The position numbers were made by a program, and so were the translations under genes. DNA of 61,428 bases, filler included, from Sphacelaria rigidula (lineage: Eukaryota), in the NCBI GenBank assembly GCA_964200075.2. It is 9 parts of 9 records of this genome, joined end to end, with 100 filler letters (N's around TTAATTAATTAA, not from the genome) between each part and the next. Parts side by side here need not be neighbours in the genome. Positions count along the whole stretch, not along the records: positions 34,185 to 40,920 come from CAXNAA020018341.1; 8 more parts are not named here. One strand, 5' to 3'. The notes beneath the pieces are model-generated. The model saw only the letters and a program-made list of their open reading frames with translations, did no database searches and was not told where the DNA came from. Below are positions 1 through 61,428 of the stretch, in pieces; within the stretch, counting starts at the first letter, position 1; every line of letters starts with the position of its first letter.

Positions 1-85
1 GCGTGCTCCGTCCCGGCTTTGTAGGGATGTGAGATCAATGGTCTTTTGACTACTTTATGCATGATCATGAGTACACCCACCCCCT
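1..85 (+). mobile_element. 3' end of a 5'-truncated non-LTR retrotransposon (LINE), subfamily B
   Basis: Shares the terminus ...GGGATGTGAGATCAATGGTC...CATGATCATGAGTAC followed by a C-rich run with about 10 other copies in the window. Confidence 0.7.
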
Positions 86-122
86 GTCCTGGCCCCCCAT
101 TCCCTCATCCTCTCCATCCTAG

Positions 123-631
123 GCGGATCCACCGGACCCTCGCCGAAGCCCGAGCCCGCCCCTGCACCCACCACTCCCGAACCAGGACCGGAAGCGCCCG
201 AGCCCACGGCAGAACCATCGGAGATGGAGTACCCGCCTTCCTACTCGTCCGGAACTGAAAGCTACCCTCCTTCTTACGAGTCGATGGAGGACGAGCCGAT
301 GGAAGATGAGTCGACGGAAGACGAGTCGATGGAGGACGACTCGAGAACAACCGACGCGGAACCGACCGAACCCGAATCAACCACTACTTCATCGTCTGAG
401 ACTGCGCGGAGGACCGAGAGGAAATCTGAGAGGAAGTGGGAAGCAAAGTCGGAGACGGACACTGACGAAGTGCGTGTCGAGCCTTTCAGTGAAGAGGTCG
501 ATGGCGGTTGCTCCGCGGTTTGGACACAGTGTGGTGGGACGGAGTGGGATGGGCCCACTTGTTGCGATGACGGTGCGGAATGCGTCGGCAGGGACGATTA
601 CTTTGCTCAGTGCATCCCCGCTAGTCCGTAG
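123..631 (+). CDS. Terminal exon: Pro/Thr/Ser/acidic linker plus C-terminal CBM1 (fungal-type cellulose-binding) module; catalytic domain is off-contig
   Basis: Polypyrimidine tract and TAG acceptor ending at 122; open frame GSTGPSPKPEPAPAPTTPEP...; CBM1 signature CSAVWTQCGGTEWDGPTCCDDGAECVGRDDYFAQC; TAG stop at 629-631. Confidence 0.85.
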
Positions 632-1616
632 ACAGCAGGAACCGCTGAGTTTGTTGCTCAGCGTTTAGTGTTTTTCGATTGGCCCCAAGTACGGAAACGC
701 GTTACGAAAACGCGCTGTTGGGGGTTGTGCATGTTTTCGTGCTCCGAAATTTTTGCCGTGTTATGATGCTGGTGTCTTATCTTGGCGCGAAATGTTAGTA
801 AATCATTTTCTGGCTTCTTGGTTTGGGGCGTGTGGAGTGTGGGTCTAGAAGTGAAGTGCTGGTTTACCCCGTTGTTTGCGCGAAACTTCGCCACAATCAA
901 CGAGGGCGATGCATGATGATGTGCAAACATCTCAACGTGGTCCGGTGGGTGCTGTGTCCACGATGTGTGCTGTGGTTCTCTCGTGTTCATTCATGTGACG
1001 GCTGTGTGGTGGTGCCGTGCTGCATGTTTAGGCTGAAGGTGTATTGCGTGATGGCTGATCACTGTCATGCTTGATCACGGCAACCGTGTTGCTGTATGTC
1101 TTTTTGCGCGTTACCTGCACGTTGTCAGAGGACCATGCCCAATACGGTGAAGAGTACGTTTTGTTTTCTGTCATGGATGCGTGGTGGTGTAAGTGTCATT
1201 CGAGGGGGTTGGTGTAGACAAGGGTGGATACTGTATGGTCACTTGATATTGGTGGGTCGTCGGTTGCATATTTATGATAGTGCTGTCCTCTATATATTGC
1301 AAAGGGTGTGGTGTTGACTTTGTCCATAGGTTTATCCCATATGGTGCGGTACTCATAACGCCATCGGGTGAAGAGTCGCGTCTCTCACGCTCTGTCGCCA
1401 TGATGTGTGGTTAGGAAGCTGGTCGGGGGCGGGGGTGGTGGTGTTGGTTGTGTGTTGTGTGATTTTAGCTCATTTCCCCCCCCTTTACTCGATATTTTGC
1501 TGATATCGTGTCGTGTGGTGACGTTTTTCTCAAGCAAATGGAATGTTGCCTTTTCCCGTCGAGGTTTAACAACTTGACGCTTAAGTTGGTGGGAAGATTT
1601 CCGAGGATATGGGTGC

Positions 1617-1837
1617 GACACTTTCCACGGTAGCCCCCCCCAAAACCAACTGCAAGTGTCACGAAAAAAATGGCCATACAGCGCTTCATGTTCGGGTTCA
1701 GGCTGCATGAAGCGCCTCATATCGGCGGCATTGGCTAGAACGAACCCATATCNNNNNNNNNNCCCATTTCGATTTACGGGAAGATTTTGCCTCCCAAAAC
1801 CATGCACTTCTGGGGGGGGGCTATCGTAGAAAGTGTC
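1617..1837. mobile_element. MITE family A (contains an internal N gap)
   Basis: TIRs GACACTTTCCACGGTAGCCCCCCC / GGGGGGGCTATCGTAGAAAGTGTC; perfect 4-bp TSD GTGC at 1613-1616 and 1838-1841; homologous to 17818-18328. Confidence 0.85.
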
Positions 1838-2301
1838 GTGCGGTGGTCGTCATGATGTTCACAAAATATCAGGTCAAAAGAGAGTTTCGGAAAACGCTTT
1901 TTTGCCATTTCGGAGTGCAAGTGTCTCAGGATCAGAGTGAAGAATAAAAAATTGCACCTTATCGAAAAGTATTCAAGAGGATATACACCATTTGACGGGG
2001 GGACAATCGTTTTTCGTTTCAGTCTGATCCTGAGATATTTGCTCTCTAAAAAGACAAAAAGCATTTTCCGAAACTCTCTAATGTGGGTTTTCACCTCGCG
2101 TTGTGTCCTGTTGTATCTGGTGAAATATGTACGGATTCTTGCGTGCCATAAAGTGTCGTCAGGTTCGCGTTTTGCTATAGTGTTAAAAAGTATGGCTGTG
2201 GCTTGTGTACAATACACAATGTTCGGCTGTCGAGTTGACAGGAACAATCGGTTCAACACGTGAACCTAGCTCTGACAATAGAGCTCACAGAGGCTGCACA
2301 G

Positions 2302-2642
2302 TGTTGTTTGAACACTTGCTTGTGCAATGAAAGAAGAAACGATATGCCCTTCACTTGGCCGAATAAACAGATCTCAACAAAACATCTCGTACTATGAACA
2401 GTACGCCATGAACTATATGGCCCATGAACTCTACACCCACAAACTCTTGATACTATAGACTCTTCGAGTCAAGCTCTTCACTCTTCTGATATTGACATTT
2501 CGGCCTGTCCATTCCTCTACCCTACGGTTAAACCTGTTCGTACCGTCTGTTCTACTTTCTACTTACATTGCTGTTAATAATGCTGAACCTTAACTTATTC
2601 TACCGTTAAACTTGTATACAGAAATGAAATTTCTTTTCAACG
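2302..2642 (-). repeat. Putative 3' LTR of the Copia element
   Basis: Minus strand: PPT-like AGGGGGCG (2643-2650), then CGTTG (one change from TGTTG) ... CAACA ending at 2302. Confidence 0.55.
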
Positions 2643-5600
2643 CGCCCCCTGAAAACTATTTTTATATCTTCACCAAAACCAAGCATGGCTGTACAGGAAT
2701 ACACGCAAACAGATGATGAAACTCTTCTGCGGGAAAAAAAAATGTCTCGCAGACATGTATCTACACACGTATTTATGTTACCACGAAGTTACTACATTTG
2801 GATCTCTATGATATACGCATGGTTGTACAAAATATAGGTGGAGTATTCAATCTTTGTGTTTACCTTATACCCTGTAGCTGCATGAATACATCTCGATGAA
2901 ATAAAATTAAATTCATCGCAATTTTCATTATACCACGCTTTACATAAAAAGCTGAAGACTTTTGAATATAGAACAAAAAATATATCACCATTTTGGTAGA
3001 GTGCTCGAAGACTTACATGAAAAATAAAAATTGAAGGATACATTTTGGTATCCATAACCCCTGTTCTTTTCAGATCATGTACTATCTGTCTTCTCCGATG
3101 CACCGACTGTCCAGGTACTCATTTTTTCTCTACTACATTATGACTTCTATCTCCCCAAAGGCTGCCACTCGCTCCTTGTTCTTATTTTGATGCCCCGATG
3201 TTTCTTGTCTGGTGACGATTCGAGCGTCGACGGTTACCAGAATGTCTCGTGATGCTGCGGTTGTTGTTGTAGCGGTCGTTGTTGCTTTCGTTGTTGATGA
3301 GTTGATCAATTATTCTTGATCTTGCATTCTTGATTTTCTTGCGATGTTGAAAGCGATGCTGGTTTCCTCTCCTCGCCAGTATCTGCTCCACTTGAAAAGT
3401 TATCTCCCAAAGTCCTCCACCCGTTGCAAGAGTCTTTGATGTACTATTTCTCGCAACATTTTGTGAGGATGTTTGCAAGTTGGTTTTCTGACTTCATATG
3501 ATTGATTATTATTTGATCTTTTCTTGTCATATATTTGATATTGAATATTTTTATAGCTAGGTGTTTACTACTACTGGTACTCTAGTGAGAATTTGATGAC
3601 AGATTTAGTGATCCTTGGGACTCTGAAAGAATAGTGAGTGTTCTCATTGATAACCAGCCAAGTTTACGTAGGAGATTTCATAAATATACAATAAATTTTC
3701 CACATGTGGCTAAGAATAGAAGTTCTGCTCCAGAAAGGTGGAGAAACCGCAATCCCCTGCAGGCTTGAAGGAGAGTGAGCTCATCCGTTAAGTAAGAATA
3801 ACATAGTTCTTGTAATCTCATTCTACCCTGTGAACCTGAGTTACCGTATTATGAAGAATCACCATACCCTGGTAGGTTCAAGTAATTTTCCGAGAAGCGG
3901 TAAGTGATAGGTAGATACGGTATTCCTTTCTAGTACCGAAATACACGCTCCACTGCAACTAAATGATGAGCATTTGGTTTACTCATATGGCGAGCTGCCT
4001 GAGTAGCACTATCAGTTATGTCGAATATGGTGCATTGTGCTAGGAAAATTAGACTACTCACCATTGCTTGGTATTGTTTCGTCTGTTTTGAATGTCAATG
4101 TTTTTTTTTCTGACCCTTGTGTATATGAATTCGTAATGCCTGGTGTATGTACTGTATTGCAGGATTCTATTTTGACCTTTTGTAGTAATTTCAGTACATA
4201 TTTATGCTGTGAAAGTTTCAGAAATCCTTCATCAGAACCTCTGATGACCTCCATAGATGAAAAGAGTGAAACAGATCCTAACTCTGATGTTGAATTTTTT
4301 TCCAAAGTATCTTGTCCATTCTGTAAAAGTTCGATGTTTGGTCCTGCAACTAGGATATCAACGAACAAAGTCATGACATAATGCTCTTGGTGTCCTCTTG
4401 TATAAACACACGGATCACTTGCAGTTGCTTTGAAACTCATGTTATGTAATTCAGTGTCAATTGTGAAATTCCGAACATAGGGACTTTGCCGAAGTCCGTA
4501 CAAAGCACGGCTAAGACGCATCACATGTGGTTTATCAGTATCTGGATTTGATGTTACGAATCCAGATATCTGTTTACTGAACACAGTTTCTCTCATTTTG
4601 CCGTTTAAAAATACAGTCTGTACATATAGAGTTATTATAGGCTAATGTTTAGCTGTTGTAGCTATTGCTAATATAATTATCTGACTCCCTAGTCTACAAA
4701 CAGGTGCGAAGGTACTTTTACTGTCAAATCCATGATTTTGTGCCCAACCTTGGACAACCAAACGTGCCTTGAATCTTACATCTGCTTTAACTTTCTTTGT
4801 ACAACCAACGCGTACCAATTATGTTGCTGCTTGGAGAAACCAAACTTGATGGAATAGTATCTGCCACTTTGTCGTCCGATATGCGTTGTAGTCCATCTAA
4901 CATGGCAACTTTCCACTTTGTCGCATATGGTGAAAATAACGTCTCTGTTTATATGTGGTTGGAACTTGAATGAACGCAGGTGATACTACATCTTCGATAC
5001 CTACTACTCCTATTTACTGGATAACACTATCAAGAATTATATTCGAGTGTTTGAAGTATTCAACAGAATTGATGACAAGTTTGCGCAAATCTCTGGCTTG
5101 GCGCGTGTTTGATGCTTGAGGTGTACCTTGATCGAGGCTACCTGCAGAACGAAGTTGCATAGGTGTAGTTCGCCCAGTAAATGAGTGCTTCCGTTGAGTA
5201 ATACCGTTGTATACATCGTCGTTGAAAAATACGTGTTTTTTCATGTTTATCGTTTGGAAGTTCGGAAATATCGTTTTTATCTTTATCTCCGTTTTCTCTC
5301 CCCCAAGCAACCTGTGTGTCATCGGAGATAATTATGGCTGCTTCTTGATGAAGGTAACATTTTTCGAATTAACAACACGACCAGTTTCTCGATTATATGT
5401 ACGGTATGTCGGATTATCAGACTCATAACCTATCAGCACAGCTCCTTATGTCTTTTGCTCTGTCATATTAATGTGACAACGCACGTGTACAAAAGTACGC
5501 GAGCAGATTGTGCGTAGAAATGATAAATTGGCATGTTTTCCGAACATTCGATGATGGGGAATCTTGAAATTAATGCCACTATGCGGTAGCCTATACGACA

Positions 5601-5870
5601 TTCGATATCCTTCTCTCCGAACTCCGAAGCCGATACGTCTCGCGAGTCATCCTACGATCGGGGGGAATGTATTTGATTGCCCGAAAAAAGATGCTCGAGA
5701 GGGTGTCAGACGACCTGCCACACTCGCAGTGCGCTTGTATTTGGTTCAAAACGGTGTCAATCGGTATGAATGAGCATCATTCATCTATACCAAGCTCGTT
5801 CGAGCAACCGTTTCTCCTTTCAACAACGATTTGATTTGGAATTTCGTGCAAGAAGTGGTCCAAAATACCC
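2302..5870 (-). mobile_element. Degenerate Ty1/Copia LTR retrotransposon (integrase C-terminal part, RT, RNase H, 3' LTR)
   Basis: Minus-strand motifs AVLIGYESDNPTYRTYNRETGRVVNSKNVTF (integrase C-term), RFKARLVVQGWAQ and LSRALYGLRQS...SDPCVY...LFVDILV (RT), SKHLAIK...ENQLANILTK (RNase H); many stops and frameshifts; upstream boundary approximate. Confidence 0.9.
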
Positions 5871-6390
5871 CACCCCCCCTATCGTAGGTTAACTCTCGCA
5901 CCGTCAAGACTTGCGCTAGTCTTGCAGAGCCATTTCCACATCTCTGGGCTACTGCCATCTTCCTGAGCTAGGAGCCGGGCAAAGGTCCTCATTAACTCAC
6001 GTAGCATTGTGTTTATTGTCAAGTTACCATCCAGAGGTCGAGTTTCGGTCCCCGACCACACATTCCTGCGAGTTAAGGTTTCCCCCCGAGAGCAGTGTTT
6101 GCATTGCCGTCTTCAGGTTACCTACTTGATTCTGCATCATTCACCATCTACATTCATTTCTATTAGTAGCAATCAAGCCAAATCTGAAGAGCATTTTTTG
6201 TCCTTGTGTTGGAAGGTCCTGGGTGCGAATGGGGCAAGCTTTACCTGTAGTCTGCAACTAGTCGGGGGCTGGCAGTGTTTTCCGTCGGCTGGACGTGGTG
6301 AAGAACAACACTGCGAACCGCGAATCACCCGCGGCCATCCTACACGAACACATGGGTTCAGCTTTTCATGGAACTTCGCAAGAGTAAAGC

Positions 6391-6737
6391 GTACTCATTA
6401 TTGCTTGCCTTAGTCGTTTGACCATTGATCACGTATCCCTTTCGGGACGAAGCACCGTTGCTACTCCTAATAGAGACACCTTCAACATTCCGGCGCTCAT
6501 CACGCTTCTTCAATACATCACCCAAAAACCTTGTACATATCTCCGTCCTGTTTTGCCGTCTGTGACCACCATCTATCGCCTAATATAGCCATCGTTTTCT
6601 CCCTACCGTCAAATGCATCAAATGATTTCATGCCACCTTCGTTCACGTCCCGAATTTCCTCCTCTAGCACTTACCGTTCCTCCTTGTATAGTTCACATTC
6701 TGCCACTATAAACAGCCAATCATCTATATTGAGGATG
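6391..6737 (-). mobile_element. LINE ORF2 C-terminus and 3' end, subfamily A (cut by contig end)
   Basis: Minus-strand IVAECELYKEERYVLEEEIRDVNEGGMKSFDALDGREKTMAILGDRWWSQTAKQ...GVSIRSSNGASSRKGYVINGQTTKAS runs directly into the shared GAGTAC terminus; resembles a post-zinc-knuckle ORF2 tail. Confidence 0.7.
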
Positions 6738-6837
6738 NNNNNNNNNNNNNNNNNNNNNNNNNNNNNNNNNNNNNNNNNNNNTTAATTAATTAANNNNNNN
6801 NNNNNNNNNNNNNNNNNNNNNNNNNNNNNNNNNNNNN
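6738..6837. other. Artificial contig spacer N44-TTAATTAATTAA-N44 (also 13575-13674, 20412-20511, 27249-27348, 34085-34184, 40921-41020, 47757-47856, 54593-54692)
   Basis: Identical 100-nt linker with stops in all six frames, separating contigs of 6737 or 6736 bp. Confidence 0.98.
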
Positions 6838-7235
6838 TGAGTTGCTTTATTCTGTGGTATCGCCACTTCCAGAGACAGCCACGGCTTTTACACTGCCTAA
6901 TGCCAAATATGGATGTGGGGGTGTAGTTATGATATTACATGCCGTAGTCTCATGACCATTGACCTCGCATCCCTACAAGACCGGGACGGAGCACGCCGGG
7001 TTTTCGTCGGACTAGGCTCGCAATCTACGATGTGTTCGGCGAGTCGCATGAGGGGTGGGCTGCATCCTGCCGAGATTATTCGGTCCGAAGCGTACATACT
7101 ATCTTGCACATGGATGTGAGGGTGTACTCGCGATCTCGCATGCCGTAGACAAGGACCATTGACCTCGCATCCCTGCAAAGCCGAGGCGGAGCGCGCTAGG
7201 ATTTCGCTGGATCCGGCTTGAAATCAATCACCATG
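6838..7235 (-). mobile_element. Head-to-tail fragments of the LINE subfamily B 3' end
   Basis: Three consecutive pieces match 52110-52410 and 33901-34084 (GACCATTGACCTCGCATCCCT, GGCGAGTCGCATGA, TGGTATCGCCACTTCCAGAGACAGCCACGG). Confidence 0.75.
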
Positions 7236-7768
7236 TGAGGGGGCGGGGGGGGGGGGAAGGGGGAAGCCAAAAACCAGCAATGAAAAACTTACTTCAGCGC
7301 TCCACAAGACGCCAGGATCGTGAGAAGGGGATGGGTAGAAGAAGGGAGACGGGGAGTGTACAGTGATTTGTTGTAAAAAAAGCATGTGACCAATGGGGCC
7401 CCAAGGAGATGGGTGCAGTAGTGCGTTGAGTTCTTGAATTCCGAGATTGTGTTGGGTAGGGAAAATATTCAGGTATTCACTCCCGAATTTCGGGTTGCGA
7501 TGGTCCGACCATCAAACTCTACTCAAATATTTAGTAGAGGTAGGTACGATCGTATCACGTACTCTATGCAATATCTGGCCAATGTTGGGTACGATCTTAC
7601 TACTATACCCAAATTTTTGGTGTTCAAGAAAGGTAACAACTTTTCATAAACCCCAAATGTAGGAAGCATTCCTCCTAACCAGAACACCCTCGATGATATC
7701 ATCATAATCATAGTCGGCCGGAATGGCTCCCGTACATGTACCTGCAAGTTATCTCTCTGCAATCGCAC

Positions 7769-7932
7769 CTTGCATCCCAGCTCTAGCAGACCGCAGGATA
7801 ACGCCTCGGAGTGCTTTTTAACGTCCGATCTCGTCCACTTGAGATTCCCCTTCTTGTAGCGCACCGCTTCTTTCATCGGGATCTCCGCCGTCACCTCGTC
7901 CAACTTCGCCGCTAGCCCGCCCATAAATCGAC
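7769..7932 (-). CDS. Internal exon, probably the N-terminal part of an AMP-binding / acyl-CoA-synthetase-like protein
   Basis: AG acceptor and GT donor flank RFMGGLAAKLDEVTAEIPMKEAVRYKKGNLKWTRSDVKKHSEALSCGLLELGCK, resembling the P.KEA...WT..E....LA.GL..LG pattern of ANL-family N-termini. Confidence 0.55.
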
Positions 7933-9116
7933 CTGTACATACGTAATCCCCCCCACCCCACATACACCCCACACCCGCGCAACCGCACCCAACCCCGGCG
8001 CGTTGCCGCCCGCCCGCCCGCCCGCACATGTGCACGTCAACATCGCAAGAACAGGATGGTAAAAAATAAACCGTCAAGAATACAAATATATTTACGACAT
8101 ATGGCATTATAGTAGGAACAAGTTAGCAGACTTGGACCACGGTTCCGCTCGGGCGGCTCCAACCAATCGAAAATACTGTCCTTCGAACGGATACTTCCCT
8201 AGCCTTCTCCCCTCAACCCCCATAGTTTTCACGTTCCATTTCCGCACTTGTATGCCCAGAATACGTACGTTTTTTCTCATGCTAGTATCTTCAGGCACAA
8301 CGAGGACGACTCTTGTCAAAATTGAAAATGACTCACTCTCCCTGAGCGACATTTTAGAGCTCCTTGTAAATCACCAAATGCGGACCAGAAACGTGCGCCA
8401 AGAGCTGCTGTGTTTCCCAAAATGTTGTCAAGAAGAACCTGGGAGAATATTCCACAGCATAAGTAGCAAGCGCATTCCTCTCTTTTTGAAAATGGGCACA
8501 ACCTACTCTGGTGAGAGGTGGGAGCGGATATGCAGCGTCGCTGCCGCAGCCCCATTCCTCGGCTTCTGGTGTAACTTCGGGCATATGTACTCGTACGTGT
8601 GTCGATTTATGCACGATACATTGAGGGTATTGTTGAGCATGTCTTCAACACTCGTTCTACTTGTCATGATTCAGTGGTATGCGGGTACCAGGGGCTCTAG
8701 ACACCGGGAAGTATGAACGTACCTGACAAAAAAAATACATGAGCAAATATATCAGGATGTTCACGACTTAGCTTGATAAATACCAGGTGCCAGATTCGCG
8801 GTAAGCCTCACTCAACTAAATACATATTCCACATAGCAACGCAGTATGTGTATTGGCCGAAAAAAAACTGATTCACTTGACGAACTGCAAAAGGTTGAGC
8901 TAACAGCAAGCCGCACGACTCACTTCGGCGTTTATGCTCGACATATGTGTCATACTCCAAAGCGTGTTGTGTACATATATGCCATAACCAAATCAACATT
9001 TCCGATGTATTGTCGTACTACAAAACCGTGGGGATGCTGTAACAGACGCGCGCACATGATCACACAGCGCACACACCTAGACGTAAACGCGAATATCGCA
9101 GACAATATCCTTTAAT

Positions 9117-10500
9117 ATGAGCAGCAGCAGCTGCTGCGATGAAGGAAGCGATGACATTTCAGAGATCGAAGGGCCCACAGCATCAGGCAGCGGTGCTATC
9201 CCCGTCGATCGCAGCAGTACGACGCCGGCAGAGAGCACTACATGCGAGCGCGAGCACTGCCTGAAAATGGCAGGTGTCAAAACCCTCCAGAGGTACACAT
9301 ATTCTGTGGAGGGAAGGGTACATTTAGAAGTGAACGCTGGGCAGGCTGCTGCACATCGCGGTGTGGTTGCTATACAAGTCGGCAGAGTGCCCGTCGTCAG
9401 CTGAAATTAACTCAGGCAGCAAGCAGGCGACTTCGAAATTGAGGCACAGGACCCATACATGGGGATAATTCTTTAGATAATTAAATTATTTGCGCGAATC
9501 GCGATTATGGCTGGGCATTCAAGATCGGTACCTGGCGAACACTGAGCACCCGTTTCAAATCAGCCGAAGAACTAAAACATGGGACGGTTCACTGTACTGC
9601 AGCACAAACACTCTCACTTCCGGTCTCATATATGCTGTAGCTATCACTGTCCTGTGCTGTGTCTAGACCTTGCGAAGACGGTTTGGTCTCCGCTGAGATT
9701 GCTTCAGGTGCTGTTTGGTTGCGTTCATCTCTCTGTAAAATATATAACAGTCCGGACGCAGTGCGGTATACACATTCGATTATTGAAAATATCATGTTAC
9801 TCGGACCCATCATTTGCGCGATACCGAAGATGGCTGGGACAAGACACACAACCAGCGCCGATACACACTGTTCAACCGGCTGGGCCAGACCCCGTGCTCC
9901 AATTAAAGGAGCAACGCACAGCACGGTGCGGATATACTGCATCGCCAGGGTACTGCTTGCATCCGTCACCACGGCGGCTGCTGTCGCTGGCATCGGCGCC
10001 AGCGCTCGCGGTCACGGGAAGACACGACCAGCCACAGCGAGATGGGGAGATACCAAGACACGAGCATCGCAATGACCCACTGTGGCGGCAATGTGCCGCT
10101 TGCTGTCTGCTTGTCTGCTTGCAGCGTCGTGTCGCTGCTGCTGTTCTATACGTCCAGGCGTACGCGTCAGGTGTGACTTGAGTCTGCGAGCCAATCACGA
10201 GCATTTTTCACTACATAATTCACTACAAAGGTCGCATTTCATTGGCGCTACTGTAGATTCCGCCGATTCCTCACCAAAGGGCCTCTTATTGGTTGAAATT
10301 CGTTTTACACTACAAAAATATATCCCCGTGTATGGGCGTTGTGCCGAAATTGATTCAGGATCTCCTCTGCGGCAAAGCTGAGCACCGAGAGGCGCACGAC
10401 ATCTAGAAGGTGGAGATGCTGCATCAAGTTCGAACTCATCTTGTTGCTGCAGTAGCTAATTTCAGCTGATGACCGGCAGTCTGCCGCGCCTTGCATAGCA
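9117..10500 (+). mobile_element. Possible heavily decayed pogo/Tigger-like transposase
   Basis: Weak, frameshifted motif resemblances only (RYTYSVEG as HTH-like; TTK-YIPV-MGVVPKL versus NTT..QP.D.G.I..FK); boundaries approximate. Confidence 0.25.
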
Positions 10501-11507
10501 TGCACACCGCGATATGCGGCAGCCTGCCCAGCGTGTACTTTTTCAAGTGCGTACAGTACAATGGGTGTGTTTCAAACCTCTGCTATTGGAGGGCAGATAT
10601 GATGGCCCGCACGAGGCAGCACGTTGATCAGCGGACCAGGCAGTTGTAGCGTCTTCTCCTCATTTACATGCATAGGATGGATCATGACTTTCGCTGTGCT
10701 GCGAGACTGGTCCCCTATAAGGTCGAGTAAGTGACGTACAAACAGATGCTCGCAGCACCGCGGTAACGCGAGCAGGGCGTGCTTATGTACCGTACTTTGT
10801 ACAGCGCTGCGATGCGCTGCTATACGCTCGTGAGTGAGGGCAAGGCGGCACACAGCACTCGGTTAATACGTTCGTGCTTCAGGCTTCATATACACATTGT
10901 TGCAACGGGCGAGCCGACTTAGCACAACAACAGCACCGTGGACCCAGCGTGCTATATATGTGCAGTACAAGATAAAAGCTCGGTGGGACAGGGAGGTGGT
11001 ATCTGAGGTATCGCACGTGCTTGTCTGCGGGAACAAATCTGAACAAAACAGCACAGAACTGTACTGTCGCTGACCGCAACATAGTACACAGACAGTACAC
11101 TAGATTGCAGTACAGTCAGTACAGTGCATTGCAGTCTCGGGGGTTCAGGCAAAAAGCTCAGATAGAGGATCCACAGAAGGTGACATCATGTGTTCTTCCA
11201 AATCCGCTTTGCGATCGTCCATCTGTGGAAAGCCTGAGAAGAGAGTACTGCAAACGTACACCCACCTGCCTGTCGAACTTCAGCAGACGCCGCCCACAAC
11301 AGATGCCTACAACTCGTCTGGCTGTGACCACGGCAAAATCGCGGGATATCTCATTCCGATTCCCGTCAAGAAAGCCCGGTGAAAGGTCGCGAGTGCTGTA
11401 CACACACCAAGACAGAATCGGATTGCGATAACGTTTTGCGGACATACTACACACCGACGCGCGTAACCCGTTGCCAACAAGGGCATCCACAATATCCAGG
11501 GGAGCAC

Positions 11508-12740
11508 TCAATACAAATCTTCGGTTGAATGCTGTTTGTCAGAGGTCGTCACGCCCAAGAGTCCGACAACATCAACAGTAGAGCAGGATCGGGGCGCGTT
11601 TTTTTGTGACAAATCATCATCGTCCGACCACTCTCGCAAATCACGGCGGTGAAATGTCTCATCATACATGACTGACAAAGGTTCCTCCCGCTGTAGATTG
11701 TGCAAGACGATACACTTGTCTACAATTTCTCGAATATATATATTCTGAATATCCTCCATGTATGACGCACTGTACAGTAGTAGTAGTTGTCCGCGGCTGT
11801 TGACTGCTGTGTCTCTTGGTGCTTCTTGTGAAAACTCTTGCTGCACAAGACAGCACTCTTGTGTACATGAGACAGGAGTGTGTAACGTACAGTACACTAC
11901 GTCGCTAACTAATACCTACCCTGAATAATCCGCGCTGCTGGTGCCGCCACCGCCACCGCCACTTGTGGCATCTTTGGAGCAACAGCCCCGCATTGTCGCA
12001 AGCACACGCGAGCGGTGGAGCTGGTCGCCCGAACTCCCGCCCGTCCAACAAGCGACTGCATTTTTCCTTTTGTGATTCAGATGGGATTAAAGCCAAGACA
12101 ACTCCCTAGTCCCTGCTTGATCAACATACGAAGGGGAGACGGGCGTGACAGCGGTAGTTTGAGGGAGAGCACGAGAATGGGCAATGAGGTGGGCCCGATG
12201 TTACGGAGGGTTGGCGGTTACCCTCCTGCTGAGCGCTAGCGTGATTCTAGCTCGTGTCGAAAATGCAGGACTTTGTCAACAGCGCCGCCTTCACTTATAT
12301 GTGACAATGTTTGCAAAAGGGACCTGTTCCTCTGTTCGCTTGCACGGTCATCAGCGCACAGCAGACATCACTACAGCTTTGAGTGCGAAACACACGAGCC
12401 CGTCGTAACAAAGTAAGGCATGCATGCACCAAGCGTCAGTGTATAAAGCTCGATCTTGGAAACGTTACTCTAATGATATCTCACACCAACCTCTTGAATA
12501 CAGATACCAAATTCACCGAGCGCACTGAACAATGACTCGCTCCGTCGACCCCCCTCTGATCTCTTCGAGGCAGTCGATCCATCACACAACCTGTACGCCG
12601 ATGCGCGTTGCTGTGCTCGATGTGACAGGGGCAGAAAATAGCGCACAATCTTTCGGACACTCGCATACGCATACCTTCGAACGTGGTTCGCTGCGAGGCC
12701 AGGGTGCGGCCTTTCGCTTCCCCTGAGAGTCGACACTGCA
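11508..12740 (-). mobile_element. Possible decayed PIF/Harbinger transposase
   Basis: IREIVDKCIVLHN resembles the Harbinger C-terminal I..C.ILHN motif, preceded by FSQEAPR (compare F...QE..RK); fragmented. Confidence 0.3.
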
Positions 12741-15700
12741 CCCCTTCAATGCTCCCGATTCCCTCGATGGTGTTGGGCTGGTGGTTCGGGTGTTGTTTTT
12801 GTGTTTTAGTCTTTTGTACTTGAACTCGTTTGTTTTAGTACCCGTAGATGGTTAGTATCAGCTCATGGATCGGGTGAGGGCCGAGAGCTCAACTGCACCG
12901 CTTGAAAGTTTCCAAAAGACTATACATTATCAGTAGCCTCATAACATTTCGTTGTGGTAACGACTCGAGAAAGACGGGTGGTCAGGGCTGTTGTTCACTG
13001 GCTAAGGAGGACTGCAATGTGTGGGAGATCCAGGTGGGTAGATCGGAGGTCAGCGATAGATTGTTCTCGGCTCTTCTCCTGGGTCTACATGCACGGGGAT
13101 TCAACCACAACCCTAAACGAGCGCAGAACGTATGCATGTGCCAATTAAGAGCAGTGCCCCCTTGCATTTGATTTTATATCAGCGCGTGGGGATGGATGGG
13201 GGCAAAGAGGATAACAAGGGGTCACGGGGAGATGAAGAGTGGTAGCGAGAAGCCCGTCGAAGAAGGCGGCTTCATGAACACGATTCGCGGGTAAATAACA
13301 GCCGACGGTGGCCAAGGTATAGCGGACAAATGAACAAGGGACAAGCTTAAAGGCTTTTCAAACACCCGCTGTACCAAACTTGTAGCAGAGATACGCCTCG
13401 CATATTGGCATGAATCCTGTCGTCAAGGCCAAGCAAAATACAGTTGTAAGAGTTTGAGTGTGTCGTGGCTGCGCACCGGGATTCTTGTGATGGAGTAGCC
13501 AGACGTTTCGGTGCAATCAAACTATTCCGAATTTATGAATTTATGGTCGCCCAGCAGAGGACCACAGCGCCCCCNNNNNNNNNNNNNNNNNNNNNNNNNN
13601 NNNNNNNNNNNNNNNNNNTTAATTAATTAANNNNNNNNNNNNNNNNNNNNNNNNNNNNNNNNNNNNNNNNNNNNTTGGGGGGCGCATTACGTCCCTCCCC
13701 TGTAGACGAAATATCTCCCCCGTAAAAAAACATTTCGGGAGTGATGCCGCCACCCCCCCCCCCCCCCCCGGTTTTGGCAGCATTTGTTGAACAAGGGATG
13801 ATACGGCAGGGGTGCACAAATATTTTCTGAGGTTTGAATTGTTAGGAGCCCTTCATCTCATCCGAAACACGACCTAAGAAATACGTGAGAGTACGGAAGG
13901 ATTGCTATCCAATGTGCTAGGGATGTCCCGAATGAATCTGCAAACGAGGGTGCCCTGACCCATGTATTCTCGTGCATCTGGAGTCTTTAGGAGCCCCTGA
14001 ACCAGACAAGATTTCGCGCAAAACGTGCACCCCTACCGTAGCATTGCGCTGACGCAGAAATGGTCATGCAGGTACAGCACATGCGAGATGATGGCTACTT
14101 TCAGAAACGACTAATTGGAATTTACTCTGAATGATGCAGATACAAACAACTGGTTACAGAAACGAGTTTATGAATCTTTATTTGAAGAGTGCAGATACAG
14201 CAGGTTCCAGAAACCCGTTCCTGCCATTTCATTTTGAAGAAAGCATATACGAGAAGCTACTTTCAGAAACCAGGTCTAAACACCTCACACATACATGTTG
14301 CCTCGCCCCCCCCCCCCCCATTACACTTTTCAGGGAAGGAGGCTACCGCGGGATCACTCGTGGGGTCCGAGAAAGTCATGTCACCCAGGCGCCGTAGACA
14401 CAGTTACCTACGGTACACGTTTTGAGACGCTCCCGACCACCGTACTGTGTGCCGTGCGTTAGCTAGCCAACCGGCAGGCTCGTGAGGTATCGAAACGCGA
14501 TGCCCTCTGTCTCTGTCTCTGTCTCTGTCTCTCACCCCATGGCCACGTAGTTACCGTCCGGGCTGTAGTGTATGTTCATGTTCTCCCCGTCCGACGTGTA
14601 CGATTGTGCGGCAGAGCCCGGCGATCGAACATCCCAGATCTGAGAATGATATACGGACCGGACCGGACCGGATCGGACCAAAAGGGAATGGTAAGAGCAC
14701 TCTTTGCTTTACTTGAACGGAAGACTAGCTGATACCGCGGGTGTCGTGCTGTGAATGATGGTCTGGTCGTGGCGTCTGGTGGGTTTCTGTGGACCTTAGC
14801 GTGGAGCACACATAGAGTTGATGATGGTGGTGGACGAATCTGCATCTGTTGTATGCACCTAGCGACCAACTACTTCGTGAAAAAAGCAGAATGACAGAGT
14901 TCACTTGCTCGTTGCCAATATTACTAACGACAAATGCTGCACGGGGCGCACCAAACACGTGAAGACAACACGACGGGCCAAGGGCGCGGTAAACACACAC
15001 ATATATAAATATATATATAGAGAGGGAGAGATGTATATAACCACGATTTTTTTTTAACGCGTTTTGGATGACCGCCCGAAAACAATGATAACTCGACAGT
15101 CAGCTTGCAAGACGGGCAAGACGGCACGTGTATGCCTTTATCTTCTTCGAGGGACATTCTCCTGAATGTTCAATAGATTGGTTGATTATCATGCAGTGAT
15201 CGATCCGGGCTGGCTTCATCACTAGACCCAAAACTGTTGTCTCCAGCGATTGTTCACTCCAGGTTTGAGAATTAGGACCTGAAATGTTGAGATGAGCGCA
15301 TCGACCTTTCGTAGGCCCTCATTAGGAGGTGATTATATATGCTTTCCCCTCTTCGGAATTACGTCAATCGATGTGACGTTCGAAACAAAATATCCACTTT
15401 CATACCTCCCCAGGGAAAAAACAAACAAACACTGCTAATGATGCTTTATTTTCTGTTCCGTCCTGTTTGCGCCTCAGGCACGTTTTTAGGGGTCAAGTAG
15501 TCGGACTATTAATAGCCCATAGACAAACTAGGGGTTCACATCCGGAAATCACTTGTTGAAGGAAACTCGAGGAGAGGGGGGTGGGGATGTGAGCACGACC
15601 AAAAAAATAGACAAAAACAGACTGAAACAGACTGAAACGAGAGGGGGAGGGGGAAAGGTCATAATGTAAATGCCAAATGCTTCAACACGTATCGTGAAAG

Positions 15701-15884
15701 ATCATTAATCCCAAAGCACTCTGACAAACAATGCAACAACAACAAAAATAGAGGGGAAAAAAGACCACACAAAACATAAATCATCACATTATCCACACCC
15801 CGCACCTGAACAACTCGCAGCAAAACATCTGCATTGTGTGTCTGCCTGGCGTAAATCAAGTGAAACACACAAGACGAAAAAGGC

Positions 15885-16010
15885 AAAGCAAAAACAATGA
15901 CAAAACAATGACAAAAAAAGTGACGTACAAAAAATGACAACAAATGACAACAAATGACAACAAATGTCAACAAATGACAAAAACAAAAACAAAAACAAAA
16001 ACAAAATGAC
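15885..16010. repeat. Intronic simple repeats (CAAATGACAA)n and (AAAAAC)n
   Basis: Seen directly in the sequence. Confidence 0.85.
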
Positions 16011-16030
16011 GGGAAAATTGGAGCCCACAC

Positions 16031-16139
16031 CTTGAGGGACTTGTCCGTGGCACAACTTGCTATTTGGTTTTGGTCGGTAGGGGAGCACGCTATCGCCTCC
16101 ACCTTCTGCTTCTCATGAGCGATGAAGTTTGTCTTCACC
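16031..16139 (-). CDS. Internal exon of a WD40-repeat protein
   Basis: CAG acceptor and AAG|GT donor; peptide VKTNFIAHEKQKVEAIACSPTDQNQIASCATDKSLK matches the WD40 pattern AH...V..I..SP....IAS...D..LK. Confidence 0.75.
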
Positions 16140-17817
16140 CTGCACGCCACACACAACAAAAGCGCGTAAGCAAAACGGCGAGCATGGGAGGCAAGGGTTT
16201 CTATCAGGTGGCATCATGATACATCGTTATGTCAAAATAGATCGAACATCATCTCCCATGTTCCTACACGATAAACGCCGAAATTGGTGTGATGTAGAGG
16301 TAGAAAGGGGCGCTAAAGAGACAAAGGGTAATCAAAGAGGCTCCATCTTGTGTCCTTCATGACTTCACGCCAACTTATCCGGACAATATACATATATATA
16401 TATATAATTATATATACGAGTGCATTGAAACCGGGTTGCATGTGCGCGTTGTTTGAGCTGTGTTGGACTAAACAGCGACGTTTCTGTCGGACAAAAATAG
16501 GCGGATTTGAATGTCATTTCGGAATATTTTCTACCGCCATCCTTCTATGCTCCTCATCATGCCACGCACCAAAGAGTGCAAGAAAATAACTCTCGAATCT
16601 TAATGCGTTGTACACTGAACTATAGTTTTATTAACCCATGCTTTCGTGTGAAATGACTTGTCGGTGGCAGGCTCATTTTTTTTTTTCTTTGTCCCTTCCT
16701 GGAAGGACGGAAGAAACCTGACCCAGCACTTACCCCGCCCGCAAGCGGGTTCGTGTTCCGACTACCCGGAGGCTCGACTACACTGCCTCACGGTAGCCAT
16801 GTGGGGCAGGCGCCTCGAGCGCTCAAAAGTTTTGCTCAAGGCAGTGTGGGGATTCGACCCACTAAACCCCCCCTTCAACTTGGATCAGTGCACGCCCCTC
16901 CCCACTCTTAGCAGCTTCGGCCATAGGGGCAGACTTATCTTGCAACAACTTACCCCCCCCCCACCCCCCTCCCTTACACACTCAGCCCCTCTACACGGTG
17001 GATGCACCTGCTGTTTCCGTGAGAGTCCACGTCCCACAGCACCATCCACCCATCGCTGGACCCCATCGCAAGCTTCCCATCGATGCACCACGCAATGGAG
17101 TATGCCTGAAGACGATATCATACCAAGCGACGCCATCATCGGGTACAGTGTACACTGTCAATATATACAGCAGCAGCAGCGAGCACATCAAGCGCTGTGC
17201 GCAGGAAGGGATGCAGTTTACCCCGGATCAAAAACAAAGACATGCAGCAAGAGTAAGCTGAGACCGCGTGGATTACATCCATTCCGGATACTCCCCCCCA
17301 CGCATCCTTCCCCCTCCCGCCCCCCCCCTGGCTGCGAGCGCGGGCGGGGCGCNNNNNNNNNNCGGCACTAAACAAAAACCACGGACCACGAGCGCTGCCA
17401 GCCCGCGGGTTGTTACTTCATTCTTTTTTTCCCCCCCCCCCCCCCCCCCTGTTCGTGACGAGCGACCTTGAGTTTGTTCGGTATACTCAATGTAAGTTAA
17501 GCTCATGGTGACGACGTGTTGACTCTCTGTGTAGTATTGCTTGATACCTTGGATGGGAATTTACACGGGAATGCACGGACTACAACGTGGCAGCAGCCAG
17601 AAAGAACGACACCATTGCCTCCAGGGGTAACGGTCACGTAAGGGTACAGTAGTCCGCGAGATTTCACCGTGACGCAAAAAAGATGCGCACTTGACTTGAT
17701 TTCCGACAACGCGCAGTGATGCCCACCTACTCCACACACTTGTACTGCAAAAAAAAAAAAATGGTGAGACGTGTGAAGGGGGTGCTTCGTACAGCTGCAA
17801 AAGTCTGGGTAATCTTG

Positions 17818-18328
17818 GACACTTTCTACGATAGCTCCCCCTCGAAAAGCAGCCCAAAATTGCCAAGAAAAAAAACGGTCATACTCGTACAGCGCCTGAT
17901 GTTAGAGTTCAGAGTTTATGAAGCGCCTCAGGCACTTTCTGCGATACCCCCCCCCCAAACCCAGCTCAAAAGTGTCACGAAAAAAATGGCCACACAGGGC
18001 CTGATGTTTGGGTCCAGGCTGCATGAAGCGCCTCATACAACATCGTCGAGAACGAACGCAAGCGTGGGAATTCCCAGCTGCTCGTTGCGCTCGGCTTTCC
18101 CCATTTCGATTTACGTGAAGATTTTGCCTCCAAAAACCATGCACGTTTGGGGGGGGGGGGGGCTATCGTAGAAAGTGTCCTCGTATGGGTGACATTGGCG
18201 AGAACGAACCCAAGCGTGGGAATTCCCAGCTGCTCGTTGTGCTCCGCTTTTTTCATTCAGATTTGCGTGAAGATTTTGCCTCCCCAAACCAGGCACTTTT
18301 GGGGGGGGCGGCTATCGTAGAAAGTGTC
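17818..18328. mobile_element. MITE family A, outer copy (interrupted by a second family A copy)
   Basis: TIRs GACACTTTCTACGATAGC / GCTATCGTAGAAAGTGTC; flanks CTTG / TTTG. Confidence 0.85.
17931..18179. mobile_element. MITE family A, inner nested copy
   Basis: TIRs GGCACTTTCTGCGATA / TATCGTAGAAAGTGTC; flanks CTCA / CTCG; removing it restores the outer copy to the family sequence seen at 1617-1837. Confidence 0.85.
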
Positions 18329-20344
18329 TTTGCTTGTCTCTACTTTCCTCCGGTATCACCTCCTTCTCGCCACATATTGCCGATTCTGGCCACTGTTGTA
18401 CCTTATTTTGGGCACAGCTGTACCCTCTCGTTTCCAATGTCGAAAGGGCCGATCCCTCTCCTAGGAATGTTCTACAGCATCAGCAGTCATCGTCGCCAAC
18501 AACGACACATTATCGAGCATCCAAACTATTATAGACAAAAATAAAATCCGTAAGAGCGGCGGTATAACAATGAAATGCTGTAACTACTGTGCATCGAAAC
18601 AAAAACACCGCAAGAAGTGAACGCCTAGGTCGCGCAGTACTGCAAGTACACTTCCATGCCATTTCGCGTCTTGCTCTTCCTTTTTGTCGGCAAGCGTTCC
18701 CCTCTGTTTACTTCGGGTACGCCCACCTCATGGTCACGATTGGATTCGTGACGGACCGGTGAAAGTGCGACAATAAATCAAGTCCACCGTCAATTCTGTG
18801 TAGTCCTTCCAGCGGTCTGTAGCGAAAAAATTATGCGTGGCAGGCTTGAATATACAGAAACGACCCGTTCATAAGAAACGAGGTCGTTAATATATATATA
18901 TATATATATATATGGCTGAGATTTTCCAAAATGAAACAAAACAAAACAAGAAAGTGTTCAGACTCAGCGACGACCGCTACACTACGTCCACTCCAGTAGG
19001 CCTTTGCATCAGATAAGAAAGATCACTCAGGCTGCGTCTGATTTTCAGCTTTTTCTTATGAGCCACCCGCTACTGCACGTACATGTATATATATATATAT
19101 ATACATATGTATATGTATATTACCGAGAAGAGATGGGCTGATCCCCTTGAGACCACGGATTCGTCCCGAGAGACGGGAGGGGGTGTTATTCAAAGTGCGA
19201 CAATATATATATATTAAAATATGCGTGTGTGCTGTACGTTCAGGTCAAGGGCATCAATTTCCACTGCCCCAGCAGCATTCGCAAACTGTCATGGCTGCCG
19301 AAGGACTGACCCGATCCGATTGACGTTAAAGCAGGCGTAGCGTTGACGGCTGAGCAATCGAGAGTCCTAGAGCCTGAGCAGGAGGGCTGTGCATTTCTGT
19401 ACTTATCGTGTGCTTTCCCTCCGCACCCGACAAACGACACTCATTTCCGGAAACAACATAGCGTTGGCATGGTCAGCTTGCGTCCAGAGCATGTCACACC
19501 GCGGCAACGACGCACACTGTAGCTCACAAACTTGAGCAGAGGTAGAAGCGAGCTGAGGTGGAATCATCTGTTGTATCGAAAACGTTCGTTCGTGTGAGAA
19601 GGTGATTCCTCGATGGACACCCATGGGAATTTTGCCCCTCTATGTGGTGGTACCCACATCACCCCCCTCCCCCTCCCTCTCCCCCTCGTTGATGACCCAT
19701 TTTCGTACGTTCTTTCAACGAGAAGATGCTTTTGTAGGGGTGACCATTTTCACCGCCTAGCGGTGAGGATATACATTTTTCTATGCATATATTCTACATG
19801 TGTTGGGTCGCCAAGCTAATAAATCTCGACCGAAGACTTTTCCAGTGAAGCAGCGAACTTTGCTTCGAAGTCTACCTACCATCAGCTATTTTGTTCCCCA
19901 CTATTTTCACGACTCTTTCGTGCTCGCTTCAGTTTTTCGCCCTCAACGTTCTTTTTTCTCGTCGCGTTGGTGGGGACCGGTATCCGAATCCGGGACCCTA
20001 TGTTCATAGAGCGTTCAGAGTTATCTCATGGTGTTGCCGATGTGAAAAGGTGATCCCTCGACGGACACTAGTGGGAATTTCTCCCTTCTATGTGGTGGTA
20101 CTCGCACTCGGTCATAGTTTCTTCGGAAAAATGAAAAATGAGGGTAAAGAAAAGCTGTAAGTATGGTCGCGTCGTTCATCTTTTTTTATTTTGAGCCATG
20201 CTCTCAGCTTCTTCTTTTTTCATTTCTCGGTGAAAAATATTTAAAGAAGGCAAGTATTGACCACTCGAAACGAATGCGAATACTGCGGCATCAAAAGCAA
20301 CAAACTACACGCCTCCTTCTCTCCCCCCCCCCCCTCTCATTATG

Positions 20345-20411
20345 CTTATGCTCCATCTCGAAAGGGATGCGTGGTCAATGGTCAAACGACTAAGGCAAGC
20401 AACAAATGAGT
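20345..20411 (+). mobile_element. LINE subfamily A 3' end (runs into the contig end)
   Basis: GCTCCATCTCGAAAGGGATGCGTGGTCAATGGTCAAACGACTAAGGCAAGCAACAAATGAGT. Confidence 0.75.
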
Positions 20412-20511
20412 NNNNNNNNNNNNNNNNNNNNNNNNNNNNNNNNNNNNNNNNNNNNTTAATTAATTAANNNNNNNNNNNNNNNNNNNNNNNNNNNNNNNNN
20501 NNNNNNNNNNN

Positions 20512-20571
<60 letters not shown>

Positions 20572-21750
20572 AAGGGGAGGCAAAAAGCCAATAAAAATAA
20601 AAATAAAAATACGTCACGGCAAATTTGTGCTTATAAGGAACGCCAGTGCCGACTACACCGTGGAGGAAGCGCGCAGTCTGCCATTTCGCCACCAGAAAAT
20701 AAAAAGAGGGATCGAAGAGGGTGGAAGAAAAACACCAAACATTTACTGCCGCTACAAAGCTTTTAAAAATAATGCAAGCAACTGATCTTCCAGTCGAAAT
20801 CCACCGCGTGAAGTGTACACTATATAATATGGACATATATATCTATGTATGTAATACACCCAGAAGTCCCCCATGATCTGTACAGTTCAAACTGAAAACT
20901 ACCTGAATCCTGCAAAATAGTCACGATGACAAGAACATATCGCAGCAAATCCCACCACGCGAGAGTCTAACTGACCGGAATTCATCACGGTTGCATTCGT
21001 GTTTGCTGAACAAGTCCACTATGGAGCACTACTGCCCCCCCCCCCCCCCCCCCCACCCCCCCCCCCCCCCCCACCCCAACACACCCCCACCCCCCCACAC
21101 CANNNNNNNNNNCAAAAACCACAAATAACAACCCCTTTGGTTGTTTTTTTTTTTAAAAAAAAACCCCAAGAAGACCCACCCCCCCCCCCCCCCCCCCCCC
21201 CTCCCGCCAACCCGAAAAAATATTACAGAAGGCAGACGCGATGATATTTCTTCTCTTGTCGCTGCTCCTTATCCACGGCAAAATAAACAAAAAGATCAGT
21301 CACGGAGAAATTTGTCATCTCTCTCATTTCCTCTCTTGGTATCCAATACACTCACACAAGGCAGAAGCCATGATGTTCATTTTCTTGTAGCTCCTTCCTA
21401 TCCACGGTAAAATAAACAAAAAAATCTCATACATCCCCTCTTTTTCCTCCTTGATATCGCATCCTTTCACCAGAAAAAAAACTTCCCCTCCCTTGAAACC
21501 GCTGGCGCGGGAGACCAAATGGACCGAGCATGACGGTGTGCGGAGACGCGCCCAACAGTACTCCACGTGTCTGCATATACGTACCTACATCGCCCGGAAG
21601 TACATGAAATATATCTGACGGTGTAGCAACAAACGCAAGCAAGGTTCCAGGTTGTTAAATCACCCACGAATCTCTTCACCCGTCTGGCTTTCCACGGCAT
21701 CACAGTACAGGGAATAAAACCCCTCCATGACAGTACTCTGTTTCGTGACC

Positions 21751-21796
<46 letters not shown>

Positions 21797-22292
21797 TTTT
21801 TTCCTCTCTTGCGGGCTTTCTGGGCCAGTAGCAGAAAGAAAAAAAAATCCCACCAACGTACAAAAAAAAANNNNNNNNNNGACCAGGGAAAAAACCCCCC
21901 CCCAGCCAGTCCCTTTTTTGCGGCCCCCCCCCCCCCCCCCCCTGCCCACCCGTCCCACCAAGCGCCCCTTTTTTGTCAACGGTTGTCGGGTTCCTTGGGT
22001 AAATCTACACAATAAAATAATTCCAAAGCAACGGAAAAAAGAAGACGTGCGCCCCAAATGCTCAAAGTACCAAGCATCCGAAGGCAGCATGTTGATTAGT
22101 CAAACGGAGGGGGACTGCGCCAAAAATACAGCCACTGTTACAAGATAATGCGTGCGCGCGCTCGTAGATTCCGAGGTCTACCCCGAGTATATAGTTTGTT
22201 CTCCGTTCGAATATTCTTCTGACCCTCGAATCAACCGCAGCATAAGCACTAATCGGCGAAACTAGTACCTCGTTCGGTTGTGCTGGTGGGGG

Positions 22293-22343
22293 TGTACTCA
22301 TGATCATGCATGCCATAGTCATAAGACCATTGACCTCGACCTA
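22293..22343 (-). mobile_element. 51-bp LINE subfamily B 3' end with a 12-bp TSD
   Basis: Flanked by identical TGCTGGTGGGGG at 22281-22292 and 22344-22355. Confidence 0.8.
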
Positions 22344-23364
22344 TGCTGGTGGGGGGGGGGGGGGGCTGGTGACCCACGTGCCCACACACACATACACACA
22401 CATGAACGCCGAACACCCAAAAATTCTCCTCTATTCCAAGGGGGGAAAAGGTTAGCAGACTGGCCAACAAACACCGTAACACCTGTTGAATGCAGACTTC
22501 GCTTTGCCCTCCTCACCCCCCCCTCACCCCATCCCAAAGCCCCAGAGCGAAAGATCAAATGAGCAAAAGCACGCTTGTACAAAAAACAGTCTACATCTGC
22601 CTGTACAGAGTCATCGCTTCATCTTGCCTTCCCATGCGTGTGTGTGAGTGTGTTTGTGAGCGAGTGCCCATCAGTTCTTCTCGAAAATAAAATTATGAGC
22701 ACTGACTGACGACTAGGTGGTATATTAGCATAGTCAGCTCTCGCCCGCGTTATGTTTACTCCTTCACGCAGACGGTAGAAGCACTGGCTAGTCGGTTGAA
22801 CGAGAAATTGCTCCACATCACAACACGCATATTTCCCGCGGTAAGACGACAACGACAAAGCAACAAAAGGAGCCGCGCCAGAGAACCCGACACCCGAGAG
22901 AGGGAGACCCTGACTCCTTCATATCTCGTTCATAGTCCCAACCCCGCCGGCTCCTCGACGCACCACGCGCTACACCGGGTACGCACGGTGGAACGAGCGA
23001 ATGTCGAGCACCCTCTTTTCCTATAACAACGCGAGAGGTCAGAAACACGATCGTACTCAACATCCGTCATCACATCACCATCGCCATCACCGGCGTGTCC
23101 ATGATCCAAGGCGAACATCCTGCCACGAGAGACACAACACGCATGCCCCCCTGAATCTTCGCCTTGCCGCCGTCAACTGGAAGCTGTCCATCCAACGTAA
23201 ACAAGCACACGCGCCTCTTCCTCCCTTCCCCGCCCCTTGCTTCTTCTCATCGTGGTTTCCCTTCCCTAATCCACCTTGACCACAACCGCATCACAACACA
23301 CAGCCCGTCTGTCATCATCCAATACATGGCGTGTTCTGACAGCCATCCATTCATCCATTCGTCA

Positions 23365-23457
23365 TCACGAGGGTACGCCCTTTCGCTTCGAACTCCCCGA
23401 GGCAGAATCAGACATGCGGTCCCCACAGTAACGCCGGATCCAGGGGTGGGCGGCTAC
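23365..23457 (-). CDS. AUR: Aurora kinase, last exon (6 of 6 visible)
   Basis: CAG acceptor, phase 0; VAAHPWIRRYCGDRMSDSASGSSKRKGVPS*, with the HPWI motif that ends the kinase domain. Confidence 0.85.
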   Translation of the reverse strand, partial: VAAHPWIRRYCGDRMSDSASGSSKRKGVPS

Positions 23458-24094
23458 CTGCATTGCCGATAGTCGACCAGAGGGTGGGAAACCGATCCAG
23501 CATGAGTGTGCATATTTTCATCCGTCATACGATCAATACGCTAGATATAGGTGTGTGTTTTGCAGAGCAGCAGCTGCGAACCACTTTAAAACGCGTGTCT
23601 ACGCAACACCACCTGGTATCCGCATGTGCCCCATCCCATAGGTGACGGTGTGTACCACATCAGGATGATGGCTTTTTGGAATCACGAACCTCGGTATCTC
23701 CGGGGCGGGTTGTGTCCCCCGTGCCCGAGTGCAGTAAAATAAGTATCCCGCCATAGTGCAGTGGGTTGACAGCCCGGCATGACCGCACTATGCGGGAACT
23801 CCGCTTGCACTACGCTGCGACAGTACCGTGACTTGATACTAATATAGGAAGTCGGGCTTGTGACAAGTGGTTTTGACCGCACTTTGGTGGTACCCCGACA
23901 TGATGCGAAGAGCAACCGAAGAGTTATCATCCAGCGGTTTTGTTCACGGAGGCTGGTGCACCGCGTACCCATCGTGTATACCGACACCCATGCTTGACAT
24001 CCGGGCCAAGGCTGATGAAATAACGAACACAGTCGGACACTCCACAACTGCGTAAAATGACCGTAGTGGTGTTCGGTGGGGACATACTCCACAC

Positions 24095-24172
24095 CTGGTC
24101 AAGAGGTAGACGCTTCTGGGGTTCCTTTTGCAGCAGTTTGCCCACCAAGTCCTTCGCCTCCGCGCTAATATC
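24095..24172 (-). CDS. AUR: Aurora kinase exon 5 of 6 visible
   Basis: GT-AG flanked; DISAEAKDLVGKLLQKEPQKRLPLDQ (subdomain XI). Confidence 0.9.
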
Positions 24173-24735
24173 CTGTCAAGAGGTGATATATCGTCCAATC
24201 ATGGACACGGGATATCACGAACAGGAACGCGACATATCGTGCACAGAGACATTAAATCGTGGACGGGAATAACGGGATCACGACCAGAACATCGGCATTT
24301 TCACGATCCTTCCTCTGTTTGCCCCATTTATTTCCCTCTGACCGACTGGTGCACGGGCGCCGACTACATTTTCCACACCCTGGATCATGACAATAGAATA
24401 CACTGTCAAGAAGTGTACTGTGTACAGTACCGGCTATTGCGCCTTCGGCAGCAGACAACAAAATCCTCATTGTAGGCAGTTCAATCTCTTCTCCAGGGTG
24501 TGAAATTCTTCAGTGTAAAATAGATGTTTACTCGAGCCGACACTCGAGTCCGACACTGACTCTCCGGGCGAAAATTACAGCAATTTCGTAGGCGGGGGCC
24601 ACCCTGGGCGACCTCAAGGGGCTTATTCTTGTAGCTAGCCTCGTACTCATCAATAGTACATAACACGCTTCTACTTTCCTGGGCGATCTCAGGGGGCTCC
24701 CCCCCAAAGCGATTTCACTTCTTTTGTGAACGTAC

Positions 24736-24885
24736 CAGACGCGACGGCCAGCGAAGATCGACCCTTGATATCCTCCGGTATGTGGCATCATGACCCTCAG
24801 CTTCGAAAGGAGGCACCCCCACCAAGAACTCGTATGCCAGGACTCCGAGGGACCAGATGTCCACTGTGTTGTCGTGCGCTCTCCC
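24736..24885 (-). CDS. AUR: Aurora kinase exon 4 of 6 visible
   Basis: GT-AG flanked; [50 protein letters not shown]. Confidence 0.93.
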
Positions 24886-25329
24886 CTGTGGACGCGCGCA
24901 CCCCCGACCCCGCGCCCCCCAACCAAAAAACAATAAGTACACAAAACGAAACAAGAAGGGGGAAAAAAAACGGGACCACCGGTAAAAAAGTCGAGAGATC
25001 AGATAAGGCTGTCAGTCAGAATCAATGAGTTGGAAAGTCAGTGAGTTTCGACACAAGATATGCCGCGAGTCAAGGACTGTCGGGGCATCCAAGCCCGGAA
25101 CGCGTCGATTCGACTAGGATGGGACCTCTTAAATGCGATACGAGCAAACATCGGCTGTCTTCGTGTAAGGCCTCAGCTTTTGAGGGAGGATTGAATCACG
25201 GGTGAAATTCATTTGTACAGTACGTGGAGTGCCAGCCGATATCCACCACCTTGAAAACGGCCGCCCCAAAATAGGGACATCGAATATCACCGTTGAGAAC
25301 GTCAAAGTGATACTGTACTCTTTACTCAC

Positions 25330-25461
25330 CTCGACCATCTCTGGCGGCAAGTAGTCCAGCGTCCCGCACATAGTGTTGCGGCGCGAGTTGGGCGCGTGTA
25401 CGCTCCAGCCGAAGTCGGCAAGCTTTAGTCCTCCCCTCGAACCTATAAGCAGATTCTCCGG
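25330..25461 (-). CDS. AUR: Aurora kinase exon 3 of 6 visible (activation loop)
   Basis: [44 protein letters not shown] contains the Aurora signature DFGWS...[15 protein letters not shown]. Confidence 0.95.
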
Positions 25462-25969
25462 CTGCTTCAAGGAAACGCCCACATCAAACAAGAAGAGAAG
25501 AAATGCAAGGCGAGTGAGAGAGTGCAGTGTATAGTGCCATGATCCATGCTTCACTCACGAAGTCTACACTGAGTTGCTCCGCCGTGCCGAATCTGCCAAG
25601 CACTGTATACTGTCGGAGTACCTCCAACAAATATATGACACCGACACCCAAGAAGTACCCCGTGCGTACATGTACCAGTCTACCTGCAAGTATCAACAAC
25701 CTCCAACGAAGTTATTTTTCGAGACTCGCCCTACGGACCCTGTTAAAACCAGCCCCCCCGCCCGCCCGCCCCCCGTATCTCCATCCTGCCCCGTTAAATC
25801 ACTCCTTCAGGTCGTACCCATCGCATATCAATCGTTCTCGGTTCACATACATGCCGATCGGAAGCGAAACCACCGTCTTCTCCGAACGAGCTGCAATCCT
25901 CGCATCCCTTCACCCCATCACACCAAGATAGTCACACAGACTCTGCTAGGGCACAACGTAAATACACAC

Positions 25970-26174
25970 CTTGAGGTCCCGGTGGATGACCTTCTTCTTA
26001 TGACAGTGGTACAGCGCAGAGGCCACGTCCAGCACATACCGCGCGCTCTTCTCCTCGTTGAACCTGCCGTGACACAGCGTCTTGTACAGCTCCCCCCCAG
26101 GAGCGAACTCTAGTATAAGATATATTCGCTTGTCGTCGTAGAAGTAGCCGAACAATCGCAGGATGTTACGGTGC
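25970..26174 (-). CDS. AUR: Aurora kinase exon 2 of 6 visible
   Basis: [31 protein letters not shown]...VIHRDLK; GT donor; the acceptor reads AT instead of AG. Confidence 0.92.
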
Positions 26175-26620
26175 ATAAAAAAAAAAAAAAAAAAAGAAAC
26201 GTGCCCAACGGCAAGCGTTTGTTTTGGTGGGTGGGTGGGTGGACGAAGAAACACGATGCATCAACATATAGATAAATGTACCATGTATGGAAAAATAGTC
26301 GATATCCCCACTTCTTCGTTGGAAAATCAGGGGTTTGCTCCAAACCGGCCCCAAACAGCACCACTGCAGGGCAGACGCTTACCGGGAGTCTGCTGCACCT
26401 TGATTAGGACCACTTTCGAGATTATCGAAAGACAACACAAATCATCTCTATACGGACGGGCGCGCATGCTATCGGCTGTTACACGTAGACTGTATGTCGT
26501 TGATGCGTAAGGTCCCCCACAAGACTCCGAAACTATGGTCGCGCGAGCCTGCCTCTTTTACATGCGTAGTCATCCTCCCAGTCCTTCCTCCCCGGCAATC
26601 CAAACATGAGAAAAGGTCAC

Positions 26621-26700
26621 CTCAGGTGTGACTGAATCTCGATCTCCCGCCGAAGCTGGTGTTCCACGCCCGCTCTCAAGAGCTGCTTCTTCTGTAAGAC
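26621..26700 (-). CDS. AUR: Aurora kinase exon 1 of 6 visible (upstream exons are off-contig)
   Basis: VLQKKQLLRAGVEHQLRREIEIQSHLR (Aurora alphaC motif QLRREIEIQ); GT-AG flanked; phase 2 matches the next exon. Confidence 0.92.
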
Positions 26701-27102
26701 CTTTTTTGATTGAATTCCAGTAGAACATTCACCGCAAAACACGACGGGGAATCGGACGACGCGAAGGCGGTATAAAATCAGCGACAAACAACGACGACAT
26801 ACACATCAGACATTTTTCGTGCCGACGAGAGAGTGCGGAGAGATTCGGTCACTTGTACTTCGATTTGGAAGAAAAAAATGGCCAACGGCGCTCTCGGACT
26901 CTCTCGTTTTCACCTCCCCCCCCATGAACTCTCACTCTCTGATTTTTCCCGAAAACACACCCACAGATACACACACATCTCCTGCGCCCACGGCTACTAG
27001 CAGTACCCGAGTACAAACAATAACATCCAACAACCGCATTCATCACTGTAACACAAGGGCTGCACAACGCAAACAAGCGGTATCGATAGCCCCCTCCCCC
27101 TT

Positions 27103-27166
27103 GGTCCATTTCGAAAGGGATGCGTGGTCAATGGTCAAACGACCAAGGCAAGCGACAAGTGAGTAC
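27103..27166 (+). mobile_element. LINE subfamily A 3' end between two C-rich tracts
   Basis: CGAAAGGGATGCGTGGTCAATGGTCAAACGACCAAGGCAAGCGACAAGTGAGTAC; CCCCCTCCC occurs on both sides. Confidence 0.75.
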
Positions 27167-27784
27167 TCCCCCCTCCCATCCCCCCCACCCACGGCACCCT
27201 CTCCTCCTCCCAATAACCTTTTTTTCACCCCCTCCCCCCCCCCCCCCCNNNNNNNNNNNNNNNNNNNNNNNNNNNNNNNNNNNNNNNNNNNNTTAATTAA
27301 TTAANNNNNNNNNNNNNNNNNNNNNNNNNNNNNNNNNNNNNNNNNNNNCCCTTAACTCACGAGAAGAAACAAAAAACCTCAATGTGCTTCTTCACGACTT
27401 TTTATCATGCCCCATGCATTATCCATACCAAATCATAGGGTCTTAACTCCAAATATTGGCCAGCGCATCCGCCTTTTAAGAACCGGATCGGTAGACATTC
27501 GGAACAGTATTTCGCAGGCCGCTCACCGGCCCACGTTTGGTTTTTGGGTATTGCAAGTTTGTGTGGGCCCCCGCCACGGCATAATTAACAAAACTTAGTG
27601 GACCAGATTTTTTTCACTCATTTCTTCACTGGTTGAGGGCGTGTTAGTATGGTGAAGACCATGTTTATAAGAACGCTCTAACCTCTATGGGAAAAAAGAA
27701 CGAAGGCCCATTTTTTTGTTGGGCACTCTTCTGCGGTTCGGCTAAATGCATAAATCGATAGTTTCACGGAGATTTTAGTATTGG

Positions 27785-27955
27785 CGCTATGTCCCTTGGT
27801 TTAGGAATTACTAACATGGGGTTTAATCAACGAGAAAGTATGGGCCCAAACTTTTGAGTAGATGGGCANNNNNNNNNNCAATTCGTTTCCGGTGATGAGA
27901 TATTGCTCTGCCAGGTTAAATCCGTTTCTGGGCAGGCCCAGCCCGTACAACAAAT
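27785..27955 (+). repeat. Unclassified dispersed repeat (second copy at about 33438-33645)
   Basis: Shared blocks GGGGTTTAATCAAC.AGAAA, AGATGGGCA, GATGAGATATTGCT and AATCCGTTTCT.GGC.GGCCCAGC. Confidence 0.7.
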
Positions 27956-28356
27956 CAGTACTCTTGTATCGTAATGTGCGATGGACACCGTCTGTGCGTT
28001 CCTCAATCGGATCTGATCACGAGCCTACTTGTGGAGCGAATCGCAATCGGGAACCTGATACCTCAGTCCGTGAGATGTAACATTGCACTGCGTACAGTAT
28101 CGACTGCGGCCTTCAATCCCGATATACGTAAGAATCTATACTGTACGCAGTACACTTTTTGACGATGCCATTCCTTGTCCAGGGTGTGATGAAGACCACA
28201 GTCAAAGCCGTCCTCGTCACGTGGATTGCCGATTACTACAAAAGTCGTACATGATGTGAATGGATGACCGTCGACTGGCAACACTCGTTCTTCACATCGA
28301 CGTGCTACTGTCCCCTCTCTGTCGTGTCTCGTTCTGATTCTTTATCTGTCAACAAA

Positions 28357-28554
28357 TTTCTCGAATGTACGCCAGAGAACATCCTGGGCCTGGGTACGGG
28401 CACGACGTTCATCACCAACGAGCGATTGCTGCAGCTCATGCACCCCAAGAACCCTCAGATGCCGTATCTGTACGAGAGCTTTGCGGAGTGGGGTAACACG
28501 GCCAGTTGGGACCCATGTCCCATGTGCAAACCCGACGGGGCAACCGACTACTGA
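28357..28554 (+). CDS. Probable terminal exon; possibly the C-terminus of a tyrosinase-like protein
   Basis: GC3-rich codons after a pyrimidine tract; FITNERLLQLMHPKNPQMPYLYESFAEWG...* recalls TN..L..L..P.N..LPY.YD.F.W; exact acceptor uncertain. Confidence 0.45.
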   Translation, partial: FLECTPENILGLGTGTTFITNERLLQLMHPKNPQMPYLYESFAEWGNTASWDPCPMCKPDGATDY

Positions 28555-31250
28555 AGTGGAGCCAAGATGGAGAGGGGTTGAAAGTCAGTTGGTACATGGT
28601 GTGGGTGTTTTGATCACTTGACTTTCCAGTGTTCGTGTCGTGTTGTGGTTTACCGTGGGTTTGAGCGCGAGTTCGTGCGGTCGGTGCTATGTGGAAATGA
28701 AGAGCAGGAACGAGAGCTTTTGGCTGGTGTCTCCTGTGTACATGTTGTCCCCTCCCTCTTCCGCTTCCCCGGGCCCCCCCACCTCCCTCCCCCCCCACCC
28801 CCTCCCGTCCCCAACCCCNNNNNNNNNNGGGGTTTGGGTTGTCGGGCCCTTTGTCTTTTCCTTCCCCCCCTCCCCCCCCCCCCCCCCCCCCCCCCTCATT
28901 GTTTTGTGACCAATATTATTATAGCACGTGATTGGTTTTCCGCTGCGGGTTTGTCCGGAAGAAGCGAACTCATGTGAGTCCTTTAATCATGGTTATAGCT
29001 GTGTACTTACGATGCGTGTGTGCCGAAGTGCTCACTTGTGTGACCACGTCGTGATGTTTTTTTGTTGACCGGTGTATGCAGTGAGGGTTGCACAACTTGA
29101 CAAGTCAGCTCTTGGTATATATAAATATATATATATATATTTACATGTAATATTCTTTTCACTTTACTTGAATTAATGGTCATGCGTAATGGGAGGGGGG
29201 TGAGAATAACTCGTCTTGTCGACACCCCCTCGATTCGTGCTTGGTTTTCGTACACCGATATCTATGCGGTATTGTGAGGGTGATTCTTGGAGGCGTGGTG
29301 TACTTGTAACGCAGTAAGCTTGTTGCAGCCATGCTACCGTACACAACCTGCCGCACGCTACACGTCGCGGATGTACAATCGATGAGCGTGAGGGCGGCGG
29401 AATCCAGTAGAACCAGATATTTCTGCCAACAGGTATTGTGATCTTGTAGTTACTCGAACACGGTGTGGGCCAGGTAGACGGGGTTATAGGGTTGGTAGGT
29501 TTCGTGCATCTGCTCTGACAGAAGCTTTCGGACCCCGCCACCTTCTCCACGTCAACTTGTTCAACTACTTGCCGCCACCCACACTGAACTCGGTACGTGT
29601 GGTGCGGGCATTATGTAGGTTTGTAGGTGGCGCTCCTTTTTCTCTGTTCGCAGTTTAACGTCGGCGGTCACTTGATAGTTGTGCGGTGATGGATTGCTTT
29701 TAGTCTCTATTAGATACTGTATGGGATGGTGGCGAGCGGCGCAGGGTCGGGGCATGACGTGTCTACTTGAGAGGTGGTGTTTGATGTTTGCTGGTGTTTT
29801 CTTGTCGTTAGGTACATCGATGGATTGACATCGCGTGTAGTTGGAATTTGTTGATTTTTCGGAGATTTTGAGGGGACGAATAAAACGTTTCAAACCAAAG
29901 AGAACCACGTTATAACTGAGAACATGGGCAATGTTGTAACCAATCACATATTGCACACATCGGACAGTTGGTGGTTTCCCGAAATAACCAATCGAAGAGG
30001 GCTCTTGGATACGGTGTCGAAGACAAAATACGTGACAGCGGTGTCGGAGGAGCTACAGCGCCATCTGTGCCATTTTACAGTACAAACTTGATTTTAGTAT
30101 AGACTCCGCCACACATTTTTTTCTGCCGGCCTTCTGCATGGGGCCCGCAGTCTTACAGAGTAGTCAGCGTCAACAGTATGCAGAATCCGTAATTTCTTAG
30201 TTTCTCAAAAGAGTGTCCAAATTTGTTCTGCCTGCCACCGCTCATCACGGTGACTAATGGATGCGAACAAATGGGCATCTGGAGATATTCGAAGCCTCTT
30301 GACAAATATTGACAGAAAAATCATCTGCGATCAATCATGAGTGACTAACGGGATTGACCGATCTTCGGGGGTCTTGCGAAAAGACAACCCCAGGCTCTAG
30401 CTTTCGGTGTTTTCGGTGGACCGACTCGATCCGGATTGAATGAGTGAAAACTAGAAAATGATCATGTTTTTTTAGCACCACCTGGTCACTGCGCTCAAGC
30501 AGGAAAATATGTTTCTTGGACTATTTACGGTCAACGGCACCTCCCCGGCAAACGTCTTTACCCGGTATCCCCCTGCAACAACAAATTGGGCGATTGTAAC
30601 TTGAGCACGGTTTACTTATTTTGCCTAAACTATCGACGCAAGCACCTCCGAGCGCTGATGGAAAATGTTTGAGCGAAAAAACCCGAAAATAGGTCACCCA
30701 CAGAAAATGCTACACTGAGGTCTCTGCAGTATGGGAGGGAAACACGATACCGATCGTTTTTGTGAAGAACTTTGAACGTGGTAACTTATGCACATATTTA
30801 CCGGTTTGTCGCTGGAGAGCGGGAAAACTGCTTATATTGGACCAAGAACGGTCAGTGACATCCTGACAAACGGGGTATCAAACCCGTATCGCCCCAAGAA
30901 CATCAACGTGAGCACTGCAGTTTGAGCGCGGCCTACACTTTCTCCCTAAATCTACCGCCGCTAGCACTTTCGAGTAGTGGTGAAGAACGGTACCCCAGAA
31001 AAACTCAGAAGAAAGGACGACGACGAACTCTGAAAACTTTTGACGCTGACTACTATTCGGTACAGTGCAAGAACAAATTCTTGGAAATGGCGTTGAAAAT
31101 GAAGATGAAGTTCAACTTTTAACACGGTGTTTCCCCGACCTGATGTCATGACCACTTGATGTCGGTGTTCCTAGCATTCCATTCCTCCAACGGGGGCAGG
31201 TGCGATTTTTTTTTTTTTCTTGGCCTCGATTTCGGGTTGGTGAAACGGAC

Positions 31251-31848
31251 GATGATGTTTTCGTGAGATGAAGAGTAGAGAAGATAATCGGAAGCGGAGA
31301 GCGGTCAGTCAGGGAATGAATGGCATCAATTCCGAAATGCCCCTCCACGAAGCCCGATGTCCTCTCTGTAACAGTTTATCTGAGACTCTCCGAGTAGGAT
31401 ATCGACGTGTAGCTGAAGCCACACGCAAGTAACAGTGTTTTCGTGAGATTGAGAGTGTAGATGATACGATTGAGAGTGGCTTTCATCATTCGCTTTAAGT
31501 GAGTCATTTTTTTATTCCACGTGTTTTTTTTACCATCACTTGCGTGTGCTTACAGCTACACGGCGATATCCTACCCAGGGATATCAAGGGCCTCAGTGGC
31601 CAGCTATTATTATTGCAGAAAGCATGTTGGGCCTCGTGGACGTGCATTTCGGAACTGAAATGATTCATTCACTGAGTGACCGCTTTTCACTCTCAATCGT
31701 ATCATCTACTCTCAATTTTTCGAAAACACTGTTGAGTGATGATGGAGGCGAAGAAGAGCTTACGGAATGAAAAACTCGCCAAGTCTAAGCGAACGATCGA
31801 AGCCATCCTCAATCAGCCGTCTCCTCTCAAAATCACGAAAACGTTGTT
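31251..31848. mobile_element. MITE family B, outer older copy
   Basis: Degenerate TIRs TGTTTTCGTGAGAT / ATCACGAAAACGTTGTT; collinear with 42984-43273 once the inner copy is removed. Confidence 0.7.
31431..31733. mobile_element. MITE family B, inner copy in opposite orientation
   Basis: About 45-bp TIRs AACAGTGTTTTCGTGAGATTGAGAGT... / ...ACTCTCAATTTTTCGAAAACACTGTT; flanks AAGT / GAGT. Confidence 0.8.
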
Positions 31849-32698
31849 TAGATGCTTCTTATTAGCCCAGAAATCGTGATTTCACATAACTTATGCCCTG
31901 GGTGAAGGGAAGATATGGGGAGAACCCCCCAAATAGTTTTGAGGAGGTCCAGGGGATGAGGTCGTCCATATGAAGGTGATTTATCATGACTCCAGGTCGG
32001 GGTGTAAGCACTGTGTTTGTTATGGAACCTCATTTTTATCTACAGCTGTACAACCCCATTTATCTGGTAGATTCCTCTGATACGTGGCAGCGCTATCCAG
32101 AAGAACAGTGTGGCCTCACCAGCGGTGCTCTGTTAATTGGTATACGGGTTGGTGTACCCAAGGTACGTGCGGTTTGAGCATCGCCGCGCCCGCGGCGTAC
32201 AGTATATGATTTTCCATGTGGCCGAGGTTGGTGTTGCAATCTCTATTTTTTTTTAGTTGGGCTGAGCTTGCTGCTGCTGCATTTGATCTATGCTTTGGAT
32301 GCGGGAGGTGCGACAATATAATAATATCGTTCTATCGTCGTCATCGCTGAGTGAGTGTTGCTTCATGTTGTTGCCCGGACGGAATATACCCCGCGAAGAG
32401 GGCTGTAACCGCATCAATGTTGCTGGCTCCCTTTTGGTGGTTGTCGTGCTGTTGTTTTGGGTGGGCTCATTTTTTTTCAGCACTCTCTCCTTTGTGGTTC
32501 TTTATCCTGAGTTTCAGATCATAAGTCTGGAAATTGAGCGAAGAAATTGAGATAAAACCCAAGTGCAGTGTCCATTTCTCCTCGAAACTGCCCAATAAAC
32601 CGGAAATAATTTAAAAAAAAACAAGAAAAAATTAAAAAGCTGTTTCTTCTAGCTTCATTATGCACCATCGGTTCTCCATATGAAATTTCATAGCCCAA

Positions 32699-33191
32699 GG
32701 CTACTTCTTATTATGTATCAAGATATAAACTTGTTGAAAAGTGCATTTTTGGGCCTTCTCTGTCGATTTTCCTCCGAAAAGAGGACGACGCGGCTGTTGA
32801 CACCTTAGAATGACTTGCTCTACTCGCTCAGGCGGTCCCAAAGCACACATTACATGCGTTTGCCGTACGTCACGGTTTCGGATTTGGCCAAACTTGCATT
32901 TTCAATAACAACAAACAAACGGTCATGTTACCTCAAAACAGGGGGAAAACTGACATTTTTTTGGTAACTTGACCGTTCATTAATGAAAACGCAAGTTTGG
33001 CCAAAAACGAAACCGTGATCTACGGCAAACGCAAAGGTGCTCAGGAACCGTCTCGGCGAGTAGAGCAAGTAGTACTTCCAAGGTGTCAGTAGCCACCTCG
33101 TCCTTTTTTCGGAGGAAAAACGATGGAGAAGGTCCAAAAATGCACTTATTATCAACAACTTTTATTTTTTGACACATAATAAGAAGTAGCC
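32699..33191. mobile_element. Foldback MITE (near-complete palindrome of about 490 bp), Tourist/PIF-like
   Basis: Arms of about 240 bp are reverse complements (GGCTACTTCTTATTATGT / ACATAATAAGAAGTAGCC); flanks CAA / TAA. Confidence 0.8.
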
Positions 33192-33900
33192 TAACTCTCA
33201 AAAAGTGAGACGCGATACAGTATCCAGATTTACTTCTTCTAAAGCCTCTGCTAGGAACATACTGACTTTAGTATTGAAACTTGTGTGCGCCAAATCTCGA
33301 GATAGATGACGAATTAGGTGAAGGTGGGGGGGGGTATCTATCGTCTCCCCGTCCGTGCTCCAGGGAATGTCCACACCAAAAATCGTCGTCATCCGCTGAA
33401 TGCATCGATCGGGGTTTCATATAGATTTCAGTGTGGACGCTATTTCCGTTAGGTATAGGAACTATTAGACATGGGGGTTTAATCAACAAGAAATATTGGC
33501 CCAGACTTATGAACAGATGGGCACCTCCCCCTTGATTGACGATTCATACGATATTATGCGGATCATGGTCCAACTAACTCGTCTGTGTCGATGAGATATT
33601 GCTTTGAGAGCTTGAATCCGTTTCTAGGCTGGCCCAGCTCGTGAAACACAAGTGTCTGCGCATGTCTATACAATCGAGAAGTCATGGAGCATCCTCAGTA
33701 GCTGCCCATGGACCCTTGGCGAGGCCGTCAGAGCGAGGGAGACCATCATCGGTGCTGCTACTAATATGGTATTATATTATTTTTATCATCATCAGGGGCT
33801 AACAGAGCGGTGCGCACAGCAGTAGTGGTAGTGAGATATGGGTACCGAGAGCAAAACAATAACAACTTGTGATCATGAGGGTGATCACGAGGGGAAAAAA

Positions 33901-34084
33901 GGGGAGGGGAGGGGGGGGGGTGTACTCATCATGATCATGCATGCCATAGTCATCAGATCATTGACCTCGCATCCCTACAAAAAGCCGGGACGGAGCACGG
34001 CGGGTCTTTGCCGGACCAGGCTTGCACGCAAACCGCCAAGTGCGAAGCGCCGTGGTGTGCTCGGCGAGTCGCATGAAGGGTGAG
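33901..34084 (-). mobile_element. LINE subfamily B 3' end adjoining a G-tract
   Basis: GGGGAGGGGAGGGGGGGGGG-TGTACTCATCATGATCATGCATGCCATAGTC...; cut by contig end. Confidence 0.75.
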
Positions 34085-34184
34085 NNNNNNNNNNNNNNNN
34101 NNNNNNNNNNNNNNNNNNNNNNNNNNNNTTAATTAATTAANNNNNNNNNNNNNNNNNNNNNNNNNNNNNNNNNNNNNNNNNNNN

Positions 34185-34316
34185 GCGCTTCGCAGTTGTT
34201 GGTTTGTGTGCATGCCTGGTCCCGCTAAACCCCGGCGTGCTCCGTCCCGGCATTGTAGGGATGCGAGGTCGATGTTCTTATGACTACGGCATGCATGATC
34301 ATGAGTACACCTCCCC
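34185..34316 (+). mobile_element. LINE subfamily B 3' end
   Basis: GCGTGCTCCGTCCCGGC...CATGATCATGAGTACACCTCCCC. Confidence 0.75.
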
Positions 34317-35560
34317 GGTTTGTTTGTTTCTTTCTCCGTCTGTTATTGGCAATTGTTTTCCGAGAAAACTGTGAAATGTTCCGTCGCCAATACCTCACGA
34401 AGAAAAACAAAACGGGAGAAACGAAGGGGTGTTGGCACATACGTCCTGTACATCATGTGAAGATATCACCGAAAACGACTACAAATTGAGCTCGGAAATT
34501 GCGTCATCCACTCGAAGTCTGATTCCCATGTGAAAATGGAACCTCAGCCGGAAGTTCGCCTTTGACTTGTCTTTTTCCACCTTCGGCTAGGAGGTGTTCA
34601 CAAACTGGTCGTTGGTTCGCACACTACCACCAGACGCCTTGGTGCGCTGCGGGCCTCGTGCCATCTTGGATACTGCGCGCCTAGTGCGACATGTGTTGTT
34701 GTACGATCGTAGCTTGTGCGGCGCCACGCGGCACAACCCACTGTAATTGAAAATCCTATTTCAGCTGTTTCCTTTCGGCCAATTCCGTCGCACATGGTAC
34801 CGTCAACTCTCTACACTTTCGCCCTTGACTACAGTATCGTATTGCATTTGATGAGTCCTTGTCGGATTGCAGTGCTTCATGGATTCGAAGATGCGCGTTG
34901 ATTTGCCGAAAACCATGATGTGTCATGGTGGGAACAACTCGCGACACATCGTCTGTTAGAACGGGCTGAAGGAAAGTGAGCTTCTTAGGTGGTCCAGCTT
35001 GTATGGATTTTGGATTCAAGTCTTAATTATGACGTGAGGCATATTTCACCCCACGATCCTGGATGAGCCTCAAAAGTCGTGTCTGTTCGTGTCTGTTCGT
35101 GACTGTGGTCAGTGACACTTTTTTTGCCCATTGTGGGGGATCAGGCACACTCATGGTAGTGTCGCCCAATAAACATGTGTGCAGCAAGCCTGCATGCGCC
35201 AGGGACGCTTCATGTTGTCGCGACGTGACGCCCTCGGCTCGGCGACACTTCCAGGCTCTCTAGCGACAAGCTGAATTGACCGTTGCTAGCCATACTGTAC
35301 ATGAAAAAATTGTGCAAACCGTTTTGTCGACCTGCGACAGTTTTAACCTGGTGTGTACTAACTAATACCTAGCCATTCCCTCTCTGTGTGCTTTCGGCTG
35401 CCACTTCCCGCCGCTGCACAGACAAGGCCGACGTAGCGCCAACTCTTGCAGTGCATAGCTCCTGAGACGTGTGGTTCCGCCAGGGCTGCTCTCGCAGATA
35501 CCGCTGTGTACAGTTGAAGGCATCGATCAGGCGAAGCTTGATTCTTGGCACGCCTTTCAG

Positions 35561-37432
35561 ATGTCTTCGACTTGCTCCTATATCGGGTGCTCTAAGCTGG
35601 CGTCGTTCGGATCGGAGAACTCTACACAACCGGAGTTCTGCTTCAAGCACGCTGAAGACGGCATGGTGTGCATCAGGAAGACCGACTGTTGTTGGCACGA
35701 CGGCTGCTCTATGACCCCATCGTTCGGCCTGGCGGGTGCCAAGAGGCCAGATTTTTGTGCGAAGCACGCGAAGGAAGGCATGGTGAACGTGAGGGGAAAG
35801 CGTTGTTCCCACAACGGTTGCTCGAAGATGCCGTCTTTCGGGTTGGAGAGCAACAGGCCGGAATTCTGCTTGGAACACGCGGAGGATGGTATGGTGAACG
35901 TATGTGGTAAGAGGTGCTCCCACGAGGGCTGCTCAGGGCGGCCCTCACATGGCTTGGGGGGGACTGGAAGGGCAGAGCTTTGCTCAGTTCACGCTCAGAA
36001 GGACATGGTGCGCGTGAGGACCGAGAGATGCAGCCACCGCAACTGCTCGAAAATACCGTATTTTGGTGTGCAAGGCTCACGGACTGCGGAGTTCTGCTTG
36101 GAGCACGTCGAGGAGGGAATGGTGGGTGTGAAGCGTCGGGTGTGCTCTCATGAAGGCTGCTTGAAGATGCCGTCGTTCGGATGGGAGGGCTCCACCGAAG
36201 TGAAGTTTTGTTTCACGCACGCCCAGGAGGGCATGGTAAACATCAAGTTAAGGAGGTGCTCCCACGAGGGCTGCCTTGGTCATCCTTGGTATGGGGTGTT
36301 GGGGTCTCGAAAGGCGGAATTCTGTTCGCAGCACGCCGAGAAAGACATGGTATTCATCAAGAAGAATAGAAAATGCTCACACGAGGGCTGCTCGAAGAGA
36401 CCGACGCATGGTGTGCTTAGTACCGGGAAGAGCGAGCTCTGCGCACAGCATGCCAAGGACGGCATGATGAACATAAATTCCAGGAAGTGCTCCCGCGAAG
36501 GTTGTTTCAAGGGGCCGTCGTATGGTTTTGAAGGACAGAAAGCAAAGTTTTGCTCCTTGCATCGCGAGGAAGGCATGGTGCGCGTACGTGTCCAGAAGTG
36601 CCTCAAAGAGGGATGCTTGAGGAGGGTACTATACGACGGCAAGGCTGGGCACAACGATGGGTTCTGTTTCAGACATGACGAGAACAGCATCGCGAAACTG
36701 AAGAAAAGGTGCTCCCGCGAGGGCTGCTGGAATAGAGCGATATTCGCGGTACCGGGTTCCGAAAGTGCGGAGCTCTGCTCTCGGCACGTCGAGGATGGGA
36801 TGGTGAACGTTGTGGTCAAAAAGTGCGCGCATGAGGGTTGCCTCAGGTGGCCGATTTATGGCGTGAAGGGTACGAGGAAACCGCAGTTCTGCAAGCAGCA
36901 CGCAGCGGAGGACATGGTTAACGTCAAGACACGCAAATGCTCCCGTGAGGATTGCCCGAAGACAGCGTCATTCGGCTTGAAGGGCACCACACGAGCGTTG
37001 TTCTGCTCTGAGCATGCTGAGGAGGGCATGGTGGACGTGAAGCACTCAAAGTGCCCCCTCGAGGGCTGCAACAAGCGATTGACGCATGGGGTGAGGGGTA
37101 CAAAAAAAGCGGAATATTGCTCGGTTCATGCGAAGGAGGGCATGGTTGACGTACGTTGCAAGAAGTGCTCCTACGAGGGCTGCTTCAAGCAGCCAACTTT
37201 CGGGCTGGAAGGCACGATAAGCGCCGTGCGGTGCTTGCCGCACGCCGAAGACGGTATGGTCAACGTGACAGCGAGTCACCGCTTGAGGCACGCCGAAGAC
37301 GGTATGGTCAACGTGACAGCGAGTCACCGCCGCAAGGACGGAGCGGAGAAAATGGACGGGCCAAAACAAGCCAAGATAACCTCCGGTAACGATCCAGTTC
37401 GTTTTTCCAAAAGGATACGACTACAAAAATGA
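35561..37432 (+). CDS. EsV-1-7 cysteine-rich repeat protein (15 tandem Cys3His repeats, basic C-terminus)
   Basis: Uninterrupted ORF with repeats C-x4-C-x3-P-x-[FYH]-G-x8/9-[FLY]-C-x2-H-x3-[GD]MV, matching the EsV-1-7 motif; ATG at 35561 directly follows TTTCAG, so an upstream exon is possible; the frame is open from 35471. Confidence 0.92.
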   Translation: MSSTCSYIGCSKLASFGSENSTQPEFCFKHAEDGMVCIRKTDCCWHDGCSMTPSFGLAGAKRPDFCAKHAKEGMVNVRGKRCSHNGCSKMPSFGLESNRPEFCLEHAEDGMVNVCGKRCSHEGCSGRPSHGLGGTGRAELCSVHAQKDMVRVRTERCSHRNCSKIPYFGVQGSRTAEFCLEHVEEGMVGVKRRVCSHEGCLKMPSFGWEGSTEVKFCFTHAQEGMVNIKLRRCSHEGCLGHPWYGVLGSRKAEFCSQHAEKDMVFIKKNRKCSHEGCSKRPTHGVLSTGKSELCAQHAKDGMMNINSRKCSREGCFKGPSYGFEGQKAKFCSLHREEGMVRVRVQKCLKEGCLRRVLYDGKAGHNDGFCFRHDENSIAKLKKRCSREGCWNRAIFAVPGSESAELCSRHVEDGMVNVVVKKCAHEGCLRWPIYGVKGTRKPQFCKQHAAEDMVNVKTRKCSREDCPKTASFGLKGTTRALFCSEHAEEGMVDVKHSKCPLEGCNKRLTHGVRGTKKAEYCSVHAKEGMVDVRCKKCSYEGCFKQPTFGLEGTISAVRCLPHAEDGMVNVTASHRLRHAEDGMVNVTASHRRKDGAEKMDGPKQAKITSGNDPVRFSKRIRLQK

Positions 37433-38098
37433 GGCGTTTCGGTTGTCGTCGTTGAGACAAATGGTTCACGGGGAGTAGATGTATGGCCATTCTCTTTTGA
37501 ATGAAGTTGGGACGCAACTAATACCGTACAAATTTAGAGTTTCACGTACCATGTGACGGAGGGGGTACACGAAAATCCGCAAGCGTGGTAATGGTGCTAA
37601 CAAGTTGGACCACGGGCGAACCGTTCGATCAGAAGGCGAGAAAAATCTATCAGCATTTCGTCACGTCTCGGGGGAGAACGACCCCTTGGTTTGATAATCG
37701 TCGCACGACTCAGTCGCACATCGGGCGCATGGCCTGGGGGGGAGCAGAAGACCCAATTCGTATGTGTTCCGTCTCCCGCCCTTCACTGTGGTCACGGGGA
37801 GGTTATCTTGTTACCCGCTCACAAGGATCACTACACCGTGTGGCGTATTGGCATGATGTATGGACTCGAGTAATCTTTTTCGCGATTAATCGGGTATTTC
37901 CCCATGTGCGGGTCTGTGTGCAGTCGTCAATGGTGGTTGAAAGTTCCCTTTTCCTCGAATGTGTCGTTGCTGTACACACCTTCGGCGTGTTGGCGTCAAG
38001 GTATCGAGGGGTGGAAAAAGCTGCCCAGACAACTGAAGTATTCAACATGTGGATTGTCCAGAGATCGCTGCCTGCCCCGGCAGCTTGTTCACAATGAA

Positions 38099-40360
38099 TG
38101 AAGAGATGGTTTATTATCGGGAAACAAAAGAGAGTGACCCTCGAGGGGATCAAGAACTCCCACCTACAATGCCAAGAACCACACATCAAGCCAATCTCCC
38201 GCGGGATATTCTCAGTCTACAGTATCTCCCGCGGAACATTCTCAGTCTCGTTCTGGATAACGTTCCTTCCTACGGAGGCTTCCAAAGAAACATATCTTAC
38301 ACTACCCCGAAAGATATCTGCGAATAACAAGGGATATTACAAATTGGGGATGGATCTTTTATTGGGGATGAGAAGCCCGGAGAATTAAAATTTTCGTATC
38401 CCCACCAAATATTCGAAATATGGTTTCATTTCTTCACCTACTGATGGCTATTGACACCTGCTACACCCCATACAAATTTGGATTTTGATCACCGAAATGT
38501 TGGGGTCCTAGGAAAAAGCCAACTTTGGGGAATTCCGGGTGTCCCTTCGGACGCCAAAATGGTTCCGAAATTGGTTCTTCACCTTGGACCCCAACATTTC
38601 GATGATCGAAATCCAAATATCTATAGGGTGTAGCAGTTGTCAATAGCTATTAGTAGGTGGAGAAATGGAACCATATTTCGAAGATTTGGGGTGGATACGA
38701 AGATTTTAATTCTCCGGGTTTCTCATCCCCAAGAAAAGATCCATCCCCGAATTGTAAGATCCCGTGTTGTATGCAGAATTGACCAACATACGAACACCCT
38801 CCCTTGGGCATTTGCTACATCAACAAGTAGCTTTCTTTGATCAACTCTCAGAACTCTTGACAAATAGATATCGCTTCACAATACCCAACGAAAAATTTCG
38901 ATGGTGGACGAAAGCTCCGCGAGGTAACGCTTTGGTCAGAATATCAGCGTGTTGCTCGTTACTCCGTACGTGTTCCAACGTTATCCTCTTTTTGTCCACT
39001 AACTCCCTCGGAAAATGATGACGAATATCTACATGCTTGCTGTTGGACGAGCTTATTGGATTTTCAGGTAAAGCAATCGCACCTTCGTTATCCTTCAACA
39101 CCCTGGTGGTCCTTGCTTCCCTGTCAACTAAAAGGAAATCCACAATGCCGTCTACAAACAAAGCTTTTTTGACACCATCCCCCATAGCCACATACTCTGC
39201 TTCCGTGGTCGAAAGTGCAACGCCCTTCTGCGCCCTGGAGTACCATGCTTCTGGTGATCTACCACACAAAACTGCACCACCCGATACCGATTTCCTCGCC
39301 TCGTCATCCTTCCCGTGGTTCGCATCCACGTACGCTGTTGTTCTTACGTCTACACCAGGTCCTACACGATATGTCAGCCTTAAGTCCACCGTTGAATGCA
39401 GGTAGTCGAAAATCTTTTGTACTACCTTCCAGTGGGTTTCCTTCGGGTCGTGCAAGTGTCGCGCCACGGCTCTCACTGCGTTGGAGATGTCAGGTCTGGT
39501 TTGATTGGCAATCCACATCAAACAACCCGCCATTTCGCGAAACGGCACATTCTTGACACCTGTGTCGTCATTCACCTACCTGAAATTCATAGAAGTAGAG
39601 GCGGAAAGAGAGCTGGAGCGGCAAATATCAAAACGTTCAAGTGCGCTTCTAATGTAATTGTCTGTGGTAACTCAATAACCCTGTTCTCTCCTTGCCACGC
39701 TTGTACTCCACTCCCATGTACCATGTGAGATCGCTTAGATGCTTAGTTGGCAGTGTGTCATTTAGTGCTTCCACTACTATCTTACCCACACGTGCCCCTC
39801 CAAAAATGATATAATCTACATGCAGAACGACTGCTCCTACCAACTTACCATCCACTAGCAATCGCAATAGACATGGATCCGACACATGGATCCGACAGGC
39901 ACTGTTCGAAACCAATTTTCACCAGTCTCGACACTAACATTTTGTAGAATTATCTGGCAACCTGCTTATCAAGTCCATAAATGGATCTAATCAGGCGGAC
40001 AATTTTTCCTGACATTGATCCGCAACCTGGGGGCAGCCTCATGTATATCTCATAGTCCAAATCCGACTGAATGAACGCCTGCTCGACGTCGAAATGACTA
40101 AGACCCCATCCATACGTGTTTGGCAACGCTACGGGGAAACGAATTGTTGCAGCACTTGCAGGAGGTGAAAACACCCCCAGGAAATCAATCTCGTGCCGTT
40201 GATTAGAACCTTTTGCTACAAGCCTAGCCATTGCCTTCAAGATTTCGCCGTTGACATCAGTTTTCCACTTGATTACCCATTACTGAGCGTTCACTATGTC
40301 ACTCCCTTCCGGAACCGATCCTACTAAGGTGAAAGTCCCTGCAGCAACCCCTTGAACTCT
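38099..40360 (-). mobile_element. Degenerate Ty1/Copia element (RT, RNase H, PPT, 3' LTR)
   Basis: ARLVAKG...HFDVEQAFIQSDL...RSIYGL; SDPCLL...HVDYII; TRPDISNAV...YVDANH...STTEAEYVA...SKHVDIRHHF...QHADILTKAL; PPT AAGGGAGGG (38797-38805), then LTR TGTT...AATAAA...CA at about 38796-38099. Confidence 0.92.
38328..38766. mobile_element. MITE with about 180-bp TIRs inserted in the Copia 3' LTR
   Basis: CAAGGGATATTACAAATTGGGGATGGATC... versus ...GATCCATCCCCGAATTGTAAGATCCCGTG. Confidence 0.85.
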
Positions 40361-42983
40361 AAATTCATAGCCCCCTCCCAAAGGTCAGCATGTGCAGAGG
40401 CGCGGGCTTCGGCAATCGTTGTGGGCTCTGGCTTTTTGGTACACCCATGGACAGATAGCACCTTGTGGGGCGCACTGTGCAAGGTCCGTACAGGATCCTC
40501 CACAGTCTTTGTGAAAAAACCCTGAAAGTGAAAAAATGCAAAATCTGTACCCCTCGTAGCGTTTTGATGGGGGTTTCCCCAGGGTTGGATTTGCAGCCCT
40601 GTGTAGGCACGTCAGCAAAGCCCTACACAGTCATGTGGTAGTGTTTTGGTGGAAAAACCTCAAGTTTTTCTTTTGAAAATTTCAAATATTTTGGTACAAA
40701 ATCTGTAAATTAATATATAACAGCCGTTTTTTATTTTTTATTTTTATTTTATTTTGGGGTTCAACACTAAAATGGGGCTGAAGTCGCATTTCTCTCTTGC
40801 AGGGAAGATAAGAAACAGTAACACAGAGCGAAAGTATCTTCCCCCCCCAAACTCCGCAGGAGGACTTGACCGTCAGACCGCGAGAGTAGGTCACCTGCTG
40901 AATCGGCATCAATATTCACTNNNNNNNNNNNNNNNNNNNNNNNNNNNNNNNNNNNNNNNNNNNNTTAATTAATTAANNNNNNNNNNNNNNNNNNNNNNNN
41001 NNNNNNNNNNNNNNNNNNNNCGAAAATCTTTGAGAAACTAAGAAATTACGGATTCTGCATACTTCTGACGCTGACTACTGTAGCAACAAGCACTCTTGCA
41101 CATACTCTCATCAACCGGCATCCCGCGGCCCAAGCCATTGGCGTGACGCGAGACAGGGCGTATGGACGGGCCATGCGGTGAACGTGCGGAGGTGTGGATC
41201 TCCAGAGACTCGAATTGCCGTGGTCCGTGCGTCCAATTTCCGCGTGATGCAGTTTGGAAGCACAGGGCTTGCTGTAATTGGCACTCACGCTGCTCTGGGG
41301 CGACAGGTTTTTCGTGTGTGCATACACAAGGCACAACCGACCTGCTCGTGGTGTCGTCGCTTCGAATGCAATACCATAGCGTTTTTATAATTGTTCAAAG
41401 GCGGAGTTTCGTAGGTAATATGCATCCGGAAAAAGCAGGCTATCGGTGCCCCCCATATCTGGGGTACAGATGGAGTGACGCTCAGGGCAGTGCAACGTGT
41501 CTCGAAGATGAGTGCACAGAGTTGCCAGTGCAGAAACACGCCGTGGTAGATGTACACGAAAGCAGTTACCTTGAGGAAGGAGGGTCAGGCGTGAACAACA
41601 GGTGGAGAACAAGCGTACGCGTGAGGACAGAGCTCCAGAAACACGCAAAAGCCAATGTATCGACAAATACGGCACAAACTGCCATAGCGGATTTCACGAC
41701 ACATGAATATGGTGCTACAATTATTTAGCCGATGGCTGAAGTGAGCCTTGGAGTGAAACTTCAACCAAGATAATACGAACCGAGCGAAGCTGTCTTTGTC
41801 CAGAACGTGTTCCGCAGTATAATGAACGTTTCCTTGGTTTACGCACAAATATGCAACTTTAACAAAATACACCAACCACGCTGCGAAAACGGAAATTTGT
41901 ACGCCCCGTTCACAATTTTCAACCGTACCGCGAATCTCTGTTGCCGTGTCGTGCCGTATCGTGGAACAGATTATGCGTACCACGTTAAACCGTGCCGCGA
42001 CAGTGCAAATACCGATAACAAACGGGTTCCCACAATGAACTCACCATAACAAATCTGCTGCAATCGTACTATGTGTGGCCCAATGTGCAAATTGCCCCCA
42101 TTTCTCGGAGTAATATTTGTTGTCTTCAAGGTCCTTGCTATTGAGGCCGCTTCCTTTAATGCGACGACTAAGCAAAAGGTCGGCCAGTGACAGTCTTCCA
42201 AAGACAGCAGTTTCCGAAACCGTCTTGTACACCTTCGAAAACAAGTTGGTGCGTATGCCCACCCACCGTGATCCTTGAAATTGACAACTTGGTGTGCGAA
42301 ACAGCGGCCGCTGCACTGTCCGTTTTCCATAGCTATGTACTACACTGTCCCATCTGCACGGCAGCACTCCACGTACCCTGCAGTATGCTGCTGCCGTTGT
42401 GCCGCATGCACATACTGAACAACTATGTGCCACACCTGTGGGTACCGGGTGTACAGTTGCACAGCGGCACGGGTCGCAATGTAACGTTGCTGCATCGTAC
42501 ACTGTGCTGTCTGTTCTTGAAATGAGCCGCCGTATCTTTATGTATGTACCATCTGCACAACTCGCCGTACCATGCTTGATGGGAGCATTTTCGTGCTCCC
42601 CCGGGTCGACAAACTTGATTTTTTCGATAACAGTCGTTTCCCTCAACCCAATGGGGGCGAAAAGCATCTATTGGGGGCAATCCACATTCGGAGACGTTAT
42701 TTATCCATCTCTGGAAGGTCCCATAGAAACTGCTCTAGCAACATCTGAGTCAATCACCGGAAACACGTTCGTCAGACGGATGTTGTTGAACCAAAAGGAG
42801 CGGATTTGGAAGCGGTTGTTCAATAATAGTGTGCGCGTGTTTCGTCCTCGTATGCGATCACGGGTCTCAGCAAAGAAAATTCAAGTATCGAGTGAAAAGG
42901 AAACAAAGGCGTGAAGAAAACCGTCAACGTGCAAGGGGTAATAGCCGGCGACGTGGTGGAGCTTCTTGTTTGCACCTGGTTAA

Positions 42984-43273
42984 AACAGTGTTCTCGTGTG
43001 ATGGAGAGGAGACGATTGAGAGTGAGAAGCGGTCAACTAATAATGAGTAATTTGCAGTTCCGGAGTGTCCCTCCACGAGGCCCGGTACGGTTCCTGCAGT
43101 AGCTTGCCACTGCAGCCTTTGATATTCCCGAATAGGATATCGACGTGTAGCTGTAAGCACACGCCAGTGTTGCAGGCAAGCAAAGGCACACGGAGAATAA
43201 AAAGTTGGTCAAGTTGAAGCGAGGGATGGAACCCAATCTCAATCTCTACCCTCAATCCCACGAGAACATTGTT
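42984..43273. mobile_element. MITE family B, uninterrupted copy
   Basis: TIRs AACAGTGTTCTCGTG / CACGAGAACATTGTT; internal TAGGATATCGACGTGTAGCTG is shared with 31395-31415. Confidence 0.75.
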
Positions 43274-44325
43274 TCAGCGCAGTAGCCTTTAGCCCGTTTG
43301 AGGAATCGTTTCTGCGACTTCCGCCTCGGTTAAGAGACCGCACAAAAGTACAGGACGTGGTATTGTGTGGCGATAGTACAAGAGTCTAATGTAGTGTTCG
43401 GTGTGGTGTGGTGAGCCAGGCAACGTCAATATTACGCAAATAAATGGTGTTCGCAATTTTCGGTTCCAGCTGGGTTTTTTTTATTGACTGATTGATTGTC
43501 GCACTTTAACCGACCCCCGAGGGGTCCAGCCGTGGTCTCGTGATAGACGTACCCAACAAAAACGAAACTGAAACACGCCCTGAAAAAAAAATAAGGAACA
43601 GAACAAAACAAAAAGTTGAACAGTTGGTGTCGCCTGTATTCCTTGGTACGTTGATGCTTTGGTGAACGCATCCTAGCATGTTTTTGATTTTGCTTTTATT
43701 TGTGGCACCTGGGGATGCGGACACATGACCGCTGACAGGGTCGCAATTCATTCACCACCCTTTCCACGCTTACATGATTACAGTAGTCAACATCTGAAAT
43801 GACACATTTTCGTGTTTTTTTTCGTAATCGGGAATTGAACAGTGTGTCTTGACGTGCCACCACTTATCCCAGCACACATTCGGTCCCAACGTTTGGTGAT
43901 TGAGGGATACTCATCATCCCCTCTACATTTCAAGGGGAAAACACATATGTGCTCATCATAGAACAATTTACGGGGTGACCGGGAATCGGGAGTCTTCAGA
44001 TCACCCAGACCCAGGTTCTGCCCCTGAGTACTTTTGCTCGATTGAAACGATTCCTATCGTTTTCACGGACAGATAAAAATGATTGATTATTCGAATTTTC
44101 CCCTATTTATTGCGCCAGAGCTGAAAAATGTGTTTTTTGCACCAGTGACGGGCGATAACATCCCCTGATGAACAAGGAACTTACTCCGTATCTTCCTGAA
44201 AACATTAATCGACAATTGTGTTCTGAGCACGACCTGCTTGTCTCCCCGAATTCTATCGACCCGACGACATTTAAGCGCCAAGGACGGATACTACACAAGA
44301 AACTTCCAAACTCTGGACAATACGA

Positions 44326-45335
44326 TACGGCGTATGTAATATGTATTGCCCACTCAATGTGTCGACGCGTCGGGTGGTCAAAATATATTGGGCAAGCAAT
44401 ATGGTGACACGCGAGACAGGTCAGTATATATATATATATATATATATTGTGTCATCAATATGTGAAGTCTCGCGACATGCGAATGTTTCGACCAAACCAT
44501 GTATCACGACACGCGCCACCTCAACACATATTGGCCGAGTATCATGTTGGTGCGGTAAGGCGGTAAAATAAATTTGTCGAGCGATATGTCAGCTGCCACA
44601 CGGGGTCATTATATATTGACGATTCAATATACGCAACACCCGAAGCGCCAATATATATATCACCGCCCCAATAGGTCGTGCATCAATGCGTCCAATATAT
44701 ATTGGGCGAACAATACACGAGGGGACCGATCGTCACAAGACATACTGGTGTAAAAGTATTAGTGTTGTGGGCAGCTTCATGTCCGCGGGTGCCGTTGAAT
44801 CATGTATCACTAGATGTCCAAAACGCCCAATGTATCCCTCCGCGAGCGTATCCAACATATATCGGCTGCACGATAGCGATGTGATGAGCGTGCGTGCGCA
44901 ATACATATGGGAAAAACAAAACTTTTGCATGGTTCTTGTTCAACATGTATTAAGGCAATAATACATTACGCATCGCTTCGACGCAACATATATTGACACT
45001 TCAATACATACAAGGTCGGCACGAACAATATATATTGAATGTTTTGTTCCAGGAGCAAATGCATGTGCAGTATACATTGTCATGCAGTATATCACGATCA
45101 TGACGAGAGAATATATTTTGTTGCTTTCATGTCTCCGAGGACATCTCAACACAAAAATCATTGAACGATATTTACGCTGTCTCCAACATACAGTATTGGT
45201 TTCATATGGGAACATATTGTGTTGTCCTGGGTATAAGCAACACACCACTGGTGGCCACAGGGCTACCAAAAACGCATATCGACCCGCCTTTTTTTTGCTG
45301 TCGTACTCTTTGGCCAAGATATATTACATACCGTG
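44326..45335. mobile_element. Possible ~1-kb non-autonomous TIR element rich in ATATATTG motifs
   Basis: Termini TACGGCGTATGTAATAT / ATATTACATACCGTG. Confidence 0.4.
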
Positions 45336-45575
45336 AAGTGGATGGGCGGTACTGCACCGGTGGCCAGATAGGTAGCAGAACGCATATGTACCGGGTCGCC
45401 TCTTTTGTCACCTTAATTTCCGGCCGATATTCACATCAAACTCATCTGCGAAGTCTCCGTAGCCATTTACGAGAACTTCTGCGGTTTCATTTCAAGCTTT
45501 TCCCATCTGCACGGGCTCCCACATACATCGCGTCTGGATCTTTCTCAAAGAGTACACCACACTTATCAGCCGATC

Positions 45576-45825
45576 ACCCCCGTGGCTCAGATGGTACGCT
45601 CGAATCCTTCTGACGGTTGGGTCGTGGGTTCGAGTCTCGGAGCGGTCTGGATTTTTTCTCACATAATGCCCAACAGTAGGGAGCGACTTTGTCGTGGGCA
45701 CACAAAATCCGACTTGACGGTCAACGAGGGAAAGGGACTGCTGAACCTCTCTCGCGATAACAAAAAAAAGTCGGCACTGCAGAACGAAGATGGAGAACTA
45801 AAAACAAACAAAACAGAACAAACTC
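45576..45825 (+). mobile_element. tRNA-derived SINE (or tRNA pseudogene with an unrelated body)
   Basis: Pol III A box TGGCTCAGATGG (45583-45594) and B box GGTTCGAGTC (45627-45636) at tRNA-like spacing; poor acceptor stem; A-rich tail; 3' boundary approximate. Confidence 0.6.
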
Positions 45826-47700
45826 CAGTGTTGGCCTTCCCCCTGTGTGACCCCGGCTGGTGCGCCCACATATACCGAGAAGTGTAAACCGACGTCAAGA
45901 ATAAATGGGATGACAATGCTTATAATGTCGTATGGCCTCCCAGATTGGCGGGACCTTGCAGAGCCCATGTCCCTGGAGGACCGCGATACGGCCTTCAGTA
46001 CACGGGTTGCCGCAAGCGGTTGACGCGACAAGGTGGCAGAGTCATTGTCTCTCGACCCCTGCGAGATCCCACAATTGCCCCTATCGTCTGACATTGTCAA
46101 ATCACCACCATACTCGCCACTAGCGGTCGGCCGGCTAGCTTTGCTCGAATATGAGTCCATTTTCTACAGTTTTTGTCTGTCTTTTTTTCGACACAAACGG
46201 TTGCCTCGTTTTTCGTCATGCGGTAAAGACGAACACCTGAGAGCAGGGTTGGTGGGTCGTTTGTAGAGGGCAGGGAGCCACAGCTACACGTTTGCCCGGA
46301 CAGCTGAGAGCAACAGGGGTATGTTTGTTTTCCGTGGGCAACTGGCAGCCCTTCACTTTTCTCGCGGCTGACCGCCAACTATTGCACACATCCTGAGAGC
46401 TGACAAGCTTGTACACAACAGGGATATCTGAAACTCGAGGCTTCAAGTATATTTCACAGTAATCTACACTATAAAATCCCGGAGCTTCGAGCTTGAAATA
46501 CCTCCAACGTTCGTGGTTTGTTTGCTGGAGCTAGCTCACGGCATATTTTCGGTAAGAGTGGAACCTATTCATCAGCAAACGTAACCTCACGGCCAACTGG
46601 TCAGGTAACTCATGAATCGGACAGCAACCTGGAGAGGAACTCCATTGAAACGAGCTGGGAGATGTTGAAGCATACACGCGTCGTTCGAGAAAAAAAAGAG
46701 TCTGCAGTCGTCACGAGTGAAGCGTGTATGTACATTCAAAGCCTGAGAACAACAGGAGAAATGGATACAGAGGAGATATCCGTGCTCAAAAACCGGTAAT
46801 GTGGTATGTTGGCTGGCAGGGACCAAGAGGATACTGCCAGTTGCCCCTATTAACCTTCATTGGCACCCACCTTCGGGGGTGGTTGACATCAATAAAACAT
46901 GCTTCCCACCCCGCAAACCTGCCCCTTGCGCAAAGCCCTCTGAATACACCAACTCGAAAGCCGAGTACAAATCGAAATATTGACGATCGAGGGAATACGT
47001 GATTGATGGGAGCGGGATAGCTTCTCCTACCCCAACTGAACTAAATTGAATTCACACGAGTAATCATTTGTCCGGAATGACGAATGGTAAACAGGACCTG
47101 AAAGGGTCAGTGCTTCGGATATCTTTGCCTGTGATACCGAACATCAAAGCGACTATCAGCTAATGCGCTGAGAGCAGATTACTATACGTACGGAACGGTG
47201 GCCTGAACAGCCAGTCAGTTTCTGATGTGAGAGCAGGGAGAAAAACAGTGAAACTGCCGCACGACCGGAGTCCTGTTGCGTAGTACCGCCAGGTTCAACA
47301 TCGTTTCCCTATCCGCCCACTTCCTTAAATTCGAAGGGTGCCATGGAGTAAGGTGGGGCGATCCGACGTTGAGCGAGTAGCATTGTAACACCACGAATTG
47401 ATGTATACGGAATACAACACGAATCTGAGATTGGAAAGTTGACACAGTATTGCATGTGCTCACGCTAACAGATGCCTCCATGACAACTGTACCGTGGCGA
47501 CTGGAGAGACAGATTGTGACGGTTACAGCTGAGGAAAAGTATGGAATGCCTCCAAAATGAACTTGACATCCATGAGAAGAGAGGTCAACTGCCCTAGAAC
47601 GTCAATGATTCGGAGGGTGTGTGCGTTTCCCTCGTGAGGTGAACAGCAATGCAGCACGACGGCAGCACTTTCTCGCAGTACCATGGAGTTGGCCGCTGGA

Positions 47701-47756
47701 CGGGCGGGGGAGGGGGGAGGGGTACTCATGATCGTGCATGCCATAGTCATCAGACC
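47701..47756 (-). mobile_element. LINE 3' end adjoining a G-tract (cut by contig end)
   Basis: GGGGGAGGGGGAGGGGTACTCATGATCGTGCATGCCATAGTCATCAGACC. Confidence 0.75.
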
Positions 47757-47867
47757 NNNNNNNNNNNNNNNNNNNNNNNNNNNNNNNNNNNNNNNNNNNN
47801 TTAATTAATTAANNNNNNNNNNNNNNNNNNNNNNNNNNNNNNNNNNNNNNNNNNNNTTATTGCCAAG

Positions 47868-48432
47868 CACAATAGGATCTACCACGCGGCCACCAATACA
47901 TGTTGTTGGTCACAATAGGATACCCATTGCGCCCACCAATCTTTATTCAGGGTCACAATAGAATCTAAATCGCGACCATCAATATCTATTGCTGACCACA
48001 AAGGTAGCTGAATGGTGTCGATCACTGGCGCTATTTATGCACATTTTTCGATGTATGTTTCCGCCTTATTCCATAGAGGCTATGGCCAGCTATCGCCTCA
48101 GGTCGTTGCGTGTTCATGTGTAAGGGGTATTGCCGTTGGTGTCATGAGACCACTGCACTGAGCAATCTATTTTTCAAAACCGATCGGTGGCGTCACTGGA
48201 TATCGATAGGTGCTCCCGAGAGCAATCGTTTGTTGACGGCAATGCCCATATTGGTAGATACCAAAAAATGCATCGGCATTTTTTGGCGGCAATAGCTATC
48301 GATGGATAACTCACTTCATCTATTGATGACGGTAATGGCTATCGATGGATGGCTCACCAAACCCATTGATGACGGCAATGGCTATCGAAGGATGGCTCAC
48401 CAAACCTATTGATTACGGCAATGGCTATCGAT
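47868..48432. repeat. Two diverged 43-bp tandem arrays
   Basis: Units start at 47868/47911/47954/47997 and at 48290/48333/48376/48419. Confidence 0.8.
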
Positions 48433-48732
48433 ATATACAACCCAGAATCTATTTAGGTACACCATTTCCATCGATGGCGAGTGATCTTCGTCTATTGTAA
48501 TTGCCATAGACTATCGATCGACTATTGCAGCATCTATTGTTCCTTGCAATGCATATCATCTTTCACCATCTATCGTGTTCGATAATATATTTCGATAGAT
48601 TTTTCCCCGTGTCTCTTGCTGAAGATTTGAACTATTATTGTGTCCATTGTCCAGGGTGTGCTACTTTGTATGACCTGCTTTCGCGGGCAATGAACTATGC
48701 TGTCTTCCGTGCTGGCGCGTTGGCACGTTCAG

Positions 48733-48838
48733 GTGAAGGCAGCAGTAGACAAGGCAATAGCGGAAGATGCAGAGGAGATGAGAAAAGCGGAGGAGGAGGC
48801 TGCGGCGATGGAGGGAGCGGTTGACGCGGAGGTTGTAG
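48733..48838 (+). CDS. Possible internal exon, acidic helical segment of an unknown protein
   Basis: TTCAG acceptor; VKAAVDKAIAEDAEEMRKAEEEAAAMEGAVDAEVV; GTGGGT donor. Confidence 0.4.
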
Positions 48839-51800
48839 GTGGGTCCCCTGTTTTATCCAGTAGAGCGCCCAAGGGTGCATACGTCTAGGCGAATAGCTGG
48901 TGGGCGTCGCTGTCCATCTAGGGGCCCTCGAGTGGTCCATCCCAGGCCCCTTCTCGGAATGGTATCGCCGGCTGAATGTCAACGCTCTGGTAGTCTACCC
49001 GATACTGTACCTTCGCTGACCAGCTGAGGTGTACCTCACACGAGTTTTATGCACAATTTCATGGTCGACTCATGTTTGCTTAGTGTTGCAGCTGCACCCT
49101 AACCCTGACGTAAGTCCTCTGCCGAAAATCCTTGGGCAAAGAAGGGTACGGGGAGTGGGTGCCCCCAGGCAAAGTGTGCATTGGCAGAGCTCAAACAGGC
49201 GCCGTAGCGCCCATTTGAGCAGAAAATGTGTCCTGCGCACGCTTGCGGGCACCTAAGGCTGTCAGCCTCTGATGGATAGGAAAATTATATGATGAGTCCA
49301 CGGTCCACACTGGAACCACGTGCTCGCTCAAGCATGGAACCTGTCGTAAGTTGTGGTATACCACCTTGTCTCCGTTCGCGAGCACCGGCCACCACAGGGA
49401 CGACCTCCTCCCCCGAGAATCCCCAAATATGATACACCTTTCAGTCATTTATCGGGTGTCATGTCGCCCACAATCGCCCGTGGTCGATTCGGGTCCCGAA
49501 GTATTCACACATGAGACAACTTATGAGCCACTTGAAATAACTAATCGAAGGACAATCCAAGATTCGCTGCCCAAGAAGACAAGGTATGTGACAGTAGGGC
49601 CCGAGAAGCCGAAGCGCTATTTTTCCGCTACTCCACGTGTAGGGAGAAAATTTGGGAGAAGGGGCCAAATGAGCTAGCTCATGATCCGCATCAGCACCAG
49701 AACTGTCCGACGTGTAGGAGTATTACTGTTATTCAAGTGACACCGCACGCCTCCTTACTAATATGTGGATGTTGAGCGTGTGTACGTACATCGGTGCTTG
49801 GTGCAGATCCCTTGGCCAGTTTTGGGTCAAGTCAACCGCATGCACGTTTCCTCTGAGGCGTTTCTGCTGGATATATGCTTTCATGGTGCACGCTGGCTAC
49901 TTACTACTTCCACTGCAATGTATCGTACACGATTTTTTTTCTCAGTCTGCGAATCTATGGTTTCTTGAGTGTGTGGTGCTGTCGCACACATGTCGAATAT
50001 ACTTGAATGGTACTCCGTCTCGACTTTGTATGATCCACTTCACTGCGGCTGTATCCTTCATTCGAGCGTTTTAAATCAGCGGCTGATCATGAAAGTATTT
50101 ATTAATAATGATATAATGAACAAAATTGCTAACCGATCGGTGTACCATCGTTCGTCCCCACCCGTAGTCAAACTACGATGTCCACCTTTGCATAGTGTCT
50201 GTACAACAACCACTACCTTGTTGACCTTAAGAGGGGACAAGCAAGCCGCAAGTAGTGCGCGCAAAAGAACAAAGTGTACCTGCTGTTTTACTGCGTCCGA
50301 AAAGTCCGGTGGTTGTTGCAGGAGCAATGTTAGAATGCCACTCGAACGCCGACTGTGCGATATTGACCGATTTTGTAGAACATGACGGGTCATTCGACCA
50401 ACCGAAATTATTCAGACAGCACCTCCATTCCTTTCAAGCTTGTTGCTCGGCCTAGAAATTCCTTCAAACACGTGCGGTTGTTCTTGAAAGCTTTGTCCGA
50501 TACTGTAGCCTGTAAATCCGCACCTCCTTTCCCCCGTCAGGAAAAACCTCCTCACCCCGATGAAAACCCCTGGACTGTCTCTCAGGTGGCAATATTATTC
50601 CGAGGTGAAGCTAGCGATCGAACGGTTGGACCGAAGAAGTTGCTATATGTATTTTCAACATATTCCGAGGGGTCGATGTAGGATCGGTCAGTCTACTGCA
50701 AGTGGGGCCCGAGGGATTCGAAAACCTGATGTCTTTTTTTTAGTTGCAAGAACGACGAAGCTGTTCGAAGCTTGATTACTAATTAACACTCCGAGGTAGT
50801 ATTCATAGTGTTTTGTGGCCAACGAGTAGACAGCCAAGGCGGCGCGAGGGAAATGCCAGTGTTTTTTTCCGCATGTGTAAGGGTGCTGCTCACTGATCCT
50901 CATTACACGTCAGCTTGGATTATCTGTTGAATCGGTACTTTTTGCCCTTGAAGGACGAAGGTATGGTGTAGTGAAGTATATCTACGTCATCCGCCGCGGC
51001 GGTCAATAGGATTGTAAAAGACATGATACGGTACTTGTGTCTTGTTTCCGTCCCCTCACCATCTTTTTGCAACCCGTTTAACCCTTGGACAGCGCCCCCC
51101 CGGCAGGTGGATCGAGACGGACTTTACCACATTTGGGGTTGAGCACAAGTCTTTTCTCGCTACACAAAACGCCCTTTTTCATAGTCATCTGGATGCTGGG
51201 CACCTTGATCGAAAACATTTCCGGAGAATCCCTGACCGGTTTTGACCGTGCAGTCTACTATTGCTTGTAGAGTCAGTATGTGTGCTGTATGTCTTCGCTG
51301 GATACAAGGGCAAGAAAAGTCACCACGCCATCCCTCTCCACTCAACAGACTCTACGGCATGCTGCTGATGTCTCTGCTTCGTGTCCCACAACAACACCAC
51401 AGACAGTGTGAAGCTATGCTGGCAGTGCATGAGGGATAAGGCAGGTGTCATAGACCACGAGCAGAGTAAACAGCCTGTTGTGTTCATGATATTTACGGTT
51501 GACTTGTTAGTACCACAGTGAGAAATACGGCTAGACAGGGAGGTAGTCCAACTGTAGGGGAACCAAGAAAGCATTCCGATAGCAGTGATTGGTCAGAATG
51601 GTCTCTCCACTCCTTTTCGGCCACGTTCCTGGCTCATAGTTTTCCGTGAGAAACTTCCAAAGTCACGTGGTTGACATGATCAACTTTTCGACTGTCCTGC
51701 AAATAGGCCCCCACTCCCTGTCAATCCCCCCCACCCCCCCCACCCCACGAGCACCCGCCCCCTCCCCGCCTCCCCGCACGGACGTCAAACCCACNNNNNN

Positions 51801-52109
51801 NNNNCCAACTTCCCGTGGTGTTCATGACCCCTTTTTTCCCTTTCCCCCACAAAGCCCCCCCCTCCCGTTCTATCCCCCCCCCCCCCCCCCACCCCCGATG
51901 GGATTGGCGTCGCTTGGCGATGACGCTATGAAACATGCCACTCACTGCGTAAGCTAGGCAACCAGGTTACCGATTTTTTTGCGCACTCGCGTTTCTTTGC
52001 GGTAACCATGATGGTGGTCGAGAAAGATCATGTTGTGCAGCGTGGGAGAACCTCAACACCGCACAATGGGTATGATCGTTCCACGTGGTGTTTATATGGT
52101 GAGGCACCC

Positions 52110-52410
52110 ATGAGGCAGTGTATAAGCCGTGGCTGTCTCTGGAAGTGGCGATACCAGAAAAGAAAGCAACTCATTGGAGGCTGTCATCCATATGTAAGAT
52201 GATTGGTACGCTTCGGATCGAGCAATCTTGAAAGGATGCAGCTCACCCTTCATGCGACTCGCCGAACACATCGCGACGCTTGCACTCGTTGATTGTGAGT
52301 CTGGTCCGGGGAAAACCGGGCGTGCTCCGTCCCAGCCTTGTGGGGACACAAGCTCAATAGTCTTATGGCTACAGCATCCAGAATGATGAGTACACCCCCT
52401 CTCTCCTTCC
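52110..52410 (+). mobile_element. LINE subfamily B 3' region (longest copy in the window)
   Basis: Matches 6838-7235 and 33901-34084 in reverse; ends GATGAGTACACCCCCTCTCTCC; 5' boundary approximate. Confidence 0.7.
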
Positions 52411-53376
52411 TCGGGGCGAAGCTGTAGTCGTAAGGCAAACAACCTATACAGTATCTGCCTCGATCCATGCCTGAGACTTTATTTTCGAAAATTCGAATCA
52501 TGACTCCCAGCACTGCTGCAACCCGTCGACTTTCGTCGGTTTCGTATATTGTTACTCACGTCCTCCCGTTTTCGACGACGGAAACCAGATTTTTCCAGAA
52601 GTAGTGCAGATGGTGTCTGGGTTTGAACCCGCCAACTTCTCTCAAATCGGCCATTCGTCGGTGTACAGTACAGTATCATCACCTTCGGGCGCAGCAGCAT
52701 GTGTCTAGCCTCGCACCGGGCGTTGTCCGTCTCTGTTTTTAGCTTGAACAATAGGTGCAGCATCCAACGGTCCAGCTGCTGGTGTTGTACGTGGAAAGGG
52801 AATGTTGTCGTCAGCTGACACTCGTGAGAATCGTCACCACCCGTAGGGTACTTGCAAAATTACCCCACCTCCGCATCTCAGAGACAAACAATGCCATTGA
52901 AACAAAAACAACAATATCGCCAACCTTACGGCTGTGCCGTGTATTTCAACTCCTCGTTTTTGTCATCAAGATACCCAGGCCTTGAAGATACAGGTATACT
53001 TTCCGCATAGTGGCACGGCAGGAACGTGCTCGCCACGTCCTAGAAATACATATATGTAATGAAGAAGGAGTACTCAAGCTTTTTTGGGAGGTTGAACTCG
53101 TTCTTATGTTGCCAGGAGCTGACGATGCGACTGGCCGGCTCGCGCAGGGTGACGACAAACTTGAGGCCTGAGTCGTAGCCATATAAATCTCAAATTCGGT
53201 ACGGTGTCTCTGTCGCAATGACGTAGTGCGGGGTGTCTACAGTACGCAGGCACCCCGCGGAACAGATCAAAATAGAGGGAAGTAAAGAATTAGGATCTGG
53301 ATCGCCCATTGCGGAGGTCAGTCAAATGTGGCGTCGTGTGTCTGTCGGGGCTTGGACCACATTAGCAGTGACGACG

Positions 53377-53407
<31 letters not shown>

Positions 53408-53631
53408 CGAAAATATGGTGGAAAAACAAAACTGTGCGGTTGAACGGAATATATAGATTTGGATATACCTACTCGTTGTGCAATTTTTGCCATTCAGTAT
53501 TCTACCCCGACGTTTCGGTCTCCGCTTTGCCGCAGGCACTACTGCAGAATATCTGCTGACCGGGAAATAAGAACAGCACAAAAATGTACACACACATACA
53601 CACACATACACACATACACACATACACACAT

Positions 53632-53715
53632 ACGATGCTCCGTCTCGAAAGGGATGCGTGGTCAATGGTCTGATGACTATGGCAAGCATTATCATGAGTA
53701 CCCCCCCCCCCCCCC
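53632..53715 (+). mobile_element. LINE 3' end followed by a C15 run
   Basis: GATGCTCCGTCTCGAAAGGGATGCGTGGTCAATGGTCTGATGACTATGGCAAGCATTATCATGAGTA then a C run; (CA/TA)n microsatellite upstream. Confidence 0.75.
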
Positions 53716-54692
53716 TCCGCGCGCCGTGCTTTCACACGCTCACAACCCTTGGTTGCCCGAACACACGCAGAGCCGACTCTCAAGTGGCACGAAACGGCCT
53801 GCCAACCCTCGGGCCGGCCTCTGGCCCGTCCCGACGCTGCCTGCCCTGGGTGACATTCGACCATCTCCTGAGGCTGTGGGGCACCCCGGAGCTGACAGAA
53901 AGGGCGGCCCACGATTTTTTCTTCAACGTTCGTTGTTTGTCGCCATCAATATCACGCTTGAGGCTGTTCGGAGCGTTTTCGGGGTGTCTTCCACCAGCAG
54001 GAGCGGAGCATACTTTTGAGGTATATGCGTGTCAACGTGTCGCTCGAAGCGTGCGGAGCTGCCCGTCACTAGAGCTACAGTACTTACTGCGCATGACAAG
54101 TTAGTCATACACGAAAAAGGAGAGAAAAAGGGTCGGAGTGGCAAAATGGAAAGACTTGGATCGCATCGACTACTATTATACTTCGCAGTCAAAGGGTTCA
54201 AACGCAAGCGCGCCACGGCACTTGGTCATCGTGTATGTTGTGATCGATGCGGACCCAATTTCAACACTATCATGAGTGTGTCTTCCTTTAGCTTGGTAGT
54301 GCAGTACTGTGCGATTAATTGCCCCCTGCATCAATAGCGATAGTAACAACAGCAACGACAACAAAGAAAATGGATGATGGTGCTGAGTGATTTCGGAACA
54401 CTACAAGTGCATGATCCGTGCACAGGGCGAAGCGAGGGGTACTCGACAGACGAAGCTGTTCGTGGGGTGAGTGTTGGGTCACGTTTCCTCCTGCCTTCGA
54501 AGAAAAAAAAAGGGGGGGGGGGCGACGTGAGGAAGGGTGCCCTCGGTATGGGGGGGGGGGGGCGACGGCAGTTGGCTGTTGGCGGGACGATANNNNNNNN
54601 NNNNNNNNNNNNNNNNNNNNNNNNNNNNNNNNNNNNTTAATTAATTAANNNNNNNNNNNNNNNNNNNNNNNNNNNNNNNNNNNNNNNNNNNN

Positions 54693-57600
54693 GGCGACCT
54701 TGTCGAGGAATGGGCTACGACCTTCGTGGGTGATGCAATGACCCGAGAACTCAATCTTCGTGGCGCCAATGCGGGATTTGGAGGGTGCGAGTTTTAAGTT
54801 GTGTCGTTCAAACCGATTGAAGAATGATGCCAACTGTTCGACGTGTTCGGCCGGTGTGGAGTCGTGGCACACCGCATCATCAAGGTACATATGGCATTTG
54901 GGCAATCCATCAGTTACGCGGAACATTACACGTTGAAACGCACCTGGAGCTCCGGCGGCACCTTGTGGTGTAACCAACCACTCGTACAAACCTGATGGTG
55001 TGCAAAACGCCGCCAGTTCAAAGGAATTCGGATCCATCACGAGCTGGTGGTAGCCGGACTGCATGTCAAAGTTCGAAAATACTTTACCCCCGCCAAGAGA
55101 GTCAATAATTTCATCAATCCGTGGAAGTGGCAACCGGGCGATTTTGGTGACAGCGTTCAATCGTTGATAATTGACCGTCAGTCTGATTTTGCCATTCTTC
55201 TTACGGACGACTACTAGAGGGGAGGCCCACGAAGACGTCGAGTACCGAATCAAACCGGCAGATAAGTAACCATCGAAAATTACCTGGATCTTATCCGCTA
55301 AGAAGGGGTTCGTACGGTACGGACGCATAGCGGTAGGAGGAGTGCCATCAGGAATCTTGATCTTAAACGGTGTCGTGGTACATCGACCTAAATCCAAGGG
55401 TGCAGTAGAAAACCGTTCAGAGTATCTAATCAAGATGGATCTCAATCTATCGAATACAGTGGGTGTCCAACCATCGCCAGATAGATCAAAAACAATATAC
55501 CGTAAGTGAGGGGGAATGTCATCCCACAACGTTTGAAAACTGGCGCGTTGTTATGGAGAAAATCTATCCAGTAATGCAGTTGGGGGTTGAGGGTCAGGCG
55601 CATCTGGTGAATTTGTCACCTCCATGGGGTCAGACGTGTGCAGCGAAGTTGGGCCCGTGGATTTCGGGGGGTCTGTCGGCGAGTTGTTGTTCGCAGGGGG
55701 ACACACATCTGACAGGGCTGTTCGTATGAGAGGCGCTTGAGCATAACCCAACAACTGACCGTTGAGTATATCGAAACATGCAGAGGACGCGAGGTAAATG
55801 GCCTGCCTACCTTCGTGGACAAAGACTTCGGTCTGTTCAAACGGACCAACCTGTGCTCGGTCAGGTTTGAGCAAATCGACCAAATAATGTCCTGTGAGGG
55901 CGGGCGATCCATTGCGTCTCACGAGGTTCACTTTTATTAGTTGGGGTTCACGAGAAAGCGAGATTGCCGGTTCACCAACATAGTACAGACGGAAAGCATT
56001 ACCTGTTTTCGTGGGATCATCCTTATAAGCATGAGCTCCCGAATCAGTGTCGAAGTGAACCAGTGACAGTTTGCCTGTTACTGGACGGTTCGGGACAGGT
56101 GTGTCCGTCGTATACGTATGTGTGGAAAAACGAAGCCAACTATCTCGACCCACCAAACATCAAAAGACACGGAACCGTCGGGCACAATTAGTGCCCATAC
56201 GGACAACCGAGCAGTGGGAGTAGTATCCTGGTAGAATTGTACACTTAGTCTCACCGATTGATTGGCCGTAAGAGATGCGGAGGAACCAAACCCACCAAAC
56301 ACACGAGGGTGCACGGTGGACAGACAATGCTCGTCCGCCGCGCCCGCGTTGATCATCTGTTGCCAGCAGCTGGCGGTGATGAACGTTTGAGGTGAACCAG
56401 AGTCTGGTAGTGCAAGAGCTATCAAATGACAGCTTGCACGCGCTCCACTATGTAAACCTATTTTGGTCGTAAAAGAAGCATCATCCAGAGTTACAGTACC
56501 ACTGACGAGATCGGGCCCGAATTCGGGTATGACATCTGACACATCCTGTTTCGCGTTTTGAACAAAGGTGCTAAAATACACCCGTTCATGATCCTGTGGG
56601 ACAAGCTTTTGGTCGGAAGGATCGTGCGTGCATGGAGTGTCAGTGTTTGTGCCTGGAATATTTGTCTCATCAGTCGAGGTTGAATCTCATATACTGCAAC
56701 GGAGGGGCGATGCCGGGGAAGGGCAGTTGTCGTGGTTGGACCCGACAACTGGTCTGTGCTTGGTGTTTCACCCTTATTGGCCAACAGAGGGGGCGAATCG
56801 TCATTGTGCAAAGCGGGATCAATTACATTACCCAGCTTGGTCGGAACAGGGGACGATTCATCGGGGCGCGGTGTTGAGTTTGATACTCCGATCAACTCAA
56901 TACCATCACTAGTTAGGGCCAACATGGGAGGTTTCGGAGACGATTCGTCAAGACGCGGGGTTGGTAAAGCTGTACTGTTTAACCCGGCGTCTATGAAAGG
57001 GGCCAACGTGGGCGAGTTAGGAGACGAGTCGTCTTGCGTAACACTTTGTTTGCCTGGTGACGAACACACGATTGAGGTGCGTTCATGACTAGGATGCGAA
57101 CGTCCATGAGTCGGTGAAGTCTCTGTCCCTACAGACGGCAACGCTTCATCGGAAATGGATTCTAACGTAGTGCACGCTGGGTGGTCAGGGAGCAGTAACA
57201 ATCTGTTCGAAATCTGGGGGGTACCGGCCTGTTCCACTCTAACGTTTTCATCTGTCTGAGCCCACACACAATCTCCTCCTTGGAGTTCACGTGCGCTTGC
57301 TAAATCAGGGTTATCTACATGATCATCTAGAGGAGCCCGTCTCTGGTGACGCGTGTAGCGCACGAAAGGATCAGCGGCTCCAGGAGCTATTGAAATGAGT
57401 TCTTGAACAGTCGAGCCTAGGTCACGCTCTTGGCGCACCACCTGAGTCACTGTCACTTGGGGTTCCATTCCCACCCACTGAGCGACGGAAAGCATGGTTT
57501 TTTTGCGGTTGCGACTCTTCAAGGAATAATGACGCTCATCAAATAAAAGGGAACCGGGAAACGTAATTTTTGCGGAACTCGGTAGGGTGGTTAGCCGGGC

Positions 57601-59420
57601 ACTTGAGCAGTTGGAGGGTGCTCGAGTGTGAGGCTTCGAATTTTGTGCTCTCCGATGAACGGTCGGAGCAGCAGTGTCTATCGTACCAGAAGCTATTTCG
57701 ACTTCTGATGCGTGAGAAACTGCACTACATGACTTCCTCTCCTTTGAAGGGAGGGGATTCGATTGAATATGATTAGTACCTGATGAATGTAAAACTGGGT
57801 GATCAAATCCAGGGTTAAAACGTTGGGTTTGGTCATTGCTCAATTAATAGCCATGCAACGGTGCACGGGCTTCGACTGTCTTGAAACCCTTCAAGGCAGT
57901 GTCAGCATATCCAGGGAACCCACACCACATGGTTGAACCCGCGGTGGCCGCCGTTGATTCACGTGTGTGATGTGTGTGGCCTGGCTGAGCGAAAGAAAAC
58001 TTTTGACATGAAATTTTTGGGTACTTCTGTGGTGTATTACCGCTCATTGTTCATTTCTATTTGTGGGATTGTACCAACTAATGAGAAATAAAATACAGAA
58101 GTAGAAAAATAAATAGGCAGGTGACGGGGCTTAGGTTTTGGGCTAAGCAACGCGTCCTGGGTTATACCACTGTGTGCTATTTGAGATCTCCGCAACTTGT
58201 AGAACGTTCCCAAAAGGTTGTAAAGTTGTGAGGTGAGCATCAGTGCTGTGTGGGTACCGCCCTGGCGGGGTTCAGCCGCGGCACTAGGTTTACTCATGTG
58301 TAAACGTCTACCGTTGTGTGAGTGGGCCAGTGCATGTGGTTGAAAGTGTGCCAGGTCAGGTGGGTCAGGCGGTGAATCAGTTGTCGCCTTTGGGGTGGAG
58401 CAGGCGACCGTACGAACGCAGTTGTGATTGCCAGACTTGCCAACATAGTCCAAAATGATGCGAAGCTTTCAAGTGTCTTCTTGTCAACACTTTACATTCT
58501 TGCTCCGCAATGTCCAGAGCCTTTGTAGGTTTGCGTATCGCGCGTTCTAGCTCATTTGTTTTTCATGTTGGCTTGTTCTCGGGATGGACATCCATCTCAC
58601 GGGGGACCTGCGCGGGCTCTTGTACCCCTGAAAAACCCTCATGTTGACCCGCCTGGAGGCGGGCAAATTCCAACTCTTTCAACGCATGTTCAAGCTGTGC
58701 TAGATTGCTGTTATCGATGTGGTGCCGGCACTTTTTCGTTCATTTACCGAAACGTTGTACCAACGCGGGGGAATGAGGGCTGGGGAAGTATTCTTGAGCT
58801 GGAAATATACTTCGTCACGCGTGGGCGGGGATTGTTCTGGCTTGGCTGGTCATCAACAGCCAGAGTGGGGCTATTACAGGGTTCAGCACCGGTTTGGGTG
58901 CAGAGGTCATCGTCAGAAAAGGTTTTAGTAGCATCAGGGCTCACTTGGAGGGATGCCATCTAAGAATAAAAAGTGGGAACACCATCAGCGTTTTGGGTGG
59001 CTGGTTGGTGTAGAGGTCTGTTCACTGAGGGAGGGGGGGTGAGCATGGGGAGGATAACTACGGTCCTCATCGAAATTTTCACCTACATCCCTGAAAATGT
59101 GCCCTGCAAGAACGCCATCATCGACATCGAAATGTTCTGGATTGTTGTTGGCAACCGTCTCATGACGCATGGGTGATCGTACAGTTGTTTCACCACTGTC
59201 TGTAGGGAGCGCACCGCCCTTCGTGACATCGTGCTCCGATGAAGTCGGAGGGCGGTCGATATCAGACATGGTTAAAAAATGAACGTTTCGTCGTGGGAGA
59301 CAGCATAGTTGTTGGGGACTTTGGACAAAAATAAAAAGGAACAGAGTGACAGGGTACTGTCGACAGTCGATCGACATGTAGTTCCGCGCACTCCGCACAT
59401 GCATGAGGTCTACCACCTAG
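54693..59420 (-). mobile_element. Ty3/Gypsy LTR retrotransposon, 5' part (gag-like region, protease, RT), frameshifted and cut by the contig end
   Basis: RT 54693-55529: PYR...SSWASPLVVVRKKNGKIRLTVNYQRLN...LPRIDEI...DMQSGYHQ...AFCTPSGLYEW...PQG...YLDD; protease ALPDSGSPQTFI at about 56400; upstream boundary uncertain. Confidence 0.88.
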
Positions 59421-61428
59421 TCAATCAGGTGCAGACTAAAGGGGAAAAACAAATGTCGAAGGCACACAACAAACCGTAGGTGTGTGTGTGTTGGAATAAA
59501 TTGCAACAGCAAGAGACAACACGAAGGTTGTCACAAGCAACAGACATACAGTGTCTGTCACTGGCGCAACCGCGCATTAACAAACCTTCATGCCATGAAG
59601 GGATATACGTGTGGGACGCAGCGAACCGCAACGTTAACCGCTCAGTTTTGTCTTGAGAACATGTTGAGGTTGAGAGAGAAGAAAAAACACAACTGTCGGA
59701 TGCCCTATCGTATTCCCTGAGGCAATATCAGCGCCGCTGGCGATACTCATATAAGAGCACCGCCTAGTTCACTGAAAATAGCCGAGTTGGAGTCTTGGTG
59801 ACGTACATCGCACAGGTAGAGAGTTAATAAATGTACAAGCACAACCGAAATACAGATGTGTAGTGCAGTGCAGACAGCAGCGTAAAAAACACCAGACAAC
59901 AAAATGCTGTGTGGCAGAGTACAGTACACATGATCTTCACGTGGTCCAGCGGGCATGGTCGACAGTGCAGTACAATACCAATTTGTTCGCATCACATGAA
60001 AAAAAATCGACACAACGTTATGCCCGCGCCGTGTTCTTTTCTACAATGCAATATGGATAACTTCGTTCAGATGGTGTAGCAGTACCAACGCATGCTACAG
60101 TACGGCACCTCACCGTCCGCAAGATATTTCCCGCTGGGACCGTTTGTAATTGAAACGGTGCTGTACTGTCGTCAGTACTTCAATTCGGAACAATATATCA
60201 ACGGGAAAGGTGAGTGGCCTTCTGGACGACCCACTATGTACTGTAGTGCGTGTTGGTGGGGCGGCAATCAAACTGTAGTGTACACTGGTGCCGTGCAAAG
60301 GGGACAAAAGTACAGAGTCGAGCGCTTGTGTACAAGTAGCATGAGCCTCGCGCATCGCCGTGTGAAATCATGCTTGTGTAGAGACAACATTCTTATCCTG
60401 GCCCATCATGCCGCATCGGTATAATTCGATGCGCATGGCGGCTCAATGTTCCGTGTTTATGCAAGAAAAGTCTCATGTACGGTGGGCGCCGATTGAAATA
60501 GCCCGCGGACTCTTTACCTGCAAGCATGAATCGGCGTGTGTTTGGACACATGTCGGTCGATTCGGTTGATACAGAATCGACGGACTGTGAGCAGGGCGCT
60601 TGCGGGGGCAGGTGGTCGGGAGGCGGGGAAAAAGCTACGGACCCTTGAGGGGCGGATCTAAACAAGAAACGTGTGAGCGGCTTTATTATCCGAGAACCGC
60701 CAGTGGGTGAAAAAGGACACAGCACATCATATCGAGTGTGCATGAAAACGCTATGCATTTTCTGTGCAGTGTACAACGTTACCAGAGAGAGCGCATCCGC
60801 CACAGTGGGTTGGCTTGTACCGTCGATATGACCTGCAGGTTGGGGGAAATATGCTTGTGCAGCGAGAGAGGGCTTGCGTGTGTGTTCATACCTTGAGCGC
60901 TTCATGGTTCGGTCGTCGTTGCCTGAAACCAACGTGGGGACTGTATGACACATCGCAGACCTGCAGCGAACTCTTGTCGGAATGTATGTCCAACTTCGAG
61001 TAAAAAAAAAAACAGCTGTCCAAGAAGCTGTCTTTTGACCTTGGTGTATTACACCGCTGAATCTTGCATACAAATATCAAGTGAAAATCAAAGACCGAAA
61101 ATACAGGGCTTGAAAAAATCAAACCAACGAAGGGTTGTGGTAGACTGGGACGCGTACAACAGCAGCCCACGGAGAGAAAAAACAGTACAGCTTGAGGCCA
61201 CAAGCTACCTCTGAAGCCCCATGTGTGGAGGGATAAGCAATTACCGCAAGCAGTAGTGCCGTATACCCCGAACGCGACCAAGCCACACCCTTGTGAGGTG
61301 TATGCCGCGGTCCGGGATTGACTTGTTACACTCAAACTGTATGTTACTCTCCCACAAGGGCACTCGTCAACAGTAGACAGCTGTAGTTGAAAGTAAGCAC
61401 TGAGCTCTTTCTGAAAAGGAAACACCAC

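Follow-up and report, generated by a model that had tools for sequence, protein, structure and literature searches.

P0001, a 623-aa protein encoded on the plus strand at 35561..37432 (stop included) of a 61 428-nt stretch of Sphacelaria rigidula DNA (hereafter the window), is near certainly a member of the EsV-1-7 family. It matched Pfam PF19114 (EsV_1_7_cys; also IPR043822) with 627.2 bits and an E value of 1e-193, far beyond chance given the curated cut-off of 25 bits, and no other Pfam family, zf-C2H2 and zf-CCCH included, matched P0001 at E<=1. An earlier note on this DNA had called the reading frame an EsV-1-7 Cys3His array and had proposed a HMMER search against the Pfam model; that search returned 14 matching stretches and bore the assignment out. 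P0001 is an array-only, ordinary member of an already known and very large family. On the reading that we prefer, albeit tentatively, its array may bind nucleic acid, most likely DNA, as a polydactyl-like nuclear regulator.

Repeat array and family membership

The window consists of nine ~6.7-kb pieces with N44-TTAATTAATTAA-N44 spacers between them, and because these are separate pieces joined together, the genuine genomic context of the gene is limited to 34185-40920. The stop-to-stop frame spans 35459-37432 and its first ATG lies at 35561, yielding 623 aa plus the stop codon. Within this frame, 15 tandem CCCH repeats occupy 35573..37279 (plus strand), as delimited by the regular expression C.{3,5}C.{12,20}C.{2,3}H. 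The units start at nt 35573, 35687, 35804, 35915, 36029, 36143, 36257, 36374, 36488, 36599, 36710, 36824, 36938, 37052 and 37166, corresponding to aa 5, 43, 82, 119, 157, 195, 233, 272, 310, 347, 384, 422, 460, 498 and 536, with a spacing of 37-39 aa. The regular expression matched 15/15 units across 623 open codons, in agreement with the earlier description of one uninterrupted ORF of 15 tandem 37-39 aa repeats. All 15 units displayed C-x4-C-x14-18-C-x2-H, ten of them in the canonical x16 form of a 38-aa unit, and all 60 ligand residues were intact, so that the C, C, C, H said to be invariant are indeed present throughout. The GMV motif, described as nearly invariant, was found as such (G in 11/15, M in 14/15 and V in 13/15 units, with exact GMV in 10/15). 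Linkers were K/R-rich, also as previously claimed, with K or R at columns 36, 38 and 39 in 11/15, 9/15 and 11/14 units, respectively. The protein as a whole has a pI of 9.1, with 105 K+R against 69 D+E (net charge approximately +36) and 49 Cys. Its basic C-terminal tail (37280..37429, plus strand; 50 aa, pI 11) has neither a Pfam match nor the C-terminal domain of viral relatives described below, and holds one of two K[KR]x[KR] motifs (KRIR, aa 617; the other is at aa 267).

Two local irregularities were apparent. Repeat 10 (36599..36709, plus strand) is degenerate, keeping CCCH but lacking Pro10, Gly13 and GMV, which is replaced by SIA; it is 19 % identical to the reference repeat, and is probably the unit left uncounted by Pfam, which recognized 14 of 15. 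AlphaFold2 pLDDT fell below 50 over aa 326-398, a stretch that covers this repeat. At the other irregularity, a 48-bp tandem duplication (37233..37330, plus strand; two copies, 96 % matches), the end of unit 15 is doubled in frame, with ...HAEDGMVNVTASH occurring twice, and the repeat HMM produced a partial 16th match. No contig among those listed bridges 37283-37306, which leaves the duplication without independent confirmation.

Pairwise nucleotide identity among the 15 repeats was low (mean 57 %, maximum 70 %) and mean pS was 0.69, indicating that the repeats are old; mean amino acid identity was 43 %. The comparison of dN/dS across paralogous repeats that had been proposed as a check was run, returning a median of 0.29, but it is uninformative because synonymous sites are saturated, 25/105 pairs having pS >= 0.75.

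The family comprises 6,676 cluster representatives in metagenomes. Homologues of P0001 numbered 284 at E<=1e-3, of which the named ones were brown-algal with 33-50 % identity, the nearest belonging to Sphacelaria, Laminaria, Pylaiella, Scytosiphon and Ectocarpus. Nothing among the homologues qualified as an orthologue: the best match was 40 % identical with repeats that were not colinear, and the window repeats had no colinear partners in the six top homologues. Fifteen was the highest repeat number encountered: of the 6,676 representatives, the best 150 included one with 15 and two with 14, and the maximum among 120 length-matched homologues was 11.

These observations sit within a published picture that agrees with the earlier note's account of a family expanded in brown algae, shared with giant viruses, including IMM and lacking an established ligand. 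Passages of a 2024 preprint give more than 2,000 curated EsV-1-7 members in brown algae and describe lineage-specific expansion in tandem gene clusters, in which light P0001 is one more addition. Passages of a 2026 preprint describe the Ectocarpus members as having no further Pfam domain. Mutation of IMM affects development (PMC7457493), showing that EsV-1-7 proteins can control this process, and the literature still terms the affected gene 'a protein of unknown function'. The idea that EsV-1-7 proteins are zinc-finger transcription factors is attributed by citing passages to Macaisne et al. 2017. IMM orthologues are defined in the 2024 preprint by an N-terminal domain unique to IMM that precedes five repeats. 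The first repeat of P0001 begins at residue 5, leaving no such domain, and 15 repeats follow; on this definition, IMM orthologue identity was rejected.

Transcription, flanks and origin

The gene is unique DNA flanked by repeated elements. In run X1, depth over the gene was ~30, versus a summed contig depth of 4,000 to 2.6 million in the upstream flank of high-copy repeated DNA (34185..35262, no strand assigned). Downstream, repeated DNA containing Ty1/copia-type retrotransposon fragments (38035..40920, minus strand) had an X1 depth of 2,000-870,000; within it, the ORF at 39953-40279 (minus strand) matched RVT_2 in Pfam with an E value of 2e-21, and the ORF at 38841-39575 (minus strand) appeared by eye to be the adjoining part of pol, with no Pfam match of its own. 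No second EsV-1-7 gene was found in the other window pieces, where recognizable content was limited to dispersed fragments of exon-like or transposon sequence (CBM_1, RVT_2, Pkinase, WD40).

Contigs from runs X5 and X7 gave a weak hint that transcripts of the gene carry a spliced 5' leader. These runs, which derive from one study, were guessed, along with X8 and X9, to be RNA. Their contigs match the window from 35421 on, preceded by 136 and 119 extra letters, respectively, unlike the upstream window, and the point of divergence is a pyrimidine-tract/CAG site (...ttcccgccgctgcacag|a) that probably serves as the 3' splice acceptor for an intron in the 5' UTR (35421..35422, plus strand). A contig from X1, a DNA run, passes through this site, covering 34963-36868 unbroken. 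Likewise, X5/X7 depth was 1.5/0 over 35263-35416 versus 56/66 from 35417, whilst X1 stayed at ~30. The part of the coding exon that would then be 5' untranslated (35422..35560, plus strand) has a TAG in frame at 35456-35458, and this stretch holds no ATG before 35561; in this frame an upstream exon therefore cannot extend the coding sequence. Beyond the stop codon, contigs of X5 (37307-37754) and X7 (37307-37995) continue into a likely 3' UTR of approximate extent 37433..37995 (plus strand). Joints inside the array, for example 35934 to 36699, were considered as splicing and rejected, since their sides measure 20-42 letters and probably reflect paralogues or graph collapse. One identical 151-base contig, at a depth of 2, was also present in organism B (run X10).

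The lack of introns had previously been taken to fit a viral or retroposed origin. The coding sequence is indeed uninterrupted, and this feature, the sharing of the family with giant viruses and the position of the gene between repeated elements are what a decaying viral insert or nonfunctional retroposed copy would share. The inference from intron absence to viral or retroposed origin is nonetheless not supported, and we consider a decaying insert or nonfunctional copy very improbable. All 623 codons are open with every ligand residue kept, and the scaffold is still conserved in repeats old enough for pS to be saturated; the divergence at the CAG of 35421 in RNA-like contigs suggests a spliced leader; no poly(A) tract or remnant was seen 3' of the gene; and neither a viral-type C-terminal domain nor any other viral gene was found in its 6.7-kb piece.

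Viral relatives and array fusions

Viral relatives were reached with a single-repeat profile and not with the whole of P0001. A C-terminal domain of ~180 aa was identified in 117/237 array proteins fetched and in 10/10 giant-virus loci, lying C-terminal to the array in 231/234 cases, with the number of repeats ranging from 0 to 15; its carriers, roughly half of the retrieved array proteins, are essentially viral. The domain bears the motif RPD...E-x-D-E-x-Q-H...R-x-N-P-D, of which D, E-x-D-E, H, R, R-x-N-P and R were invariant over 44 diverse sequences, and it occurs as a single copy in the 212-kb record G001. It was absent from the window, two HMMs searched against six frames with hmmsearch --max at E<=10 giving one negative-score row, and P0001 was not among the phmmer matches of the domain. 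It was equally absent in 9/10 nearest homologues and was carried by 0/13 brown-alga-named homologues, so any argument from fusion partners to P0001 is one of guilt by association across distant relatives.

The viral domain weakly resembles DUF559/Hjc nucleases, a likeness judged from sequence comparison. Like DUF559/Vsr-like and Hjc-like PD-(D/E)xK proteins, it has a hydrophobic strand with D as its last residue, ~13 further residues and a second hydrophobic strand with E-x-D-x-x-Q-H, and this motif aligns with VVVELDGGQH of Escherichia coli YcjD and with VD...E-V-K of Hjc. In the PDB, the catalytic VD / E-V-K of Hjc resolvase 1gef aligned with RPD / E-V-D at an E value of 0.97, and Pfam Hjc matched at E values of 0.18-0.2 in 2/10 cases. 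Comparison by hhalign with YcjD and a DUF559 alignment gave P values of 0.00065, 0.0012 and 0.0064, against a best P of 0.039 in 20 column shuffles, yet the likeness is confined to 19-56 columns at a probability of 6-28 %. A DUF559 cluster reached an ESM-feature score of 0.82, below 0.9. Pfam DUF559 did not match the domain, including that of record G001, nor did PHROGs, and tblastn returned no phage match. Every lead falls below usual significance (HMMER E 0.2-1), and the domain may accordingly not be a nuclease. A second fusion has been reported in Ectocarpus, where the Tc1/Mariner transposase TcMar-2_Ec32 has an EsV-1-7 domain at its N-terminus (PMC12477816).

Variable positions, mode of binding and known systems

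The earlier note had proposed that the five residues ending at the aromatic/His position vary freely, listing fifteen strings, every one of which proved correct. Free variation was observed at positions 9 and 11 of this block, but entropy and intra-array statistics assign Pro10 and aromatic 12 to the scaffold. In the window alignment, the five column entropies were 1.74, 2.87, 1.38, 2.15 and 1.46 bits, with K in 9/15, P in 10/15 and an aromatic residue or His in 15/15 repeats, and columns 16, 19, 20, 26, 37 and 38 were at least as variable as the block. Window column entropies tracked those of 464 homologue repeats (Spearman 0.73). Apart from the ligands, the scaffold residues P10, F/Y12, G/N13, G16, F/Y22, G30-M31-V32 and V34 were present, repeat 10 departing from them.

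Arrays of more uniform repeats separated the two kinds of position further. Across 28 arrays with repeats at least 60 % alike, between-repeat difference was 0.68 at position 9, 0.72 at 11, 0.72 at 36 and 0.56 at 35, versus 0.05-0.38 at most others. In six viral arrays, pN exceeded the pooled pS of 0.364 solely at 9, 11, 24, 35 and 36, a comparison made without a significance test. The truly repeat-variable positions are therefore 9, 11, 35-36 and 24, of which the last three were absent from the earlier note. The alternating pattern around Pro10 suggests that positions 9 and 11 are exposed. In the array of P0001 itself, variability is spread across many loop positions, and for this reason, together with the saturation of synonymous sites, site-specific selection cannot be shown there.

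A strict one-repeat-one-unit code, in which every module would recognize a set number of bases and the target of all 15 modules would be predictable from sequence, would be in keeping with tandem repeats of a fixed 37-39-aa period, with the few positions (9, 11, 35 and 36) that stand out in recently amplified arrays, with the 0 to 15 repeats that precede the same viral domain and with combinations that recur across viral loci, such as RKIPN and RKQPS/T. Residue pairs at positions 9 and 11, however, comprised 140 types in 707 repeats, the top six accounting for 29 %, which is unlike a small TALE-like code of few letters. Since, in addition, many other positions of P0001 are equally variable, the model lacks the rigidity of a superhelix (pTM 0.40) and a target is known for no EsV-1-7 member, we regard such a code as improbable.

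In the AlphaFold2 model of P0001, the Cys/His ligands were surrounded by short strands and by helices of a single turn, DSSP assigning to each unit 3-residue strands and 3-residue helical turns, the latter at C-x2-H, with no helix pairs; units 11-15 were the best predicted. Sequence searches with P0001 and the repeat profile gave 0 matches to PDB chains at E<=10, that is, no solved relative. Fold searches, for which the model contained neither zinc nor DNA, supported none of the known zinc-finger folds: among 48,161 chains compared with a fragment model of pLDDT 70, the best VIA-align Z was 3.8 (rmsd 3.1 over 66 residues) and none reached Z>=5, where by the tool's own statement a Z below 8 may mean merely a common arrangement. 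The weak neighbours were RING, U-box and B-box chains in VIA-align (Z 2.5-3.8) and LIM, PHD and IBR domains in Foldseek (E 0.65-8, best E 0.65).

That these sole, if weak, structural neighbours are protein-binding zinc domains raises the alternative of a protein-protein interaction scaffold comparable to LIM, RING, B-box or ZZ, the variable residues of which would pick partners, making any role in gene regulation indirect. The many hydrophobic residues at variable positions of P0001 (L, M, I and W at 9) would suit such contacts, and the low pTM of 0.40 is compatible with a flexible multi-site adaptor. We judge this alternative somewhat unlikely, as no fold matched at a meaningful score, P0001 is strongly basic, and related arrays precede a nuclease-like domain and a transposase, the usual place of DNA-targeting modules.

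On the preferred reading of a nucleic acid-binding array, each module would enclose a single zinc ion in a small, strand-rich knuckle, and K/R-rich linkers would string the modules together. The array would then bind nucleic acid, most likely DNA, and act as a nuclear regulator, with contacts made by exposed variable residues 9 and 11, which flank the conserved Pro10, and by linker positions 35-36. Its working mode would resemble that of a polydactyl zinc-finger protein and not that of a TALE with a simple code. The support for nucleic acid binding is indirect and derives from the fusions of related arrays, with the basic charge of P0001 also in its favour. In giant viruses the arrays may serve as N-terminal targeting modules of the conserved nuclease-like C-terminal domain, and the transposase of one Ectocarpus Tc1/Mariner element would use such a module at its own N-terminus; algal array-only genes would employ the same binding module without the enzyme. 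The variable positions 9, 11, 35 and 36, the viral nuclease-like domain and the printed transposase fusion together make the zinc-finger transcription-factor idea more testable, and should DNA binding prove true, long arrays such as P0001 would lend themselves well to deciphering the rules of recognition.

A bolder extension, which we hold to be a long shot, is that EsV-1-7 arrays rank with C2H2 fingers and TALEs as a third natural kind of modular DNA-recognition array. Their origin would lie in giant viruses, as the targeting part, 0 to 15 units long, of a PD-(D/E)xK-type nuclease; a Tc1/Mariner transposase would later have acquired them, and in brown algae they would have multiplied without the enzyme to become developmental transcription factors, each 38-aa zinc module reading a short DNA step through 9, 11 and 35-36. 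Were this so, the 15-module target of P0001, perhaps 30-45 bp, would in time become predictable and re-engineerable.

Among known systems, the closest are the EsV-1-7 proteins of brown algae and other ochrophytes, which share with P0001 the same repeat, CCCH spacing and tandem arrays without other Pfam domains, and from which it differs in the absence of an orthologue (best 40 %) and in its 15 repeats at the top of the range. Arrays of giant viruses (Nucleocytoviricota), such as L001 7071-8684 and L005 7431-9008, have the same scaffold and a 37-38-aa period, window and viral modules having in common C.HEGC.K.P.[FY][NG]..G....[FY]C..H...GM[VI][ND]V, and the viral ORF L004 4838-7084 has 15 repeats, like P0001. 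The viral proteins differ in possessing the ~180-aa C-terminal domain, which no frame of the window encodes, and in three of six arrays (L001, L010 and L005b) their repeats are 74-81 % identical in amino acid sequence, compared to the 43 % mean of P0001.

TALE and PPR arrays are helical, metal-free solenoids of two-helix units with a few-letter code. The resemblance to them drawn in the earlier note extends to tandem fixed-length modules with few varying positions, but stops short of a helical solenoid or a small alphabet: EsV-1-7 modules are Cys/His-rich and strand-rich, and the array is not predicted to be rigid. Assignment of P0001 to the TALE/PPR class was rejected, DSSP finding no helix pairs and Pfam no match.

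Classical CCCH fingers of the tristetraprolin type are spaced C-x7-8-C-x5-C-x3-H. P0001 was not placed in this class, as its spacing differs and zf-CCCH gave no match at E<=1. The comparison bears on a further alternative, that RNA is the ligand of the array, as it is for many Cys3His fingers, and that P0001 functions in the processing, stability or translation of RNA. Its Cys3His ligand set, basic linkers and pI of 9.1 would allow this, and passages of the 2026 preprint report that the EsV-1-7 family is preferentially expressed in unicellular stages, e.g. gametes and spores. C-x4-C-x16-C-x2-H is nevertheless unlike the classical RNA-binding C-x8-C-x5-C-x3-H finger, and the fusion partners are DNA enzymes or resemble them; in view of this and the missing zf-CCCH match, we consider RNA binding quite unlikely.

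C2H2 fingers are spaced C-x2-4-C-x12-H-x3-5-H. P0001 was not assigned to the C2H2 polydactyl class, its ligand order being C, C, C, H with other spacing and no zf-C2H2 match. It differs from these proteins in its C-x4-C-x16-C-x2-H arrangement, in a period of 38 aa compared with 28, and in a model without a long recognition helix, the 3-residue turns occurring at C-x2-H only. In its predicted organization it nevertheless resembles them, with small tandem zinc modules, basic linkers and a conserved scaffold carrying a few variable surface positions. The resemblance also takes in diverse residue combinations, a beads-on-a-string prediction and the published lineage-specific expansion in tandem clusters.

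The array gene and its genomic setting

The array gene lies on the plus strand in a stop-to-stop frame (35459-37432), whose first ATG at 35561 gives a protein of 623 aa. The earlier note had described a 15-unit EsV-1-7 Cys3His array, and this was borne out. A ligand regular expression recovered 15 units with a period of 37-39 aa throughout (starting at aa 5, 43, 82, 119, 157, 195, 233, 272, 310, 347, 384, 422, 460, 498 and 536), all 15 with the C, C, C and H ligands, and the sole Pfam match of the protein was PF19114 (EsV_1_7_cys; 627 bits, E 1e-193). Pfam counted 14 stretches, the missed unit probably being the degenerate repeat 10. Of the GMV residues, held to be nearly invariant, M occurs in 14/15 units, V in 13/15 and G in 11/15. 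The protein is basic (pI 9.1; K+R 105 vs D+E 69) and contains 49 Cys. A 48-bp in-frame tandem duplication (37233-37330, 96 % matches) copies the end of unit 15, giving a partial 16th unit; 37283-37306 is spanned by no listed contig, and the duplication may be genuine or may stem from the assembly. Long open frames of 112-191 aa overlie the array on the minus strand (35369-37420); the two tested had no Pfam match, and these frames look like a side effect of the G+C-rich, repetitive sequence on the coding strand. The gene is genuine and intact, an unexceptional representative of the array-only type in a known family, with a repeat number at the long end of the range, and it is highly improbable that it represents a dead copy.

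The window comprises nine pieces of ~6.7 kb separated by N44-TTAATTAATTAA-N44 spacers (6738-6837, 13575-13674, 20412-20511, 27249-27348, 34085-34184, 40921-41020, 47757-47856 and 54593-54692), with short N10 gaps also present within pieces. Adjoining pieces are not genomic neighbours, and since the gene lies in piece 34185-40920, that piece alone is its real genomic context. The source organism's sequencing runs revealed high-copy DNA on both sides of the gene (34185-35262 and 38035-40920), with a summed depth of up to about 2.6 million versus about 30 over the gene itself. A copia-type RVT_2 fragment was present in a flank (Pfam E 2e-21), and the most abundant repeat was a 44-90-base element around 34231-34316, also found in run X10 of a second organism. 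Isolated exon-like or transposon fragments were located in other pieces at 71-628 (+), 4057-4641 (-), 25132-25554 (-) and 15662-16213 (-); they matched CBM_1 (E 2.7e-9), RVT_2 (E 2.8e-26), part of a protein kinase (E 1.5e-9) and, weakly, WD40. Such fragments fit a eukaryotic genome rich in introns and transposons.

An absence of introns had been taken to fit viral or retroposed origin, a reading that the data did not sustain for this copy. Whilst a contig from the DNA run X1 spans 34963-36868 without a break, contigs from X5 and X7, two samples of one study whose kind was guessed as RNA, match only from 35421 and carry 136 and 119 extra letters unlike the upstream window, which hints at a spliced 5' leader with its first exon elsewhere. 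Just upstream of 35421 (site sequence ttcccgccgctgcacag|a), depth in X5 and X7 drops from 56-66 to 0-1.5, with X1 near 30 throughout. The start nevertheless stays at 35561, because the exon has no earlier ATG and an in-frame TAG lies at 35456-35458. Contigs extending past the gene to 37754 and 37995 suggest a 3' UTR downstream of the stop. No poly(A) remnant was found at the array gene, and no viral features were found in its piece. The virus link stands for the EsV-1-7 family as a whole, apart from the origin of the window copy.

Relatives and predicted structure

Homologs of matching length numbered 284 at E<=1e-3, with only 40 % identity to the best, and those with names were brown-algal (Sphacelaria, Laminaria, Pylaiella, Scytosiphon and Ectocarpus). 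None of the six nearest homologs examined had repeats colinear with those of the window protein, indicating no orthologue among them. With a single-repeat profile, the cluster representatives matched numbered 6,676 at E<=1e-3, of which 3,583 also passed E<=1e-10. One of the best 150 had 15 stretches and two had 14, so that fifteen tops the usual range but is not unique. One homolog, P0050 (941 aa), carries two Helicase-associated (HA, PF03457) domains alongside seven EsV-1-7 units.

The full-length AlphaFold2 model (59 sequences) had a pLDDT of 71.6 and a pTM of 0.40, with unit scores mostly 80-94 yet poor for unit 7 and units 9-11; a three-unit fragment model reached a pLDDT of 70.1. Each unit was modelled with three-residue strands at positions 12-14 and 31-33 (counted from the first Cys) and a bridge at 22, and C-x2-H forms a one-turn helix. 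A pTM this low fits an array of beads on a string rather than a solenoid. Sequence searches of PDB gave no matches, and no fold match of usable score was obtained from Foldseek against PDB (best E 0.65, rows including the nsp13 zinc-binding domain, LIM, PHD and IBR) or VIA-align against 48,161 chains (best Z 3.8; RING, U-box and B-box domains). That the window array is a putative protein-binding scaffold appears rather unlikely.

Viral arrays and their C-terminal domain

Ten giant-virus loci (L001-L010) on IMG/VR contigs were matched by the repeat profile, and all ten carried a conserved ~180-aa domain on the array ORF (e.g. 8130-8681 in L001; 8469-8999 and 12627-13157 in L005), C-terminal in all eight with that end read. 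The arrays ahead of it comprised 4-15 units, the longest being the 15 repeats of the L004 ORF; the protein sets had 0 to 12. Among the array proteins retrieved, 117/237 possessed the domain, and 231/234 domain matches lay C-terminal to the array. The domain occurs in at least 2,444 proteins, which range from 73 to 322 aa, with 0-4 repeats ahead among 120 listed. It was missing from each of the 13 brown-alga-named homologs, from 9/10 nearest homologs and from the window in all six frames. In L005, a giant-virus MAG contig, paralogous array-plus-domain genes (7428-9005 and 11826-13163) lie within 5 kb; repeats of the former are about 81 % identical, differing mainly at positions 7-11 and 35-38. 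No publication on this architecture was found in a thin literature search.

The domain motif on giant-virus contigs is RPD...E-x-D-E-x-Q-H...R-x-N-P-D, of which D (of RPD), E-x-D-E, H, R, R-x-N-P and R were invariant over 44 diverse members. Neither Pfam, PHROGs nor the source records supplied a name. Its ESM Atlas neighbours were nearly all Nucleocytoviricota clusters, one auto-named 'Endonuclease (Fragment) family protein'. The domain weakly resembles DUF559/Hjc nucleases: Pfam Hjc matched 2/10 members (E 0.18-0.2), PDB Hjc 1gef aligned at E 0.97 with RPD on the catalytic VD and E-V-D on E-V-K, and a bacterial DUF559 cluster scored 0.82 by language-model features. With hhalign, P was 0.00065 (probability 28 %) against E. 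coli YcjD, 0.0012 (19 %) against a 24-sequence DUF559 alignment and 0.0064 (6 %) with 84 domain segments, versus 0.62 for the reversed control and 0.039 for the best of 20 column shuffles. This evidence is consistent with, yet weak for, a PD-(D/E)xK-type nuclease, and we lean towards a nuclease-type fold. ESM Atlas also contained viral clusters pairing the same domain with Zf_WRKY19 (PF24906), which gave sub-threshold overlapping matches at repeat starts in homologs including P0003, P0007, P0047 and P0060; the two fingers may be related or interchangeable.

Repeat-variable positions and putative function

The five-residue block reported to vary freely corresponds to positions 8-12, with entropies of 1.74, 2.87, 1.38, 2.15 and 1.46 bits in the window's 15 repeats, but K (9/15), P (10/15) and an aromatic residue or His (15/15) recur within it, and columns 16, 19, 20, 26, 37 and 38 equal or exceed its variability. 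In 464 canonical repeats from 120 homologs the scaffold comprised C1, C6, P10, F/Y12, G/N13, G16, F/Y22, C23, H26, G30, M31, V32, N/D33 and V34, and per-position entropy correlated with that of the window (Spearman 0.73). Among 86 arrays with the viral C-terminal domain and >=4 canonical repeats each, 28 had a mean intra-array identity >=0.60; here between-repeat difference was highest at 11 (0.72), 36 (0.72), 9 (0.68), 35 (0.56), 24 (0.49) and 33 (0.48), and 0.01 to 0.38 at remaining non-ligand positions. The peaks at 9, 11, 35, 36 and 24 bear out a fixed scaffold in which certain positions vary between repeats. The variable set is two block residues flanking the conserved proline, two linker residues and position 24; the claim thus holds for 9 and 11, whereas P10 and F/Y12 belong to the scaffold. 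In six viral arrays, with small counts, pN numerically exceeded pooled pS (0.364) at 9, 11, 24, 35 and 36 alone. Within the window's array, saturated unit pairs (25/105; mean pS 0.69, mean nucleotide identity 57 %) make dN/dS among its repeats uninformative, and the units are old rather than recently amplified.

The EsV-1-7 family has been described as having viral affinity and as being expressed in a stage-specific way, its Ectocarpus members carrying no other Pfam domain (10.64898/2026.04.27.720984). The earlier note's idea of a nucleic-acid reader is already published in broad form; a per-repeat code does not feature in the available text. The mechanism we tentatively favour is nucleic-acid binding, mainly of DNA, similar to that of zinc-finger arrays, within which a strict per-repeat code is improbable; a putative RNA binder is likewise doubtful. 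The interest lies in the function of the family and its testable leads, rather than in the window gene itself. Residue pairs at 9 and 11 were of 140 kinds among 707 repeats, the top six accounting for 29 %, and this large alphabet places EsV-1-7 repeats nearer to C2H2 fingers than to the repeat-variable di-residues of TALE.
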